Below are positions 1 to 64,000 of a DNA stretch of 64,000 nt, in pieces. The position numbers were made by a program, and so were the translations under genes. The stretch's first letter is position 1. Each line of letters begins with the position of its first letter. The stretch is from Candidatus Babelota bacterium (lineage in GTDB: Bacteria; Babelota; Babeliae; Babelales; Vermiphilaceae). The DNA is taken from contig JBMOLF010000010.1 of NCBI GenBank assembly GCA_049325595.1, forward strand, positions 1 through 64,000. The letters run 5' to 3'. The notes under the pieces are model-generated. The model saw only the letters and a program-made list of their open reading frames with translations. It was not told where the DNA came from and ran no database searches.

Positions 1-386
1 AAGGGAATAGTTATTGATTGGAATAGAATCATTTTATCGATATTAATTGATTCTGCTAACAAACATGATTCAAAGTTGCTTATGCCACATATTGAACATA
101 TTAAAAAATTTCTAGATAAACCAAAAGGCTACTGATTCTGCTTGGGATGCTAAACAATTATATAAAAATTTAGCATTACACGCTTCTACAAATGTTCGGC
201 GTGATAAAACAAAAAGAAAAATAAAACCGGGTGGCCGCTGGAGAATTGAACAAATTTTTGGCATTCAACAATGGAATCATGGCCTCAAATTTTGTTGGAC
301 AAAAACAAAAAGTTCTTTTCTAGCCCTGTGTCAATTAGCCTCTGCTATTCACAATTTTAGGCTCGTGGGAATTTTCGGATAAGCTC
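1..386 (+). mobile_element. IS5-family (IS1031/IS427-like) insertion sequence, right part; frameshifted DDE transposase
   Basis: Frame 1 (1-135) reads KGIVIDWNRIILSILIDSANKHD...; frame 2 (128-382) reads ATDSAWD...RWRIEQIFG...LASAIHNFRLVGIFG*. These are typical IS5 DDE motifs. Putative right IR ttttcggataagctc ends at 386, followed by TTA (TWA target typical of the IS1031 group). Left end lies outside the window. Confidence 0.8.
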
Positions 387-388
387 TT

Positions 389-528
389 AATCCTAAAAGC
401 GGCGCAAAAATGTATGTGTATTCGCCAGGCGATCAAGCAAAATAGCTGCGTATGAAGCAAAAAGAAAAGATTTATTTGAGCGCATTGCCCAAGATATTAA
501 GCAAATACAGAGATCTAAAAATAATTAA
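389..528 (+). pseudogene. 3' remnant of a gene interrupted by the IS (NPKSGAKMYVYSPGDQ/IAAYEAKRKDLFERIAQDIKQIQRSKNN*)
   Basis: Coding-like reading starts directly at the IS end and has one frameshift. A second degenerate copy lies at 2983-3088. Confidence 0.5.
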
Positions 529-598
529 AGAGAAGATTACAAACTTTAATGAAAGTTGTTTTGTATCCCAAAAAAGCCATTTTTTGTTTTAGATTATT

Positions 599-1765
599 TC
601 ATTTGATTGAACATTTATAAAGATCATATAAATGTATTAACTTTTTTGTTAATTCAAGGCATTTCTCATATTCTTTTGTATTAGGTTTAAAATTGTCAGG
701 GTGTATCTCTTTAATTTTTTTTAAAAAAGCTATACGAACTTCTTTGGGTGAAGATTCTAATGGTATAGCTAGTATTGAAGTAAACTCTTTAACATGAATA
801 TTGTGATTTGATTCAGAAAAAGAATAATTATCATTATGTTGGGTGTGTTGATTAACAAAATCGTCAAACCATTCAGGTTTATGATCACTTTCATTTGATT
901 CGCGTGCACCAGCTTTGAGTAACATTTGTTCAATCTGATTAATTATTAGTAAATCAGATTGATTATTCTCTTGAATACACTCAGTTTTGATTTGATGAAT
1001 TTTGTGTAATAAATAGTTATCATATGAATAACTATAATCTCCGCAATATTTACGCACTTGCTCAATGCTATCATTGATCAAAACATCATTTTCAATGAGA
1101 GTTTTAATAGCTCCTATATTTAAACTATCTATAGCATCATGTAATGGAAAGCTTAATAATGGTTTTACTCGATGAATACCGAAATGATTATAATTATGTT
1201 CAACAGCTTTGCCCAAATATTCTTTTTTATTAATATCAGCCCCGGCATTAATGAGTGATTTAACGATATTTGATTGTATTTCTGTTATTTCTGCCGTACT
1301 TTTATTTTGAAAGATTTCTTTTATGGGTTGATCGATATCATTATCAAACCATAAAGTGTTAGTATTTTTTGAACCAAATTTTTTGATTGAAAAAGTTAAA
1401 GGGGTCAATGGTGTATATTCCCAACCTTCTTCAAATTTCTTTGGTAGGCAATCATTAATAAATTCCTGAGAATATTTGAATATGCCTTTATTTTTAATTG
1501 TATCCTTAATAAATTCTTTATTTCCTAATGTTTTAATAAAAACATCATGAATCTTTTTTTCACGTGAATGATCGAAAAAATCTTCTATTTTTTCAAAGAT
1601 TGATTTCTTTTGAGTATATAATCGTTTTTGATTCTTTAAATGAGAAACTATAGTTTCAAATTTTGAGAAGAGATGCTTTTTAGACCACATTGGGTACAAA
1701 TCTATAGTAATTAAAGTTGCACAAATAAGAACAGGTAAAAATAATTTATATTTAGTAGATAGCAT
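599..1765 (-). CDS. Putative secreted protein with ankyrin-like segments and C-terminal J-domain
   Basis: Hydrophobic N-terminus; ankyrin-like LINAGADIN, PLHDAI and LLKAGA; C-terminal ILAIP..SPKEVRIAFLKKIKEIHPD (HPD motif of DnaJ domains). Confidence 0.7.
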   Translation of the reverse strand: MLSTKYKLFLPVLICATLITIDLYPMWSKKHLFSKFETIVSHLKNQKRLYTQKKSIFEKIEDFFDHSREKKIHDVFIKTLGNKEFIKDTIKNKGIFKYSQEFINDCLPKKFEEGWEYTPLTPLTFSIKKFGSKNTNTLWFDNDIDQPIKEIFQNKSTAEITEIQSNIVKSLINAGADINKKEYLGKAVEHNYNHFGIHRVKPLLSFPLHDAIDSLNIGAIKTLIENDVLINDSIEQVRKYCGDYSYSYDNYLLHKIHQIKTECIQENNQSDLLIINQIEQMLLKAGARESNESDHKPEWFDDFVNQHTQHNDNYSFSESNHNIHVKEFTSILAIPLESSPKEVRIAFLKKIKEIHPDNFKPNTKEYEKCLELTKKLIHLYDLYKCSIK

Positions 1766-1766
1766 G

Positions 1767-2825
1767 TTATTTGTTTTCGATAAAGTCTAAAATTTGACCT
1801 GCGAATGTTGTTTCAAATTTTGTTGGCCAGGTAATGTTAGTTAAACTTTGAGCATTAAGACCATTTTTTACTTGATGCTTCATTTGATATTTATTATGTA
1901 ATAAAAATTTTTCCACCTGATGTGTGTGGTATGCACCAGCATGAATGAGTGCCGTTTCTTCTGATTCGGTATTAAGTGAATGAGCTAATGATAAATCAGT
2001 TTCTATTGATTGGATTTGCAATAAGGAAAGAAATAATTTATTTTTTTGAGCTGGTTCTAATGAAATTTTTTTAAAAAGGTCAAAAAAATGATTATCCAAA
2101 GAAATTTGATAACGATCAGCTAATATTGCAATATAGAATTGCATTTGTGTAATATAGTCAATTTTATATGTATTTTTAGATGCTATTATAGCTGGCAATA
2201 AAGCAATAAGTCTTTGAGATGCCCTTTTCTTTTTCTCTAAATCATACAAATAATTTTTAATTGAAACATCATAAAATTCTTTAGGAATTGCAGTTTTAGC
2301 TTTTAGTGCGCTATCAAGCTCATTGGAATTAATAAACATTTCTCGCAACCAGAAATCATTTTCGGTCCGACGGTCAAATGGCTTATATACAATAGAACCG
2401 CTAAAAAAATTATTTTTTAAGGCATCCTTAATAGGTATATGAATACCACTTCTTTCTTGTATGATTTGGAAATTTTTCGTTTGTGTAGGGAATTCAATGT
2501 AAAAAGAGCATTTTGATTTTCGTTCTCGTAGTCGGGTAATGAGTTTTGTTATCTCTTGTTGATGAATTTGTGAGATAACATCAATATGTTCTGGATGATC
2601 ATGTTGATCATGCAATAAGACTACTTTTTTATTATTTTCTTTTAAAAAGCTTATACCAGCAATTGGTTGTTTAAGTTGAGTAGATGAACCAAATTTGCGA
2701 ACAAAAATTTTTGGCAAAAAATTGTTATAACATAGCCGAATTTTATTGATAGTTTCTATACCAAACATATCAGAATAATTGAATATTATACTGAAGTATA
2801 AAAAATAACTGTAATTGAAACTCAT
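1767..2825 (-). CDS. Putative secreted protein, paralog A (TIKI/TraB/EreA-ChaN-like motifs)
   Basis: Signal peptide-like N-terminus; motifs LLHDQHD, FYIEF and HAGAYHT; collinear and the same length (352 aa) as 3099-4157. Confidence 0.6.
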   Translation of the reverse strand: MSFNYSYFLYFSIIFNYSDMFGIETINKIRLCYNNFLPKIFVRKFGSSTQLKQPIAGISFLKENNKKVVLLHDQHDHPEHIDVISQIHQQEITKLITRLRERKSKCSFYIEFPTQTKNFQIIQERSGIHIPIKDALKNNFFSGSIVYKPFDRRTENDFWLREMFINSNELDSALKAKTAIPKEFYDVSIKNYLYDLEKKKRASQRLIALLPAIIASKNTYKIDYITQMQFYIAILADRYQISLDNHFFDLFKKISLEPAQKNKLFLSLLQIQSIETDLSLAHSLNTESEETALIHAGAYHTHQVEKFLLHNKYQMKHQVKNGLNAQSLTNITWPTKFETTFAGQILDFIENK

Positions 2826-2982
2826 GTTATCTTGTCCTCCGCGAAATGGTATTATGCTAGTATAGCATTTGCAGTCTTTTTTTCAATAAAAATTTCAAAT
2901 TGAATCTTTCTTGGTTGCAAAAAAGCGATTTTTGGAAGATAAATAAGAGCTTCTTTTCTTTAGAAGAAAAATCTAAAATAAC

Positions 2983-3088
2983 TCACCTGGAGATCAAATA
3001 AAAAAAGCGGCGTATGAAGCAGTGCAAAGCTTTATTTGAGCTCATTACACAAGATATTATGCAAATACAGGGGTCTAAAAATTCATGA
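2983..3088 (+). repeat. Degenerate copy of the gene remnant at 422-528
   Basis: Shared blocks: tcNccNggNgatcaa, gcgtatgaagca, tttatttgagc, caagatatta, gcaaatacag, tctaaaaat. Confidence 0.75.
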
Positions 3089-3098
3089 TTGATTAATC

Positions 3099-4157
3099 TT
3101 ATTTATCATCAATAAAGTCTAAAATTTGATCTGCGAATGTTGTTTCAAATTTTGTTGGCCAGGTCAATGTAGCTAAATTTTGCGCATTCAGTCCATTTTT
3201 TATTTCATGTACCATTTGATATTTACAGCTTAGTAAAGAATTTTCCACCTGTTGTGTATGGTATGCTCCTGCATGTACTATTGCAGTTTTTTCTGAGTCT
3301 TGAATAAGAGAATGGGCTAATGATAAATCAGTTTCTATGCTTTGAATTTGTAACAAGGTTATGAATAATTTATTTTCTTGATCTGGCGCTAATGAAATTT
3401 TTTTAACCAGCTCAAAAAAATGATTATCCAATGGAATTTGATGATAATTAGCTAAATTTACGATATAAAATTGCAGCTGGGCTATACGAGTAACCTTATC
3501 CGATACTTGAGATGCTATTTCGGTTGGCAATAAAGTGATCAGTGATTGTACTTCTTGTTTCTTTTTCTCTAAATCCTGGTAATAATTTTTTATCGATACA
3601 TCATAAAATTCTTTGGGAATGGTAACTTTATTTTTTAAAGCTAAGTCAACAGCTTTACAATTTACGAACATTTGTAGTAGCCAAAAATCAGCTTCGGTGC
3701 GATGATTAAATGGTTTATACAAAATAGATCCATGTGAGAAATTATGTTTTAAAGCGTCTTGAATGGGTATATTAATGCCTTTTTGTGCTTGAGTAAATTG
3801 GAAGTTTTTAGTGCGCGTAGAAAATTCAATATAAAAAGAACTTTTTGATGTGCGCTCTTTGAGCCGAGTAATCAGTTTTGTTATTTCTTGTTGATGAATC
3901 TGAGAGATATTATCCAAAGATGCTGGCTGATCGTGTTTATCATGCAGCAACACTATTTTTTTATTCTTTTCTTTTAAAAAGCTTATGCCTGCGATTGGTT
4001 TTTTAACGTGGGTCGATGAGCTAAATTTACGAAAAAAAGTTTTGGATAATGGGCTATTAGATAATGCAGGAAGTTTGGTAATCGCTTCTAAACTATATAT
4101 ATGAGAATAATGAAATAGAGTGATGAAAAATAAAAAAAACCTACAAGTTATACTCAT
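3099..4157 (-). CDS. Putative secreted protein, paralog B (TIKI/TraB/EreA-ChaN-like motifs)
   Basis: Motifs LLHDKHD, FYIEF and HAGAYHT; long identical stretches with 1767-2825 (e.g. LLQIQSIETDLSLAHSL, WPTKFETTFA). Confidence 0.6.
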   Translation of the reverse strand: MSITCRFFLFFITLFHYSHIYSLEAITKLPALSNSPLSKTFFRKFSSSTHVKKPIAGISFLKEKNKKIVLLHDKHDQPASLDNISQIHQQEITKLITRLKERTSKSSFYIEFSTRTKNFQFTQAQKGINIPIQDALKHNFSHGSILYKPFNHRTEADFWLLQMFVNCKAVDLALKNKVTIPKEFYDVSIKNYYQDLEKKKQEVQSLITLLPTEIASQVSDKVTRIAQLQFYIVNLANYHQIPLDNHFFELVKKISLAPDQENKLFITLLQIQSIETDLSLAHSLIQDSEKTAIVHAGAYHTQQVENSLLSCKYQMVHEIKNGLNAQNLATLTWPTKFETTFADQILDFIDDK

Positions 4158-4215
4158 GTTAATTATGTTCCTTTAAAAATGTGCGTATTTATAGCTTGTT
4201 GAGCTCATTTAATTT

Positions 4216-5160
4216 TTATAATGCAAACCCATGTTCGCGAGCTTGTGAGCGTGCTTCACCCATTAGGGTAGCGCGCAATAAGCGCTGTGCTTTGGTTTCT
4301 AAACTTTTTTCTTGTTCTGCTACGGCAAACATGCTGAGTGTTTCGGTGGTGATATCGTTTTTCACCATGCGATAAAAATCACCGTTCAAATAAGGGTTTG
4401 CAATATCTAAAAATACACAGTAACGTTCAATCAAGGTTATGTATAAGCTATTTAAATCTTCAACATCAGTAATCAGCTGGTGTTCATACAAATCGGTTAA
4501 ATGATCAGAAATCGTTTTGATTGACTTCCAGCTCTCATTATGCTCTTGCGGGCTCCACACTAATTTAGACAATGCCGTTTCTAAAAATAATACTAATACT
4601 TTTCTTAGTTCTACAGCCTCTTCAATTTTTGCTGATAATTCAGTTAAAAATGCGCTTGGCGCAGCCTTGAATTGATTAAATTGGGTAGAAAGTGAGGAAT
4701 ACATAAGTTCATGTATAATTTCTTTTGTTGACTCAAATTGTCGCGCTTGATCGATGACAAAATATTTTTTAAGTAACGTTGGTAACTGGGCAATAAGATC
4801 GTCAGCGGCATAGGCATTAACATAGCCACTTGCTTTAAGCTTATTAGTAAAAAGACGAAGCACTGATTTGATATAGTCCCCATTTTTATTTTTCTTTTGA
4901 AGAAGTTCTAATAAATGAGCAAAATTATTGGGCAAAAATTCTTCTGCATACAATGGTTCATTAAAAATTTCTTTTAAGTAACGATTTACGCCAATAGAAC
5001 CTATAGGCGTGCAAAAATTTATTGTATCGTGGCTTCGGTTGGATTTTTTTCCCCCTACCGTAGCAACTTGTTGATTAACCGCATTATTTGGGTTAGAACT
5101 ACTAAAGTGATTAGTGAGTAATGTAAAAAGTAGTATACTTAAAAGGAATCTGTGGTTCAT
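4216..5160 (-). CDS. Hypothetical helical protein with signal peptide, divergent from gspF
   Basis: 314-aa ORF with AAGGAG SD and hydrophobic N-terminus. Confidence 0.75.
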   Translation of the reverse strand: MNHRFLLSILLFTLLTNHFSSSNPNNAVNQQVATVGGKKSNRSHDTINFCTPIGSIGVNRYLKEIFNEPLYAEEFLPNNFAHLLELLQKKNKNGDYIKSVLRLFTNKLKASGYVNAYAADDLIAQLPTLLKKYFVIDQARQFESTKEIIHELMYSSLSTQFNQFKAAPSAFLTELSAKIEEAVELRKVLVLFLETALSKLVWSPQEHNESWKSIKTISDHLTDLYEHQLITDVEDLNSLYITLIERYCVFLDIANPYLNGDFYRMVKNDITTETLSMFAVAEQEKSLETKAQRLLRATLMGEARSQAREHGFAL

Positions 5161-5274
5161 AGATACTCCTTATGGTGTGTGCCCAATGAGCTACATAAAA
5201 GGATCTCAATTACATTGTTATAATATGATAAGAAATAATACGAGTAAAATGGCACTGAGATCAAGGATGGTTGC

Positions 5275-6492
5275 ATGGCGCTATATTTTTATCAAGCCTA
5301 TTCTAAAGAAGGAAAAAAAGTAACAGGATATATTGATGCGCCAACATTGCCCGGAGCAAAAGAGCTTTTGAGCAAGCAAGGCGTGTATCCTATTTCTATT
5401 GTACCAGCAACTCAAGAAAGTGCACTACCATGGTGGAAAAGATTATTTACCCGCAAGGTAAAAACAAAAGATAAAATTCTTTTTACCAAGCAGTTATCGG
5501 TATTGCTCAAATCGGGCGTGCCCTTACTGCAATCACTTGAATTACTCACCGAGCAATTTGAGGGAGGTTTAAAAACACTTCTTGTTGCGATTAAAGATGA
5601 TATTAAAGAAGGTACATCACTTGCTGATGCACTCAAAAAATATCCCAAAGTATTTGAAAATATTTATGTACAGCTTGTGCGTGCCGGTGAAGCGAGTGGT
5701 AAGCTTGAGGTAATTTTAGATCGTTTGACTGATTATCTTGAGCGCCGCGATGAGCTTGCAAAGCGGGTGCGCTCTGCATTGTCTTACCCAATAATGCAAT
5801 TGGTTTTTGCTGTGCTTGTGGTGGTTTTTTTGCTCACTAGCGTCGTGCCAACGCTTGTTAATAATTTGCAATCGATGGGTAAGCAGCTTCCTGGTACTAC
5901 TGCTTTTATCATGGGCATATCAAATTTTATTACCGGCCATTATTTATTTTTAATTATGCTAGTTGCTGCATTGATAGCTGGTTTTTCTTATGTGCGTTCA
6001 ACTGAATGGGGGCGTCGGCTACTTGATCGCATTAAATTAAAAACACCTATTGTTGGTTATTTTGCAAAGACCAATGCTATTGTGCAATTTAGTTATACCT
6101 TGGGTATGCTTACCGAGGCCGGCGTCAACTTAGCTGAGTCGCTTGATATTGTCGTAAATATTATTGATAACCAAATTTTAAAAGATGCGTTACAAGAAGC
6201 GCGCGATAAAATTATAAAACAAGGTAAAATTGCTCAATACTTAAAACAAACGAACTTATTTCCTCCTATGGCAACGTATCTTATTAACACGGGTGAGCAA
6301 ACTGGTAAATTGGATCAGATGTTGTTAACGGTAGGGCGTAATTATGAGGAGGAATTGGGTGAAGTAGCAGATAGTTTATCTTCAAAATTAGAGCCAATTT
6401 TATTGGTGGTAATGGCGGTTATTGTAGGATTAATTGTAATGGCCGTTATACAACCAATTATGGAATCGGCTGATATTGGATCATTTGGTTGA
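5275..6492 (+). CDS. gspF: Type II secretion system platform protein F (GspF/PilC)
   Basis: FTKQLSVLLKSGVPL, AGEASGKL, ALSYP, GEQTGKLD and LEPIL motifs; three TM segments. Confidence 0.93.
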   Translation: MALYFYQAYSKEGKKVTGYIDAPTLPGAKELLSKQGVYPISIVPATQESALPWWKRLFTRKVKTKDKILFTKQLSVLLKSGVPLLQSLELLTEQFEGGLKTLLVAIKDDIKEGTSLADALKKYPKVFENIYVQLVRAGEASGKLEVILDRLTDYLERRDELAKRVRSALSYPIMQLVFAVLVVVFLLTSVVPTLVNNLQSMGKQLPGTTAFIMGISNFITGHYLFLIMLVAALIAGFSYVRSTEWGRRLLDRIKLKTPIVGYFAKTNAIVQFSYTLGMLTEAGVNLAESLDIVVNIIDNQILKDALQEARDKIIKQGKIAQYLKQTNLFPPMATYLINTGEQTGKLDQMLLTVGRNYEEELGEVADSLSSKLEPILLVVMAVIVGLIVMAVIQPIMESADIGSFG

Positions 6493-6514
6493 TGTAAATA
6501 CGTAAAGGTGATGT

Positions 6515-6931
6515 ATGCAAGAACAAAAATATGTAAAAGGTGGATTTAGTTTAATCGAAATCCTTATTGTACTTGGTATTATTGGTTTGATCATGGCAGG
6601 GATTGTGCCTTATGTTACCAGCAAAATGAAACAAGCTAAGGTGGAACAAGCACGCACCGAGGTAAAAAAACTAGCAAGCGAAATAGAACTATATCGTTTG
6701 CATGTGGGTGAATATCCAACTCGCTTGATTGATTTAGTAAAACAGCCGCAAGGCACTGAAGGTAAATGGAATGGCCCATACGTGCCAGGTAATAAAGAAC
6801 CTATGGATCCATGGGGACAAAAGTATATCTATCGCGTAACACCGGGCGGTGAACGTGAGTATGAATTATCATCATACGGTCCAAAAGGTAAAGGCGCGCC
6901 TAAATCTGAGTGGATTGTATATCGTGACTAG
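6515..6931 (+). CDS. gspG: T2SS major pseudopilin G
   Basis: Class III signal G|FSLIE; LELY-like IELYRL..G.YP, WNGPY, DPWG and SYGP.G motifs. Confidence 0.92.
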   Translation: MQEQKYVKGGFSLIEILIVLGIIGLIMAGIVPYVTSKMKQAKVEQARTEVKKLASEIELYRLHVGEYPTRLIDLVKQPQGTEGKWNGPYVPGNKEPMDPWGQKYIYRVTPGGEREYELSSYGPKGKGAPKSEWIVYRD

Positions 6932-6942
6932 AAAGTAGTAGT

Positions 6943-7500
6943 ATGAAAAGCGCCCAGAATGGTTTTACATTAATTGAGATTTTGGTAGTACTCGGGCTTA
7001 TTGCTCTTGCAAGTACGCTGTTTGTAACCAATATTGGGCGCTTTTCATCATCTTATGCGCGCAAAACGTTTATTAGTCAATTGCAGGCACTTTCAACCTA
7101 TGCATGGCAACAGGCTATGATTACGCGACAGTTGCACAAAATTGAGTTTGATTTTACCAAAAAGAAAGTAACACTTACTAAAATGGCTGCATCAAGCACT
7201 AAAGAACAACCGCGATTTGAAAAAATAAAAAATTCTTATGTGCGATCAACTATTTCAATACCATCCAATATTGTTATTAAAAATTTTTTGATTGATGGAT
7301 TTGATCAAATGGGAGCGTTTGTTGGCCGCAAAACAGAAGCGGTTCATTTTTTTATTGTTCCTGGTGGACTTACTCAAGAAGTGATTATTAATTTTATTGA
7401 TACTAAAGATATACTTCCTAGTAAAAAAGCTCGCACTGTTTCATTAGTGCTCAACCCTTTCAATGCCCAGTTTGCAGAGTATGATACATTTCAAAAGTAA
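6943..7500 (+). CDS. gspH: T2SS minor pseudopilin H-like
   Basis: G|FTLIE prepilin motif; position after gspG. Confidence 0.7.
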   Translation: MKSAQNGFTLIEILVVLGLIALASTLFVTNIGRFSSSYARKTFISQLQALSTYAWQQAMITRQLHKIEFDFTKKKVTLTKMAASSTKEQPRFEKIKNSYVRSTISIPSNIVIKNFLIDGFDQMGAFVGRKTEAVHFFIVPGGLTQEVIINFIDTKDILPSKKARTVSLVLNPFNAQFAEYDTFQK

Positions 7501-7888
7501 ACATGGTTTTACCTTATTAGAAGTGCTTGTATCGGTTATGATTGTTGCCATGATAATGGGACCAGTTTTTTTATGGCAGACAGGAGTTTTTTCACGTACT
7601 TATCAAGCATCAGGCGAACTTAATCGACTTTTTATTGCACGTAATTTTTTTATAAATTCCCACCTTCAATTCCTAGATCAGCAAGCAGCCCAAAAAGAAG
7701 AAGCCTCCAAAAATCCTGCGATGATGATGAAGTATGAATTAAAAAAAGTTCCCGCAAATTCGGCAGTAGCAAAATTTAAAGATATTGCTTTGGAGACCAT
7801 TAACATTTCATGGAAAGAAGGTAAAAACAAGTATACACGCCGTCTTGTTTCATTTGAACATCGCATTGCTGAAAGTAAACAGTCATGA
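7481..7888 (+). CDS. gspI: T2SS minor pseudopilin I-like (start probably ATG 7481)
   Basis: G|FTLLE motif; gene order G-H-I-J-K. Confidence 0.7.
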   Translation: MIHFKSKHGFTLLEVLVSVMIVAMIMGPVFLWQTGVFSRTYQASGELNRLFIARNFFINSHLQFLDQQAAQKEEASKNPAMMMKYELKKVPANSAVAKFKDIALETINISWKEGKNKYTRRLVSFEHRIAESKQS

Positions 7889-8799
7889 AGCCGGGTTTTA
7901 CCTTATTAGAATTTTTACTAGCAACTGCTCTTGCAGGATTATTATCTGTTTTTTTACTCACTTCGTTGTGGTCTATAAATCGGTATGTTTATTTAATAGA
8001 TGAAACGACTCAAATGGATGAAAAAGCTGCTCTTATTAATAGCCAGATAGAGCGAAGTATAAGTGGCGCATTTATTCCCGTACAAGCGGTAGAAGAAAAA
8101 AAAGAACCTGAGCAGCAAAAGCCAGTTTCAGCAGAACAAGCGCAAGCAGCCGCGTCAGTAGAAAAAAAAGAAGAGACAAAACGACCAACACTAAAAAAAA
8201 TTTTTTTTAGCGAGAATAAAGAAAAAAATCTTTCAGTACTTACCTGCATTACCAATAATCCCTTAGTTGTATACTGGGGTGAGCAATGGGGTAAGGCTGT
8301 GCCGCGTATTGCACGAGTTGTATATCATTTAAAGTCAGAAAAGGTACATGATAAACGCACTATAAATTCATTTACACTTACAAGACAAGAATCGGAAGAG
8401 CTTGATTTTGCTGCTTTTGATAAAAGTGCGGCGATAAAATCGTATGATCTTGCACGAGGAATTAAATCGTTTACGGTTGAATTTGGCTTGGTTGAATCTG
8501 AAAAAGAAAAACAAGAAACCAAAAAGTTTGATCAATGGAACTCCGATGCGACTTCATCAGAAAAAGAAGAGGAAAAAAAATCTCCTTTGCCAACGTTTTT
8601 GAAAATTACCTATGAGTTATGGGATAATCAATACAAGCGCTCTCAATCATATACCTATCTTATTTATATTGTGGGTGGACAACCTGCGCCAGCACCAAGC
8701 AAATCACCAGAAAAAAAGACTGAAGAGAAAAAAAGTAACTTGATTGAAATGATGCATAAACAGGTTTTCCCTCAGCAAGCACCACCGCAAAAAAATTAG
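7885..8799 (+). CDS. gspJ: T2SS minor pseudopilin J-like
   Basis: G|FTLLE motif; ATGA overlap with the previous gene. Confidence 0.7.
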   Translation: MKPGFTLLEFLLATALAGLLSVFLLTSLWSINRYVYLIDETTQMDEKAALINSQIERSISGAFIPVQAVEEKKEPEQQKPVSAEQAQAAASVEKKEETKRPTLKKIFFSENKEKNLSVLTCITNNPLVVYWGEQWGKAVPRIARVVYHLKSEKVHDKRTINSFTLTRQESEELDFAAFDKSAAIKSYDLARGIKSFTVEFGLVESEKEKQETKKFDQWNSDATSSEKEEEKKSPLPTFLKITYELWDNQYKRSQSYTYLIYIVGGQPAPAPSKSPEKKTEEKKSNLIEMMHKQVFPQQAPPQKN

Positions 8800-8808
8800 G
8801 TTAAAAAA

Positions 8809-9912
8809 ATGAATAAGCATGCGCATTCTGGTTTTATTCTCGTTTTCTCGTTGATATTAACTTCGTTGGCTGTTTTTTTAATAACTTATATTGCAAGCCG
8901 CAGCATGCTTTTTTTGCCATATGCACAATTTATGATTCAGCAGCAGAAAGCTACAGTACTTGCCTATGGAGGTATTCAACTAGGAATAAGCCAACTTGCG
9001 CATGTGCAAAAAGAAGAAAAGCAAGCTTCTGCTTCACAAGCAAATCAGCAAGCAGGTGAAAAACAAAAACAAACTGAATCTGCTGATCAAAAAGAATTTT
9101 TACCGGCGCTATTGCCAGTATTGAATCGATGGCAAAAGTTTAAGCTCACCGAAAAAGTTGAAGGGATTGATGCAGAGATTAAACTGTGTATCACCAGTGA
9201 AGATGGTAAGTTCAATATTAATGAGTTGTACGATTTTACTAAGCATGAGTTTATTACCACTGCAAATCCTGCTATAGATGGAAAAAAAATTATGCAAGAA
9301 TTATGTACTCGTATTGAACAAAAAATGGGCGGGAAAAATCTATTTGCAGGATTTGAAAAATTCTTAAAAGAGCGGCAGTATAGGGTAAATGATGTTACTG
9401 AGTTATTAACCATAAAAGAATTTGAACTTTTCAAGAATGCGGTGTTTGAAGAGCCATCGCACGAAGAGGTGAAAGATAAAAAAAAGAGCCCGCAATTGGT
9501 CTTGACCGATTTGTTTACCGTGTGGTCAACCAAAAAAACTATTGATCCATGGTTATTTACTAACTCGATCAGCAGGATATTTTCCTTGCGTGCAACTGAC
9601 CAAATAGATGAGCAGATGCATAAGCGTACGGTTCAAGAGGTAGTAAAAAATGCAAAAAACCAATATAATTGGGCAATTGACTGGGCTCAGTTCATGCGAC
9701 CATTCTATGAAAAAGAATTTAGCGCATTACCTGCGCACATAGGAGCTATGTTAAGCACGAGCGTTAAGCCATTAAGTTTTTCAATTGCAGCTCACGCAAC
9801 AGTTGGCCAACATACGGTAAGATTAGTGGCAATTGTTGATCGCGTCGCGACAACTGAGCAAGGTGCTCAGCCGCGCCATGAGGTGACAATCAAAAAAATA
9901 TACACGCTTTGA
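8809..9912 (+). CDS. gspK: T2SS minor pseudopilin K-like
   Basis: G|FILVF lacking Glu5 (typical of GspK); EDGKFNIN motif. Confidence 0.78.
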   Translation: MNKHAHSGFILVFSLILTSLAVFLITYIASRSMLFLPYAQFMIQQQKATVLAYGGIQLGISQLAHVQKEEKQASASQANQQAGEKQKQTESADQKEFLPALLPVLNRWQKFKLTEKVEGIDAEIKLCITSEDGKFNINELYDFTKHEFITTANPAIDGKKIMQELCTRIEQKMGGKNLFAGFEKFLKERQYRVNDVTELLTIKEFELFKNAVFEEPSHEEVKDKKKSPQLVLTDLFTVWSTKKTIDPWLFTNSISRIFSLRATDQIDEQMHKRTVQEVVKNAKNQYNWAIDWAQFMRPFYEKEFSALPAHIGAMLSTSVKPLSFSIAAHATVGQHTVRLVAIVDRVATTEQGAQPRHEVTIKKIYTL

Positions 9913-9922
9913 AGAGGATACG

Positions 9923-11542
9923 TTGTTAGGAAAAATTGAAACGCGCGTAGGATTGTTTGTATTAGGCGCGCTGATAGTATTTGCATACATGGGTTTTCAA
10001 GTTGGCGCATTTCGTTTTGATCGCTCACGGTATAATCAATACACCATGTATTTTAAAGATGTTTCTGGATTGTCACGTAAAGCAGATGTTAAAATTGCCG
10101 GGGTAAAAGTGGGATGGGTGGAAAATATAACTCTTGTTCCCGATGCTTATAACCCTGTAGAAGCGCATGTTATGGTTATGCGTGATTATAAGCTTTACTC
10201 TGATTCTCATGCTATTGTTCGGCAAGATGGCCTTTTGGGACCAAAATATTTAGAAGTAATTCCCGGTGATCCACTGCAGCCCACTCTTGCTTCGGGAGAT
10301 ATTGTAGCACAACCAAGCACCGCACAAGTTTCGGTTGATGAACTCATGCAACAATTTAAACGTATTGCACATAATGTTGAGCTGGTAACTGACTCATTAC
10401 GCAATACAATTGGTGGCAACGAAGGCGCTCAGCAACTTAAAATAATTATGAATAATATTCAAGAAGCCTCATCAAAAATGGCGTCGTTTATGCATGTGCT
10501 TGAAGGCTCAATTAACCGGAATGAGCAAAAATTAGATAGCTTGTTTGAAATTGGTGAACATGTGCGAAATCTATCAGAAAAACTTCAAAATGAGGTATTG
10601 CCTGCGTTTACCGATGGGGTGCAAAAAATATCAAGTACCTTCGATCAAGATTTTCGATCTGTAGCGGGAAAAGTTGAAGCAACGGCACAAGCATTAGAAG
10701 AAGCATCGGTGCAAGTACGTGATGGATTTAGAAATATTACTTCTGTTGTGCAGAAAATCGATGAAGGTAAAGGTCTTGTTGGTAAGCTTATCAATGAAGA
10801 AGAAACCTACCGAGATCTTAAAGTTGCCGTTAATGGTATAAAAAATTATTTTGCCAAAGTTGATACCTTGCAAATTGTATTCGATGCCCACTCTGAGGCC
10901 ATGTATCGACCAGCAGAAACCTATCGCTATGAAGATAATAAAGGATATTTTGACATTCGCATTCATCCAACCGAAGACCGCTTTTACATTTTACAATTAG
11001 CATCATCTGAAAAAGGGTATTACTCACGTGAAGTAATCGAGCGTGAATATTTTGATCGCAAAGGTAATTTAATACCGGAAGCAGAATTGCGGCAAACGTT
11101 TGATACCAAACAATTTTTCCGCGAAGATATCACCAGAAAACAACGCTACACCTATAAAGTGGGTATTCAATTTGGAAAAATCTTCAATCGCGTAGCAGTT
11201 CGGTTTGGGTTGTTTGAAAACACGCCAGGAGTAGGAGTCGATTTTGATATTCCATTGGGTACTAACAAAGCTCGCTGGGTAACCACCTTTGAAATTTTTG
11301 AAATGAATGGATGGAACCGCCAAGATGACCGCCGTCCTCATTTAAAGTGGCTTAACCGTATTTTTGCCTTACGCAATGTATATCTCACCTTTGGAGCAGA
11401 TGACTTTGTAAGTAAACGCAATGCAAACGGATTTGTAGGATTTGGGTTACGCTTTGGTGACGATGACTTTAAATACTTGATTTCAAGTTTCTCATGGGTA
11501 TTTAATAGCATCAATGGCTGTGGTTCAACCATAAGTGCGTAG
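9923..11542 (+). CDS. MCE/MlaD-family protein with helical stalk and C-terminal beta-barrel-like region
   Basis: ETRVGLFV TM segment; F.DVSGL...ADVKIAGVKVG.V; GLLGPKYLE; GKGLVGKLI; amphipathic aromatic strands near the C-terminus. Confidence 0.85.
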   Translation: MLGKIETRVGLFVLGALIVFAYMGFQVGAFRFDRSRYNQYTMYFKDVSGLSRKADVKIAGVKVGWVENITLVPDAYNPVEAHVMVMRDYKLYSDSHAIVRQDGLLGPKYLEVIPGDPLQPTLASGDIVAQPSTAQVSVDELMQQFKRIAHNVELVTDSLRNTIGGNEGAQQLKIIMNNIQEASSKMASFMHVLEGSINRNEQKLDSLFEIGEHVRNLSEKLQNEVLPAFTDGVQKISSTFDQDFRSVAGKVEATAQALEEASVQVRDGFRNITSVVQKIDEGKGLVGKLINEEETYRDLKVAVNGIKNYFAKVDTLQIVFDAHSEAMYRPAETYRYEDNKGYFDIRIHPTEDRFYILQLASSEKGYYSREVIEREYFDRKGNLIPEAELRQTFDTKQFFREDITRKQRYTYKVGIQFGKIFNRVAVRFGLFENTPGVGVDFDIPLGTNKARWVTTFEIFEMNGWNRQDDRRPHLKWLNRIFALRNVYLTFGADDFVSKRNANGFVGFGLRFGDDDFKYLISSFSWVFNSINGCGSTISA

Positions 11543-11559
11543 TATTAAAAAGGAAGAAG

Positions 11560-11910
11560 ATGAGCAAAAATAGATTAATTTACATAGTACTGGTTTTGTT
11601 TGCAGCTAATAATTGTCAATTTTTACATTCAACTGATATTAAAGAGTGGTTATATGAACATCGCTACGCAGTTGTTGGCACTGCATGTGCGACAACTGTT
11701 TTGGTTTGCTCGTATGTGAGAATGTCAAAGCTAAAGCAAAAACAAATGCAATCAATACAAGAGCCAGAAGCGAAAGCGGTAACACAGCCAAAACCGGTTA
11801 CTGATGAGAATAAAATTTTATTATTGTTACCATCAGATACTATTACGCTCGATGTTATTGCAGAAAAACAAAAGCTTCTTAAAGAAAAGATGCAGATACC
11901 CAAGGATTGA
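11560..11910 (+). CDS. Hypothetical protein, signal peptide plus one TM segment
   Basis: SD AAGGAAG; two hydrophobic segments. Confidence 0.65.
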   Translation: MSKNRLIYIVLVLFAANNCQFLHSTDIKEWLYEHRYAVVGTACATTVLVCSYVRMSKLKQKQMQSIQEPEAKAVTQPKPVTDENKILLLLPSDTITLDVIAEKQKLLKEKMQIPKD

Positions 11911-11976
11911 TAATTATTTTCGTTTCTTTATACTGTGGGGTGAACTTTTCAAAACCCTTTTAGATAAAGGAATTTT

Positions 11977-12354
11977 ATGAAAACATTAATAACGCTCAGC
12001 ATGTTGCTTTCATCTGCATTGATGTGCGCAACTCAGGTAGAAGTAAGTGTTCTTTATCAAAAAGATGCATTAAAGCATTCCAGTCAAGAAACAATAGTTT
12101 AAAAAAAAAATGAGACCGTAACTCTAACCGATTGTCCAGCACTAAAAGTTGAAATGACGCTTACTCAGGAAATAGAAGAAGGTGCGGGTTTAGAATTTAA
12201 AGTATTTGAAAAAGGTGATGATAAATTAACTATATCTCTTGATCCATTTTTACTAGCCAAATGGGATGAAAAAGCGCGTGTTGAAATGGGTGCGAAAAAA
12301 GCAAATGATGAAATAATAGAGCTCTTACGTATTGAAGCATTAGCCACAAGATAA
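11977..12354 (+). pseudogene. Signal-peptide protein interrupted by an in-frame TAA at 12100-12102
   Basis: ATG 11977 with SD AAAGGA reads MKTLITLSMLLSSALMCATQVEV...ETIV*KKNETV.... It continues in the same frame into ORF 12154-12354. The stop sits at a T3/A10 homopolymer junction. Confidence 0.7.
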
Positions 12355-12375
12355 TTTAAACTCGTGATTAAAAGG

Positions 12376-12400
12376 GGCGCTTATAAAAAGCGCCTTGTTT
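12376..12400. terminator. Intrinsic terminator hairpin between convergent genes
   Basis: ggcgctt-ataaa-aagcgcc followed by ttgttt. Confidence 0.6.
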
Positions 12401-12404
12401 AATC

Positions 12405-13142
12405 TTAAAAATTCTTAAATTTAGTTACCCATTTTTCAATACGCTTTTCTACTATATCCCAATTAATATTTTTCCATAAAGTATCAAGATATTGTGCGCG
12501 GTTAATACCAAAATCAATCATATAGGCATGCTCATATACATCTACAATTAAAAGCGGCAATACGAGCATTGGTACGGTTTCGTTATGGGCATCTAACAAA
12601 TAATTATATACTTTGCCATCATCAATGTTAAAGCACATAATTGCCCAACCGCGTGAGCACCCTGCGGTTTCTAGTAAATCTTTTTTAAATGCATCTAATG
12701 AGCCAAAATTTTCTTTAATTAATTGCAAGGTCTTTTTACCCGGTTTAGTGCCGCTGCCAAGGCCCTCAAAATATAATTCATGTAACACTGAACCATTAAG
12801 TGCAAATGTTTCAGCAACTTTTAATGCGCGGAATGGAGAATAGGTAATGCCGGCACTATCTTTGCGATCTACGGTTTGCAGGCCATGTGCTATTTCATTT
12901 CTTTTTTTTACATAGCCTTGGTACAGCTTTTGATGCTGGTCAAGTTGATTTGAGCTAATGCCTTGTACGGTAGATAAATTAAAAGAGCGCGCTTTAAATA
13001 ACTCAGGTACTTTTGTAGCAGGTTTTGGTAACTCTTTTACCAGTTGATCCATTTGGACCCCTAATTCAAGTTCTTTGGTATCTTGCGCGATGGTTGATAA
13101 TGAAAAAATAAATAATAATGAATTATAAAAAATATATTTCAT
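12405..13142 (-). CDS. sod: Fe/Mn superoxide dismutase with N-terminal signal peptide
   Basis: HQKLYQGYV, LHELYF, FGS, GW and DVYEHAY motifs; leader MKYIFYNSLLFIFSLSTIA. Confidence 0.88.
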   Translation of the reverse strand: MKYIFYNSLLFIFSLSTIAQDTKELELGVQMDQLVKELPKPATKVPELFKARSFNLSTVQGISSNQLDQHQKLYQGYVKKRNEIAHGLQTVDRKDSAGITYSPFRALKVAETFALNGSVLHELYFEGLGSGTKPGKKTLQLIKENFGSLDAFKKDLLETAGCSRGWAIMCFNIDDGKVYNYLLDAHNETVPMLVLPLLIVDVYEHAYMIDFGINRAQYLDTLWKNINWDIVEKRIEKWVTKFKNF

Positions 13143-13246
13143 ACTACTCCTTTTTTATGAACTGTTCTGCAATCTAGCCTAAGCTTAGAATATATTGCAG
13201 TTTGCGCATAGCCTTAGTTAATATCATCTGCGAAAAGGAGTGTGAT

Positions 13247-13678
13247 ATGCCTGAAATGCTTCAATTTTTGTTAAGTGGTTTTTTTCTGAGCTTTTCTTTT
13301 GTGGTTAATTATGTACCCATCAATATTTTAACGATGTCACTTATTGTTTGTTTTTTAGAGCGGGTGAGTTTTTTAAAAAGTATGGGTATATCATCGCTCG
13401 TTGTAATTGTTGCCTATAGCTTTATTTGGTTAAGCGAAGCAATTTTTTCGTTATATTATCCTGTTTCTTTAGCACAAGTAAGTAAAGTTGTGGAAAATAC
13501 TAATTTGCTTATTTATCTTATTTGTCTACATGCCTTTGGTTACTGTTTTGCTCAAAGTTATTTATTGAAACTCATAAAAAATAATGGAAGTTCGTATGCG
13601 CGTTTATTAGGAATAGCTACTGCAAGTAATGTTATTGCAGTGACGGTATTATTAGTCTTGTACTATAAAATATTGTAA
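13247..13678 (+). CDS. Four-TM membrane protein (start ATG 13247)
   Basis: SD AAGGAG before 13247; hydrophobic segments; layout similar to the next gene. Confidence 0.65.
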   Translation: MPEMLQFLLSGFFLSFSFVVNYVPINILTMSLIVCFLERVSFLKSMGISSLVVIVAYSFIWLSEAIFSLYYPVSLAQVSKVVENTNLLIYLICLHAFGYCFAQSYLLKLIKNNGSSYARLLGIATASNVIAVTVLLVLYYKIL

Positions 13679-13690
13679 AAGAGGTGGTGT

Positions 13691-14128
13691 ATGTTGAGCT
13701 CAATTAGCTATTTTTTATTATCTCAATGGTTATGGAATATTACCTGGGGAATATACCACATACCGCTGAATATCTTTTTCATGTATGTTTTGTTGCGTAT
13801 TACTCATCATGCTCCTAAATTGCATCTTTTCCTTTTAACGTTTAGTGCCAATATTTTTTCATTTATTGTGTATTCAGCTTTTGTAGTTGGGGTACTTATT
13901 TTTGGATGTGGAATACAATATTTTCCCCATCAATGCCCTGTTATGTCTTCCATTACACGTCTTCAGGCAAGTTTGTTTATGGGAGTAATTTATTCAATAA
14001 TTCAAAGTGGTTTTTTCTTATTTGTTCCACGCAAGTATTCAATTTATTGGGTACATGCGCTGGGATTTGCCATTTTAAGCAATTTGCTTGCGGGAATGAT
14101 GGTGTATAAAATGCTGCCAAGTTATTAA
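13691..14128 (+). CDS. Four-TM membrane protein
   Basis: SD GAGGTG; hydrophobic segments. Confidence 0.7.
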   Translation: MLSSISYFLLSQWLWNITWGIYHIPLNIFFMYVLLRITHHAPKLHLFLLTFSANIFSFIVYSAFVVGVLIFGCGIQYFPHQCPVMSSITRLQASLFMGVIYSIIQSGFFLFVPRKYSIYWVHALGFAILSNLLAGMMVYKMLPSY

Positions 14129-15204
14129 ACATCAATAGTATATCGTTGACCACATTTGATAAATCTTAAATATTTTTGTTTATCTGAGACACAGTGGTTC
14201 CATGCTGTAGTAAGGTGTTTGATCGGATCGGTAAATGAATCGCAGCCAAGTTTAAAGGTTCCCCAATGCATAGGGACCATTTGTTTAGCACCAATATCAA
14301 GAAAAGCCTTTACTGATTCATAAGCATCAACATGAGAGTGTTTGGTTAGATTTCGCGGTTCACATGGCCCTATAGGCATAAATGCGATATCGATAGCGGG
14401 GAACCCTTGAACAATAGCATCAAAATATTCTTTGTTGTATGCAGTATCTCCAGCAAAGTATAAAATATTTCGATTATTATCTTGTATAATCCATCCACCC
14501 CATAGGCTCGTATGTGCATCGGTAAGTTCACGTTGGCTCCAATGGTGTGCAGGCACAAAAGTAAACGAAATGGTTTGTGCTGGTGTATTGCTCATGCTAA
14601 AACTATAATGTTCCCACCATTCATGTTCATAAACATTGCTAAAGCCCCATTGGGTAAATGTTTTTTTCATTCCTTGGGGCACCAGACAAATAGGATTATG
14701 ATGTTTGGCAAGTTGCTTAAGGCTTGCTTTATCACAATGATCGCGATGGTTATGTGATAAAATAATAAAATGAATCGGCGGTAATTGTTCTAAAGCAATA
14801 CCCGGTTGCATAACTCTTTTATAAAGCACTGAAAGATTTCCAAAAACTGGATCAGTAAGGATATTAAAACCATTAATTTGAATTAAAAAAGTTGCATGTC
14901 CAATCCAGGTAAAGCATGGCTCTAGGCTCTGTGCTATCGGTTGTTCATAATTTTGCCAAAGATGCTTTGGGGTATCTTGGTATTTTTTTGTATTGGTTTT
15001 TGTTTTCCAAAAAATTCCTAATCCATCTAAAAAATGTTTATGGGTAGTCTCGCTTTTATTATTAAAAAAACATCCGTTTTTTATAACCGGCTTAATAGCT
15101 GCATTTTTTTTCAAGGTATGTTCTTGCATTACTATGGATGAAGAACAAAATTGAAGATTGCTCCATAGAATTAAGCTGAGCATAAAGACTTTTTTCAAAT
15201 TCAT
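14125..15204 (-). CDS. Metallo-beta-lactamase fold hydrolase, NAPE-PLD/RomA-like, with signal peptide (start ~15204)
   Basis: WIGHAT, LTDPVF, SHNHRDH (HxHxDH), PAHHWS.R, FAGDTAY and PMHWGTF motifs. Confidence 0.88.
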   Translation of the reverse strand: MNLKKVFMLSLILWSNLQFCSSSIVMQEHTLKKNAAIKPVIKNGCFFNNKSETTHKHFLDGLGIFWKTKTNTKKYQDTPKHLWQNYEQPIAQSLEPCFTWIGHATFLIQINGFNILTDPVFGNLSVLYKRVMQPGIALEQLPPIHFIILSHNHRDHCDKASLKQLAKHHNPICLVPQGMKKTFTQWGFSNVYEHEWWEHYSFSMSNTPAQTISFTFVPAHHWSQRELTDAHTSLWGGWIIQDNNRNILYFAGDTAYNKEYFDAIVQGFPAIDIAFMPIGPCEPRNLTKHSHVDAYESVKAFLDIGAKQMVPMHWGTFKLGCDSFTDPIKHLTTAWNHCVSDKQKYLRFIKCGQRYTIDV

Positions 15205-15215
15205 AACAAAATTCC

Positions 15216-16307
15216 TTACGATGAGGTAATAGTTACCCACGAATGAGGATTGCGAGCATTGTAAGCAGTAATCGGAAAAAGGTTATTTCCTTGCTTTGCT
15301 TGTTCTTGATCGTGTGGTAATTCATAATGTGCTAAAAAAGCATTAGCAATGTGTTGAAACACTGCCATATGTGATAATTTGCTGTGTTTGATTGTTGGAT
15401 GGCTAATTACACACACATGTAAATTTTCATTGTTTTGAAAAAGTTTAATAAATTCCTTCATCTGATGATCAGTTACTAGTAAATCGTTTTTTAAATGACC
15501 AATCAATATAGGAAGATTTTTCGGCAGTTTTTCAATGTGATGGGGCAAATCATCAGAGTGATTATAGTTGGGGAACCACCATTGCAAAAAACTGTGTAAT
15601 AAAAAATTGCCATAAGGTAACCATTTAAAATAATGTTTATGGATCACATCACTCAGGTCAGAAACAGTTGCAAAAGGTGCATCAAGAATTACGGCTTTGA
15701 TATTTTTAACCGGTTCATGAGTTAGATAATGCAAGATGGAGCGAGAGCCTTTGCAGGTGCCAATTAAAACAATTTCACAAGATTGATTTTGTCTAAGCAC
15801 TTCTTTGATAACCAGGTCTAAGCAATTACTGTCTTGGGTAAGTCCAAAGTCAAAGTTGTGCCAATCGTCAAAGTAGTCAAAACAAATCACCGGTGCTGTT
15901 ATTTTAAGATATTTTATCCAATTAGTAGCACAGATTAAGCCGCCTCCTACTCGAGGAAACTGGATAATGGAAGATGCCATTGATTGTGGCTTTGGTTGAG
16001 TGGCATAGGCATAACCACGCGAGGTGATAAATACCACTTTATCAGTAGGTAAAATATGGATACCTTGTTGTGCAGCATATATTTGGTCACCTAAAGTAAG
16101 TTGACTGTTTGAAAAACGATGGTTTTGAAGAGATTCGACTAATTGCCCCACGCTAGAGGATGTTTTTACCGGGTGATCAGCTAAAGTAATAGTGATGGGA
16201 TTCAATAGTGCCAAACTAGGAATCAAAGGCTTATGCAATAGCTTACGGGCATAAAAGCTACTGAGTAATAAAAAGATGATTCCCAGAAAAATATATTTTT
16301 TAGTCAT
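15216..16307 (-). CDS. Alpha/beta hydrolase with Cys nucleophile elbow, N-terminal signal/anchor (start ~16307)
   Basis: IVLIGTCKGS, VILDAPF, PILIGH..ND.LV and a downstream His. Confidence 0.7.
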   Translation of the reverse strand: MTKKYIFLGIIFLLLSSFYARKLLHKPLIPSLALLNPITITLADHPVKTSSSVGQLVESLQNHRFSNSQLTLGDQIYAAQQGIHILPTDKVVFITSRGYAYATQPKPQSMASSIIQFPRVGGGLICATNWIKYLKITAPVICFDYFDDWHNFDFGLTQDSNCLDLVIKEVLRQNQSCEIVLIGTCKGSRSILHYLTHEPVKNIKAVILDAPFATVSDLSDVIHKHYFKWLPYGNFLLHSFLQWWFPNYNHSDDLPHHIEKLPKNLPILIGHLKNDLLVTDHQMKEFIKLFQNNENLHVCVISHPTIKHSKLSHMAVFQHIANAFLAHYELPHDQEQAKQGNNLFPITAYNARNPHSWVTITSS

Positions 16308-16368
16308 ATGCTCACCATTATTCATGGTAGCATAAATTGCCAGAAAGTATAATATTCAATTTGTAATG

Positions 16369-17067
16369 TTAAGTCTTGATAAAATCAAGATATTTTTTGG
16401 CAATTTCGTATTTTTTCATAATCTTTTCTTGCGGTGTTTTATCTTGCCAGTGAGCAGAATATATGGGGTGAGAAAGGTCATCTTCTTGGCTAAATTCTGG
16501 TAGTCGTTTTACATATTCATAAATTGGCCCAACAATAAAAGGTGCACATTTTTTATGTTTCCATAATGAAGGGTCTAAACAGTCTAATACGGTTTTTTTG
16601 TCGCTGTTAATGTCGGTCCATGTAGTAAGGGGTACCAAGAGTTTAATAAGACAAAGATTGGGTTTTAGTTCTGCTTCTAATAAGATCTGTAATAAATTGT
16701 TATTATTTTCATCGCGGGTGATACGTATTAATTGTTGTTCTGTATTCTTGAGGGTGAGATAATCGTTTTTCTTAGCAGCATTAATTATTTTTTCTTGTTC
16801 AGCTAATTTTTTTGCAAGATCAGTTAGCACCATATTAAATGGTTTTGTTTGTTCATTTTTAGGTGTTTTATTATTTACTTGAATTTGCGCCAAAGGTTCG
16901 GGAGTTGAGAAAGATGGGGTGGTTTTCTTATCATCGACAATTTTTTGTATTAGCAAAGAAGACTTATATTTTTTTTTGCTCTTAATAATATCGCTTAAAC
17001 TATTTTTTCTTGTGTCCATGCTGTTAGCAGGAATACCAACGAAAAATAATAACATTAAGAGTATCAT
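16369..17067 (-). CDS. Secreted degenerate ankyrin-like protein (start ATG 17067)
   Basis: SD AGAGGAG; signal peptide; AAKKND..RDENNNNLLQ..KTVLD; paralog of 17196-17864. Confidence 0.65.
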   Translation of the reverse strand: MILLMLLFFVGIPANSMDTRKNSLSDIIKSKKKYKSSLLIQKIVDDKKTTPSFSTPEPLAQIQVNNKTPKNEQTKPFNMVLTDLAKKLAEQEKIINAAKKNDYLTLKNTEQQLIRITRDENNNNLLQILLEAELKPNLCLIKLLVPLTTWTDINSDKKTVLDCLDPSLWKHKKCAPFIVGPIYEYVKRLPEFSQEDDLSHPIYSAHWQDKTPQEKIMKKYEIAKKYLDFIKT

Positions 17068-17195
17068 GTTATGCTCCTCTCTTTTATCGCTCGCCATTAA
17101 ACTCATTTTGAGCATTTGGTAGTTTACCCTCAAAAAGAATAATTGGGGAAGTAATAAATGAAAAGAAACTTATTATTAAATTATATGGTTCGCTG

Positions 17196-17864
17196 TCAAG
17201 CTGAAAAAGCTTGTGCTTGATTTGAATTAAAATAGCGTTGCACTAAAGCATATTTTAGTTTTAATGTTTCGGCATTTTTGGGTGACGTTTTAACAGATAA
17301 TATTTTTAATTCTCCAAAGGTAAGTTTGCCAATGTTAGCGCATAGAATGTGTTGGGCTAAGTAATTAAGTATGCATTCAGCGCATTCATTATATTCCGAG
17401 TTTTCAATCTCTATGTAATCAAGTGTAGTTTTATTTTGATTATTTTTATGAAAAAAATTTGTATGAGGTACTAAAAATTCTGTCAAATATACATTTGGTT
17501 TTCTTTTTCTTGAGGGAGCTAAAACTACTTGCAGCAAGTTATTCCCATCTTTATCACGGGCAGATTTTAATAATGATGGTCTTGTGTGTTCGATTGTTGC
17601 AAAATCATTATTTCTAGCCGCATCAAAAAGATGAGATCGATCAATAGTTATAGGATTACTTCCATTGGATAATCGTAAATCATATTTTTCTTCAGTAATC
17701 GGAGAATCAGATGAAAGTGAAAGTCTATTATTTTGGACAGGTTTGTGAGTAGGGTTTGCAAGGGTAATAATGTTAGACTGTGTACGGCGTGTAATCCTAT
17801 CAGTTTTATACATACACTCACTCAATGAACAGAAAAATAATGGTAAAATAAATAAAGCTAACAT
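17196..17864 (-). CDS. Secreted degenerate ankyrin-like protein
   Basis: AARNND..RDKDGNNLLQ..NKTTLD; paralog of the previous gene. Confidence 0.65.
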   Translation of the reverse strand: MLALFILPLFFCSLSECMYKTDRITRRTQSNIITLANPTHKPVQNNRLSLSSDSPITEEKYDLRLSNGSNPITIDRSHLFDAARNNDFATIEHTRPSLLKSARDKDGNNLLQVVLAPSRKRKPNVYLTEFLVPHTNFFHKNNQNKTTLDYIEIENSEYNECAECILNYLAQHILCANIGKLTFGELKILSVKTSPKNAETLKLKYALVQRYFNSNQAQAFSA

Positions 17865-17948
17865 GGCGGTTCCTTTTTGTATGTATCAACACTAAAAATC
17901 CTTATATTATAATAAATATAAAAATTACCAATATGCAAGAGGATTCAA

Positions 17949-18635
17949 TTGAAAAACGAATGTATAAAACAACAATTAATCACTTATTTATATAGTTTTA
18001 TTACGCCAAACAAACAAGAAAAAATAAAACAAATTATTAACTTGCGAACCCGTCATATAACGGTGGTGCTTGAAGATATTTTTCAACCTCATAATGCAAG
18101 TGCTATTTTGCGCTCTGTCGAATGCCAAGGGTTGCAAGATTTATATTTAGTTGAGCATCTTAATATGTTTAACCCTACCGGAGGTATTGCTAAGGGTTCT
18201 TCTTACTGGCTTGATATGCATCGCTATAAAAAAATTGAAGAATGCATGAAAGATCTAAAATCAAAAGGGTATCGCATTGTAGCTACTACACCGCATCATA
18301 ATGCTCGTTATATTCATGAACTTCCGTTAGATACTAAATGTGCACTGGTATTTGGCACTGAGCATGTGGGGCTCAGCTCATATGTTCTTAATAACGCTGA
18401 TGAGTTTGTAAAAATTCCTATGTATGGTTTTACTGAAAGTTATAATGTTTCAGTAAGCGTTGCCTTATGTATGTATGAGTTTAACGCTCGTTTGCGTAAT
18501 TCCACAATACCTTGGCAATTGTCTTATGAAGAACAATTAGATGTTCAGCTGCAATGGCTACGCCGATTAATTTCAGGCATAACAAGAATAGAGCAGGAGT
18601 GGCTTGAAAAACATGCTCCTGCTCATACATTATAA
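17949..18635 (+). CDS. trmH: tRNA (guanosine-2'-O)-methyltransferase, SpoU/TrmH family
   Basis: VLEDIFQPHNASAILRS, FGTEHVGLS and IPMYGFTESYNVSV motifs. Confidence 0.9.
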   Translation: MKNECIKQQLITYLYSFITPNKQEKIKQIINLRTRHITVVLEDIFQPHNASAILRSVECQGLQDLYLVEHLNMFNPTGGIAKGSSYWLDMHRYKKIEECMKDLKSKGYRIVATTPHHNARYIHELPLDTKCALVFGTEHVGLSSYVLNNADEFVKIPMYGFTESYNVSVSVALCMYEFNARLRNSTIPWQLSYEEQLDVQLQWLRRLISGITRIEQEWLEKHAPAHTL

Positions 18636-20834
18636 TATCTGTTCCATTGTTGGCTTTGATTGTTTATGCAATTGCTTAGTATGCTCTTGAAAACCAAGTG
18701 TGATTATCTTATCAATAAATTCCATAGGTTTCATACCAAGCTCTGCGGCTTGATGGAACAAGCATGTTGCCGGTGTCATAGCTGGCAAAGTATTAAATTC
18801 TATAAAAATAACGCGTTCATTGCCAGTTGGGCTTTGCTGTGCTGATTGATAAAAACAATCAATACGCGCATATCCTTTACATCCAACTGCTTTATAAGCA
18901 GCTTCCATTGTTTGTTTTACTAAGTTGAGCGCTGACTCAGGCAACGGTGCAGGGGTTTGATTTTCACCGGCACCGGGTAAGAATTTTTCTTCGATTGAAA
19001 GAATATCTCCTGTAGTTACCGCTTGGCTTGGCGGCAAAGCAAATGGATTGTCGTTGCCAATAACACCTACTGTCAGTTCCATCCCGTTAATGCATTCTTC
19101 TATTAGCGCATAATCTTTTTGTGCAAAAAGAATGTTTAATGCTTGTTCTAACTGCTCAAGCTTGGTAATTTTCTGTACTAATACGGAGCAGCCATCATCA
19201 TGGGGTTTAACAATAAGTGGCAATGGTAGTTGCTGTATTTTTACCAGTGCGCTTGCTTGATTGGCCTCCCATTCATTTTTTGGTAGCAACATTCCCTGTG
19301 GTATATCAAAGCCTTGTGATTGTAAAAACCTATTAGTTTTATATTTGTCCATACACAATGAACTGGCCACTACACCAGAACCATTGTAGGGTAATCCAAG
19401 CATTTCCAATGCACCTTGTATAACACCATTTTCACCTTGCCCGCCATGTAAGCCTATAAACACAAAATCAGCAATAGTAGGCAGACAAGACCATGGCACA
19501 TGCATCGTTTCATCAAGAAAGGTTTCTATTTCATGAGTAGAAGTTTTTACTAATAATTGCTGTGGTAAATGATACAACTTCATATCTTTATTTACAAAAA
19601 GAGGTATGGTCTCATACTTGTGCGGAGCTAATTTATACGTAATATTGCGCCCCGATTCTAATGAAATTTCTTTTTCATTCGATTGACCGCCCATTAAAAC
19701 AGCAACTCTTTTTTTAGTAACATGCATGCGTTCCATTTCTTGTTGTTCAAAGCGTAATACTTTTTCAAGCATGCCATAGGCATGTAATTCACTTTCAATA
19801 AGATAATTAATTAATTGAGAATGGCTCATATTGTGGTGAGCTGCTTGCACAAATAAAAAGCTTGATGGCGCCATACCTGATAATGAATTTGGATCGATGA
19901 TAACAACCGTGCCATCTTCAGTTACAAAACCATCAATACGCGCCATCGTTTGAAAATTAAGCTCTTGCATTACCTTAATGCATGTTTGCTTAATTTTTTC
20001 ACGCACCTGTTCTGAACAGCGTGCTGGGGTATACTCTGTTGCTTTTCCCGGCATATATTTTTGTGCGTAGTCAAAATACTCAAGATTTTTATCAGCAACA
20101 ATTTCGGTAGGTTCTAAAGCAAAAACGGTATTGGTTTTATAGTCAGTTAAAATGATGCAAGAAAATTCCATGCCTTCAATTTTTTCTTCAATAAGAACCG
20201 CTTGATCATATGTCGGGTTTATTGCACATGCTTTTTGAATGGCTTCAAGAAGATCATTATTATTTTTTACAATAGAAACGCCATAGCTTGAGCCCTCATG
20301 GTACGGTTTTACCACAAGAGGGAAGGTAAGATTCAGTGCTTGTAATTTGTGATCAATAGTACTTATGTCAAGCTGCGTAATTTCTTCAACATTAAGCACC
20401 AGGCCTTTTGGAGTTGTAATTTGCTTTGCATTGAGTAATTTTTTTTGCATGGTTTTATCCATGCTCAAAGCACTACCTAATAATTTAGACCCAAGATATG
20501 GAATATTGAACAATTCAAGCATTCCCTGTAATGTGCCATCTTCAGCGTAGCTGCCATGCATTGCTATATACGCAAAATCAATGTGAGTATTAAGTTCATC
20601 CCAGGCGATACATTGAGCTTCGTTTTTTAAACGATGGGCAAAATCGCTAATTTTACCGCGATGCAAAAAATGTTGCGGTAAAATGTATAGTTTGCCTTGT
20701 TCAGTTTGAAAAATAGGAACAATCGCATAACGATGAGGATCAAGATGATCGCATACGGTTCTACCAGAATTAAATGAAACTTCACGCTCTAAGGATTTGC
20801 CACCCATGAGCACTCCAACGCGCAGTTTTGCCAT
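18630..20834 (-). CDS. ddl: Tandem two-domain D-alanine--D-alanine ligase
   Basis: Two full ATP-grasp Ddl units: GGKSLEREVS/GGQSNEKEIS, HG..AEDG/HG..GENG, MDK, KP, ARID and N..GM/NTLPAM. Confidence 0.9.
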   Translation of the reverse strand: MAKLRVGVLMGGKSLEREVSFNSGRTVCDHLDPHRYAIVPIFQTEQGKLYILPQHFLHRGKISDFAHRLKNEAQCIAWDELNTHIDFAYIAMHGSYAEDGTLQGMLELFNIPYLGSKLLGSALSMDKTMQKKLLNAKQITTPKGLVLNVEEITQLDISTIDHKLQALNLTFPLVVKPYHEGSSYGVSIVKNNNDLLEAIQKACAINPTYDQAVLIEEKIEGMEFSCIILTDYKTNTVFALEPTEIVADKNLEYFDYAQKYMPGKATEYTPARCSEQVREKIKQTCIKVMQELNFQTMARIDGFVTEDGTVVIIDPNSLSGMAPSSFLFVQAAHHNMSHSQLINYLIESELHAYGMLEKVLRFEQQEMERMHVTKKRVAVLMGGQSNEKEISLESGRNITYKLAPHKYETIPLFVNKDMKLYHLPQQLLVKTSTHEIETFLDETMHVPWSCLPTIADFVFIGLHGGQGENGVIQGALEMLGLPYNGSGVVASSLCMDKYKTNRFLQSQGFDIPQGMLLPKNEWEANQASALVKIQQLPLPLIVKPHDDGCSVLVQKITKLEQLEQALNILFAQKDYALIEECINGMELTVGVIGNDNPFALPPSQAVTTGDILSIEEKFLPGAGENQTPAPLPESALNLVKQTMEAAYKAVGCKGYARIDCFYQSAQQSPTGNERVIFIEFNTLPAMTPATCLFHQAAELGMKPMEFIDKIITLGFQEHTKQLHKQSKPTMEQIL

Positions 20835-21008
20835 GATGCCCGGTTCCTTTATGTCATAAATAATTTTTTTGTTGATTTTTATCTTAGGGTAACGTGTTAT
20901 TTTTAGATGGTAAATCTTTGAGATATAATTTTCGCAATTCTTTTATATCATGTTAAAACTATATAGAACTTTAATAAAAAAATACCATCTCATGATAAGG
21001 AATAGATA

Positions 21009-21548
21009 ATGAGGTCTTTATTGATTGCGGCGTTAGAAGATTATAAAAATAGCAATCATGTAATGCATGATGAGCATGAAGTTATTGTGCGCTTTATAGA
21101 TTTTATTAATGGTAATGAGAATTGTTTTGAGCGAGGCAATCATGGACATGTAACTGGATCTGCATGGATAATAAATCACACCCAATCACATGCATTACTA
21201 ACGCATCATAAAAAATTTAATGCGTGGCTTCAGTTAGGGGGACATGCTGATGGTGATCCGGATATTAAAAATGTATCGCTTAGAGAAGCACAAGAAGAAT
21301 CTGGAATAGTAGATTTTCAATTTATTACACCGGTAATTTTTGATGTTAGTATTTATTCTATTCAAGGCCAATGTGGTTATCATTATGATGTGCGTTATTT
21401 GCTACAAGCACCAGAAAATGCGGTATGTGTGGTAAGTGAAGAATCAATTGATCTAGCATGGATTTCATTTGATGAATTAACGCATTATACTCAAGAGCGA
21501 GAAGTGTTACGTATGAATGAAAAATTTTTAAAATTTTTTAAAAACTAA
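21009..21548 (+). CDS. NUDIX hydrolase
   Basis: GHVTGSA, WLQLGGHADG...LREAQEESG and HYDVRY motifs. Confidence 0.88.
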   Translation: MRSLLIAALEDYKNSNHVMHDEHEVIVRFIDFINGNENCFERGNHGHVTGSAWIINHTQSHALLTHHKKFNAWLQLGGHADGDPDIKNVSLREAQEESGIVDFQFITPVIFDVSIYSIQGQCGYHYDVRYLLQAPENAVCVVSEESIDLAWISFDELTHYTQEREVLRMNEKFLKFFKN

Positions 21549-21563
21549 TAAGCAGGATTATCA

Positions 21564-22106
21564 ATGCAATTAGAGCGCAGATTAGTATGGATAGATTTAG
21601 AAATGACCGGACTTAATCCGGCGACCGATGTTATTTTAGAAATTGCTACTATTATTACCGATGGCCAGTTAAACATTTTATCGCATGGCCCTTCACTAGT
21701 AATTTATCAACCTGAAGAAGCGTTGGATAAGATGAATGATGTGGTGCGTAACATTCATTCAAAGTCTGGATTAATCAACGCAGTTCGTAATTCATCAATC
21801 ACCGTAGCTGAAGCAGAGCGACAAACCTTAGAATTTATAAAAAAACACTGCGCTCATTACCAAGGATTGCTTGCAGGTAATTCTGTATGGAATGATCGCA
21901 ATTTTATTGCGCAATATATGCCAAAAATAAAAGAATATCTTAATTACCGATTAATCGATGTTACTAGCATCAAAGAGCTAATTAATCAATGGTATCCAAG
22001 CTCTCCAAATCGTGAATTTGTAAAGCCTGAAAATCACCGTGCACTAGAAGATATTGAGTTTTCTATTGCAGAACTTGCTCATTACAAAAAATATTTTTTT
22101 ATTTAA
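21564..22106 (+). CDS. orn: Oligoribonuclease
   Basis: WIDLEMTGL, GNSV..DR, IDVTSIKEL and HRALEDI motifs. Confidence 0.95.
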   Translation: MQLERRLVWIDLEMTGLNPATDVILEIATIITDGQLNILSHGPSLVIYQPEEALDKMNDVVRNIHSKSGLINAVRNSSITVAEAERQTLEFIKKHCAHYQGLLAGNSVWNDRNFIAQYMPKIKEYLNYRLIDVTSIKELINQWYPSSPNREFVKPENHRALEDIEFSIAELAHYKKYFFI

Positions 22107-22241
22107 TGTAAAAAAGTTTTCTTGGTGATTTGCACCAAAGCTGATATATTTTTTTTTAGTTTTTTATTTTCTGTATGAAGATAAAAAGTAACGTTATTAA
22201 AAAAATATGCATAATTGTTGCAAGTCTAAGGGGGACTTTTT

Positions 22242-23195
22242 ATGAAAAAATTAAAAAATATTTTTCTCGGATTCTGTTTGTTTTCTGCATTATTTGTGAA
22301 ATCAGCTGTTTATAATGATAATGAGCTTAGAAAATTAGCTGAAGAAGTAGAAAAATTAATAGATGGATGTAATAAAAATAATGAAGAAAGATACCAAATA
22401 ATCATTGAACTGGTAAATAACCTTGGAATTAAAGAAGGTATTGATACTGAGACATCTATTGATAAACAAGCAAATCCAAAACCATTAACTGAAGATGAAA
22501 AGCTTATATCGGTAAAAGATCGAATTTTAAAAAAATATAAAGGCGATTTGCCTTCTGCGATTGATGATTTAATTTTTTATTTTAGTAACTATGAAAAATG
22601 TAGAGAGAATCAAATATCTATAGCTAATCGTCTTTTAATGCACGGAAATTCTGATGCGCGCAAATATCATTTGTTTAAAACTTTAGCACAAGAATTACAG
22701 GTAAAAAGTTATTCATTTTCAGCAGCTGTTCTTGAAGAAGCTGATATAAACACCGCTTACAAAAAAATAAGAACCGTATTTAATAATGCTAAAAATATGA
22801 ACGAGCCAGTTTTTATTTTTATAGATGACATAGAATTATTAAATATAAAAAATTATTCAAAATTAAAAATGCTTCTTGAAGAAATTGAAGATGCAAGAGA
22901 AAATCACAATCTTTTTGTTTTCGCATCCACAAATAATACTTTAAGTAATATTGATACTGCAATTAAAAATATATTTGCAGGAACTATGTGCGAAATTAAA
23001 CCGTTAAATGCTTCAGAGCGTGCAAAATTATTTGAAGAAGTTTTTGCTAACAATCAATGTAAAATTAGTGAACAAGTAGCAAAAAAATTAGCCCGTATTG
23101 GAGGGCCTATAGAGAAAGTTGATTTGTTTGAAGAAAGTGTCAAAAAAACTACACAATTGCGTGCATTTAAAGAACAATTAGAACAGGTTAAATAA
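22242..23195 (+). CDS. Secreted degenerate AAA+ ATPase-like protein
   Basis: Signal peptide; LLMHGNSDARKY (broken Walker A); FIFIDDIE (Walker B); ASTNN..IDTAI (second region of homology without Arg fingers). Confidence 0.7.
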   Translation: MKKLKNIFLGFCLFSALFVKSAVYNDNELRKLAEEVEKLIDGCNKNNEERYQIIIELVNNLGIKEGIDTETSIDKQANPKPLTEDEKLISVKDRILKKYKGDLPSAIDDLIFYFSNYEKCRENQISIANRLLMHGNSDARKYHLFKTLAQELQVKSYSFSAAVLEEADINTAYKKIRTVFNNAKNMNEPVFIFIDDIELLNIKNYSKLKMLLEEIEDARENHNLFVFASTNNTLSNIDTAIKNIFAGTMCEIKPLNASERAKLFEEVFANNQCKISEQVAKKLARIGGPIEKVDLFEESVKKTTQLRAFKEQLEQVK

Positions 23196-23235
23196 AAACA
23201 TAAATTTTGTTTACTTTTTAGTAACTCAAAAAATC

Positions 23236-23754
23236 ATGACAAAACACTATACAAAATATGTACTGATTCTTTGTTTATTAAGCAGCAATGTTGCTTATTC
23301 AAGTCCAACTATTGTGCAAACAATAAAGAATGCTTCTTTAGATTGTGCAAGCTTACTCTGGTCTTGCAAAGATAAATTATTAGTTGCTAGTTTAATCGCT
23401 GGATCAGGGTATGTAACAATTTTAAGTTTTATAAAAGCAACAAAATATCGTTCTGAAAAAGAAGCTATACAAGATTCGATCCCTTGTTTAAAACAGTATA
23501 TTTCTGAGCTTAAAAAATTTGCCAGAAAATGGCAAAATGCCTTAGGGCATGATTGGCATGTGTCACTTAGGTACGAAAAGATATATGAAAATGTGCTTAA
23601 TCGCAACAGCGACCAATACAAAAATATAATGCGTTTATACACAGCAGAAAGAAATTTTAGCGTCTTAGGATCATTGTCGCTCATGACATGCATTGGATTG
23701 TGTTGTTATTTGCATAGCATTATTAACCAAAATGATAGATATTGTTGCTATTAG
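23236..23754 (+). CDS. Hypothetical protein, signal peptide plus two TM segments
   Basis: 172-aa ORF; hydrophobic pattern. Confidence 0.65.
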   Translation: MTKHYTKYVLILCLLSSNVAYSSPTIVQTIKNASLDCASLLWSCKDKLLVASLIAGSGYVTILSFIKATKYRSEKEAIQDSIPCLKQYISELKKFARKWQNALGHDWHVSLRYEKIYENVLNRNSDQYKNIMRLYTAERNFSVLGSLSLMTCIGLCCYLHSIINQNDRYCCY

Positions 23755-23776
23755 ATTTTAATGGAAAAGCATTGGT

Positions 23777-24142
23777 ATGAATTATAGCTACTACTTAGAA
23801 CAGTTTCGCGATTTGCAAATAAATAAAGATCAGTTGTTTGATTTAGTCCCACGTAATGTACAACTTATAAGACCGGTGCTATTTGACCGGTTTCATATAA
23901 TTCATGCTTTGAAATGCTTGCAAAATTATCACCTAACGCAACAAGAATTTATGGATTGGATTGATATTTTGTGGCTAAAAGATACATGGTTTTCATTTCC
24001 TGAAGAAGAGGGTGAATGCATAGCTTCAATCATGAATGAGCTTGAAGAGTTTGAAGATCAAGAAACTGAATTAGCAGAAGAACATATAAAAAAATATATT
24101 TTTGCTTTGACAAATAATTTAGATATAAATGAGTTGAATTAA
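23777..24142 (+). CDS. Hypothetical acidic protein
   Basis: 121-aa ORF; no signal peptide; Glu-rich. Confidence 0.65.
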   Translation: MNYSYYLEQFRDLQINKDQLFDLVPRNVQLIRPVLFDRFHIIHALKCLQNYHLTQQEFMDWIDILWLKDTWFSFPEEEGECIASIMNELEEFEDQETELAEEHIKKYIFALTNNLDINELN

Positions 24143-24146
24143 AGTT

Positions 24147-24172
24147 GGCCGCATAAAGCGGCCGTTTTTTTT
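24147..24172 (+). terminator. Intrinsic terminator
   Basis: ggccgc-ataaa-gcggcc followed by a T-tract. Confidence 0.7.
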
Positions 24173-24524
24173 ATTTATCTAGACCTAATGTATCGATAAT
24201 CATTGAATCGATTTCTTTTTTTGTTTTACCTTCTTTGATTAACTTTTCTTCTAATTCTTTAATTAATTTGAACATTTCTTTTTTTTGATCGCAGATAATT
24301 TTAATTTGTTCTCTATCTTCACTAAATTTTTGTTTTGTGTTTTTTGTAAGTGCTATTGCTTCAAGGTCATTTATGAACTCTGTTGCTCTACATATATGCG
24401 ATAATTGAGCATAAACTTGAACTCTCAGCTTTAACTCAGCTTCTGTGGTGATATCAGGATTAAGTGTTAAATTAGCGTTCAGCGAGAATGGTAGTAAGGT
24501 TAATGCAGCAATTTTTAATTTCAT
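24171..24524 (-). CDS. Hypothetical secreted coiled-coil protein
   Basis: SD AAAGGA; leader MKLKIAALTLLPFSLNA. Confidence 0.7.
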   Translation of the reverse strand: MKLKIAALTLLPFSLNANLTLNPDITTEAELKLRVQVYAQLSHICRATEFINDLEAIALTKNTKQKFSEDREQIKIICDQKKEMFKLIKELEEKLIKEGKTKKEIDSMIIDTLGLDK

Positions 24525-24599
24525 ATCGATTTCCTTTATAACTGTTTTTGTTAATAATCAGCGCTCAGTATAAAGTGAAAGTGTATCTTGTAAATAAAA

Positions 24600-26570
24600 T
24601 CAATTAAGTGGATTTGGGGTAAAAAAAATAGAACTGCTGTACCAATCTTTATTGCATGCGTTGAATAATTGTGCTAATTGGTGTATGTCAGCACCTTTAA
24701 GATAAATTGCTCTCATATGTGTTTTTTTTATCATATGAACAACCGGACGAGCTGGTCCTAAAATAGTGACTGGTAATGGTAATTGGCCACTTAAAGCATG
24801 CAATTGGTTGCATAATGTTTGAGCCTCACGCTCAATAATTGCTTCATTGGCATGTTTTAGTTCTATTTGAGCAAGACGTTGTGCTGGTGGATAACCAGTA
24901 AGCTGCCGAGCTGCTATTTCATGCTCATAAAATGCGGGATAATTAACTTCATTAATGTAATTGAATATGGGGTGGTCAATCATGGTTTGTGCAATTACCA
25001 AGCTATGTTCACTTGATCTTCCTGCACGTCCTGCGACCTGAATAAGTTGTTGTAAGCAGGTTTCTGCTGCATTGTATAAAGGAAAATGAAGATTTAAATC
25101 TGCCCAGATAATGCCAACTAACGTTACTTTAGGAAAGTGATAACCCTTAGTTATTGTTTGAGTCCCTACTAAAATATCAATGTTTCCTACATCAAAATCG
25201 AGCATAGTCTGTTTCCAAGACTTTTTCTTGGCGGTGACATCTAAATCCGCGCGTGCAATGCGTGCGGTAGGAAATAATTTTTCCAAAATAGTAACTACTT
25301 GTTGGGTACCAATTCCTTTTTTTAAAAATTCAGATTCTGGTGCTTTGCATTGTGTGCATTCTAAGGGCAGTTGTTTGGTATGCCCACAATAATGACAGGT
25401 AAGAGAACTGTCATTATGTAATGTTAAGCTTACGCTGCATTGGGTGCAGGTAAAGATAAATGAACATTGTTTGCATTGTACAAAAAAGCTAAAGCCACGA
25501 CGATTAAGAAAAATAATAACTTGTTCTTTTTTTGCTAACCTATCGGTTATAGCTTTTTCAAGCTCAGTACTAATCCAAAATTGTTTGCGATATTTTTGTT
25601 CAGGAAGTACTACTGTTTGTACTTGGGGAAAATTGCCTGCGAATCGTTTTTTTAGTTCAAAAAAGTGCCAGCCTTTGTGCTTTACATTATAAAGTGAGCT
25701 AATTGAAGGTGTTGCTGATCCTAAAAGAATGGGAGTTTTATAAGTTTGGGCGCGTAATAAGGCCGCTTCTTTGGTGTTTATTTTAGGGTGTTTTTTTTCT
25801 TGGTAGCCCGTATCATGCTCTTCATCAACAATAATTAATCCTAAATTGGCTATAGGCAATAATGCTGGTAAATGAACCCCCATAATAACTACTGGTTCTT
25901 GCAATAAAAGTTTATTCCATACTATTTTTTTATCTTTTACACTGGTGCCTGAATGAAAACCGTATAAAGGGATATGAGGCAGTTGGTAACGCAATAATTT
26001 TTCAAACTGCAGGGCTAATGTTACCTCTGGTAGCAATAAAAGTGTTGTTTTATTTGTACTATATGTGTTGATAATAAGCTGCTTGTATATCTCAGTTTTC
26101 CCCGAACCGGTAACCCCATGCAAAAGAGTTGGAGCAAAGATATTTTTACCCAGCCAGGAGTTGCCAAAATCCACAACTTTTTGTTGCTCGGGGGTAAGTG
26201 TTATATCCTTTAAAGGCATTTCTTGGCGGTCGTCGCTTGATGATTCAGATTTAGTAATTTCTTCACTTAAAAAATGTTTAATGCGCGAGATAAGCTGAAC
26301 CATTTCTATACGATAATAAGCGCATAATTTTTTTAAATAATCAATATAATGAGGATCTGCGGGAAAGAGCTCAAAACTATGTGCTTTGCGAATAGTAAAA
26401 GAAGTAGGGGGAAGTTTTTGTATAGTTTGTATAACAATACCGCTCATAAGCTTATTTTTTAATGGTACTTTTACTAAAGAAAATAATAAATTATGATGTG
26501 ACCAATCACTGGGCACTTCATACAAAAAGGGTTCGGAAAAGCCATTTAATAAACAAACTTGTATATACAC
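24600..26570 (-). CDS. priA: Primosomal protein N'
   Basis: GVTGSGKT, DEEH, SATPS, NRRG, two CxxC Zn-finger pairs and QVAGRAGR. Confidence 0.96.
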   Translation of the reverse strand: MYIQVCLLNGFSEPFLYEVPSDWSHHNLLFSLVKVPLKNKLMSGIVIQTIQKLPPTSFTIRKAHSFELFPADPHYIDYLKKLCAYYRIEMVQLISRIKHFLSEEITKSESSSDDRQEMPLKDITLTPEQQKVVDFGNSWLGKNIFAPTLLHGVTGSGKTEIYKQLIINTYSTNKTTLLLLPEVTLALQFEKLLRYQLPHIPLYGFHSGTSVKDKKIVWNKLLLQEPVVIMGVHLPALLPIANLGLIIVDEEHDTGYQEKKHPKINTKEAALLRAQTYKTPILLGSATPSISSLYNVKHKGWHFFELKKRFAGNFPQVQTVVLPEQKYRKQFWISTELEKAITDRLAKKEQVIIFLNRRGFSFFVQCKQCSFIFTCTQCSVSLTLHNDSSLTCHYCGHTKQLPLECTQCKAPESEFLKKGIGTQQVVTILEKLFPTARIARADLDVTAKKKSWKQTMLDFDVGNIDILVGTQTITKGYHFPKVTLVGIIWADLNLHFPLYNAAETCLQQLIQVAGRAGRSSEHSLVIAQTMIDHPIFNYINEVNYPAFYEHEIAARQLTGYPPAQRLAQIELKHANEAIIEREAQTLCNQLHALSGQLPLPVTILGPARPVVHMIKKTHMRAIYLKGADIHQLAQLFNACNKDWYSSSIFFTPNPLN

Positions 26571-26770
26571 GCAAAGACTCGATAATTTTTAATATTTTTT
26601 TAATTTTAACATAGAAGTTTAATCATACCTAGCATAAAAAATGCTATTAAATTTTTTGATAAAAATTTTTATTAGAAATTTCTTGATAATCAAAAGATAC
26701 TATTGATACGCTAGTAACAGACTCATAAAAAAGGGAATTTATGGGGTGAAAGTGCGCAAGGCAGGGGGTA

Positions 26771-28024
26771 ATGAAAAATATGAAGCCGGAAGGATCTCGT
26801 GGTACTATTTATGGCTTTTCAGTACTAAGAGTAATTTTTTTATTAGTGGCTTTATTTCTTCCTTGTTTTTTTTCTTTTTTTCATACTACATCATCTGAAT
26901 TTGAATCTCTACAATCTCCTTTTAAACTTGGCATTGAAAATATTACCGAGTCATTTGTTGCCTCTTTAACTAACAAAGCCCGCGCTGCTCTTATTACCGA
27001 TCAAACTGGTGTTACCCAAGATGGCAAAACAAGCCTTGAAATACTTTATGAGAAAGATATTCCCGTACAAAAAGTTTTTTTTATGGATGAGCAATCGCAT
27101 CGCCATGCCTTAACAACCATGTCATTAAGATGTCCGTCAATTAAATTAATTTATTCGCCTAATTTGCAATGTACCAGCAAAGAATTTGGCGATATTGATA
27201 TTATTTTTTTTGATATGCAAGATAGTGGCACATCAGCTTATATGACCATTGCTTTACTGAGCAGAATTTTGTCGTATGGTGCACAAGATAAAAAAACAAT
27301 CGTTGTACTTGATAGACCTAATGTTTTGGGAGGAACTATTGAGGGTACATTATGCGCTATTAATGGCGAAAAATTAACAATGCCAATTCGTCATGGTATG
27401 ACTGTTGGCGAAATGGCACGACTTATTCATCATGAATTAAAAAAACAAGGCCCCCTTGTAGTAATTCCTATGAAAAACTATCGTCGTATCTTAGATGAAT
27501 TATCACCCCATTATTTAGAAACAATAAGAAATATTAATAGTTGGTATGACATGACTTTTTTATATCCGCTTACTTTTATTACACCATTTGAAACGGGATC
27601 TGATAATCTTAAAATGCAATGCATTTTGTTGCCCGAAACCATTAAATTTAATCGTGGCAAGTGGCATGAGCTTCGTTTGTTGTTGCAAGATATTGGTATT
27701 GATTCATCGTTTCATAGATCATATAACTCTCAAAAAAAACAATATATTTCAGGATTGCGTTTGTTTGTTAAGGATATTGAAAAATTTTCATCGATTCATG
27801 CATTGGTGACTATTTTAAAATTTTTCAAACAAGCAGGCATCCCTATGTCTTTTAGCCGTTCATTTGATGAATGCATTGGTACGACTAAATTGCGAGGATT
27901 TATTATGGGGCATAATGAGTGGCAAGATGTTGAGCAAGATATAAACAAGCAATTAAAAAATTTTTTCAATATGGCATCCCAATCACTTTTATATAAACCT
28001 TTGCCACGAATTGGTTTGGTATAA
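26771..28024 (+). CDS. DUF1343/NamZ-like protein, degenerate copy
   Basis: FKLGIE, LITDQTG, FDMQDSG, LDRPN and RHGMTVGE motifs; lacks the PEHG and R.YTY motifs. Confidence 0.75.
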   Translation: MKNMKPEGSRGTIYGFSVLRVIFLLVALFLPCFFSFFHTTSSEFESLQSPFKLGIENITESFVASLTNKARAALITDQTGVTQDGKTSLEILYEKDIPVQKVFFMDEQSHRHALTTMSLRCPSIKLIYSPNLQCTSKEFGDIDIIFFDMQDSGTSAYMTIALLSRILSYGAQDKKTIVVLDRPNVLGGTIEGTLCAINGEKLTMPIRHGMTVGEMARLIHHELKKQGPLVVIPMKNYRRILDELSPHYLETIRNINSWYDMTFLYPLTFITPFETGSDNLKMQCILLPETIKFNRGKWHELRLLLQDIGIDSSFHRSYNSQKKQYISGLRLFVKDIEKFSSIHALVTILKFFKQAGIPMSFSRSFDECIGTTKLRGFIMGHNEWQDVEQDINKQLKNFFNMASQSLLYKPLPRIGLV

Positions 28025-28026
28025 CA

Positions 28027-29262
28027 ATGGAAAATATATCGTTGAGAATACTGTTTGCTGGTGCCATAGTGTGTTTAATTCCTTTGGCTATGGTGCCAGC
28101 ACCAGAATTTAAACTTGGTATTGAAAATTTTTCTCATTACAGCTTAGTATCTTCTTCTACGCACTGTGTTACTGCTGCATTAGTAACTAATCATACAGCA
28201 AAAGATCAGCAAGGGCATCGTACCATTGATATTCTTTGCCAACATCCGGCTATCAAATTGATGTATATTTTAACCTCCGAACATGGCATTACCGGCAAAG
28301 TCCCGGCATCTATTTCGGTTGAAGATGGCTATGATGCGGTAACGAAAATTCCTATAATTAGTTTGTATAAAAATGGTTCAAAAAAAGAAATTCCACAAGA
28401 ATGCTTACAATCAGTTCGAGTAATTTTTTTTGATATGCAAGATTGTGGCATGCGCCATTATACGTATATTTCAACATTGCATCAGATCATGAAAATTGCT
28501 GCAGAGCACAATAAACAAGTGGTGGTATTAGACCGTCCAAATCCATTAGGCGGGATTATAGAAGGACCCTTGGTGGAAAGCTCATTGCAATCATTTATTT
28601 CGGTTGCACCGATTCCTTTGCGTTACGGATTAACTATTGGTGAATTGGCACATTTTTTTAATGAGCATTTTTTTGAAAAAAAGGTAAATGTGTGTGTTAT
28701 ACCTATGAAAGGATATGTTCGCGAGCAGGTGTATTTACCAGAAGCATTATCGCCAAACATTCCATCAAAACAGTCATGTTATGGCTATAGTTTTTTAGGA
28801 TTATTGGGAGAAGTAAGACCTCTTGATGTTGGTCTTGGTAGTCGTTACTCATTTAGATGCATTGCTTTACCCAAGCAATCAAATATGCCTCAAAGAGCTT
28901 GGTGGAAACTAGCAGAACAATTAAAAAAATATGGCATAAAAACAATAGCACATACTTATACGACGAGTCGTAAAAAAATAGAGTTTCATGGTTTATTAAT
29001 TAAAATACCATCACCCAATGCTGTATCATCGTTTAATGCATTATTACATACGTTACTTTTTTTAAAAAAAGAAGGAATTAATTTAGTTTTTTCACCTTAT
29101 TTTGATAAGGCAATGGGAACCAGCAAAGTAAGAGAATATATTCAAGGTATTATTACCTATAATGAGCTGAAGCAATATGTGAATAAACAACTTGTGTTAT
29201 TTAATGAACAAATAAGATCTTGTATGTTATATGCGCCCGAGCCGCTTTGTAAATTATTGTAA
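28027..29262 (+). CDS. DUF1343 exo-beta-N-acetylmuramidase NamZ-like
   Basis: TNHT, SEHG, SLY, FDMQDCGMRHYTYIST, LDRPNP, GLTIGELA and SPNIP motifs. Confidence 0.85.
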   Translation: MENISLRILFAGAIVCLIPLAMVPAPEFKLGIENFSHYSLVSSSTHCVTAALVTNHTAKDQQGHRTIDILCQHPAIKLMYILTSEHGITGKVPASISVEDGYDAVTKIPIISLYKNGSKKEIPQECLQSVRVIFFDMQDCGMRHYTYISTLHQIMKIAAEHNKQVVVLDRPNPLGGIIEGPLVESSLQSFISVAPIPLRYGLTIGELAHFFNEHFFEKKVNVCVIPMKGYVREQVYLPEALSPNIPSKQSCYGYSFLGLLGEVRPLDVGLGSRYSFRCIALPKQSNMPQRAWWKLAEQLKKYGIKTIAHTYTTSRKKIEFHGLLIKIPSPNAVSSFNALLHTLLFLKKEGINLVFSPYFDKAMGTSKVREYIQGIITYNELKQYVNKQLVLFNEQIRSCMLYAPEPLCKLL

Positions 29263-29265
29263 ATA

Positions 29266-29298
29266 AAAGAAGGCAACATTTAAATAGTTGCCTTCTTT
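29266..29298. terminator. Bidirectional terminator
   Basis: aaagaaggcaac ... gttgccttcttt between convergent genes. Confidence 0.7.
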
Positions 29299-29307
29299 AG
29301 TTAATTA

Positions 29308-29940
29308 CTATAACCCTAACAATCTTCTAAACCAGTCTATAATGCCAAGTATAAGTTCTTTAATTTTATCAAAGATGGTTACAAACAAGCCACTTATTTG
29401 ACCTAATATGCCTTCTTTACTTGTTGTTACTTCTTCGGGCATGTCTTGCACGGGCGCTGATATGACTTGCTCTTCTTGGGTGACGGTTTCATCGGTTGGG
29501 AGTATTTGATCTCCGTTGGTTATTTCTTTTTTTTTTTCACCGTTTGATCCAAAATGAGTGCGAATTTTTTGTCCCATTTCGCCATGGAAATCGGCTGGGG
29601 CGCCTACTACGCGATCAACAACCGATCCATTTTTATAAAATACAAATGTTGGCAATCCTTCTACACCATTATTTGTTGCAAGATCCGGATTTGCGCTAAC
29701 ATCTACTTCTGCCATATAAATATTAGGATAATTATTAGTTAATTTTTCAAAATCTGCTTTAATCATTTGACACGCAGGACACCAGCTTGCGGTAAATTTT
29801 AATATTACATTTCCCTGGTTTTTAGCAGTATTTAATTCTTTTTGCGAGGTAATAACTTTTTTTACCGCAGCGTGTAATGGTGCTGCTGTAGCAAGAGCAA
29901 GTACTATTAATACGCAAATACGTGATGAATATAACTTCAT
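29308..29940 (-). CDS. Exported thioredoxin-domain protein with acidic linker and amphipathic C-terminal helix
   Basis: Signal peptide ...APLHA; WCPAC; GLPTF; C-terminus GILGQISGLFVTIFDKIKELILGIIDWFRRLLGL. Confidence 0.85.
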   Translation of the reverse strand: MKLYSSRICVLIVLALATAAPLHAAVKKVITSQKELNTAKNQGNVILKFTASWCPACQMIKADFEKLTNNYPNIYMAEVDVSANPDLATNNGVEGLPTFVFYKNGSVVDRVVGAPADFHGEMGQKIRTHFGSNGEKKKEITNGDQILPTDETVTQEEQVISAPVQDMPEEVTTSKEGILGQISGLFVTIFDKIKELILGIIDWFRRLLGL

Positions 29941-30233
29941 AAAATAACTCCTTTTGTGGGTAGTAATTAAACTATCCCTAGTATCGATAAATTAAAAAAC
30001 AAGAGTCAAGAATCCTTAAAATTACGGATTGATTTTTAGTGGTATTTATAAGACAATTTTATTTACTTATTCTTATTTAAGATTTGCGCTTCAACATTCT
30101 ATTTATGTAGGGCTGGGCGTGCAAATCATGCACTGAAAGCGCTTATTAAAATATTTCAATAAGAATTTATTGTGCTGATCTTTCTAATAAAAATTTAAGA
30201 ATATATTTTCAAGAAAAAAAATTAAAAAAATAT

Positions 30234-30262
30234 TTGATTCTGGGGCCTTAAACCATTAGATT
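30234..30262 (+). promoter_or_regulatory. Putative sigma70 promoter for nrdAB
   Basis: TTGATT-17 nt-TAGATT; the AT-rich background makes this weak. Confidence 0.35.
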
Positions 30263-30423
30263 ATGAGAATGTTACGGCAATCGTTTTTTTCATTTAGAAA
30301 TCATTTTTAATTTTTTAAAAGAAAAATAAGCTCTGGGTTTAACTCAAGAGGAGGGCTAAAATTGTCTTTAACGAACTGACCGTATTTAAAAATAATTGAT
30401 TCGTAAAGAATCGAAAGGAAATC

Positions 30424-32988
30424 ATGGCAAGCGATAGGCACATTATGAAAGATCAACCATTTTTTAGCACACAAATAAACAATGCAGCAATAAAAAGTCG
30501 TCTTGATCAAAATTTTAAGGTGATCAGACCTGACAAAACTGAGTCTTTTGATATTGCAAAGTTGTATGATGCAATAGTATGGGCGTGCGCTCGCTATGAT
30601 GAGTCAATTTCAATAGATTTAATAGCACAAGAAGTAGTAAGAACAATTTTTGATGGCATTACTCCTTCTGAAATTGAAGACGCATTGATTTTAGCTACCG
30701 TTTCATATATTGAACGTGATCCTGCATATAATTATGTTGCTGCACAGTTTTTACTTAAAAAATTGTTTAAAGAAGTTACCGGTATTTCTATTCGTTCAGT
30801 TGATATGGAAATATTGTATCGCCAGTACTTTGTTGCACATATTAAAAAAGGCGTAGAACTTGGTATTTTTGATAAACGACTTCTTGAATTTGATCTTGAA
30901 ACATTAGCGCTAAGCATCAAGATTGAGCGTGATAACTTATTTGAATATATGGGATTGCGTACTTTGTATGAGCGTTATTTTGCAAAACATGAAGGGCATC
31001 GTCTTGAGATGCCGCAAATGTTCTGGATGCGTGTGGCAATGGGTGTTTCTTTATTAGAAACAAACAAAACTGAACGAGTAGTTGATTTTTATGAGCTTGT
31101 TTCGACGATGGATTATGTACCAAGTACGCCAACCTTATTACATTCAGGCTTGGTATGCCCCCAATTAAGTTCTTGCTACTTAACCACCATTCAAGATGAT
31201 TTACATAATATATTTAAATGTCTTGGTGATAATGCACAATTATCCAAATGGTCAGGTGGCTTGGCAAATGATTGGTCTAATGTTCGTGCAACCGGAGCAA
31301 TGGTAAAAAGCATTAAGACAGAAAGTCAGGGTGTTATTCCTTATTTAAAAATTGCTAATGATGTGACGGCTGCTATTAACCGTAGTGGTAAGCGTCGTAG
31401 TGCTGCGGTTGTTTATTTAGAGCTGTGGCATTTTGATATTGAAGATTTTCTTGATTTGCGTCGTAATGTTGGTGATGAGCGTCGTAGAACACACGATATT
31501 AATACTGCAACGTGGATACCTGACTTATTTATGAAGCGTCTTCTTGCTGATGGTGATTGGACATTATTTTCACCAGATGAAGTTCCCGATTTACACCACA
31601 TTTATGGACGCGAATTTGAAAAACGTTATCAAGAATATGAGCAAAAAGTAACACAAGGTAGCATAAAATTATTTAAAGTGATTAAAGCAAGCGATCTTTG
31701 GCGTAAAATGTTAAGCCGCTTGTTTGAAACTGGTCACCCATGGATTACTTTTAAAGATCCAAGCAACATTCGTTCACCGCAAGATCATGCAGGGGTGGTT
31801 CACTCTTCTAACTTGTGTACTGAAATTACGCTCAATACTTCTGCAGATGAGACGGCTGTATGTAATTTAGGATCAATTAACTTATCAAAACATATTATTA
31901 ATGGTCAGCTTGATGTTGAAAAATTAGCAATTACAGTGCATCGCGCTATTCGTATGCTTGATAATGTTATTGATATTAATTTTTATCCAACTATAGAAGC
32001 GAAAAATGCCAACTTCCGTCACCGTCCTATTGGTTTGGGGTTAATGGGATTACAAGATGCATTATACAAGCTTGATATTAATTTTGACTCGCCACAAGCA
32101 TTAGAAATATCAAGCCATATTATGGAAATTATTTCTTATAATGCAATTCTTGCATCATCGATGCTTGCAAAAGAACGTGGTGCATATGAATCTTATAAAG
32201 GTTCAAAATGGGATAGAGGAATTTTCCCACAGGATACTATTACATTGCTTGAGCATGAACGTAATATGCAAGTTGAAGTAAGTAGAAAAAGCATTCTTGA
32301 TTGGGAACCAGTTCGCAAGCATGTAGCAACCTATGGTATGCGTAATTCAAATACTATGGCAATTGCACCAACAGCAACTATTTCTAATATTTCTGGTTGT
32401 TTCCCTTGCATAGAGCCTATTTACAAAAATCTTTATGTAAAAGCAAACATGACGGGTGAATTCACCGTCGTGAACAAATATTTAGTTGAAGATTTAAAGC
32501 AACTAGGTTTATGGGATCATGATATGCTTGAACTTCTTAAATATTATGATGGTAGCGTACAGCTGATTGAGTGTATCCCGCAAAAACTTAAAGATAAATA
32601 CAAAGAAGTATTTGAAATTGATCCTGAATGGTTGGTTAAAATGACTGCTGAACGTGGTGTATGGATCGATCAAAGTCAATCTCATAATGTATTTATGAAA
32701 GGTGTTTCTGGTAAGAAATTAAGTACGATTTATATTGCCGGGTGGAAAGCAGGTCTTAAAACTTTCTATTACTTACGTACTTTGGGAGCATCTCAAATTG
32801 AAAAATCAACGCTCGATGCTAAAAAGTTTGGGTTTACCCAAAAACGTGAGTATGTAGCGGTTGAAACTAAATCAGAAACAGTATCAAGTGATGCTCAGGG
32901 TAATATGGTGATAGAGCAAGAAACAACAATGATGCAAAAAACATCCTGTTCGATCTCAGCTGATCCTGAATGTGAAGTGTGTCAATAA
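30424..32988 (+). CDS. nrdA: Ribonucleoside-diphosphate reductase alpha subunit with N-terminal ATP cone
   Basis: PSTPTL, LSSCY, SNLCTEI, VCNLGS, APTATIS, KTFYY and C-terminal CEVC. Confidence 0.97.
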   Translation: MASDRHIMKDQPFFSTQINNAAIKSRLDQNFKVIRPDKTESFDIAKLYDAIVWACARYDESISIDLIAQEVVRTIFDGITPSEIEDALILATVSYIERDPAYNYVAAQFLLKKLFKEVTGISIRSVDMEILYRQYFVAHIKKGVELGIFDKRLLEFDLETLALSIKIERDNLFEYMGLRTLYERYFAKHEGHRLEMPQMFWMRVAMGVSLLETNKTERVVDFYELVSTMDYVPSTPTLLHSGLVCPQLSSCYLTTIQDDLHNIFKCLGDNAQLSKWSGGLANDWSNVRATGAMVKSIKTESQGVIPYLKIANDVTAAINRSGKRRSAAVVYLELWHFDIEDFLDLRRNVGDERRRTHDINTATWIPDLFMKRLLADGDWTLFSPDEVPDLHHIYGREFEKRYQEYEQKVTQGSIKLFKVIKASDLWRKMLSRLFETGHPWITFKDPSNIRSPQDHAGVVHSSNLCTEITLNTSADETAVCNLGSINLSKHIINGQLDVEKLAITVHRAIRMLDNVIDINFYPTIEAKNANFRHRPIGLGLMGLQDALYKLDINFDSPQALEISSHIMEIISYNAILASSMLAKERGAYESYKGSKWDRGIFPQDTITLLEHERNMQVEVSRKSILDWEPVRKHVATYGMRNSNTMAIAPTATISNISGCFPCIEPIYKNLYVKANMTGEFTVVNKYLVEDLKQLGLWDHDMLELLKYYDGSVQLIECIPQKLKDKYKEVFEIDPEWLVKMTAERGVWIDQSQSHNVFMKGVSGKKLSTIYIAGWKAGLKTFYYLRTLGASQIEKSTLDAKKFGFTQKREYVAVETKSETVSSDAQGNMVIEQETTMMQKTSCSISADPECEVCQ

Positions 32989-33006
32989 TAAAATGAAAGG
33001 ACTATT

Positions 33007-34017
33007 ATGTCACAACAAAAAAAAGGCATAATAAACAATTCTGCTGTAGATCCTAACAAGATCTTACCTATGAAATATTTATGGGCACGCCAACACTACA
33101 AAGATGGCGTTGCCAACAACTGGGCGCCAGAAGAAGTTTCCATGCAAAAAGATGTTGAACAATGGAAATCGTTAACTGCGCTTAATGATGTTGAGCGCCG
33201 TATGATTATTTATAATCTTGGATTTTTTTCAACAGCAGAATCATTAACTGCAAATAATTTGGTATTGGCTGTTTACAAACATGTTACCAACCCAGAATGT
33301 CGCCAATATTTGTTGCGCCAAGCATTTGAAGAGGCTATTCACACCGATACATTTATTTATTGCTGTGATACATTAGGGCTAAATCCTGATGAAATTTATA
33401 ATATGTATCAAACCATACCTTCAATTAAAGAAAAAGATGAGTTTGTAGTAGAACTTACTAAATCATTGTTTGATCCTAATTTTACTACCGACGGTGTAGT
33501 AAACATTCAGCGCTTTTTACGTGATTTAGTTGGTTTTTACGTAATTATGGAAGGCATTTTCTTCTATGCTGGTTTTGCTATGATGCTTGCTTTAAAGCGT
33601 CAAAACAAAATGGTTGGTATTGGTGAGCAGTTTGAATATATTATGCGCGATGAAAGTTTGCACCTTGCATTTGGTTGCGATTTAATTAATACCATTAAAG
33701 CTGAAAATCCTGAAGTTTGGACTGCCGATTTCCAAGAAGAAATTGTTGAGCTTATTAAAAAAGCAGTAATTCTTGAGAAAAAGTATGCATTTGATGCATG
33801 TCCGCAGGGATTGCTCGGTATTAATGCACAACAATTCTCAGATTATGTTGAATATATCACCGATCGTCGCCTAGAACGAATTGATTTGCCAAAAATATAT
33901 GGCACGCAAAATCCATTCCCATGGATGTCTCAGTCTACCGATCTTGCAAAAGAAAAGAATTTCTTTGAAACACGAGTTACTGAGTATCAGTCCGCTGGCG
34001 CCCTTGAGTGGGAATAA
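33007..34017 (+). CDS. nrdB: Ribonucleotide reductase beta subunit, class Ic (Mn/Fe) type
   Basis: FFSTAESL, EEAIHTDTF, EGIFF, RDESLH and NFFETRVTEY motifs. Confidence 0.95.
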   Translation: MSQQKKGIINNSAVDPNKILPMKYLWARQHYKDGVANNWAPEEVSMQKDVEQWKSLTALNDVERRMIIYNLGFFSTAESLTANNLVLAVYKHVTNPECRQYLLRQAFEEAIHTDTFIYCCDTLGLNPDEIYNMYQTIPSIKEKDEFVVELTKSLFDPNFTTDGVVNIQRFLRDLVGFYVIMEGIFFYAGFAMMLALKRQNKMVGIGEQFEYIMRDESLHLAFGCDLINTIKAENPEVWTADFQEEIVELIKKAVILEKKYAFDACPQGLLGINAQQFSDYVEYITDRRLERIDLPKIYGTQNPFPWMSQSTDLAKEKNFFETRVTEYQSAGALEWE

Positions 34018-34027
34018 AATAGCACAA

Positions 34028-34064
34028 ATAATGGCAGGGAGAAATCCCTGCCATTATCATTTTT
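34028..34064 (+). terminator. nrdAB terminator hairpin
   Basis: ataatggcaggga-GAAA-tccctgccattat. Confidence 0.75.
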
Positions 34065-34081
34065 TAAAGAGAATATTGTAT

Positions 34082-34558
34082 ATGAAATATTATTTTTTGT
34101 TCATTGTTTGGAGTTATGGTTTTTGTGCTTACAGTATGCACCATCAGGTAATAGTGAATGTTGTTAATAACACCCCTATGCCGGTTAAAATACAACAAAT
34201 TGGCAGAGAACAAATTATGCATATTCCTGGTATGGAAACATCTCATTATTATATATGGCCATTTCAAAGCAATAATTCATATGAAATGAAATTAAAAATA
34301 TCAGGTGATTTTTTTAGATCGGCATATGTTAAGTATGTAAAAAAAGCTAAAAAAAATGATTGTGTAATTAAAAAAAAGTTAATACGTAATTCAAAGAAAA
34401 TAAAATATAAGGTATGGGGTGCCATATACCAATCTCAGAAAGATATACAAGCTCAGAATGATATCAGAGCGAGCGTTATTAATTTAATCATTGATAATAA
34501 TAAAAAACCAATCATATCACCTGAAGCTATTATTTTAGAACCAGAATTAGCTTTGTAG
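34082..34558 (+). CDS. Hypothetical secreted Lys-rich protein (start ATG 34082)
   Basis: Leader MKYYFLFIVWSYGFCAYS|M. The upstream ORF extension overlaps nrdB and its terminator, so it is unlikely. Confidence 0.65.
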   Translation: MKYYFLFIVWSYGFCAYSMHHQVIVNVVNNTPMPVKIQQIGREQIMHIPGMETSHYYIWPFQSNNSYEMKLKISGDFFRSAYVKYVKKAKKNDCVIKKKLIRNSKKIKYKVWGAIYQSQKDIQAQNDIRASVINLIIDNNKKPIISPEAIILEPELAL

Positions 34559-36352
34559 TTTTTTTATCTGCTCATCGGTAAGAGAATTGAGTAATTCTTT
34601 GAGAGTGCTTTTAATTTCGATATAAAGATTATCTAAATTTTGCTCATTTAATGTATTTTTAGATAATAAAAATTCTTTTGGAGCTTCGTTAAATTTGCGA
34701 TGGTAATTTTCTACTTCTTCTTTTAATAAATCATCTAATTCCTTCATGAATGGCATAAATATTTCACATTCGATGAGCTCGGTAATTTTTATGATCTTGG
34801 ACAGACGTTGATGCATTTTATAAATTTTTTTTAATTTTGAAAAAAATTTTAATGTGTAATCGACCTCAGTATTATAATCATCTAATTTTTCTGGAATAAT
34901 ATAGGTTTTGGCATATTTTTCAGATGACTTCTTTTTCTTAATATCCTGTAAACAGTTTTGTATTTGCGTAATTGAGTTGTTAATGCTTCCTAATATTTTT
35001 TGAAGGGGGGGAATATATTGTGGAATGTGTAAGCGAGTTGCTAAATCTTTCCCCTGGGTGATGCGTTCTTGTAATAAGCTTATTTCTTGAATTCGCATAG
35101 TCAAATATTGTTTTAGGAAATTATTTTGATAGGCAATAAGTTCAGGTCTTATAACCTGATTGAGTAAAGAAATTAATTCAATTTTTAAGTCGTTGGAAAT
35201 AGTTTGGGCGTCTTCTGGTTCGGTAATTGCGCTTACCCATCGTTGTTTTACGCATCTATATTTGCTATTAATTGTCTGATAAAGCAGTAAATGTATGTTA
35301 TTAAGGCTTGAACGAATCTCTTTTTTAGCAAGAAATGTTTTACAAGCATACTTTAAAGCTTTGTATATAGTTCCTATTTCTCTTGTAGGGACATATTCGG
35401 CAAAAATTGAAGAGAGATCTTCATTGTTTTGCTGAGAGTAAAAATTTTTTATAATTTTTTGCATAATCTGTTTTGTTTTAACATTAATTTTTTTGGATAA
35501 AGGATTTATTAAGCTACTGGTAATAAAAAAAAGAGCTCTAAAACTCATCTCTTTTAAAGAAGGTATTTTTTGTTGCTCAATTAAATTATTTTCATTAGGA
35601 AGTTCAACATCAGTGAATAATCCTTCAAAAAATTTTGGGTACTCTTTTAATTCACATGCTAGTGAAAGCGATGATTTGCCCAGTTTATTTTTGATTTTTA
35701 AATTAGCGCCTAAGAATAATAAATCTTTTACGAGATCAGGTTTAACTGAGTGTTGGCTAAGTGCTGTATGCAACGGTGTATCACCCTGTAAATTTGGTTT
35801 ATTTATTTGTCCCCCAAATTTACATAGAGATTCGAATATTTGAAAACGTAAATCTTCACGTAAAATTTGTTTTGGCATATCAGAAAAATCATTTTTTTCT
35901 GTATATAATTTTTTTTTGCGTACCATTAAATGAAAAGGTGTTTCTCCTGTATTGTCTTGATGGTCAGGAATAGCGCCATGTTCTAAGAGAAGCTTGACTC
36001 TAGCAAGATTTAATTCATCGACAGCATTATGCAACGGTGTTTTGCCCTGACGATTCATCCTATTTATAAATTCACTAAAAGGGACAGGGGCATCAGGTAA
36101 TTGTTTTATTAGTGTTATAAGCGTCTGAGCGACACTTACTTTTTTTGTAATATGTAAGCAATTATTTGCATAGCTATCGGTATAGAGTAAGTCTGCTCCA
36201 TTATCTAGCATTTTTTTTACCCGTTCCCAATCACCTTTTTCACAGGCATCAAAAAACAGTTCATTGCCACCCTGATCAAAAATATTTTTTTCCATACCAA
36301 AAAATGGAACGCTTAGGTGCAAAAGTAATATTGTTAAAATGTTTTTTTTCAT
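34547..36352 (-). CDS. Secreted ankyrin-repeat protein with BC-box-like motif and helical C-terminus
   Basis: Signal peptide; GKTPLH, GETPFH and GDTPLH repeats; IPSLKEMSFRAL; ATGA overlap with the ugd stop. Confidence 0.85.
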   Translation of the reverse strand: MKKNILTILLLHLSVPFFGMEKNIFDQGGNELFFDACEKGDWERVKKMLDNGADLLYTDSYANNCLHITKKVSVAQTLITLIKQLPDAPVPFSEFINRMNRQGKTPLHNAVDELNLARVKLLLEHGAIPDHQDNTGETPFHLMVRKKKLYTEKNDFSDMPKQILREDLRFQIFESLCKFGGQINKPNLQGDTPLHTALSQHSVKPDLVKDLLFLGANLKIKNKLGKSSLSLACELKEYPKFFEGLFTDVELPNENNLIEQQKIPSLKEMSFRALFFITSSLINPLSKKINVKTKQIMQKIIKNFYSQQNNEDLSSIFAEYVPTREIGTIYKALKYACKTFLAKKEIRSSLNNIHLLLYQTINSKYRCVKQRWVSAITEPEDAQTISNDLKIELISLLNQVIRPELIAYQNNFLKQYLTMRIQEISLLQERITQGKDLATRLHIPQYIPPLQKILGSINNSITQIQNCLQDIKKKKSSEKYAKTYIIPEKLDDYNTEVDYTLKFFSKLKKIYKMHQRLSKIIKITELIECEIFMPFMKELDDLLKEEVENYHRKFNEAPKEFLLSKNTLNEQNLDNLYIEIKSTLKELLNSLTDEQIKKLQS

Positions 36353-37734
36353 TCTTTTTTGCCTATTTTACTAATTACAAAATGTTGCAAAAATCTATTC
36401 TTGCAATCTAAAACATTGCACGCATCGATGATCAAAGGACGCTTCATTATTTGGTGAAAGGGAGCATTTTCAAGTTGTTTAAATTCGCACCAATCGGTCA
36501 TAATTATTGCAGCATCACAATCAGATAACGCTGTTTCTAATGAATTACAATAACAAATATTCGGAAATAACTTTTTCATAGCATCATTTGCAATCGGATC
36601 ATACGCTTTTATATGAGCGCCATGTTTTTGAAGTAACTCTATAGTGGTAATAGCACAGGAATTTCGTATATCATTTGTACCGGCTTTGAATGAAAGGCCT
36701 AAAACAGCAACAGTTTTACCATCCAAAGTTACTAAATGTTCTAATAATTTTTTTACCGGAACCGTGCGTTGTTCTTGATTGGTTTGTAAACAAGCAGCAA
36801 GGGTGCGCAAAATAACACCGTGGTTTTTTGCAATCTGAAGTAACGCACTACAATCTTTAGGAAAACAAGATCCACCAAATCCCGGTCCATGCTTTAAAAA
36901 ATAAGAACCAATACGCTTATCAAGGCCCATGGCATGAGAAACTTGGCAGATATCTGCTCCTGTTTTTTCACATAAATTGGCAATTTCATTAATAAAGCTA
37001 ATTTTTACCGCTAAAAAAGAATTAGAAGCATATTTAATCGTTTCGGCAGTTGCCGGATCTACTAACACGCAGGGAATTTTTTCTTGAAGAAGTGGTTCAT
37101 ATAAGTTTTTAATTGTATGCGCAGCTTCAAATGAATGAGATCCAATTACAATACGATCCGGATTTAAAAAGTCATAAACTGCAGATCCTTCCCGTAAAAA
37201 TTCTGGATTCATTACCATGTCAAATAAATCGGGCGAAACATTATGTGAAAGTAATAGTTGTTCAGCATAATCTGTTGTGCCAATAGGTACGGTGCTTTTT
37301 ATGCAGATTATTGTTTTTTTGTACAACGACTTACCAATGGTAGCAAGTGCTGTATTCAAATAACCCATATAAGCAGTACCATCATCATTCATAGGGGTGT
37401 CAACGGCAATAAAAACTATGTCTGCTTGTTTGATGGCTTCTTCTGCTTGAGTGGTAAAGAATAATTTTTGATGCAAAAGCTCTTTACGTAAAAGATCGGT
37501 AAGTTGAGGCTCATAAATCGAAACAATTCCATTTTTTAGTTCATTTATTTTTTTTTCATCAATATCAACACATATTACCGAATAACCAAGATGTGCAAAG
37601 CAGGTACCCGTAACTAATCCCACATAACCCGTGCCAATAACGGCAATAGTTGGTATCTTAGTCTGAGAAAAAATACCATTATGAAATAGAATTGTGAAAA
37701 AAAATAATGAAATAATTTTCTTAATTTTGTTCAT
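36349..37734 (-). CDS. ugd: UDP-glucose/GDP-mannose 6-dehydrogenase with signal peptide
   Basis: GTGYVG, KSTVP, PEFLREG and GFGGSCFPKD motifs; leader MNKIKKIISLFFFTILFHNGIFS. Confidence 0.92.
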   Translation of the reverse strand: MNKIKKIISLFFFTILFHNGIFSQTKIPTIAVIGTGYVGLVTGTCFAHLGYSVICVDIDEKKINELKNGIVSIYEPQLTDLLRKELLHQKLFFTTQAEEAIKQADIVFIAVDTPMNDDGTAYMGYLNTALATIGKSLYKKTIICIKSTVPIGTTDYAEQLLLSHNVSPDLFDMVMNPEFLREGSAVYDFLNPDRIVIGSHSFEAAHTIKNLYEPLLQEKIPCVLVDPATAETIKYASNSFLAVKISFINEIANLCEKTGADICQVSHAMGLDKRIGSYFLKHGPGFGGSCFPKDCSALLQIAKNHGVILRTLAACLQTNQEQRTVPVKKLLEHLVTLDGKTVAVLGLSFKAGTNDIRNSCAITTIELLQKHGAHIKAYDPIANDAMKKLFPNICYCNSLETALSDCDAAIIMTDWCEFKQLENAPFHQIMKRPLIIDACNVLDCKNRFLQHFVISKIGKKE

Positions 37735-37884
37735 TGAGTCCCCCTTATCACTGGAGTATAGCTCAATGTTTTTATTTACTTCTAGAAATTGTTATTTTTG
37801 TTCAAATTTCGCTGGATTATTTTATTGAAAGCCTCTTCTTTTTTGTATTAAAGTAAGGCTAGTTGTTTATGATAACTGGAGTAA

Positions 37885-38724
37885 GTGAAAATGCGTTATA
37901 TGTGGTTATTAATAATCGGCATCCTACTTCATATAAGTAGTGTGGCTAAAGAATGTCTCACCTCATTTGTAATAGTAACTGCATCATATAATAACAAAGA
38001 TTGGTACCAAAAAAATTTACTTTCGCTTTTTGTACAAAAATATGAAAATTGGCGATTAATTTATGTTGATGATGCCTCTGATGACGGTACGGGAGCATTG
38101 GTAGAGCAATTTGTTCATGAACATGGCATGCAATCACGGGTGATGATTATAAGAAACAGTGCAAGAAGAGGGCACTTTGCTAATCAATATGATGCCATAC
38201 ACACCTGTGATCCTTCAGAAGTGGTGATAATTCTTGATGGTGATGATTGGCTAGCACATGATCAGGTATTAAATCGATTGCATGAAGTTTATCAAGATGA
38301 TGATGTGTGGCTTACGTATGGCCAATTTTGGTATTGGAAGAAAAATAAAAAAGGCTTTTGTAAACCTATTTCTCAGGAAAGATTAGAACAAGGAACAATA
38401 CGAACGCTTAAACCTTTTATGACATCTCATCTGCGAACATTTTATGCAGGATTGTATCAACAAATTCAAAAAGAACATCTTATGTATAATGATGCATTTT
38501 TTCCTATGTGTGTTGATGTTGCTACTATGATGCCTATGATAGAAATGGCTCGAACTCATGTGCGTTACTTAGATGAGATTTTGTATATTTACAATGATGC
38601 AAATCATCTTTCTTTTTTTCATGATCGCCGAAAACAACAAGAAGAACTAGAAGCATATATTAGAAAACAACCAACCTATCAGGCACTTAACCGAGTTCCA
38701 TGGGCACTAGAAAAGGATAACTAA
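37885..38724 (+). CDS. GT2 (GT-A) glycosyltransferase with signal peptide
   Basis: YVDDASDDGT, LDGDDWL and HLRTF motifs; leader MKMRYMWLLIIGILLHISSVA. Confidence 0.88.
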   Translation: MKMRYMWLLIIGILLHISSVAKECLTSFVIVTASYNNKDWYQKNLLSLFVQKYENWRLIYVDDASDDGTGALVEQFVHEHGMQSRVMIIRNSARRGHFANQYDAIHTCDPSEVVIILDGDDWLAHDQVLNRLHEVYQDDDVWLTYGQFWYWKKNKKGFCKPISQERLEQGTIRTLKPFMTSHLRTFYAGLYQQIQKEHLMYNDAFFPMCVDVATMMPMIEMARTHVRYLDEILYIYNDANHLSFFHDRRKQQEELEAYIRKQPTYQALNRVPWALEKDN

Positions 38725-40184
38725 TGCAGGGGGTATTTAAACTTTTGTTACTTTTTTTTATGGCTTTTTTTATTAATACCGATGCTAAAGAAAAAAAATT
38801 AGTAATTATAATAACCTCTTTTAACAATGCCCAATGGTATCGTGCTAATTTAGACTCAGTTTTTGACCAAGAGTATCAAAATTATCGCGTTATTTACGTA
38901 GATGACTGTTCTGATGATGGAACAGCAGAATTGGTTGAAAAATATATTGCACAACGGGACCAACAACATCGTTGTATGCTTATTAAAAATAAAAAACGAG
39001 TGCGAGCATTAGCTAATTTATATAACGCAGTGCATCTTTGTGATGACAATGAAATAATTTTTAATTTTGATGGCGATGATTGGTTTGCGCATAATAAAGT
39101 TTTTGCCATGATTAATGAAATCTATGACGATCCCAATGTGTGGATTACCTATGGTCAATTTAAAAACTGGCCTACGGAACAAATGGGTTATTGTAAGCCA
39201 TTGCCTGATGAAGTGGTACAAAAACAATTGTATCGACAAAAATGGTGGGCGCCAGGACAACTACGCACGTTTTACGCATGGTTATTTAAAAAAGTGCAAT
39301 TAAAAGATTTGTTATTTGAAGGCCCTTATTTTAGAGGACAATTTTTTCCTGCAAATTCTGATCTTGCTATTTATTATCCCATGATGGAAATGGCAGGTCA
39401 TCGCCATAAATTTATTTCAGACGTAATATACATTCGCAATGTTCAAACGCCAATTAATGATTTTAAAGCCAATAAAGATGTTCAAGTAATGGGTAGTGCT
39501 TTAATACGTGCTAAAAAGAGATATCCATTATTGCCAAGTCACTATCAACCGGTAAAAAAAGATAATGAGAAAAAGGCTGATGTTGTGATTATTTCTTCTT
39601 GTGAGGAGAAAACAGATAGGCTATTAAAATCTATAGAAAACTTAATGATTGGTATTAATAGGGTATACATTTTAAGCAATAAGGCAGCGTTTTCATATGA
39701 AGATTGCAAGCATATGGTATCTTGCCCAATTATTGTTCAAGAATATCGTACTGTCCAAGAATTAAATGAGATAGTAAGTGATGCTTCAGATTACCTTTTG
39801 TTATTAAATGATTCGTTATTGGTAATTAGATATATTAATTTAGTTGAGTGTATTGAATGGCTTGAAAAGACCTATGCTTATGGTTTTTATTTAATGCAGG
39901 ATAAAAAATCTACTCTATCGCCATTTACCGGAAACTTTCAGCCAGTTCCCATTCTTAATAAAGTGCATAGCACTATCTATGCTTGGGCTTTTCATTACGC
40001 AGATTGCGGTGATTGGCGCAATCCTTTGCAGTGGGGTTGCTTGTACAAAAAGAGCGATCTTATTCAGGCAATAAATAGTTTGCTGTTTGTTACTGGTAAT
40101 GCCGACAAGCCAAGTGAATTAATTGATCTAGAAAATATTGGGTTATGTTATAAAAAGCCTAAATTATGTCTTATTGCAAGTTAA
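38724..40184 (+). CDS. GT2 glycosyltransferase with signal peptide and second degenerate GT-A-like domain
   Basis: YVDDCSDDGT, FDGDDWF and QLRTF motifs; TAATG coupling; paralog of the previous gene. Confidence 0.88.
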   Translation: MQGVFKLLLLFFMAFFINTDAKEKKLVIIITSFNNAQWYRANLDSVFDQEYQNYRVIYVDDCSDDGTAELVEKYIAQRDQQHRCMLIKNKKRVRALANLYNAVHLCDDNEIIFNFDGDDWFAHNKVFAMINEIYDDPNVWITYGQFKNWPTEQMGYCKPLPDEVVQKQLYRQKWWAPGQLRTFYAWLFKKVQLKDLLFEGPYFRGQFFPANSDLAIYYPMMEMAGHRHKFISDVIYIRNVQTPINDFKANKDVQVMGSALIRAKKRYPLLPSHYQPVKKDNEKKADVVIISSCEEKTDRLLKSIENLMIGINRVYILSNKAAFSYEDCKHMVSCPIIVQEYRTVQELNEIVSDASDYLLLLNDSLLVIRYINLVECIEWLEKTYAYGFYLMQDKKSTLSPFTGNFQPVPILNKVHSTIYAWAFHYADCGDWRNPLQWGCLYKKSDLIQAINSLLFVTGNADKPSELIDLENIGLCYKKPKLCLIAS

Positions 40185-40293
40185 TTTAAAGATAGACATA
40201 TATTTTAAGCGTATTAATCTGTACTAAAATTGTTACAAAAAGGAAATCCAAAAACAGTTTTCCTTTTTTTGTTTTTTATTACAGAAAAAACTC

Positions 40294-40692
40294 ATGAAAT
40301 ATTTTTTATTTAGTATAATGCTCGTATTCACTGCAGATGCCATGCAGCCATATGAATTATCTTGTTTTAAGGTAACAATGCCTTCAGACCATATAATTAA
40401 AAGTAAGTTGTCAAAAGATGAAAATTTTAAAGATCTCACGATAAAAAGTGAATTGCATAAGCAATTGAGTGAAAAAATTTTAACCTATCGTGAACTTAAT
40501 AGCATAGTAGCCCGAGCCATAGAGCAATGGGCAGAATATCATCATAATGGAATGATACTACTTTTTGCCGATCAAACAGTTCCTTTGGTAGTTAAAACAA
40601 TATTTAAAAATAAGCCTACTATAATACAGAGTTATGAGCGTTTTTTAACTATTGAAAAAGAGTTGAAAGAAGTTAACCGATATTTAGTTTAA
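40294..40692 (+). CDS. Hypothetical secreted protein
   Basis: Leader MKYFLFSIMLVFTADA|M. Confidence 0.7.
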   Translation: MKYFLFSIMLVFTADAMQPYELSCFKVTMPSDHIIKSKLSKDENFKDLTIKSELHKQLSEKILTYRELNSIVARAIEQWAEYHHNGMILLFADQTVPLVVKTIFKNKPTIIQSYERFLTIEKELKEVNRYLV

Positions 40693-40796
40693 TTTATCTG
40701 ATGAAATAATAATGTTTGTAATTAAGTATCTATTTTCTTGATTGCAAATAACTGTACGTCGGATACTAAAATCAAAACAAGAAAGGAGTATCCGTT

Positions 40797-41204
40797 ATGA
40801 AAGCAGTTAAGGTTTTATTTTTCAGCATATTTTTTTTAGCAACTCAGGCTCATAATCATCAGCAAAAATATGCACAAAGAGTTAAGCAGTATTTTAACTC
40901 CTATCAAAAAGAATTTGCACAAGGTTTTGCTTTGGGTGCTGCTAGTGCAATAGGAATTGATTTTTTAAGAAATAAGGTATTACCAAACCTAGATGAATTA
41001 AAGCTCCATCAAAGAACAGGCATTTGCAGAGATCAACTTACCGGTCAATTAAAAGTAGCGTCAGCATTAGTAGGAGTTGCAGCACTTGAGAATAATCAAT
41101 TTGCTGATATTAATAACACAATAATACGCACCATTGGTGTACTTGTTGGCGCCAATTTTGCTGCATTCGCAACAAAATATGTTTCTGAATTATTAAAGAA
41201 ATAA
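40797..41204 (+). CDS. Hypothetical secreted protein with Gly/Ala-rich hydrophobic helices
   Basis: SD AAAGGAG; signal ...ATQA; GFALGAASAIG and IGVLVGANF. Confidence 0.75.
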   Translation: MKAVKVLFFSIFFLATQAHNHQQKYAQRVKQYFNSYQKEFAQGFALGAASAIGIDFLRNKVLPNLDELKLHQRTGICRDQLTGQLKVASALVGVAALENNQFADINNTIIRTIGVLVGANFAAFATKYVSELLKK

Positions 41205-41220
41205 TAAGTAATTTTGCAGA

Positions 41221-41248
41221 GGCTCCTTTTATAGGAGCCCTTTTTTTT
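41221..41248 (+). terminator. Intrinsic terminator
   Basis: ggctcct-tttat-aggagcc followed by a T-tract. Confidence 0.7.
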
Positions 41249-42158
41249 ACTTTGATTGAGCTAATTTTTCTTCATGTTGTCTAATTAATTCAGCAATTTC
41301 GGGTGTACCGCCTTTTAAAGCATATTCATAGGCACCTGTTATTGATGCTCCATGCTCAAGTAAAAAATCAACCATTCCTATATTTTTCTGGTTAATGGCC
41401 ATTTCTAATGGAGTTTGGTTTAAGCCGCCCACTCCCGATTTTATATTAACATCTGCACCTTGTGATAATAAATATTCTAGCGCCTGATAATTTCCTACAG
41501 TAACTGCGATTTCTATCGGTGTTCGGTTACAATTATCTTTGTTATTAACATCAATGCCTTTTTTTATAATTTTTTTTATTAATAGAATGTTTGCGCTGGT
41601 AGCAATAGCGCTATTTAAAATATCGATGTCTGCATTTGCCCCTGATTCTAATAATTTTAATGCTAAGTTGTTATTGCGGAAATTTAGTGCCACTGTTAGG
41701 GGAGACATAGAATGGCTTACTTGATTTATATCAGCATTTTCAGCAATAAGTAGATCTACTAAGGGATAGTTTTCTTTCCAAATAGCTCTTACAAGCGGAG
41801 AGTTTTCCATCTTATCTTTTTTATTTACATTAGCTCCATATTGTAAAAGTAATTTGGCAATATCAATACTAGTTTTATCTTTATTGCTGGCAATTAAAGT
41901 AAGAGGAGTGTAATGCAAAGTTCCTTCTTTAATTTGCCAGGATAAATCTTCATCTGGTGAAGCGCCTGATTCTAAAGCAAATTTTACTTTTTTAAGATTA
42001 TTTTCTTGTAATCCTTCGAGCAACTCAATTTTAGGATCAAATCGTTGAATGATTTGTGTAGCAATAGTACGGCATTCTTCTTTTTGTGCAGCATCACAGC
42101 TAATGCCTGCTAAACAGCAAATAAAAATAAACGTTAATGACAATTTTCTTATTAACAT
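41247..42158 (-). CDS. Secreted ankyrin-repeat protein (tandem copy 1)
   Basis: Signal peptide; multiple TPL...GADVN repeats. Confidence 0.9.
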   Translation of the reverse strand: MLIRKLSLTFIFICCLAGISCDAAQKEECRTIATQIIQRFDPKIELLEGLQENNLKKVKFALESGASPDEDLSWQIKEGTLHYTPLTLIASNKDKTSIDIAKLLLQYGANVNKKDKMENSPLVRAIWKENYPLVDLLIAENADINQVSHSMSPLTVALNFRNNNLALKLLESGANADIDILNSAIATSANILLIKKIIKKGIDVNNKDNCNRTPIEIAVTVGNYQALEYLLSQGADVNIKSGVGGLNQTPLEMAINQKNIGMVDFLLEHGASITGAYEYALKGGTPEIAELIRQHEEKLAQSK

Positions 42159-42168
42159 GTTTTTCCTT

Positions 42169-42906
42169 TTATAAATCTATTTTTGATTGAGCTAATTTTT
42201 CTTCATGCTGTCTAATTAATTCAGCAATTTCTGAGGTACTATTTCGCAATGCATATTGATAAGCCCCTGTTGTGTGAACACCATGATCTAATAATAATTG
42301 TACAATCTCAGGATTCTTGCCAAGAATTGCTTTTTGTAAAGGACTAATATTTTGTGGACCAGCACGAAGATTTACATCGGCGCCTGCAGCTAATATTTTA
42401 GCGATAAGAGGTATGTTGCCACTATCAAGAGCTATATATAAAGGAGTTCTGTTAAAACCATCTTTTGTATTTACCTTTGCATTATGGGCAATAAAAAAAT
42501 CAACCAAGTCTGATTGATTGTTATATAAAGCTATATGGATTGGAATATCACCTTCACCATCCGGTTTGTTAACATCTGCGCCATACTGTACAAGTAACTG
42601 CGCCACGGGTAATGCATTTTTGTATGATATTGCTAAAGTGAGTGGCGTTCTATGGATTTGTTTGAATACAGAAGGAGCCAGTTGTAGAGTTGTCGTATAA
42701 TCATGATTTGCAGATGCGCCAAGCTTGAGAGCGTCTTCTATTTGTTCTAAGTTGCCTAATTGAATTCCTGCAAATAATTCCTGTATTGATTGGTGAATTA
42801 TTTGTTCTGCTATATCTCGCGCTTCTTGTTTTTGTGCAGCATTACCTGCATTAATGATTAATGTACTGTAGACAAGAGCATATAAAAGTAAATTTTTTAT
42901 TAACAT
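42169..42906 (-). CDS. Secreted ankyrin-repeat protein (tandem copy 2; start ~42906)
   Basis: Signal peptide; ankyrin repeats; C-terminus shared with copy 1. Confidence 0.9.
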   Translation of the reverse strand: MLIKNLLLYALVYSTLIINAGNAAQKQEARDIAEQIIHQSIQELFAGIQLGNLEQIEDALKLGASANHDYTTTLQLAPSVFKQIHRTPLTLAISYKNALPVAQLLVQYGADVNKPDGEGDIPIHIALYNNQSDLVDFFIAHNAKVNTKDGFNRTPLYIALDSGNIPLIAKILAAGADVNLRAGPQNISPLQKAILGKNPEIVQLLLDHGVHTTGAYQYALRNSTSEIAELIRQHEEKLAQSKIDL

Positions 42907-42928
42907 TGTCCTCTCCATTTTATGATCT

Positions 42929-43651
42929 TTATTTTTGCTCTTTTAACGTTTCTTCATGTTTGCGAATTAGTTCGGCAATTTCTGGCGTGCAATATTGCAA
43001 TGCATAGTGATAAGCGCCAATTGTGTTAGCACCATACGTTAAGAAAAGCTTAACAATTTCAGTTTTTTTTCTAAAAATAGCTTCTTGTAAAGGAGTTTTT
43101 AAATGAGGTGCCATAAAAGCATTAGGGTTTGCTCCATGACTTAAAAGTTTTTCTATTATTTGTTTGTTGCCGACCTCTATTGCTATATGTAAGGGGTTTT
43201 GATAGTTCCGATCTTTTAAATTAATGTCTGCATTATTGGCAATAAACAAATCCACTAATTCTGGTCGATTTAAAAATATAGCTAAATGAAGAGGGAGGTT
43301 GCCTTGACCATCTTGTTTATTAACATTTGCATCATATTTGAGCAATAATGTGGCAATATTAAAAGCATCTTTAGATTGAATTGCCAGAGTAAGAGGAGTT
43401 TTATGAAATGTGGTTATGGTATTAGTGGAAGGAAGCTGCGCTTGCCATGTTACATCTTCATTTGGTGACGCGCCTAAATCAAGAGCGAGTCTTATTTTAT
43501 CTAAATTATTTTCTGTTATCCCATCAAATAATTCTTGTACTGCTTGTTGAATAACTTGTTGAGCAATATCTCGCGCTTCATGTTTTTGCAAAGCATGCAG
43601 ACCTGGTATGACAAGTAGCGCTAGGCTTAATAATTTAATCATAAATTTCAT
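42929..43651 (-). CDS. Secreted ankyrin-repeat protein (tandem copy 3; start ~43651)
   Basis: Signal peptide; ankyrin repeats; EARDIA.Q and TPEIAELIR motifs shared with the other copies. Confidence 0.9.
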   Translation of the reverse strand: MKFMIKLLSLALLVIPGLHALQKHEARDIAQQVIQQAVQELFDGITENNLDKIRLALDLGASPNEDVTWQAQLPSTNTITTFHKTPLTLAIQSKDAFNIATLLLKYDANVNKQDGQGNLPLHLAIFLNRPELVDLFIANNADINLKDRNYQNPLHIAIEVGNKQIIEKLLSHGANPNAFMAPHLKTPLQEAIFRKKTEIVKLFLTYGANTIGAYHYALQYCTPEIAELIRKHEETLKEQK

Positions 43652-43773
43652 TCTTTTCCCATTAAAAATCAAAATTGTAATTAATTTTAATATAACAAAA
43701 AACATGGGTAAAAAGACATATTTACTATAAGAAAAAGTAGGAGATTTGGGTTAAAATAAATTTTTATTATCAG

Positions 43774-44187
43774 TTATCGGATATTTAGTCGATCGATGAT
43801 TATTTTTAAAGTTTTATGGTAATTATCAAAATGATCAACAAGGGTTTGAGCAAGTTTTTCATTGTAAGTATGAGATGTTAAATTTCTATCTTTTATCATT
43901 TGAGATAAGAGCTCAAATTCAGATTCGGTAATCGTGTTTGTTTGTAAAGCTACTCGTAATATTTGGCCAGAAGAAACAAAAGTAAATGGAATACCGTGAA
44001 TAGCTTCAATATAATCACGTAGAAATCTGCAAAAAACTATCACATTAAGTGCAAATTGTTTGATCATCGAATCACGATATAAGTCCTTTAATTCTCCAAA
44101 ATCTTGTTGCAAATAAAGATTTATTGAATTTGAAAATCTGGTAAGACATTTTTCAGCGATTAAATATTGTTGTTTTACACAATTCAT
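43774..44187 (-). CDS. HEPN-domain protein, HI0074/nucleotidyltransferase substrate-binding family
   Basis: RDSMI..F and MIKDRNLTSHTYNE (Rx4H) motifs. Confidence 0.8.
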   Translation of the reverse strand: MNCVKQQYLIAEKCLTRFSNSINLYLQQDFGELKDLYRDSMIKQFALNVIVFCRFLRDYIEAIHGIPFTFVSSGQILRVALQTNTITESEFELLSQMIKDRNLTSHTYNEKLAQTLVDHFDNYHKTLKIIIDRLNIR

Positions 44188-44333
44188 ACGATTAACAAAA
44201 GTATTACATTTTTTATCTTATAGCCTAATTTATTTAGTATTAGTTGCCAATTCAAAAAAAGCTGCTAGAGTGTTTGGCCGAAAAGGAATCAAAAATAACG
44301 TAGTGTCTTTAAAATAAAAAAAGAAGATTTGTA

Positions 44334-44921
44334 ATGAAAATTAATCACTTCCAACTAGTTATCTATTTTATCTGTTCTTTTTTTGCTACAAATGGGCAGC
44401 AAGATTCAAATCATTTTGTTTTTTGCGATTTAATAAAATCGCAGACATTATGTCCTAAGTCAGATTATGCGCAAGCAGTTAACTATTTGCCAATTTGTTG
44501 TGTTGATATTTTTGTATTTAACCAAAAAACACACCAATATTTTATGGTACTGCGCAAACAAAAACCAGCACAACATGAATGGTGGTATCCAGGTGGTAGA
44601 CTCTTTAAGGGCGAATCTTTTTTTGAATGTGCGATTCGTAAATGTCGTGATGAAGTTGGGTTGCACGTTAAGCCTCTTGCTGAGCTTGGTGTGTATTCAA
44701 CAATTTTTCCTGATTCTGAATGGAACTGCCAAACGCATACCGTTAATATAGCAGTATTAGCATTGTTAGAAGAAAACTCATTCATTCAATTAGACCACGA
44801 TCATGAGCAAGGACAGTGGGTTGATGTCAGTATTGTTCCCAAAAATCCTTATCTTAAAGCTTTGTATGACAAGGCAATTTCTTATTTAAATTCACATAAT
44901 CTTAATCAAGGAATCTTATGA
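44334..44921 (+). CDS. gmm: GDP-mannose mannosyl hydrolase-like NUDIX with signal peptide
   Basis: P..CVD, R...PAQ..W.YPGGR..KGE and TH.V motifs as in Gmm/WcaH; next to gmd and fcl. Confidence 0.75.
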   Translation: MKINHFQLVIYFICSFFATNGQQDSNHFVFCDLIKSQTLCPKSDYAQAVNYLPICCVDIFVFNQKTHQYFMVLRKQKPAQHEWWYPGGRLFKGESFFECAIRKCRDEVGLHVKPLAELGVYSTIFPDSEWNCQTHTVNIAVLALLEENSFIQLDHDHEQGQWVDVSIVPKNPYLKALYDKAISYLNSHNLNQGIL

Positions 44922-46024
44922 ATATAAAAAAAATTTATTTTGCATTATGCATAGTAGGTGTAAATGTATTGGCTTCTGAATATGAAACTGAAAAAGTAGC
45001 TCTTGTTTGGGGTATGGGCCAAGATGGTAAATATTTATCAAAACTATTATTAGATAAAGAATATAAAGTATATGGCATAGGCAAATCAGCTGATCAAAAA
45101 GATTTTAGACAAAATGTATATGATTTTCTTGGTATAGAAGAAGATTCAAGATGTTTTAAGCTATTTCAAGGAGATATTTCAGATTCTAACTGCGTTTTTA
45201 ATAAGTTGTCTAAAATTAGACCGACACAGATTTATAATTTAGCGGCACAAAGTAGTATCCCCGAATCTTTTAAAAATCCTGATCAAACTTATCAAACAAA
45301 TTTTGAAGGAACACTGAATATTTTAGAAACAATGCAAAGTTTGGATTTATGGCATATAAAATTTGTTCAGGCAGCTTCCATAGAAATTTTTACGGGTACT
45401 AAAGCTGATTGTTATGATGAAAATTCTTTGCTTTCTGCGTGTTCGCCCTATGGCACCTCAAAATTGCTAGCTTATAAAATGCTACAGCGTTACCGTAAGA
45501 GATATGGAACAAATGCGGGGAATGCGATTTTATGTAATCACGAATCACCTGAACGACCTGAAGGTTTTATTACTCAAAAAGTTGCAAAAGCAGTAGCAGA
45601 AATTTTTTTAGGAAAAAGAGATAATTTTTCTGTTGGCAATATTCATGCGCAACGTGATTGGGGACATGCTCGCGATTATGTAAAAGCCATGAAAAAAATG
45701 GCTGATCAAGCAAAAATGGACGATTATATAATAGCAACTGGCAAAGTTCATTCAGTTAAAGATTTAATAGAAAGCGCTTTTTCTCATACCGGACGTACTA
45801 TTGTATGGTCAGGAGAAGGCATAGATGAAAAAGGTTGTGATAGTAAAACAGGTCACGTATTAGTAACAATAAACCCAGAATTTTATAGACCAAATGAGGC
45901 ACAAGTAACTACCGGCAATACAAAAAAAATATACGAAAAGTTATATTGGCAACCAGAAACCACCTTTGATGAATTAGTAAAAGAAATGGTGGAAACACAA
46001 ATTAAAAAACTACAAACAAAATAA
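44918..46024 (+). CDS. Divergent GDP-mannose 4,6-dehydratase paralog with signal peptide
   Basis: [39 protein letters not shown] and YRPNE motifs. Confidence 0.85.
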   Translation: MNIKKIYFALCIVGVNVLASEYETEKVALVWGMGQDGKYLSKLLLDKEYKVYGIGKSADQKDFRQNVYDFLGIEEDSRCFKLFQGDISDSNCVFNKLSKIRPTQIYNLAAQSSIPESFKNPDQTYQTNFEGTLNILETMQSLDLWHIKFVQAASIEIFTGTKADCYDENSLLSACSPYGTSKLLAYKMLQRYRKRYGTNAGNAILCNHESPERPEGFITQKVAKAVAEIFLGKRDNFSVGNIHAQRDWGHARDYVKAMKKMADQAKMDDYIIATGKVHSVKDLIESAFSHTGRTIVWSGEGIDEKGCDSKTGHVLVTINPEFYRPNEAQVTTGNTKKIYEKLYWQPETTFDELVKEMVETQIKKLQTK

Positions 46025-46036
46025 GGAGTAAACACG

Positions 46037-47053
46037 ATGTTAAAAAAAATAGTATTATCACTTTTATTAGTAACTATGGTAAATACGAATGCCAATGTGG
46101 CACCAATGCCTAAAGATGCTAAGATTTTTGTAGCAGGCCATCGTGGATTGGTAGGTTCGCATATTGTTGATGAGTTACATGCTCAAGGTTACACGAACAT
46201 TTTAACTAGAACCAAAGATGAACTTGATTTATGCAATGCACAAGCAGTAGATGAATTTTTTGAAAAAGAAAAACCGGAGTATGTGTTTTTAGCAGCAGCA
46301 AAAGTTGGTGGTATTTTGGCTAACAATACCTATCCAGCCGATTTTATTGCACAAAATCTTGCCATTGAATTAAATATAATTCAATCTTCTCATAAATACG
46401 GCGTAAAAAAACTTCTCTTCTTAGGTTCTTCATGCATTTATCCACGCATGTGTCCACAACCAATTAAAGAAGAATATTTGTTGACCAGTGAATTAGAGCC
46501 AACTAATGAGCCATATGCTATTGCTAAGATTGCTGGTATTAAATTATGCCAATCTTATAATCGCCAACATGGCACGAAATTTATTGCTTGCATGCCAACA
46601 AACTTATATGGTCCTAAAGACAACTTTAATTTACAAAATTCTCATGTATTACCGGCACTACTTTCCAAAATTCATACCGCAAAAGTGAATGGTGATAAAC
46701 AAGTTACCGTGTGGGGCACCGGTACACCGCGCCGCGAGTTTTTATACGTTGAAGACCTTGCCCAAGCATGTGTTTTCTTAATGAATAATTACGAAGGTAA
46801 TGAAGTGGTAAATGTAGGTACCGGCACCGATGTTACTATTGCAGAATTAGTTTCAATGATCGCCAAAGTTGTTGGCTTTGAAGGTGACTTAGTGTACGAC
46901 ACTACTAAGCCTGATGGTACGCCACGCAAATTATTAAATGTTGATAAATTAACTTCACTTGGCTGGAAAGCTAAAATATCGTTAGAAGATGGCATTAAAA
47001 AGACCTATGAATGGTATTTGCAAAATGTGGAAAAAGAAATGATCAAAAAATAA
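46037..47053 (+). CDS. fcl: GDP-L-fucose synthase with signal peptide
   Basis: [37 protein letters not shown] and KPDGTPRK motifs. Confidence 0.96.
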
Positions 47054-47063
47054 GAGGGAAGTA

Positions 47064-48167
47064 ATGAAGCACTTAATTATATGTTTATTATTGGGAGCCA
47101 GCGCTATAAGCGCTGCTCCCAAGGTTGCGCTTATTACGGGTGTGACGGGCCAAGATGGATCGTATCTTGCTGAGTTTTTATTAAAAAAGGGGTATATAGT
47201 ACACGGTATTAAACGTCGTGGGTCATTGATTAATAATACACAACGAGTTGATCATATTTATGAAGATCCACATTGTGCTAAACAATTTTTTCTACACTAT
47301 GGTGAAATGACTGATGCAGCTAATTTAGTGCGCATTATTCAAGAAGTGCAACCGGATGAAATTTACAATTTAGCTGCTCAAAGCCACGTGCAAGTTTCAT
47401 TTGAGGAGCCTATTTATACAGCACATGCTGATGGTGTTGGTGCGCTTAATATTTTAGAAGCTATTCGTATTTTGGGTATGACTAAAAAAGTGCGTTTTTA
47501 TCAAGCATCAACCAGCGAAATGTTTGGAAAAGTACAAGAAATACCACAAAAAGAAACCACACCGTTTTATCCTCGTTCTCCCTATGGTGTTTCTAAATTG
47601 TATGCGCATTGGATTACCAAAAATTTCCGTGAAGCCTATGGTATTTTTGCTGTCAGTGGTATTTTATTTAATCACGAATCACCACGACGCGGCGAAACAT
47701 TTGTAACCAGAAAAATTGCTCGGGCTGTTGCACGTATTGCAGCTGGATACCATGAAATTCTGTACCTTGGTAACCTAGATGCTTGTCGTGACTGGGGCCA
47801 TGCTCGCGATTACGTAGAGGCAATGTGGCTTATGTTGCAACAAGAAACACCAGAAGATTTTGTAATAGCGACAGGAGAAACTCATTCAGTTCGTGAATTT
47901 GTAGAACTCTCATTTAAAGAAGTTGGCATTGAAATTGAATGGACAGGTACTGGTCTTGATGAAAAAGGTATTGATAAAGCAACGGGTAAAGTATTAGTAA
48001 AAGTTGACCCGCGTTACTTTAGACCAACCGAAGTTGATTATTTGCTTGGTGATGCAACAAAAGCAAATAATATTCTAGGATGGAAGCCGCGCACTACCTT
48101 CTGTGAACTCGTTACCGAAATGGTACAAGCAGAAGTCCGTGCTTTAGATATCGATTTAAATTTTTAA
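47064..48167 (+). CDS. gmd: GDP-mannose 4,6-dehydratase with signal peptide
   Basis: [40 protein letters not shown] and RPTEVD motifs. Confidence 0.96.
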
Positions 48168-48185
48168 AAAATTAATTATTTATAA

Positions 48186-48227
48186 AAAAAATAAAGAGAG
48201 CGCATTAAAACGCTCTCTTTATTTTTT
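48186..48227. terminator. Bidirectional terminator
   Basis: aaaaaataaagagagcg ... cgctctctttatttttt. Confidence 0.75.
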
Positions 48228-48241
48228 AGGCAAAGGAACAC

Positions 48242-48430
48242 TTACGATTTTTTGTGTTCTTTTTTTTGCTCATTTTGTTTACCATGCTCTTGGCCATGTT
48301 TCCAGCCTTGAGTAGTACCAAATTTGCCTTCTTGTTTTTGTTCTTGGCCGTGTTTTACATGACCTTGTTTTTCATGTTGAGTTTTCTCGTGTTGACCTTG
48401 GCCATTTCCTTTTTTGAATTGGTTAGCCAT
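48242..48430 (-). CDS. Small hydrophilic Q/K/E/G/H-rich low-complexity protein
   Basis: SD AAAGGGG; repeats QHEK and KHGQE; ends just before a terminator. Confidence 0.65.
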   Translation of the reverse strand: MANQFKKGNGQGQHEKTQHEKQGHVKHGQEQKQEGKFGTTQGWKHGQEHGKQNEQKKEHKKS

Positions 48431-48714
48431 TGTTACCCCTTTTTTGGTTTAAATAATATTAACAGATAAAAAAGTTTCTATAATTTAGGTTTTTATAGTT
48501 ATTTTTTTATATTTTAATAATAAATCATATTTGTAACAAAATGCAAGGGTTTACAAAAATTAAAAACTAGTAAATAAAAGCGTTTTTTGGGTTTTTTTAA
48601 AGTGACTATAAATTCATATTTGTGGTGATTTTAATTTCTTTTAAATTTACGAGTTTCATAAAAAGATTTATAGTAAAATTATTAGAAAACACACCCTTCT
48701 TTTTGAGGTTCATT

Positions 48715-49911
48715 ATGATAATTTCTCTGCGTTATTTTTTGTTTCTTATATTGTTAACGAGTGTTGGTTGGACGGGATGGGGCATTTATAGTTATTTTTT
48801 TGATCCTACCCTTCCTTCTATTACCATTAGTGGCATAGAAAATGATTGTTATTATGCGGGTGATATTCAATGTGGTGTATCCAGCAATAAAACAGGACAG
48901 CTTTCCATTTGGCTTGATGGGCAACCGTTAATTAATAGTTTTAAGCTTGGTGCTAAAGAGCAAGATCATCCTTTTACCGTGCCAACTAAAACAATTACCA
49001 ACGGTAAACATGTTCTCAAAGTTGAATTGCAAGATAGCACCTGGCGAAAAAATAAAGCAGTTGTTGAAAAAAACTTTTGTGTAGACAATGTTCCCTTACA
49101 AGCGGCATTTGTTCGTTCTGAAGCAGATTATAAAGTCTTTCAAGGAAGAACTTTACATTTACAATTTCAAGTAAACAAAGAGATTCAAGAAGCTCAAATT
49201 AATACGTTGTCTCGTTCATTTGATTGTTTTCCTGAAACAAAAGATTCGATGATATACGAGTGCTTTATTCCAATTTCTTGTGAAGAAATGCCTAATGAAT
49301 ATTTACTTTCAGTAGTGGTAAAAGATAAAGTTGGTAACGCGCTTAATCTAGATAGCAAGTTTCAGGTGGTGATGTATCCATTTAAAAAACAAGCTTTACA
49401 TGTTAGTTCAGAAAAAGTTGCAGAGGAAAAAGCAATAAGTCTTTCTGGGCAGCTTCTTGAGCAAGAACTTGAAAAGCTTGTACAAAATTCACCTCGACAA
49501 AAATTATGGCGCGGTGCATTTTGTGAGCCGATCGAAGTTGCTCGCGTGACCTGTGAATTTGGTACCATTCGAACGACTAAAGAAAAAGGTCGTTACATGC
49601 ATAAAGGGATAGATGTAATTAATACGCCAAAATGCGTAGTATGGGCGCCTCAAGATGGTATTGTAGTACTTAAAGAACGCTATGAGTTTAGTGGGAATAC
49701 CGTGGTAATTGACCATGGCATGGGTGTGCTTTCCTTATTTTTCCACCTAGATAGTTTTGCAGACATATCTGTTGGTCAAAGAATTGCAAAAGGCAATCCA
49801 CTAGGAACAATGGGAATGACTGGTTATGCGACCGGATACCATTTACATTGGGAAATGCGAGTAGCTAATATTCAAGTTGATCCAATGCAATGGACTAAGC
49901 CTAACTTTTAA
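48715..49911 (+). CDS. M23 family metallopeptidase with N-terminal anchor (start ~48715)
   Basis: HKGID, GNTVVIDHG, FFHL and ATGYHLHWE motifs. Confidence 0.9.
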   Translation: MIISLRYFLFLILLTSVGWTGWGIYSYFFDPTLPSITISGIENDCYYAGDIQCGVSSNKTGQLSIWLDGQPLINSFKLGAKEQDHPFTVPTKTITNGKHVLKVELQDSTWRKNKAVVEKNFCVDNVPLQAAFVRSEADYKVFQGRTLHLQFQVNKEIQEAQINTLSRSFDCFPETKDSMIYECFIPISCEEMPNEYLLSVVVKDKVGNALNLDSKFQVVMYPFKKQALHVSSEKVAEEKAISLSGQLLEQELEKLVQNSPRQKLWRGAFCEPIEVARVTCEFGTIRTTKEKGRYMHKGIDVINTPKCVVWAPQDGIVVLKERYEFSGNTVVIDHGMGVLSLFFHLDSFADISVGQRIAKGNPLGTMGMTGYATGYHLHWEMRVANIQVDPMQWTKPNF

Positions 49912-49934
49912 ATAAAAAAACGGGGGAGTAGTAG

Positions 49935-50432
49935 ATGATTTTTAGGATAAATGAGAGTGACAGAAAAAATATATTAAACAGATATTTACCCTATTTTTTA
50001 CTGCTTCTTATTATAAGCTTTTTATGTGCAGGATGGTTTGTTATCTACTACCATCCTTTACAATTAAAAGTGCATACTCGCACAGCTCATCAGCAACAAT
50101 TATTGCAAAAATATTGCACTACATTAAAACGACAACAAGCTGAATTGCTACCAGTTGTACCAGAGCTTGAAACAGCTACTATCCCCGAGCTTATTCAAGA
50201 AATTATAGAAATGGTTGACCAAAACAATTTAGCGCTCATTTCATGTGATTTACATAAAAAAAATAATCTCATTTATCATTGTAACTTGTCATATCACGGT
50301 TTAATTGAACAATCATATACGATGCTTAATAATCTTGAGCAAAAGAATATCAAAATTAAAAAAATTTCAATGAAAAATTCTGAATCTGGTAGTGCAATGC
50401 ACCGTCTGATCATAGAATTGCAACAAGCTTAA
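49935..50432 (+). CDS. PilO/GspM-like bitopic protein
   Basis: One TM, coiled coil, then a ferredoxin-like pattern (L.Y.G......ML..LE). Confidence 0.45.
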   Translation: MIFRINESDRKNILNRYLPYFLLLLIISFLCAGWFVIYYHPLQLKVHTRTAHQQQLLQKYCTTLKRQQAELLPVVPELETATIPELIQEIIEMVDQNNLALISCDLHKKNNLIYHCNLSYHGLIEQSYTMLNNLEQKNIKIKKISMKNSESGSAMHRLIIELQQA

Positions 50433-50445
50433 TAAGCTTATTGTG

Positions 50446-50483
50446 TCAAAAAAAACCCTTCAACTTGAATAAGCTGAAGGGTT
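50446..50483 (-). terminator. Intrinsic terminator (minus strand)
   Basis: aacccttcagctt-attc-aagttgaagggtt followed by a T-tract on the minus strand. Confidence 0.75.
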
Positions 50484-50542
50484 AGGGGGTGAACAATACA
50501 AAGAGGTATTGTTCGTTTAGGGATTTTTTTAACACGTAGTTC
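50447..50542 (-). ncRNA. Candidate ~95-nt small RNA
   Basis: Own promoter (50549-50577), internal hairpin gaacaatac/gtattgttc and a terminator; no SD-led ORF. Confidence 0.55.
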
Positions 50543-50548
50543 GTGGAG

Positions 50549-50577
50549 ATCCTAACAACCAACTTTTTTATTGTCAA
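50549..50577 (-). promoter_or_regulatory. Near-consensus sigma70 promoter with extended -10
   Basis: TTGACA-17 nt-TAGGAT with TGn before the -10 box. Confidence 0.7.
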
Positions 50578-50582
50578 GTTTC

Positions 50583-51356
50583 TCACATGTTACATGTCTT
50601 ATTCTGTTTGTTGAAAAAAAATTGACGCAAAGGAGAATGAACAAGTCTGAGTTTTACTAATGAGCTGAGCATGCGCAAACCACCTTTAAAAAGCTTTAAT
50701 TTACTATCAGCTTGATCATGCCAAACAGTAGGAATCTCTTTAATCTTTGCCTTTTGTTTTTTGCATAAATAAAGCAGTTCTACATCAAATGCCCATTGCG
50801 TAACCGTAAATTTATCGATGATAGCCTGAATAACGGGTCGTTTAAAAATTTTAGCTCCACATTGAAAATCTGCATACCGTATGCCAAATAACATCCATGC
50901 CAGATTTTCATAAACCAGCTTGCTTCCCATTCGCTTTATAAAAGGTCGTGCTGGGCTTACGTGCGCACCCTTCATATATCTACTTGCAATGATACCATCG
51001 CACGATGAAATCTGCTCAATGAGCTGAAAAAAATATTCAGGTCGGGTAGCCATATCAGCATCGACAAATCCAATAAGATCATTTGTCCCCTGCAAAGCAT
51101 GTGAAAATCCTTGCGCTATAGCAAACCCTTTGCCTGCTTGTTCATAATTAAGCACGACAATTTGTTGGTGCTTTTGAGCAAATTGATGTGCAACCTCGAT
51201 GGTTTTATCAGAACAACCATTTAACACAATTATAAATTCATAATCATGTATTACTTGTTGTTCTTTTTTTTCGTGAAAAAATTGACAATAATTATCAACT
51301 GTTTTACCAAGTCGACGTTCTTCATTATGGGCTGGGATCACAATACTAATTTTCAT
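50583..51356 (-). CDS. Dolichyl/polyprenyl-phosphate glycosyltransferase-like GT2
   Basis: IPAHNEE, GKG.A, FVDADMAT, ASRY, DFQCGAK and FDVELL motifs; no signal peptide. Confidence 0.88.
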   Translation of the reverse strand: MKISIVIPAHNEERRLGKTVDNYCQFFHEKKEQQVIHDYEFIIVLNGCSDKTIEVAHQFAQKHQQIVVLNYEQAGKGFAIAQGFSHALQGTNDLIGFVDADMATRPEYFFQLIEQISSCDGIIASRYMKGAHVSPARPFIKRMGSKLVYENLAWMLFGIRYADFQCGAKIFKRPVIQAIIDKFTVTQWAFDVELLYLCKKQKAKIKEIPTVWHDQADSKLKLFKGGLRMLSSLVKLRLVHSPLRQFFFNKQNKTCNM

Positions 51357-51376
51357 GGCTACCTTTTATGCCCAAT

Positions 51377-52180
51377 TTAGGCTTCAATATCAGCAAGTTG
51401 TTCTTCGTGGCATCCTTGCTTTATTATTTCTTCAATTTGCTCTAAAGTGGCTTTTTTTCGAGCTAAATAATATTTATATAAAATACCATCGTGTAAATTC
51501 TGGATTCCAGTGTAGCCAGCTTCTAAACTCCAGCGCAATATTTTGCCCCAAAATAATGCAAAGTAGATAATCATCACAATCTCATTTGGTTCTTCATGAA
51601 CTGAATAGAGATTATTGTTATGACGCACTACATGAAAAGATGATGTTGATCGATTGGTAGCTTTGTTGGCAGATTTTAGTATTGCCCAATGAGCTTGTTT
51701 AGGAAGAAAATAAGATCCGATTAAAGATACTAATGAACCGGTGCTTAAAGCAGCAAGATATTTTTTTTCGGTTTTATAATTAAAAAGCAAATTAGAAAGA
51801 TAACCAATGCCTGATATACTTAGCAAGCTAGCGCAAATTTTTGCTATTCCCTTGCTAATTAAAATGGGATGTTTTTTTATATCACTTGCTAATTGCTTAT
51901 TTATCGCATCTATTTCATCTTTGGTAAGTGATTCAAGATATTTTTTTTCATTACGATAATTAAAGCGAATTTTCTTTTCTCGAGTATTGTATCGATTGTC
52001 AAAACTCTCTGAAAAGCGTTCTGCGTCAAGACCTTCTTTGATTAATTCATCAATTTCAGGGCCAGCGTAACAGGCATTTCTTATTTTATCAAAAAATTGA
52101 AGCCAACTTCCTTGATAGGTTGCTTGAGTCATAGGTGTCATAAATAAGAGCAATAAAGCCTTACGAGGGCAATAGTTCAT
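51377..52180 (-). CDS. Hypothetical protein, signal peptide plus TM segments (start ATG 52180)
   Basis: Leader MNYCPRKALLLLFMTPMTQA. The longer ORF would overlap the divergent methyltransferase. Confidence 0.65.
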   Translation of the reverse strand: MNYCPRKALLLLFMTPMTQATYQGSWLQFFDKIRNACYAGPEIDELIKEGLDAERFSESFDNRYNTREKKIRFNYRNEKKYLESLTKDEIDAINKQLASDIKKHPILISKGIAKICASLLSISGIGYLSNLLFNYKTEKKYLAALSTGSLVSLIGSYFLPKQAHWAILKSANKATNRSTSSFHVVRHNNNLYSVHEEPNEIVMIIYFALFWGKILRWSLEAGYTGIQNLHDGILYKYYLARKKATLEQIEEIIKQGCHEEQLADIEA

Positions 52181-52258
52181 GTTGTAACCTTTATTAATTT
52201 TAAGTATGTTAGAAAATGAATACAGCCAATAATAAAATATCTTTGCTAAGTACTCAAT

Positions 52259-52918
52259 ATGAAACAGATTAAACATCATCAAATTCTTGAGACAGTTAAA
52301 CCTTATTTGCCCAATGCTCCTATTGTAGTTGAAGCTGGTGCATTTGATGGTGCTGATACTAAAAAAATGGCATTGTTGTGGCCTGAAGGCACCATTCATG
52401 CATTTGAACCCGTGCCCAAAAATTTTGAGCTGTTAAAAAATAATACTGTTGCGTATAAAAATATTTGCTGTTATCCACTCGCATTAAGTAACACTACCGG
52501 TTATGCAACTTTTTATTCAGCTATTAATCCTGCAAAACCAGATAAACCATGTCAGGCTGGCTCACTATTAGCGCCCAAAGAGCGATTGAGCCATTCGCCA
52601 ATGGTTTATCAAGAAACTATTCAGGTGCCGGCTATTACGCTTGATGATTGGGCTGAGAAAGAAGAAGTTAATCAAGTGGATTTTTTATGGCTTGATATGC
52701 AAGGGCATGAGTTATCGGTGATTAAAAGTTCTCCTGTTATCATGACTACCGTAAAAGCAATTTATACAGAGGTTCATTTTATAGAGGCTTATGAAGGCCA
52801 ATCTTCCTATCAAGAATTAAAAAATTATTTAGAATCTATTGGATTTACTATGGTAGCCCGTGATTTTACCGAGCCACCATCTTGGTTTTTTGGGAATGCA
52901 TTATTTGTACGTTTATAA
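52259..52918 (+). CDS. FkbM-family SAM-dependent methyltransferase
   Basis: VEAGAFDG, AFEP, TLDDW and LWLDMQGHE motifs. Confidence 0.88.
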   Translation: MKQIKHHQILETVKPYLPNAPIVVEAGAFDGADTKKMALLWPEGTIHAFEPVPKNFELLKNNTVAYKNICCYPLALSNTTGYATFYSAINPAKPDKPCQAGSLLAPKERLSHSPMVYQETIQVPAITLDDWAEKEEVNQVDFLWLDMQGHELSVIKSSPVIMTTVKAIYTEVHFIEAYEGQSSYQELKNYLESIGFTMVARDFTEPPSWFFGNALFVRL

Positions 52919-52920
52919 GA

Positions 52921-53484
52921 TTAATTTTTAAATCCACTATTAATCCGTTGAATTTTTTTACCATACATCATAACTAAAAGTCCTGGTAAAACCCACGTTA
53001 AGGATTTCTTTTTTAGATTTTCATCAGCAAGATGGGTAGTTAAAAATGTATAAGGAGTAGGATTATCAATGGTAGGTAATTTATCACTTAATATTTTTAC
53101 AATAACGTTACAATAAGTTTTCTGAAATTGCTCCCAGCTTAAACTGTCTTGTTTTAATAATGCTTGGTAATAATCTTCTTCAAATTCTTTAATTTCACAT
53201 ATCTTATTCAAAATGTTACTTGCGTTGTCGGTAATGCTTCTTTTAAAGATAGAGCGATGATTTTTAGGCAAAACATTAATTTGATTATGAGTTTTGGTAA
53301 TAATTTCTTGCAAAGTAACATTTGACCAATTATTGGGATATGCTAATGCCTGTACAAATAAGGTATTTAAGTCGGTAATCTCTTGCGTATCTAATTCGAC
53401 TTGATCTAAGCGGCATAGTGTTTGTTTTTCTTGCGCGGCAATAGTGCCGGTAATAAAAAATAATAATATGTAAATAATTTTCAT
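52921..53484 (-). CDS. Hypothetical secreted protein (start ~53484)
   Basis: Leader MKIIYILLFFITGTIAA; weak similarity to 53662-54273. Confidence 0.65.
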   Translation of the reverse strand: MKIIYILLFFITGTIAAQEKQTLCRLDQVELDTQEITDLNTLFVQALAYPNNWSNVTLQEIITKTHNQINVLPKNHRSIFKRSITDNASNILNKICEIKEFEEDYYQALLKQDSLSWEQFQKTYCNVIVKILSDKLPTIDNPTPYTFLTTHLADENLKKKSLTWVLPGLLVMMYGKKIQRINSGFKN

Positions 53485-53661
53485 AATATACTCGATAGTA
53501 ATTTGTATTAATACAATAGGTAAGCCCACAAGTGCTTACCTATATATTATCATATTAATCGGGCATTTTAAATTTCTGTTTTGCAATTTGTTTGACACTA
53601 TAACGAATAGATTCAGGGAATAACCAGTAAAATAACTCTTTTTTTATTTCATGTGATCCTT

Positions 53662-54273
53662 TTATTTGTTAACCGGTATATTAGGACATCCACATGAAGA
53701 CTGGGTGCGTTGTATTTGGCGGATATAGTATAAAATTATATTTCCGGCGAGTAACCACTTTTTGGCTGCCTCTGGTAGATCTTTATTTGCGCGTAAAAAT
53801 TCTTCATAGCTCCTAGAAGAAGGATTAGTTTGAAAGCAAACGCCTTTAGTTTGTAAAATTTCTTTCCCAACATGATAAGCACCAATGCGATAATTGTTCC
53901 ATGCTTCTAAACTATTTTCTTCTTTTGCTTTTTTATAGAGTTCTTGATAGTGCGTATCTTTTTCATGCAATTCAAAAAGTTCATCAAGAGTGTAGCGCGT
54001 TTCCATATTAAAGGAGGCAGTGTAAGTGAGATGAGGTTGATATTTATAAGATTCTATCCATGGTTCTAAGCTTTTGTAAAAAAGAGTAGCGTTATTAGTT
54101 TCTGATTCAGCATTGATTTTTTTACTTACGTCCAAGGTAGTTTGCATGCCTCCAAGAAATTCAGTGATGGCAACCGAATCTAATTTCACTTTATTCATTG
54201 GCCGTAATGTATTGTCCATAGTAAATAATGCCAAATTCGAGCTAAGAATTGCGATACATAATAATTTATTCAT
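53662..54273 (-). CDS. Hypothetical secreted protein
   Basis: SD AAAGGA; leader MNKLLCIAILSSNLALFT|M. Confidence 0.7.
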   Translation of the reverse strand: MNKLLCIAILSSNLALFTMDNTLRPMNKVKLDSVAITEFLGGMQTTLDVSKKINAESETNNATLFYKSLEPWIESYKYQPHLTYTASFNMETRYTLDELFELHEKDTHYQELYKKAKEENSLEAWNNYRIGAYHVGKEILQTKGVCFQTNPSSRSYEEFLRANKDLPEAAKKWLLAGNIILYYIRQIQRTQSSCGCPNIPVNK

Positions 54274-54372
54274 ATAGTTTTCCTTTTTTTAAACTATTGC
54301 TTACTCACCTAAAAAAAAATTATCACTGTACTATTGAATCAACTAATATCATGTAATAAAAGGAAAAGAAAC

Positions 54373-55032
54373 ATGAAGATTTTTTTAGATACCGCATCTA
54401 TTGATGATATTAAACAGTTTGTGCAATTTGGTATTATTGATGGGGTAACAACTAATCCAACACATTTGTACAAGGCGGGCAAAGCGCCTCTTGATACCGT
54501 AAAAGAAATTACGAGTTTATTAAAAAATGGTGTAATTAGTGTAGAGGTTACTGAAGAAGAACCCGATGCCGTTTATCAGCAGGCTAAACGAATTGCGCAC
54601 ATAGCGCCTAATGTCGTGGTAAAAGTTCCTTGCCATGAAAAATATTATGAAGTTATAAATAAACTGGTGCAAGAAGAAGTACCGCTTAATATAACCTTGG
54701 TATTTAGTTTGTTGCAAAGCTTGATGATGTGCAAGTTAGGTGTCCGCTACATTTCTCCTTTTGTCGGTCGGCTTGATGATATTGATGCCGATGGTTCAGG
54801 ATTGCTTCATGATTTGCGACAAATGGTTGATACTTACAATTTTAAAACTCAAATTCTTGCCGCTTCAATTCGATCGGTTGATGATTTTCATCAAGCAGTT
54901 ATGGCTGGAGCTGATGTAGTAACTTTACCTACAGAAGTTTTGCGTAAAGCTCTCCAGCATCCATTAACGGATAAAGGCATGAAGCTGTTTCTTGATGATT
55001 GGCGCAAGCTTGGATATAAGTCGTTTGCTTAA
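54373..55032 (+). CDS. tal: Transaldolase (small TalC/Fsa family; start ATG 54373)
   Basis: IFLDTA, GVTTNP, SVEV, VVKVP, SPFVGRLDD and AASIR motifs. Confidence 0.9.
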   Translation: MKIFLDTASIDDIKQFVQFGIIDGVTTNPTHLYKAGKAPLDTVKEITSLLKNGVISVEVTEEEPDAVYQQAKRIAHIAPNVVVKVPCHEKYYEVINKLVQEEVPLNITLVFSLLQSLMMCKLGVRYISPFVGRLDDIDADGSGLLHDLRQMVDTYNFKTQILAASIRSVDDFHQAVMAGADVVTLPTEVLRKALQHPLTDKGMKLFLDDWRKLGYKSFA

Positions 55033-55445
55033 GGTGTTGTCCTGTAAAGTTCTAGCTTTTCAAGAACATCACCAACGGTTAGTTTTTTTAGTGAGAATGC
55101 ATCTTTTTTAGTGCCATATTTACGCATCTCTTTAAAATCAGAAAGCACTTTTGCAACAACTGAATCGCTTGAAAAGCTCTCTTGTAATTCTTTATCAACA
55201 ATTTTATCTTTCATGTTGCTTAGCTTTTGCCATAAAATTTTTTTATCTTCATCTGATAAGTGGACAAAGCAGATGGTAGGATAACTATTTTCTTCTTTAA
55301 TACCTAATGAAAATTGGTAATCAATTTTTTTGCCGTTAAAAGGGTGAGCATACCGAATGTTTGGTCGCATTTCTTGGCAAACTTTGTCATAGCTATTAAT
55401 CATAAAAATTAGCAATAGCCCATTTAAGAAAATTGTTTTTTTCAT
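55029..55445 (-). CDS. Hypothetical secreted protein
   Basis: Hydrophobic leader; ATGA coupling to the upstream gene. Confidence 0.65.
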   Translation of the reverse strand: MKKTIFLNGLLLIFMINSYDKVCQEMRPNIRYAHPFNGKKIDYQFSLGIKEENSYPTICFVHLSDEDKKILWQKLSNMKDKIVDKELQESFSSDSVVAKVLSDFKEMRKYGTKKDAFSLKKLTVGDVLEKLELYRTTP

Positions 55446-56131
55446 TCATTAGCCCTTTTTTTTGCATATACATAGACGGTTGTTTTTTTATTCCATGTCA
55501 TAGGTAATTGATAGGTTTTGAACAGCGTTAAATAATTATTTTCAGGCATTTTGCGTAAGGTAATAACATATCGTAATGATTGTGTCTTTGATAACGTGTT
55601 TGAAATCTGTTGCATTAATTTATCAGAAAAACAGGTTGAGCATAAAAAGATTACAGTAGCATCGGAAAAGTTTGTTTTAGTAATATCTGCAACACGCAAT
55701 TCGACTCGATCTTTAAAATCAATACCATACATGTTTTTTAAATTAATTACTGCCTGTTGAGCTCGTTCGATACGGGTTTTTGATAATTCAACACCTTTGG
55801 CTTTTGCCGGTGTTGTTAAAGCTACTTGTAAACAGGTTTGCGCAAGCCCACAACCAAGATCATAAAAAACATCTAGGGCTGATAAAGTAAGATCAGATAA
55901 TAGTGTTTGCAGCGCTTCAAAGGTAATTTCTCCATATGTAGGGTCGCCGCCAGCAGTTCTTATAGAAGCTGATTCCTGCGGTGGAATAACATAGCCATTT
56001 ATATTTTTATAAACAGTATTTATGATTTGCTGAGCCTGATTAGGTTTTAGTGGTAAAGATAGAACTGTATAACTAAAGAAAGTTATTATCAATAATGGTA
56101 CTAGATATAACGAGTGCTTCATACTACTCAA
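55442..56131 (-). CDS. DOT1-like (class I SAM) methyltransferase with signal peptide
   Basis: TYGEI, FYDLGCG, GVELS, ADI and ATVIFL.STCF motifs. Confidence 0.75.
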   Translation of the reverse strand: MSSMKHSLYLVPLLIITFFSYTVLSLPLKPNQAQQIINTVYKNINGYVIPPQESASIRTAGGDPTYGEITFEALQTLLSDLTLSALDVFYDLGCGLAQTCLQVALTTPAKAKGVELSKTRIERAQQAVINLKNMYGIDFKDRVELRVADITKTNFSDATVIFLCSTCFSDKLMQQISNTLSKTQSLRYVITLRKMPENNYLTLFKTYQLPMTWNKKTTVYVYAKKRANE

Positions 56132-56188
56132 TCCTTTTTACCATTTTTTCATAACTGGCAGATGTAATACAAGAACTTAAGCAAAAAA

Positions 56189-56221
56189 AGAAGGGAAGAG
56201 ATATAAAATCTCTTCCCTTCT
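56189..56221 (-). terminator. rpsA-ndk terminator
   Basis: agaagggaagagat-ataaa-atctcttcccttct with a T-tract on the minus strand. Confidence 0.75.
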
Positions 56222-56245
56222 AATTCATTTCTAATCTGAAATAGG

Positions 56246-56653
56246 TTATTTCAAATCAGGAAAGAACAATGCAAGTTCTTGCTTTGCTGTTTCAGGAGCA
56301 TCAGAACCATGGACCGCATTGTTACCAATGTTAGCACCAAATAATTTTCTGATAGTTCCTTCAGCAGCTTTTGCCGGGTCGGTGGTTCCCATAAGATCAC
56401 GCCATGCTTGAATAGCGTTATCTTTTTCAAGAGCCATAATAACAACCGGTCCTGAAGTAATGAAATTTACCATTTCACCAAAAAAAGGTCGTTCTTTGTG
56501 TACGCCGTAAAAAGTTTCAACTTGAGGTTTAGTCAAGGTAGCTTTTTGCATGCGTACAATAGTAAACCCATTTTTTTCAATAAGGTCGATGATTTTGCCA
56601 CTATTACCAGCAGCAACTGCATCAGGCTTAATCATAGCGAATGTACGTTGCAT
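56246..56653 (-). CDS. ndk: Nucleoside diphosphate kinase (start ATG 56653)
   Basis: MQRTFAMIKPD, GTIR and NAVHGSD motifs. Confidence 0.97.
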   Translation of the reverse strand: MQRTFAMIKPDAVAAGNSGKIIDLIEKNGFTIVRMQKATLTKPQVETFYGVHKERPFFGEMVNFITSGPVVIMALEKDNAIQAWRDLMGTTDPAKAAEGTIRKLFGANIGNNAVHGSDAPETAKQELALFFPDLK

Positions 56654-56664
56654 AATGAACATCC

Positions 56665-58509
56665 TTACTCGTTGTCTGACTCTGAAGAAGTTGTTTCGCC
56701 TTCTGTTCCTTGCTTTTGACGAGCTGCATATTTTTCAAGCTCAAGCTGGAACAAGTTTTTGGTTTTAGGAGCAGAAGTTTGAGTTTTTGGTTGCTTTTCA
56801 ACTTTAGCTGCCTTCGGCTTCTCTTTTCTTTCTTCAGTACGAACGTGTTCATAAGAACCGGTTTCTTTAGTCTTCAAGCTTAAGCCAAGTTTACGTTCTT
56901 CCTTGTTAATGTTGATAACACGGAATTGTGACATTTGGCCAACTTTAAGAATATCTTCAACCTTGTTTACATTATGATCAGCAAGTTCAGAAATATGCAC
57001 TAAGCCTTCAATACCGGTAGGAAGTTTTACAAATGCACCAAAATTGGTGATTTTGGAAACTTTACCTTCAACCAAGGTACCAATTGGGTATTGAGTTTCA
57101 ATATTTTCCCATGGATCTTGGGTGAGTTGTTTGATGCCAAGAGATATTTTCTTATTAACTTTATCTACACCAAGTACTACCGCTTCTACGGTATCACCTT
57201 TCTTGTAGATATCGCTTGGGTGATCAATATGCTCAGTCCATGAAAGATCAGAAATATGTACCAATCCGTCAATTCCCGGCATTAATTGTACAAAGATACC
57301 AAAGTCAGTGATGTTACTGATGGTTCCTTTGATGTGTTGACCCACTTTAAATTGCTCATCAACAGCTTCCCAAGGATTTTTATCAATTTGTTTGATGCTC
57401 AAGGACATACGACGATTTTCTTTATCCAATGAAACGATCAATACTTCAATTTCTTGACCTACTTTAAATTTGTTGGTCAAGTCGTTGATACGATCAGTCC
57501 ATGAAATTTCAGAAATGTGTACCAATCCTTCAACACCTTTTTGAATTTCAACAAAAAGGCCATAATCGGTGATGCTAGAGATTTTACCTTTAACTTTGTC
57601 ACCAACTTTGAGTGTTTCGCTTACTTTTTCCCACGGATTGCCACTGAGTTGTTTTAAGCCAAGAGAGATTTTTTCATTAGCTTTATCAAATGACAATACT
57701 ACGACAGAAATAGTATCGCCAATGCGAACCATTTCGCTTGGGTGAGCAATGCGACCCCAGGTCATATCAGTAATGTGTAAGAGTCCGTCTACGCCGCCGA
57801 TGTCGATGAACACACCATAATTGGTAATATTCTTAACCACACCTTGAATTACTTGTCCAACATGTAAAGTATCCAAGATTTTCTTACGACCTTCTGCGCG
57901 TTGTTCTGATAAGAACTTGCGACGAGAAATAATTACATTGCCGCGTTTTTTGTTAATTTTAATAACATTGGCAGTAATTGGTTGACCTACGTACTGATCA
58001 AAGTCAGTAACTCTTTGCAAGTCAATTTGGGATCCAGGCAAGAATGCAGGGATGCCAATATCAACGCTTAAGCCACCTTTAACTTTATGAGTAACGATAC
58101 CCTCAACTGGTTTACCTTCTTCATAAAGACGGGTAATTTCATCCCAGGCGCGAAGCGCTTTAGCTTTCTCATATGAAAGCAAAACTTGGCCATCAGCAGT
58201 TTCTATTTCGTCAAGAATAACTTCAATAGGATCGCCTGCCTTTAGTTTTTTTAACTCATGTTCTGAAAATTCATAACGAGGTATGAAGCCATCAGACTTA
58301 AAGTTAATATCTACCACCACACCATCATTGGTAACTTTCATGATAGACCCTTGGATGAGCTTGCCAGATGTTAAATTGTCAAGCGCTCCTTGATAAAGGC
58401 TATCAATCTCTTGTCTTTGTTCAGCACTTAAGCTGAGTAACTCATCATCGATGAGAACTGCTTTGTCTGCCTGAGCAAATTGGGTGGGTTTGATAAACTC
58501 TTTTGACAT
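56665..58509 (-). CDS. rpsA: 30S ribosomal protein S1 (start ATG 58509)
   Basis: Six S1 repeats (FLPGSQ, GLLHITD, GLVHISE/D); SD AAGGAG. Confidence 0.97.
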   Translation of the reverse strand: MSKEFIKPTQFAQADKAVLIDDELLSLSAEQRQEIDSLYQGALDNLTSGKLIQGSIMKVTNDGVVVDINFKSDGFIPRYEFSEHELKKLKAGDPIEVILDEIETADGQVLLSYEKAKALRAWDEITRLYEEGKPVEGIVTHKVKGGLSVDIGIPAFLPGSQIDLQRVTDFDQYVGQPITANVIKINKKRGNVIISRRKFLSEQRAEGRKKILDTLHVGQVIQGVVKNITNYGVFIDIGGVDGLLHITDMTWGRIAHPSEMVRIGDTISVVVLSFDKANEKISLGLKQLSGNPWEKVSETLKVGDKVKGKISSITDYGLFVEIQKGVEGLVHISEISWTDRINDLTNKFKVGQEIEVLIVSLDKENRRMSLSIKQIDKNPWEAVDEQFKVGQHIKGTISNITDFGIFVQLMPGIDGLVHISDLSWTEHIDHPSDIYKKGDTVEAVVLGVDKVNKKISLGIKQLTQDPWENIETQYPIGTLVEGKVSKITNFGAFVKLPTGIEGLVHISELADHNVNKVEDILKVGQMSQFRVININKEERKLGLSLKTKETGSYEHVRTEERKEKPKAAKVEKQPKTQTSAPKTKNLFQLELEKYAARQKQGTEGETTSSESDNE

Positions 58510-58766
58510 GTAATGCTCCTTTTGATTGGTAAAAATCCAATCAAAATTCCTAATAAAAGGAGGTTTAAAGGTTAAAATAAAATACAATGCTTTTATTTTA
58601 TCATGATTGGGTATGTTTTACAAATTGGCTTTTTTGCATGAATCATCGTATTGCTAGGAGTTATCCAATGAATTTTTATGCATATACATGAGCTTTGTTT
58701 TTATTGCTATTTGTGATAAAATTAAATGCGTAGTTAATAATTTATTTATGTTAAAATGGAGTGCTT

Positions 58767-59153
58767 ATGAAGGTATTAATACTTTCTTTATTTTTTACCA
58801 CCTTGAGTTTTATTTCAGTGTGCCAAGAATCTAACAAACAAGTTAATAAAATGAGTATTTCGTTTTTGCTCAATGATGGTAACAATATTAACTCTGGCTT
58901 AGCAAAAATATCTTATTTAGCTAAAAATAAAGCTATATGTCAGCATTGTTCGGCTATTTTTCACTCACAAGATCGATGCCTGGAACATCTTATGACATTA
59001 ACTAAAAATTCTTATCAATTTATATGTTGTAATAATATTTATGAAAATTCTGACCAGGCACAAACCCATCTTTACGTTAACCATTTTCGGCAAAAAAGAA
59101 ATTTCATTATTTATCAAGACGAAAAATTAGTGGTAAATAATAGTTCAAATTAA
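58767..59153 (+). CDS. Secreted C2H2-zinc-finger-like protein
   Basis: Signal peptide; CxxCx3Fx8H and CCx12Hx4H; KMSISFLLN motif. Confidence 0.6.
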   Translation: MKVLILSLFFTTLSFISVCQESNKQVNKMSISFLLNDGNNINSGLAKISYLAKNKAICQHCSAIFHSQDRCLEHLMTLTKNSYQFICCNNIYENSDQAQTHLYVNHFRQKRNFIIYQDEKLVVNNSSN

Positions 59154-59896
59154 TTTATATTTTTTTGTTGGCGGTATAGTAAAGTTGCAAATATCCCTAA
59201 GGTTACCAATTTTAAATATGATGCAACAAAGTAATCAAGAAATAATGGCAATTTAGAAGTAATTGCTGTTGTTGTTGTATCAGTAATAAACTTAATTTGA
59301 AAAAAAGTAATAAAATAATGAATTAAGGTAACTAATACATATGCAGCAGCTAAACTTATAAGAACTGCAACAATAGTTTTTAATACCAATTTGCTTGATT
59401 CTACCATTGCAAAAATTGCGTTGTTGGCTTTAAACAAAACGAACTGGGTTGCATAAAATAATAAAAATACTCTGATTATTGAATCTATGAGCAAGATTAT
59501 AAATGATAATTGTGGTATGCCAGCAAATAAGGTACGTGAAAAGAGATATTGAATAATTCCAAAAAGTGCTAGTGCAGGAAATTTGTCAGACGCTACTTTA
59601 AAGCTTTGACTAATCCCTGCAGAAGGTCGATTAGGTACATAATAAGCAACAGCAGCAACGATAAAAAATTGCAACGTATTTTCAAAAATATGTGCCAATG
59701 GTAACATTAAATAATCAAAAAAACCTAATGTTTTGCCAGTTTGTGCAAGTAAATTAATCGAAGAAAATAACAAATAATGGAATCCCATAAAAAAGAGCGC
59801 CGTTGCAAAAACAATTCCTAGTATGACAGGGTGTTGCCATGCAAGCAGATGAGCCTTTAAATATGTTTTAATATCATCAATAATAGTAATGTTCAT
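59150..59896 (-). CDS. Polytopic membrane protein
   Basis: About six hydrophobic segments. Confidence 0.75.
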   Translation of the reverse strand: MNITIIDDIKTYLKAHLLAWQHPVILGIVFATALFFMGFHYLLFSSINLLAQTGKTLGFFDYLMLPLAHIFENTLQFFIVAAVAYYVPNRPSAGISQSFKVASDKFPALALFGIIQYLFSRTLFAGIPQLSFIILLIDSIIRVFLLFYATQFVLFKANNAIFAMVESSKLVLKTIVAVLISLAAAYVLVTLIHYFITFFQIKFITDTTTTAITSKLPLFLDYFVASYLKLVTLGIFATLLYRQQKNIN

Positions 59897-60002
59897 AAAA
59901 ACCTCAAAAATAAAATTTTTTGGTAATTATTACCATCACTAGCAAGCTGTGCTAAAAAAAGTAAAGATCTTATACTATTGTTTGATGATTAAAATGATTT
60001 GA

Positions 60003-60626
60003 TTATTTGGTTTTTAAATAATCAAACACAATTTGGCTCCAGGTTTCAAGCTGTGGATAGAGCTGTTCAATTTCTTCACACGTCATAAGATAACCAGATT
60101 TTAGCTCTGATTTTACGGCAATCTGATCAGTATTCCCATGAGCAAGAATTACAAATCCTAAATGTACTTGTCCTACAGCATTAGAGTCATCATTTAAAAA
60201 ACCAATTGGTTCAAGAGTAAGTGAGCCAGAATAATTTATTTCTTCATGAAATTCGCGTTCTGCCCAGTCAATTATTGCTTTTCCTTGGACATCTTCTTGA
60301 CGCACATGGCCACCAATGCCTAAAGAAAATTTATTTTTCAAGCGTTGCTCAGAAGCGCTGCTTTTACGTTGCATAACAAAATAGCGGCCATCAAAATGAT
60401 AAACTACATAAGGAATAATTTGTTTGTAAGTTGGATCTTGCTCCATTAGTGAGCGGGGTAAAAATTCTTGATTTTGAGTGATCGTTGTTACCATGTTAGA
60501 AGTGCTATCGTTGTTTAACCCATGCCAACTTGTTTGAGCAAATAGCAATTCGCGTTTTACTACTAAGATATGTTCATCATGATTCTTTATTGAATTGGTT
60601 GGTATAGCATTTGGTGTAGGATTCAT
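60003..60626 (-). CDS. NUDIX-like predicted phosphoesterase (start ~60626)
   Basis: E.DP.YKQIIPY, EQRL...SLGIGGH, REFHEE and VGQVHLG motifs. Confidence 0.8.
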   Translation of the reverse strand: MNPTPNAIPTNSIKNHDEHILVVKRELLFAQTSWHGLNNDSTSNMVTTITQNQEFLPRSLMEQDPTYKQIIPYVVYHFDGRYFVMQRKSSASEQRLKNKFSLGIGGHVRQEDVQGKAIIDWAEREFHEEINYSGSLTLEPIGFLNDDSNAVGQVHLGFVILAHGNTDQIAVKSELKSGYLMTCEEIEQLYPQLETWSQIVFDYLKTK

Positions 60627-60673
60627 AACGATATCTTTCAAGAAAATTTGTTAACCATAAGAAGGAGATTATC

Positions 60674-61084
60674 ATGAATAGTTCTAATCCACAAATAGTG
60701 CAAAATTGCCAAGTGCATACTGCCTATACGTTACTTAAATATACCTATGGTATTGTTGCGCTTATTGTGGGTCTTGATAAGTTTTTTGGTTTTGTTACCC
60801 ATTGGCCTAAATATGTAAGCCCTTATATTGCACAATATTTGCCTGCTGGATTTACTATGCAATATTTGCTTGGCAGCGTCGGCATTATTGAGATTGTTGT
60901 TGGATTATTAGTGTTGAATAAAAAATATACGCAAATTGGTGCCTATATTTTAGCGGCATGGTTGGGCATAATTGCACTCAATTTGCTGACTATTGGCGGC
61001 TATTTTGATATTGCTGTGCGTGATCTGGTGCTAGCAGTAGGTGCAATAGCTCTTGCTCTTTTAAGCAAAGTTTGTTGTAAGTAA
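60674..61084 (+). CDS. DoxX-like membrane protein
   Basis: GLDKF, G.IEI..G and DIAVRD motifs. Confidence 0.75.
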   Translation: MNSSNPQIVQNCQVHTAYTLLKYTYGIVALIVGLDKFFGFVTHWPKYVSPYIAQYLPAGFTMQYLLGSVGIIEIVVGLLVLNKKYTQIGAYILAAWLGIIALNLLTIGGYFDIAVRDLVLAVGAIALALLSKVCCK

Positions 61085-61091
61085 CCATAAA

Positions 61092-61131
61092 AAATAAGAG
61101 AGCATAGCCAACATCTACGCTCTCTTATTTT
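61092..61131. terminator. Bidirectional terminator
   Basis: aaaataagagagc ... gctctcttatttt. Confidence 0.7.
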
Positions 61132-61150
61132 ATTTATAAATAAGGCAAAT

Positions 61151-61684
61151 TTATTTTATTGATTCTTTATTGATTATTTTATCAATTTCTTGAATGGTAT
61201 TCGGCGTATTATTTTTTAATTCTTTTAAGCAGTGAATGCTGCTGGCAGCTCCCCATGCCGATCCTCCTGTCATCAAAGATGCAAAAACAAGGTTACCCTG
61301 AAAAGCAAAGTAACTAGCTGGTTCAGGTGCAGCTGGATTTATTAAATGTTTAAGTTGAAGCGCAATAAGATGCCAATGGTCGGCGGCTTCAATACCAACT
61401 CCAATAGAAACCCCAGCAAAAGTTGCCGCTGTCGCAATAAGAAGAGCCTTTTCTGTTTTAGATTTTTTTAATAATTCTATCTCTGAAGCATCTTTATTTT
61501 TCTGTTGTAATGATGTACTAAAAAGTTTAGGTGTATGAGCATTGTCTTTTTGAGATAAGATTGGGCGAGATTTGGTTGCAGATACCATTTTAGTTACTAA
61601 TGCTAATTCATTTTTTAGCATAGCTTGATTTAAGTTATACCAAGCACTGCTTAACGAAATTAAAACAAGTAATCGTGTGTTCAT
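61151..61684 (-). CDS. Hypothetical secreted protein with two Gly/Ala-rich TM segments
   Basis: SD AGGAG; signal ...LNQA|M; basic, Ser/Thr-rich segment containing KLFSTS. Confidence 0.7.
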   Translation of the reverse strand: MNTRLLVLISLSSAWYNLNQAMLKNELALVTKMVSATKSRPILSQKDNAHTPKLFSTSLQQKNKDASEIELLKKSKTEKALLIATAATFAGVSIGVGIEAADHWHLIALQLKHLINPAAPEPASYFAFQGNLVFASLMTGGSAWGAASSIHCLKELKNNTPNTIQEIDKIINKESIK

Positions 61685-61860
61685 GTTGTCTCCTGTTTAT
61701 ATGATTAAAAGTTTGGCAAATTGTAGTACATATTTTTTTAAAATGCAACCTATCCCTACATAAATCAGCGCTGCCTCTTTCAAAGCATTCAATCTTTTTC
61801 ATTATGTGTTACACTGCACTACAAGTAAATTTATAGTACGTATCACGTAAGGAAAAACCC

Positions 61861-64000
61861 ATGGCCTATGAATTTGGTGCCATTGAAAAAAAATGGCAAA
61901 AAATTTGGGAAGAACATCCGGTAGCACAAACTAAACCAACTGGTTCAGGTAAAAAATATTATTGCTTAGACATGTTCCCTTATCCATCAGGTTCTGGGTT
62001 ACACGTAGGTCACTGGCGTGGCTATGTGCTTTCTGATATTTATGCGCGTATTAAATGGCTAGAAGGGTATAACATTTTACACCCTATGGGATGGGATGCT
62101 TTTGGTTTGCCTGCAGAGAATGATGCTATTAAAAAAGGTATTAATCCACAAGTCAGCACAGCGCAAAATATTGCAAATTTTAAAAAACAACTCAAACAAC
62201 TTGCCGCTATTTATGATTGGGATAAAGAAGTAAATACCACTGATCCTGAGTATTATAAATGGACTCAATGGATATTTTTACAAATGTACAAAGCAGGACT
62301 TGCTTATTGTACCGATATGCCCATTAACTGGTGTCCTTCATGTTTGACTGGTCTTGCCAATGAAGAAGTGGTGATGGGTAGTTGCGAGCGCTGTGGTACG
62401 GTTGTTACTAAGAAAAAAGTTCCTCAATGGGTGTTGCGTATTACCGATTATGCTGAAAAGTTACTTGAAGGTCTTGATAAGCTTGAATGGCCTGAAAAAG
62501 TTAAATTGATGCAAAAAAATTGGATTGGTAAATCGCAAGGGGTAGAAATTGTATTTGATACCGTTGATAATAATGGTAATAAAGTTCAATTACCAGTATT
62601 TACCACCAGTCCAGAAACTATTTATGGTGTCGTATTTTTGGTAATGGCGCCACAACATGCCATGGTACGTGATTTAACTAAAGAAGAAGAGCATCAAGAG
62701 GTAGAAGATTACTGCGATCTTGCAAAAGAAACTCATCTATTTGGCCATGAAGTTGATGATGAAGCAAATCCAAAAGAAAAAACAGGCGTGTTTACCGGAT
62801 CTTATGCGCGTAATCCAGTAACTGGGGAACAGATTCCAATTTATGTTGCTGATTATGTATTGAGCGAATATGGCACGGGTGTGGTAATGGGCGTACCGGG
62901 CCATGATGTGCGCGACTTTGATTTTGCGGTGAATTTTGATTTGCCACGTCCACAAGTTATTGATGCGCCAGAAGCAAAACCAGGTGATCAAGATGATATG
63001 GATGCAGCATACATGGGTGATGGTAAAATGATCAACAGTGGTCAATTTACTGGTATGACTCGTGAACAAGCTCGTAAAGCAATTAACGATTACATTATTG
63101 CTAATGGTTTTGGTGCAATTAAAAATAAATATAAATTAAGAGATTGGATTTTCTCACGACAACGTTATTGGGGTGAACCTATACCTTTAGTTCATTGCCC
63201 AACATGTGGAATAGTACCCGTTCCTGAAAATCAATTGCCGGTAGAATTGCCCTATGTAGAAAAATATCAACCTACTGGTACTGGCGAATCACCATTGGCA
63301 GCAATTAGTGAGTGGGTTAATACAACCTGTCCACAATGCCATGAACCAGCAAAGCGTGAAACCAATACTATGCCACAATGGGCAGGTTCTTGTTGGTATT
63401 TCTTGCGGTACCCCAACCCTCATTTGTCAACTGAGGCATTTGATAAAAAAGATATGGATTATTGGCTACCGGTTGATTTATATGTTGGTGGTATTGAACA
63501 CGCAATTTTACATTTGTTGTATGCGCGTTTTTATGTAAAAGTATTGCATGATCTGGGGTATTTACCATTTGATGAGCCGTTTGCTCATTTATTTAACCAA
63601 GGCATGGTTCTTAAATACTCTGAAAAAACTGGCCTTGTAGAAAAAATGTCTAAATCAAAAGGCAATGTGGTTAACCCTGATGATATGGTACGCGATTATG
63701 GTTCAGATGTATTGCGTATGTATATGATGTTTATGGGGCCACCTGAACTTGATTGTGAATGGCAAGATTCCGGGTTGGATGGTATTAAGCGTTTTATGAA
63801 TCGTTTCTGGGATTATTTTACTAATCCAGAACATCGTTTGCAGAAAAATGAATTAGAAGATAAATCTGCAACCCGTCGCTTGCATAAATTCTTGAAAGAT
63901 TATCAAGACCGATTGGCACACTTTAAACCAAATACAGCAATTTCTGCCTTTATGGAATTTTTAAATGATGTGACTGCTCAAACATTTAAATTTGGTTCTG
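61861..64000 (+). CDS. leuS: Leucyl-tRNA synthetase (partial, runs off the window; missing from the ORF track)
   Basis: [62 protein letters not shown] and KMSKSKGN motifs. Confidence 0.97.

Follow-up and report, generated by a model that had tools for sequence, protein, structure and literature searches.

Predicted Sec-type signal peptides on the enzymes of a GDP-fucose operon in a Candidatus Babelota bacterium suggest an extracytoplasmic glycan pathway

Introduction

All four enzymes encoded by a GDP-fucose operon (positions 44334-48167) of a Candidatus Babelota bacterium begin with a Sec-type leader. The operon lies in the window analyzed here, a stretch of 64,000 nucleotides (GCA_049325595.1 JBMOLF010000010.1:1-64000). 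Judging from the sequences, we consider it probable that these leaders are cleavable signal peptides, and that the four enzymes belong to a glycan pathway which runs outside the cytoplasm on GDP-mannose from the host. The presence of secretion signals on GDP-fucose enzymes, together with the lack of a gene for the starting material, suggests that the sugar coat is probably built outside the bacterium's own cytoplasm.

The source bacterium is tiny and grows only inside amoeba-like hosts. To our knowledge, bacteria of the textbook keep sugar nucleotides only in the cytoplasm, and glycosylation beyond the inner membrane needs lipid-linked donors. We found no description of an exported GDP-fucose pathway in the literature on Dependentiae/TM6 or on periplasmic nucleotide-sugar enzymes.

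Results

The genes of the operon and further features of the window are compiled in Table 1. A first-pass annotation had named the four genes gmm, gmd-like, fcl and gmd, and the last two names are backed by family models. Gmd reaches 600.4 bits with TIGR01472 (cut-off 415), covering profile positions 1-340 from residue 20 onwards, and Fcl reaches 509.7 bits with NF047922 (cut-off 500), where residues 27-332 match positions 2-306 of 308. The other two names hold only in a looser sense. The gmd-like product stays below the TIGR01472 cut-off (330.5 bits, profile beginning at residue 26). The Nudix protein matches PF00293 with 53.6 bits (residues 57-170) and the Gmm/WcaH model NF011963 with 43.1 bits (cut-off 146), so that the general Nudix domain is all that can be assigned. 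Orthologues of the Nudix protein were found in 3 of 79 other genomes of the family (4 of 80 if the source genome is counted), and all three have hydrophobic N-termini.

Table 1. Features of the window, with predicted leaders.
Feature	Position	Strand	Leader	Remarks
Nudix hydrolase, Gmm-like by operon position only	44334..44921	+	residues 1-21 (44334-44396)	linker of ~16 residues follows
Orphan divergent Gmd-fold paralogue (gmd-like)	44918..46024	+	residues 1-19 (44918-44974)	
GDP-L-fucose synthase Fcl	46037..47053	+	residues 1-19 (46037-46093)	inner ATG at residue 24 (46106-46108)
GDP-mannose 4,6-dehydratase Gmd	47064..48167	+	residues 1-17 (47064-47114)	leader abuts first Rossmann strand
Nucleotide-sugar (UDP-glucose-type) 6-dehydrogenase Ugd	36349..37734	-	28 residues, leader and linker	PF03721 from residue 29; TIGR03026 447.8 bits (> 189.8)
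GT2 glycosyltransferase	37891-38724	+	before GT-A core; strict heuristic positive	PF00535 from residue 28
GT2 glycosyltransferase	38724-40184	+	before GT-A core; strict heuristic positive	PF00535 from residue 28
Type II secretion / type IV pilus-like genes (GspF, GspG, pseudopilins)	5275..9912	+		PF00482, PF08334, PF07963

A genome search returned the gmd of the operon as the only bona fide copy. With ordinary bacterial Gmd its core shares 72-74% identity, and it keeps the Rossmann glycine motif as well as the Ser/Thr-Glu and Tyr-x3-Lys residues, which we take to be the catalytic residues of extended SDRs. In a pairwise alignment the neighboring paralogue is 40% identical to Gmd. It retains Tyr-x3-Lys and Glu but has Ser in place of Thr, its glycine motif is shorter by one residue, and it no longer has the basic pair that follows strand 2. 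Human GMD (5in4) is the closest solved structure for this paralogue, the top non-self match is 45% identical, and no orthologue was found at E≤1e-95 among 260 other genomes of the phylum.

In each of the four proteins a Sec-type leader of 17-21 residues lies upstream of the start of the family profile, and our strict signal-peptide heuristic is positive for all four N-termini, in line with what had been noticed at first reading. All signal-peptide calls reported here come from our own heuristics, including the rule for positions -3 and -1; an earlier version was dropped as too loose, as it flagged 47% of the open reading frames. By this heuristic the four leaders have the form of Sec type I signal peptides, i.e. 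a positive n-region, an uncharged core of about 7-15 residues and small residues at -3/-1. Ahead of the core they carry one or two Lys/Arg but no acidic residues, and their uncharged ten-residue window has a Kyte-Doolittle value of 2.58-2.85. Reading the four N-termini directly, we found neither an RR pair as in Tat signals nor a canonical lipobox before Cys.

The start codons, for which our ORF caller takes the most upstream ATG, are supported by ribosome-binding sequences, and all the start signals listed in the first-pass annotation could be located. An AAGGAG (46023-46028) is found 8 nt upstream of the fcl ATG, an AAGAGG (47052-47057) 6 nt upstream of that of gmd, and an AAGGAA (44908-44913) upstream of the ATGA overlap (44918-44921) between the gmd-like start and the Nudix stop. 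The claim that gmd and gmd-like have no alternative Met ahead of the Rossmann motif is correct; each has, however, a single in-frame TTG within the leader, at residue 10 of Gmd and residue 18 of the paralogue. The TTG in gmd has no Shine-Dalgarno (SD) sequence, and neither ATG nor GTG occurs up to the Rossmann strand. The internal Met of Fcl is indeed present, and all 22 orthologues seen have it 4-9 codons ahead of the core, which makes a leaderless Fcl isoform possible. A leader is found in 18 of these 22. Of the 18 leader starts, 10 have an SD motif of four or more nucleotides upstream, compared to none of 16 inner ATGs.

To judge how widely the leader is conserved, as the first-pass annotation had proposed, we classified 146 gmd copies from 125 of the 145 gmd-bearing genomes of the phylum (about 38 of some 184 matches stayed unclassified). 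A leader is present in 84 copies: 52 have a leader only, 24 a leader with an alternative start nearby, and eight fall into a class "other", seven of which are leaders by eye; 62 are leaderless. While one must keep in mind that related genomes in such counts are not independent samples, the two types mostly separate on a tree of 47 Gmd sequences, with four changes compared to a mean of 13.5 after shuffling, and none of 500 shuffles was as low. The leader-bearing clade spans several families. Outside the phylum, 70 of 80 loci in named genomes (mostly unrelated phyla, no named Dependentiae) are leaderless. GalU served as a further control: from 30 loci, 12 failed the motif match and were left unclassified, and all 18 classified orthologues are leaderless with open frames of about the query length. 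Among the best 120 Gmd clusters of the database, 28 had been called with such leaders by other annotation pipelines as well, and the Gmd annotated in GenBank for the cultured strain Noda2021, a cluster-mate of a database Gmd, begins with one. At the level of sequence these observations confirm that the leader of the operon enzymes is real and conserved, and no artefact of ORF calling.

The form of the leader was assessed in 80 leader-bearing Gmd N-termini. The hydrophobic core has a median length of 12 residues, with at most 17 residues in 74 of 80 and at least 20 in three. In 75 of the 80 the n-region carries a net positive charge, the median charge after the core is 0, and the -3/-1 motif of small residues occurs in 69 of 80. 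By these measures the Gmd leaders across the phylum are predicted to be signal peptides and not membrane anchors, and their positive-inside charge bias predicts an orientation with the N-terminus in and the C-terminus out.

A ManC gene is missing from the source genome, which is 95% complete: PF00483 matches only GalU and GlmU, and a ManC protein query gave no match. GDP-mannose must therefore come from outside. Among 34 classified genomes without ManC (six families, source genome included) none has a leaderless gmd, and among 91 ManC-bearing genomes 62 have one; outside the source genome the absence of ManC is defined by one protein query at E≤1e-25, and here, too, related genomes are counted separately. 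The search for leaderless gmd and manC copies and for transporters suggested in the first-pass annotation thus left a single bona fide gmd, with leader, no ManC and no sugar-nucleotide transporter of the TPT type in the genome. LpxC and Wzy_C/WaaL (PF04932) were likewise not found in the 95% complete genome, and both of its GT10 fucosyltransferase genes bear leaders, which does not fit a classical Und-P-linked use of GDP-fucose in O-antigen or colanic acid.

Leaders are not confined to the operon. Of 1029 open reading frames of at least 150 amino acids, 412 have a signal-like N-terminus with no further predicted membrane segment. A Kyte-Doolittle value of at least 2.5 is reached by 412 of 1029 N-terminal windows compared to 28 of 1029 windows at residues 101-125. 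The earlier impression of selective tagging is right insofar as the N-termini of ndk, tal, orn and nrdAB are not hydrophobic; with about 40% of the proteome tagged, the operon is nevertheless not unique. Pfam annotation of the signal-like proteins, which covered the window and two islands, revealed leaders on GT2 and GT6 glycosyltransferases, Ugd, an RfbB-like dehydratase, an RmlD-like reductase and SAM methyltransferases. These leader-tagged glycan enzymes adjoin six leader-bearing collagen/BclA_C proteins. The neighborhood of leader-tagged GT10, GT6 and GT2 enzymes and collagen-like proteins suggests that the bacterium decorates exported proteins of its own. The same kind of leader is found on ankyrin-repeat proteins and a DOT1-like methyltransferase.

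In relatives, leader-bearing GT10 genes adjoin gmd, as does GT32 (PF04488), which is absent from the source genome. GT11 (PF01531) and O-FucT (PF10250) gave no match in the genome, nor in the control genomes. For an unlabelled family adjoining gmd the ESM Atlas returned clusters of "hypothetical protein" and a weak lead towards GT2. The export machinery includes a signal peptidase I (SPase I) gene and two secretins located elsewhere in the genome, and the type II secretion/pilus-like genes of the window are a possible outer-membrane route for exported proteins.

Discussion

The following sequence of events would account for these observations. The four proteins would leave the bacterial cytoplasm and signal peptidase I would cut the leader, giving N-termini that resemble those of ordinary cytoplasmic enzymes. 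They would then work outside the cytoplasm, in a space containing small molecules of the host. This space may be the periplasm or the surface of a bacterial cell surrounded by host cytoplasm, or the host cytosol if a secretin is passed. There Gmd and Fcl could convert host GDP-mannose to GDP-fucose with host NADP(H), and the leader-tagged GT10 fucosyltransferases and other glycosyltransferases would consume the product. The most likely acceptors would be the bacterium's own Sec-exported, collagen-like (BclA-type) surface proteins. Of the interpretation first given to the operon, the part concerning an outsourced glycan pathway thus agrees with the leader-tagged glycosyltransferases and the lack of ManC.

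Several aspects count against such a pathway. As Sec exports unfolded chains, Gmd could take up NADP+ only after leaving the cytoplasm, and GDP-mannose (~605 Da) and NADPH (~745 Da) would both have to cross the outer membrane. In three genomes (G204, G206, G211) ManC has a leader and the sole gmd seen is leaderless, which a simple one-compartment model does not explain.

The leaders could be chance open sequence upstream of the genes in an AT-rich genome that is never translated. AT-rich DNA does yield strings rich in Phe, Ile, Leu and Lys, and a caller that picks the most upstream ATG would include them; yet GalU is extended in none of 18 classified orthologues, internal windows rarely reach the hydrophobicity of the N-termini (28 against 412 of 1029), and the leader is conserved through a Gmd clade of several families, with SD motifs before the leader ATGs. 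This explanation is largely refuted and in our opinion hardly credible. The N-termini might also stay uncleaved and tether the enzymes to the inner membrane, on either face, and so form an assembly line for glycans at the membrane. Golgi glycosyltransferases are as a rule type II anchored, and a few leaders (3 of 80) do have cores of 20 or more residues. Their generally short cores and the -3/-1 motif, along with the presence of SPase I, argue against anchors, and the positive charge on the N-terminal side in 75 of 80 argues against a catalytic domain facing the cytoplasm, so that we regard anchoring as very unlikely.

Two other explanations appear unlikely to a similar degree, albeit less so than anchoring. 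Translation might also or mainly begin at inner starts, with the leader isoform being minor and imported GDP-mannose feeding a normal cytoplasmic pathway. The inner ATG of all Fcl orthologues is in favor of this, and the start codons retained near the core in 24 of 146 gmd copies and 13 of 28 ManC make a cytoplasmic isoform possible; leader-bearing and leaderless genes are moreover mixed inside single operons (e.g. G258, G259, G204). On the other hand, 52 of 146 gmd copies lack any alternative start, the source Gmd offers nothing except its TTG, the inner Fcl ATG is never preceded by an SD motif, no TPT-type transporter was found, and both GT10 genes have leaders. The enzymes might instead be effectors that cross the outer membrane via the type II system or vesicles and act in the host cytosol, mainly altering the host pool of GDP-mannose and GDP-fucose or host glycosylation rather than building bacterial glycans. 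The secretion genes of the window and the two secretins would suit this, as would the leaders on ankyrin-repeat and DOT1-like proteins, which make sense only in a eukaryotic cell; a Gmm-like Nudix enzyme could hydrolyse GDP-mannose, and Sec-dependent effector secretion and outer-membrane vesicles are proposed by Deeg 2019 (PMC6561590). The Nudix protein is, however, below the Gmm cut-off and rare in the family, GT10 and more than ten other leader-tagged glycan enzymes cluster with structural proteins of the collagen/BclA type and not with host-mimicking domains, and an outer-membrane sorting signal is not readable from the sequence. The earlier suggestion of host glycosylation being manipulated or GDP-mannose being drained by Gmm therefore finds no specific support.

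The extracytoplasmic pathway that we favor can be compared to known systems. The gmd-fcl-gmm-manC module of the E. coli type is cytoplasmic and belongs to colanic acid and O-antigen clusters. The enzyme families are the same, and gmd, fcl and a Nudix gene adjoin here as well; in contrast, every enzyme has a Sec-type leader here, the Nudix protein falls short of Gmm, and the genome is without ManC and without detectable LPS, Wzy or WaaL machinery. In the Golgi, GT6 and GT10 enzymes are type II anchored and uncleaved, sugar nucleotides enter by dedicated transporters, and Gmd and Fcl are cytosolic in eukaryotes. Both systems have GT6/GT10 with an N-terminal hydrophobic segment and would build glycans on translocated proteins in a non-cytosolic compartment, but in our case even the sugar-nucleotide enzymes are tagged, and the leader cores look cleavable.

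Another parallel is Chlamydia trachomatis, whose secreted glycogen enzymes are reported to use host UDP-glucose as feed (PMC4829429; PMC9251005 / bioRxiv 10.1101/2020.10.11.335026). There, too, housekeeping sugar enzymes of an obligate intracellular bacterium gained a secretion signal and moved outside the cytoplasm towards a host sugar nucleotide; the signal is reportedly of type 3, the site the vacuole lumen and the product glycogen, compared to N-terminal Sec-type leaders, GDP-sugar interconversion and glycosyl addition in our case. Giant viruses, with the chlorovirus GMD/GMER and the mimivirus rhamnose pathway, are likewise protist parasites that have their own Gmd, Fcl and glycosyltransferases, use host-made precursors in the host cytoplasm, coat their own surface proteins and possess collagen-like proteins (PMC5408694, PMC4691112, PMC9614988). 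Viral enzymes, being produced in the host cytosol itself, can do without a signal for export, whereas here a cell envelope lies between, for which the Sec leader is the apparent solution.

For Chromulinavorax destructans, which lies in the host cytoplasm, signal peptides are reported on 44% of coding sequences and 78% of ankyrin proteins, and LPS genes were not found there (PMC6561590). Our genome is similar: about 40% of its reading frames have a signal-like N-terminus, its ankyrin proteins bear signals, and it has pilus/PulD-type secretins but no LPS genes. A term search of the main text of that paper gave no fucose, GDP-mannose, glycosyl- or nucleotide sugars, and within this scope the account covers neither a sugar-nucleotide pathway tagged as a whole nor a connection between such tagging and the loss of ManC.

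Conclusion

On a wider scale we tentatively put forward, with somewhat more doubt than confidence, that many Dependentiae and at least one environmental chlamydia may maintain, beyond the cytoplasmic membrane, a compartment for glycosylation that resembles the Golgi. Sec would export not only glycosyltransferases and SAM methyltransferases but also ManC, Gmd, Fcl, Ugd and rhamnose-type enzymes. All of these would draw on host GDP-mannose, UDP-glucose, NADPH and SAM, and glycosylate collagen-like surface proteins that have already been exported; in lineages committed to this route, the loss of ManC and of the cytoplasmic Gmd paralogue would have led to dependence on host GDP-mannose. The loss of ManC together with a leader-only Gmd could serve as a genomic marker of this dependence. 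Strain Noda2021, a close relative, grows in Vermamoeba vermiformis (PMC8812299), so that the idea is directly testable.

If true, the export of an entire sugar-nucleotide pathway by means of such signals would break the cytoplasm-only rule, and would do so in a genome unable to make the substrate. It would represent a new way for an intracellular parasite to plug into host metabolism, and would explain both a glycan coat in a bacterium without LPS and the signal peptides on nearly half of the Dependentiae proteome.

Operon genes and start sites

The source genome comprises 1.29 Mb with about 34% G+C and is estimated to be 95% complete; the window corresponds to its contig C10, positions 1–64000. 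The four operon reading frames are all co-directional, and we recover them at the positions where the first-pass annotation had placed them (Table). The family profile starts only 20–57 residues into each of the four proteins, and the extra N-terminal residues consist of one or two Lys/Arg, an uncharged hydrophobic stretch and a small −3/−1 pair. Such a Sec-type signal-like N-terminus ahead of the profile, called by our own heuristics, is referred to as a leader. Since profile offsets, leader form and start-site motifs all agree, the first-pass observation of four leader-bearing enzymes was correct. Its start assignments are backed by the SD-type motifs AAGGAG 8 nt upstream of the fcl ATG, AAGAGG 6 nt upstream of the gmd ATG and AAGGAA upstream of the gmd-like ATG, and by the overlap of the latter start with the Nudix stop as ATGA. 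They are qualified by a single in-frame TTG in the gmd leader, another in the gmd-like leader, and an ATG at residue 24 of Fcl. Its view of the tagging as selective holds for ndk, tal, orn and nrdAB, which are leaderless like ddl, priA and rpsA in the window, but in the genome as a whole a signal-like N-terminus occurs in about 40% of the ORFs that are 150 aa or longer. In gene order the operon is reminiscent of the gmd-fcl-gmm module of E. coli, and its enzyme families are ordinary; for leader-tagged GDP-fucose enzymes no description was found in the literature.

Table. Features of the operon and of its genomic surroundings. Positions refer to the window unless a contig of the source genome (C1) is named.
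Feature	Position	Strand	Leader	Remarks
Fe/Mn-SOD	12405–13142	−	signal-type	fold normally cytoplasmic
Ddl, apparent tandem fusion	18630–20834	−		734 aa; two sets of D-Ala-D-Ala ligase N-/C-terminal domains
AAA ATPase	22242–23195	+	signal-type	fold normally cytoplasmic
NamZ-like exo-beta-N-acetylmuramidases	26771–29262	+		two genes in tandem
Nucleotide-sugar 6-dehydrogenase	36349–37734	−	yes	
Two GT2 genes	37891–40184	+	yes (both)	
Nudix hydrolase	44334–44921	+	yes	best specific model Gmm, 43.1 bits (cut-off 146)
Gmd-like, Gmd fold	44918–46024	+	yes	TIGR01472, 330.5 bits (under cut-off 415)
Fcl, GDP-L-fucose synthase	46037–47053	+	yes	NF047922, 509.7 bits (cut-off 500)
Gmd, full GDP-mannose 4,6-dehydratase	47064–48167	+	yes	TIGR01472, 600.4 bits (cut-off 415)
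Dpm1/ArnC-like GT2	50583–51356		no	
DOT1-like methyltransferase	55442–56122	−	signal-type	PF08123, 61.9 bits
Unnamed family, two copies	C1:31310–32185 and 34248–35132		yes	~290 aa; no Pfam match

Leader conservation and specificity

Of the 261 phylum genomes, 145 encode Gmd. To follow the leader across Dependentiae orthologues we classified the N-terminal regions of 146 gmd copies from 125 genomes, and the leader was indeed conserved in many of them. A hydrophobic leader without any other start codon near the core was found in 52 copies, while 24 combine a leader with a start codon no more than 6 codons away from the core; 62 copies were leaderless. The remaining 8 were classed as “other”, 7 of which are by eye leaders narrowly under the threshold. 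In some genomes gmd lies in open frames of 680–794 aa, fused to large N-terminal regions (G178, locus L030; G200, locus L062; G157).

The form of the Gmd leaders is constant while their sequences are mutually unalignable. Among 80 leaders the hydrophobic core has a median length of 12 residues (at most 17 in 74 leaders, at least 20 in 3); 75 leaders have an n-region of net positive charge and 69 a −3/−1 motif. In a maximum-likelihood tree of 47 full-length Gmd cores, the backbone of which has weak support, most leaderless copies (usually adjoining ManC, the supplier of GDP-mannose) fall into one weakly supported group (82/58), and the leader-bearing ones are located elsewhere. The two labels require 4 changes on this tree compared to a mean of 13.5 after shuffling, and no value this low occurred in 500 shuffles. 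This separation suggests that leader-bearing and leaderless Gmd are old paralogues, with the leader maintained across several families.

Three controls support the specificity of the leader. GalU is a UDP-glucose enzyme found in 232 of the 261 genomes and leaderless in the source genome; among 30 loci the motif picked up 18 orthologues, none of them with a leader, and the open frames are of about query length. Outside the phylum, 80 Gmd loci of named genomes yielded 70 leaderless copies, 6 unclassifiable ones, 2 without the motif, 1 spurious call and a single genuine-looking leader, in a Rhabdochlamydiaceae MAG (L226, record DATIJE010000004.1). The latter, an environmental chlamydia, suggests that a further intracellular lineage associated with protists evolved this solution. 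Finally, the gene finders of the sources had assigned such leaders to 28 of the best 120 Gmd clusters in a collection of 5.8 billion proteins; the other 92 have 1–9 residues ahead of the motif, except one with 39.

A cultured relative carries the leader as well. The Gmd of ‘Candidatus Dependentiae bacterium Noda2021’ is a source-named member of the 90%-identity cluster of the database protein P0003, itself 81% identical to the window Gmd. As annotated in GenBank it begins with a 20-residue leader, directly followed by the Rossmann strand. The isolate Noda2021 grows in Vermamoeba vermiformis, and altered mitochondria surround its cells (PMC8812299).

The other operon enzymes

A leader was found in 18 of 22 Fcl orthologues. 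The inner ATG, 4–9 codons ahead of the core, is kept in all 22, and SD motifs of at least 4 bases were seen ahead of 10 of 18 leader starts but ahead of 0 of 16 inner ATGs. We therefore read the Fcl leader as an N-terminal stretch that was probably added in front of the ancestral start. The invariably kept inner ATG makes a second, leaderless Fcl isoform possible, and the lack of an SD motif ahead of it speaks for the leader start. GlmU of the source genome (locus L005:820–2376 on the − strand, contig C12) is extended upstream by 35 residues that include a hydrophobic segment, and its canonical start position is a Met; it may be another dual-start case.

Orthologues of the Nudix hydrolase occur in 3 of 79 other genomes of the family, all three with a hydrophobic N-terminus. 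For the Gmd-like protein no orthologue was found at E≤1e-95 among the 260 other phylum genomes, and the same-genus operon is nudix-fcl-gmd, without this gene. Its best non-self match among the 5.8 billion proteins is 45% identical, compared to 60–75% among ordinary Gmds. In the alignment with Gmd it lacks the basic pair that follows strand 2, and its glycine motif is shorter by one residue. These differences hint at an altered cofactor or substrate. Judged by its sequence, the Gmd-like protein is a fast-evolving singleton, an orphan of the Gmd fold.

Genomes without a ManC match

A ManC protein query matched in 142 of the 261 genomes. With this one query, the source genome, its genus-mate and all 8 members of genus g3 (our label) gave no match. 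The only PF00483 nucleotidyltransferases of the source genome are GalU and GlmU. If the export-tagged Gmd acts where host GDP-mannose is available, only the tagged form is expected in genomes lacking ManC. None of the 34 classified gmd-bearing genomes without a ManC match has a leaderless gmd (23 leader only, 8 leader plus nearby start, 1 mixed, 2 “other”), compared to 62 of 91 ManC-bearing genomes in which one or more gmd copies are leaderless; related genomes are non-independent samples, and the pattern recurs in six families (f1, f2, f9, f18, f20, f21). The pattern is that of lineages which would have kept only export-tagged Gmd where GDP-mannose is apparently not self-made. Of 28 ManC copies inspected, 15 are themselves leader-bearing, mainly in the family of the source genome. 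Three genomes (G204, G206, G211) are exceptions, in which ManC has the leader and gmd is leaderless.

Tagged glycan genes and a potential function

Besides the tagged genes listed in the Table, the ankyrin-repeat proteins in the window have leaders. Among the tagged genes, the DOT1-like methyltransferase is a eukaryote-type enzyme, sensible only inside a host cell. Both GT10 fucosyltransferase genes of the genome are tagged and located in an island (C1:24–41 kb) in which nearly every ORF has a leader. It contains a GT2-GT10 fusion, three more GT2, a GT6 (168 bits), a Cap59-like enzyme, two FkbM and one other methyltransferase, and both copies of the unnamed family. This family adjoins gmd, fcl, nudix or GT10 in several genomes (loci L015:2651–3589, L019:566–1480, L033:624–1490, L173:492–1388); in the ESM Atlas it matches hypothetical clusters only, plus a weak GT2 lead, and it may represent an undescribed glycosyltransferase. 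A second island (C9:72–80 kb) holds a leader-tagged RfbB-like 4,6-dehydratase and RmlD-like reductase, rhamnosyl-O-methyltransferase-like enzymes and a GT-D enzyme. Leader-bearing GT10 and GT32 genes also adjoin gmd and fcl in relatives. Export machinery is represented by SPase I, two secretins and T2SS/pilus genes; LpxC, Wzy_C/WaaL and a TPT-type transporter were not found in this 95% complete genome.

Directly beside the first island lie six adjacent leader-bearing collagen-repeat/BclA_C proteins (C1:16458–24335), three of them with the BclA C-terminal domain. Further such ORFs lie on C1 and C23, and genome-wide 29 ORFs contain at least 8 consecutive G-x-x repeats, 18 of them in the signal-like set. 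The collagen-like proteins are candidate glycan acceptors.

The nearest functional precedent is Chlamydia trachomatis, whose secreted glycogen enzymes reportedly use host UDP-glucose (PMC4829429, PMC9251005); another is given by giant viruses, reported to have their own sugar-nucleotide and glycosylation genes (PMC5408694, PMC4691112). For C. destructans, Deeg et al. (PMC6561590) describe replication in the host cytoplasm and signal peptides on 44% of CDS and 78% of ankyrin proteins, and report no LPS genes.

We consider it moderately probable, from the sequence evidence, that the operon enzymes are exported and function outside the cytoplasm. A host-directed action, as proposed in the first-pass annotation, is a less probable reading, for which no specific support was found. 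Sec substrates cross the membrane unfolded and are therefore not glycosylated before export. The collagen-like proteins, if glycosylated, would be so after export, and transferases and donors would therefore be outside too. The simplest coherent model for an extracytoplasmic function is a glycan workshop, which resembles the Golgi in topology. Its enzymes, including sugar-nucleotide interconverters and SAM-dependent methyltransferases, would be Sec-exported and would act in the periplasm, at the cell surface or in the surrounding host cytosol, while GDP-mannose, UDP-glucose, NADPH and SAM would be supplied by the host cytoplasm around the bacteria.

Follow-up and report, generated by a model that had tools for sequence, protein, structure and literature searches.

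A putative anti-Shine-Dalgarno small RNA conserved in Candidatus Babelota, with lon, ftsA and ftsQ as candidate targets

The window analysed here, a stretch of 64,000 nucleotides from a Candidatus Babelota bacterium, belongs to a 1.29-Mb assembly (the source genome, G000), and all five-digit coordinates of the RNA gene follow the numbering of the window. Between a glycosyltransferase gene and a convergent operon lies a small RNA gene on the minus strand. An earlier note on this DNA had read a promoter, two C-rich tracts, a hairpin and a terminator from the letters, and all of these parts were found at their positions on that strand. The features are:

50447..50542, minus strand: small RNA gene, ~96 nt in G000, with a 5′ end presumed ~7 nt past the -10 box
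50572..50577, minus strand: -35 box TTGACA, from the promoter scan
50549..50557, minus strand: extended -10 box (TG, then TAGGAT), with a 17-nt spacer to the -35 box
50525..50542, minus strand: AU-rich variable 5′ leader, 24% GC
50517..50524, minus strand: site A, unpaired UCCCU(A/G), C-rich, present in 103 of 105 loci and lacking in genus g38
50491..50514, minus strand: helix P1, 9 bp, with a variable 6-nt loop (50500-50505)
50483..50490, minus strand: site B, unpaired C-tract plus UA, the predicted seed for AGGGGG ribosome-binding sites
50448..50483, minus strand: helix P2 / intrinsic terminator, stem 50483-50454, U-tract 50455-50448
48622..49911, plus strand: M23 peptidase gene, in the convergent operon, a conserved landmark of the RNA locus
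49935..50432, plus strand: 165-aa membrane-anchored ORF, convergent to the RNA gene and its usual neighbour, with a weak GspM-like match (E 0.11)
50583..51356, minus strand: GT2 glycosyltransferase gene, upstream of the RNA gene

The sigma-70-type promoter TTGACA-17-TAGGAT proposed earlier was confirmed: of the 26 promoter-like sites in 48000-53000, it alone reaches 10 of 12 matches. In its strict form it is found just twice in the whole 1.29-Mb assembly; the other occurrence (G000:C9:85360, minus strand) stands before a 263-aa membrane protein that is SPFH/prohibitin-like by eye. A strict promoter lies at most 110 nt upstream in 100 of the 105 homolog loci, the fixed positions of the promoter profile over these loci being at 100% by construction, and the leader between -10 box and core measures 14 to 75 nt across homologs. 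Control by an alternative sigma factor was ruled out in G000: a single sigma-70 protein (region 2) was found, and the tRNA promoters are of the same type as that of the RNA. In a second genome of the phylum, G053, two sigma-70 genes lie side by side.

Of the 110 locus rows examined, 100 have a convergent gene downstream of the RNA, and the gene upstream differs from row to row (some genomes stand twice among the rows); the GT2 gene adjoins the RNA in only 3 rows, all from the source genus, and in most loci no co-oriented gene follows the RNA. With its own promoter, a convergent gene downstream and a varying gene upstream, the RNA is neither a leader nor an attenuator. A 791-nt contig from one sequencing run, the kind of which was guessed, covers the convergent ORF, the RNA and the end of the GT2 gene. 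Among the 40 sequencing-run differences listed, 6 fall in the P1 loop and none elsewhere in the promoter or RNA core.

The 96-mer is predicted to fold into two hairpins of −28.1 kcal/mol (z = −6.0, equalled by none of 200 shuffles), and the opposite strand gives z = −3.2. Covariation was then looked at in Dependentiae homologs, and compensatory changes were found in both helices. In P1, 6 of the 9 pairs show two-sided changes and 99.5% of cells are paired; in P2, 2 of the 11 pairs do, and 8 of the 11 are invariant across 70 rows. Taken together, the 8 pairs with two-sided changes and 99.4% of paired cells top all 500 shuffles and all slid controls, in a test that is inflated by kinship among the rows. 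Where only one side of a pair changed, 50 cells became G-U and 3 became A-C, and since G-U wobbles work only on the minus strand, the strand of the RNA is fixed. Among the 16 homologs that diverge most, the sequence of P1 is replaced but still pairs, P2 varies and covaries, the linker varies, and the C-tract between the helices persists while site A is lost in one genus. P1 is thus a structural helix, the sequence of which is free to covary. Over the 105 loci the C-tract of site B counts five C in 16, six in 84 and seven in 5. Opening sites A and B costs less than 1 kcal/mol (0.2 for site A), against more than 10 for the helix arms. The near-invariant P2 stem hints at a bound protein; pairing at site B leaves its conservation unexplained. 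We regard the RNA gene as almost certainly real.

To what extent the RNA is shared was measured in three ways. By blastn, one strong match (E ≤ 2e-9) was obtained in 49 of 60 relatives. An exact 24-26-nt pattern yielded 105 stretches in 185,579 GTDB genomes, at most of which the neighbouring genes are the same; among the 80 matches listed, the informative titles are Babelota, Babeliales, Dependentiae or TM6, including Vermiphilus pyriformis, the rest being loose MAG labels. A covariance model built on 70 homologs found matches in 142 of 150 phylum genomes (G000 counted), with one full-length hit each and four weak second hits that were terminator-only. On one contig (L062, L099) the RNA occurs twice, in nearly identical copies that lie ~10 kb from each other and point in opposite directions. 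In IMG/VR viruses the pattern had 32 matches, of which 0/32 scored with the covariance model.

The remaining 8 of the 150 genomes had no model match, and a laxer model search in five RNA-less genomes gave a best E of 0.09. In those inspected the M23 operon is kept and the RNA gene deleted; because the landmark stays and the RNA gene is gone, the absence is a real loss. Model, pattern and promoter searches found no divergent copy in the RNA-less genomes except a weak site in G130 (L174:1501-1595, E 0.09), where a CCUCC-containing stretch precedes a terminator, possibly a replaced or an unrelated sRNA. One genome counted as RNA-less, G150, is a 60-contig assembly in which an assembly gap is possible, and its congener G083 has the RNA. 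Of 58 Babelota genomes that have FtsA loci, 45 entered a quick tree (a filter dropped the others, G053 and G150 included), in which six RNA-less genomes are spread over three distinct clades; each of these clades has an RNA-bearing genome as its sister. G053, a single-contig genome with no detectable RNA, makes a fourth loss case. The best reading of this distribution is that the RNA was probably ancestral to Ca. Babelota.

No Rfam family reached its gathering score in the window and no known housekeeping RNA was recognised; the best local matches were generic terminator hits (E 0.05-0.11), and ARAGORN reported neither tRNA nor tmRNA in the window. SRP RNA, tmRNA and RNase P were ruled out as identities, as SRP, tmRNA and an RNase P motif sit elsewhere in G000. 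6S RNA (RF00013), an extended rod of about 180 nt with a bubble at its centre, was ruled out on the two short separate helices and on the lack of an RF00013 match in G000. The internal 17-codon ORF is unconserved and was rejected as a peptide gene: an in-frame start is lacking in 41 of 97 homologs, 7 are open, and the rest have 7-36 codons, with an AUG ahead of site A in 42 of 97. Ten nucleotides shared between the P1/site B junction (50483-50495) and the tRNA-His 3′ end (G000:C17:55919-55994) are at chance level, and so is the likeness of both C-sites to telomere-repeat complements. A search of G000 for a long perfect antisense partner gave none that was convincing, the best match being 15 nt inside a coding region. 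An intergenic stretch (G000:C10:160590-160747, plus strand) matches sites B and A in two-arm order with no co-oriented gene downstream, and may be a sponge, or else belong to the mRNA of the upstream transporter as its 3′ end. Neither Rfam 15 nor the literature searched (outside subscription papers and supplementary motif tables, and with PMC4776705 in its accessible part) contained a prior description. We conclude that this is a new family of sRNAs that probably works in a known way, phylum-wide and with specific candidate targets.

The 16S tail of G000 is canonical and AAGGA is the commonest Shine-Dalgarno sequence (SD); SDs with at least 4 G in a run precede 82 of 1203 genes (about 7%), and with at least 5 G, 31. 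As sites A and B are open and the helix arms costly to open, the seed should read such G-run SDs. The earlier note had named particular SDs of this sort. Those before ugd and the genes at 22242 and 49935 do exist, with site-B pairing ranks of 29, 29 and 41 of 1205, but AAGAGG before gmd and the gene at 13691 pairs poorly (ranks 252 and 92 of 1205). The note's suggestion that secretome genes are controlled is not supported as a preference: by a crude rule based on hydrophobicity, 70 of 134 genes with a G-tract SD have a signal-peptide-like N-terminus, versus 306 of 596 with a canonical SD (p = 0.92). Secreted-protein genes with G-run SDs may be lineage-specific targets.

An accessibility-aware target scan of the single genome showed no dominant target, and site-B pairing within G000 ranked ftsA 14, lon 23, ftsQ 125 and ftsZ 899 of 1205. 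Because one genome cannot rank G-run genes, orthologs were compared across genomes: conserved G000 genes with G-rich SDs were taken, and their orthologs were read elsewhere, with start calls made by a 16S-pairing rule applied to all genes alike. Several candidates did not keep a run of at least 4 G in RNA-bearing genomes (efp 1/9, nusB 4/14, htpX 2/13, rpsG 0/12), and two more were dropped on follow-up, a GAF-like ORF (2/22) and uvrA (5/21). The neighbouring genes were also rejected as targets, with a G-class SD in 4 of 75 for the M23 gene and 8 of 44 for the 165-aa ORF family. For adk the count was 6 of 15 RNA-bearing genomes. When four genomes, each from a different family, were scanned without bias for AGGGGG ahead of ATG, 81 sites came up, 45 of them start-like; the scan recovered lon in 3 genomes, and ftsA, ftsQ, uvrA and the GAF-like ORF in 2 each. 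Further core targets may lie outside the sampled regions. The GAF-like protein, of ~180 aa and stand-alone (G000:C15:215064-215585, L586; L484), is present in 30 of 30 genomes searched, adjoins pyrH-tsf and dnaA in G000, and has no Pfam or NCBIfam name.

Three genes stood out. Runs of at least 4 G precede lon (TIGR00763) in 24 of 24 RNA-bearing genomes and then in 26 of 26 of an independent set (two more genomes were without a start call and one without a match), that is 50 of 50, and 47 of these 50 have at least 5 G; in RNA-less genomes the counts are 4/7 and 2/7. The lon match of G001 (L464, G001:C1:17677-18458) is split into two pieces that overlap and contain stops, which points to a frameshift or to a fault in the assembly. 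For ftsA, 17 of 24 and, in the second set, 19 of 24 (with two more genomes lacking a start call) make 36 of 48 RNA-bearing genomes, versus 2 of 8 RNA-less ones. The corresponding figures are 28/46 versus 1/8 for ftsQ, and 41/46 versus 2/8 when either ftsQ or ftsA is required. Among the controls, ftsZ carries such a run in 6 of 47 genomes and the second lon paralog in 2 of 20; 41 conserved families (60-kb samples, 21 genomes) have it in 49 of 510 cases, with ftsA as top outlier; and ten named bacteria outside the phylum have a G-run in 1 of 10 for ftsA and 0 of 5 for ftsQ. Ribosomal-protein genes avoid G-runs.

The runs lie mostly 3-9 nt ahead of the start codon, and the base preceding them is an A in 21 of 24 lon, 28 of 36 ftsA and 20 of 29 ftsQ genes, so that pairing extends to the U of site B. 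The median predicted pairing with site B weakens from RNA-bearing to RNA-less genomes, from −16.1 to −9.9 kcal/mol for lon, −13.6 to −7.0 for ftsA and −11.4 to −5.1 for ftsQ. For ftsZ the median is −4.1 kcal/mol, the background level, with no drop in RNA-less genomes. In three sister-lineage contrasts the ftsA and lon runs are longer on the RNA-bearing side: for ftsA 4 versus 2 and 3 (G037), 4 versus 3 and 3 (G022), and 5 versus 2 and 2 (G015); for lon, in the same pairs, 5 versus 4 and 4, 5 versus 3 and 3, and 6 versus 5 and 2.

The RNA-less set represents only about four independent losses, and Fisher p-values (0.001-0.014) overstate the differences. G053 retains G7 at ftsA and G5 at lon, the RNA-less G035 retains G5 at lon, and genus g57 retains G4 at lon. 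At ftsQ, a UAGGG preference (9/46) and a two-run pattern (21/46) are above background, but genomes without the RNA do not differ (1/8 and 3/8). At only 6-8 nt the seed is short and of low complexity, and no base-for-base covariation with the targets was seen. G-runs are also good SDs, so that selection for a strong or tuned ribosome-binding site (RBS) could mimic the signal; against the 16S tail the lon runs have a median of −11.9 kcal/mol (5th percentile), and pairing with that tail also falls for lon and ftsA in RNA-less genomes.

The gene called ftsQ here precedes ftsA (G000:C9:23819-24514, L248-L335), and ftsQ, ftsA and ftsZ are adjacent. Its mean column identity is ~22% and it has no Pfam match. 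Its profile hits only FtsQ structures (E 3e-4), and its predicted structure (pLDDT 89) matches FtsQ (E 6e-8). Based on these models, the Babelota gene ahead of ftsA is a highly diverged ftsQ that escapes Pfam. It goes unnamed in the division-gene lists of PMC4378268 and PMC6561590, in the text available of each.

From the gene, structure, strand, spread, losses and complementary G-runs, all of which were computed, we infer transcription, pairing in the cell and repression. Our preferred reading, to which we give a probability of roughly 0.6, is that the RNA is a trans-acting, base-pairing anti-SD repressor of lon, ftsA and ftsQ that works without Hfq. The housekeeping sigma factor would transcribe it from its strong tRNA-type promoter, and its own terminator would end the transcript. 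P1 and P2 would keep the C-tract of site B accessible, and site A would act as a second arm. By pairing with AGGGGG(G)-type SD variants, site B would compete with the 16S tail and lower translation initiation; pairing over the SD, aided by site A, would block 30S loading, by analogy with the biology of Yfr1 and RsaE. The core targets would be one of the two lon genes, ftsA and the divergent ftsQ, other G-run genes being possible lineage-specific targets. Hfq (PF17209) was found in 0 of 31 genomes, with positive controls, and an RRM protein, recognised by motif, is a possible chaperone. The earlier proposal of a stand-alone sRNA with exposed anti-SD-like C-tracts is supported by conservation, covariation, gene context and the complementary G-run sites on lon, ftsA and ftsQ.

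Three other explanations were weighed against this one. The RNA might serve as a scaffold or decoy for some protein, for instance ribosomal protein S1, Rho or the RRM protein, and RBS strength or another factor would then be the reason why the G-runs are kept. It would account for a P2 stem that is nearly invariant phylum-wide, beyond what a terminator needs, for a C-tract that slides between five and seven, for the G-runs retained in some RNA-less genomes and for their good pairing with the 16S tail; moreover Rho, RNase Y and a 111-aa RRM protein are presumably encoded in G000, judging from motifs. However, the highly expressed ribosomal-protein genes are without G-runs, as are ftsA and ftsQ of the outgroups but for one ftsA, the runs decay in most RNA-less lineages, and P2 does covary in the most divergent homologs, and we consider this explanation unlikely.

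A weaker candidate still is that the RNA does pair with the G-runs but protects, processes or fine-tunes the mRNAs, or buffers them together with a second Babelota anti-RBS sRNA. A constitutive-type promoter and a single sigma factor suit steady tuning over a switch, and the second anti-SD sRNA, located after recF, pairs comparably with some of the same sites; yet the G-runs sit mostly 3-9 nt before the start, where pairing blocks 30S in Yfr1 and RsaE, and we hold such tuning to be quite improbable. There is, finally, very little chance that no trans-acting RNA exists and that the locus is a terminator, an attenuator or a DNA element of its neighbours, or a short-peptide mRNA. Its position where a convergent operon ends (100 of 110 rows) and the AUG before site A in 42 of 97 homologs would fit, but the conserved promoter of its own, the wobble pairs that suit the minus strand only, the loci mostly without a co-oriented downstream gene, the unconserved ORF, and the deletion of the element while the operon stays all argue against it.

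The putative anti-SD repressor may help explain how the protist-parasitic Babelota (Dependentiae/TM6), which form filaments or large bodies as they grow, postpone cell division. Filamentous cells, septation at a late stage and a delay in division have been described for the phylum by Deeg et al. (PMC6561590, accessible part), and according to the accessible text of Pagnier et al. no unique gene explains late division (PMC4378268). For Babela massiliensis the same authors report that RNA of ftsA is there during the entire cycle and that RNA of ftsZ does not appear before 16 h (PMC4378268). We infer a role in division timing only tentatively, and think it doubtful, in the form of a developmental brake: the RNA would block translation of ftsQ and ftsA during intracellular growth, and its fall or titration would release division late. 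The untranslated ftsQ-ftsA mRNA would be cut short by Rho before ftsZ, and Lon would be held down; a late drop or titration of the RNA would then turn on divisome and Lon together, and the replication body would split. With the recF sRNA, this would make a two-RNA code sorting mRNAs by SD class. Such a brake would explain the ftsA-early, ftsZ-late RNA pattern in B. massiliensis, if that species carries the RNA, in bacteria with a single sigma factor; late ftsZ transcription could equally stem from a separate promoter. With a constitutive promoter the brake would require an antagonist or some control that depends on growth, and none was found. A look by motif for RelA/SpoT, DksA, LexA and CarD gave no match.

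Phylum-wide regulatory sRNAs are rare, and none was described for Babelota in the literature searched. The RNA is a testable candidate, with three conserved predicted sites on division and proteolysis genes and natural loss lineages as controls, and as the named Vermiphilus pyriformis record carries it, a cultured host system is at hand. It suggests that a reduced genome can use SD spelling as a regulatory address. A by-product is the Babelota ftsQ that Pfam misses.

Within the same genome a close comparison is the anti-RBS sRNA after recF (G000:C15, near 175560-175720). Both have a short core, an exposed RBS-mirroring stretch and a terminator end; they differ in sequence and locus, the recF sRNA mirroring the canonical AAGGAG-type RBS whereas the present RNA mirrors G-runs, and pairing of the recF sRNA with lon, ftsA and ftsQ hardly shifts between RNA-bearing and RNA-less genomes. 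The convergent GspM/PilO-like gene (49935-50432, plus strand; L038-L117) keeps a GGAGAGUA-type RBS in many Babelota, complementary to the core of the recF sRNA, and from its sequence looks like a conserved target of it. One ftsQ, that of G037, pairs with the recF sRNA at −29 kcal/mol.

Control of division genes by base pairing after transcription, as predicted here, has been described elsewhere. In the accessible parts of PMC10907235 and PMC8266604, DinR of Klebsiella is Hfq-dependent, occupies the RBS and, like the prophage-derived DicF of E. coli, acts on ftsZ, and StsR of Rhodobacter acts on the dcw 5′ UTR. By contrast with DicF and DinR, the ftsZ initiation region pairs only at background level with the Babelota RNA, which is a free-standing, phylum-wide gene with its own promoter and a variable upstream gene, rather than a product of prophage or mRNA 3′-end processing, in genomes where no Hfq was found. 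RsaE, one of the C-rich sRNAs of Staphylococcus and Bacillaceae, has an unpaired UCCC, is expressed independently of Hfq and blocks the initiation complex on several mRNAs (PMC2790875, accessible part). The UCCC motif is that of site A, present in 103 of 105 loci; no homology to RsaE/RoxS was detected, and RsaE targets are metabolic, while the pairing of the Babelota RNA is predicted. A further parallel in design is Yfr1 of cyanobacteria, phylum-wide and described as constitutive, which sequesters the RBS and has the envelope genes som (porins), mraY and murC as targets (PMC2796815, PMC6974561, accessible parts). Yfr1 and the Babelota RNA are both phylum-wide sRNAs with an unpaired conserved motif between two stem-loops. 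They share no sequence homology, Yfr1 with its ultraconserved 11-nt motif being absent from the 11 Rfam matches at E up to 10, and Yfr1 is cyanobacterial whereas the homologs of the present RNA lie in Babelota. Compared to Yfr1, the Babelota RNA has a plain C-tract as seed for G-run SDs, an extra C-rich arm 5′ of P1, and lon, ftsA and ftsQ as predicted targets.
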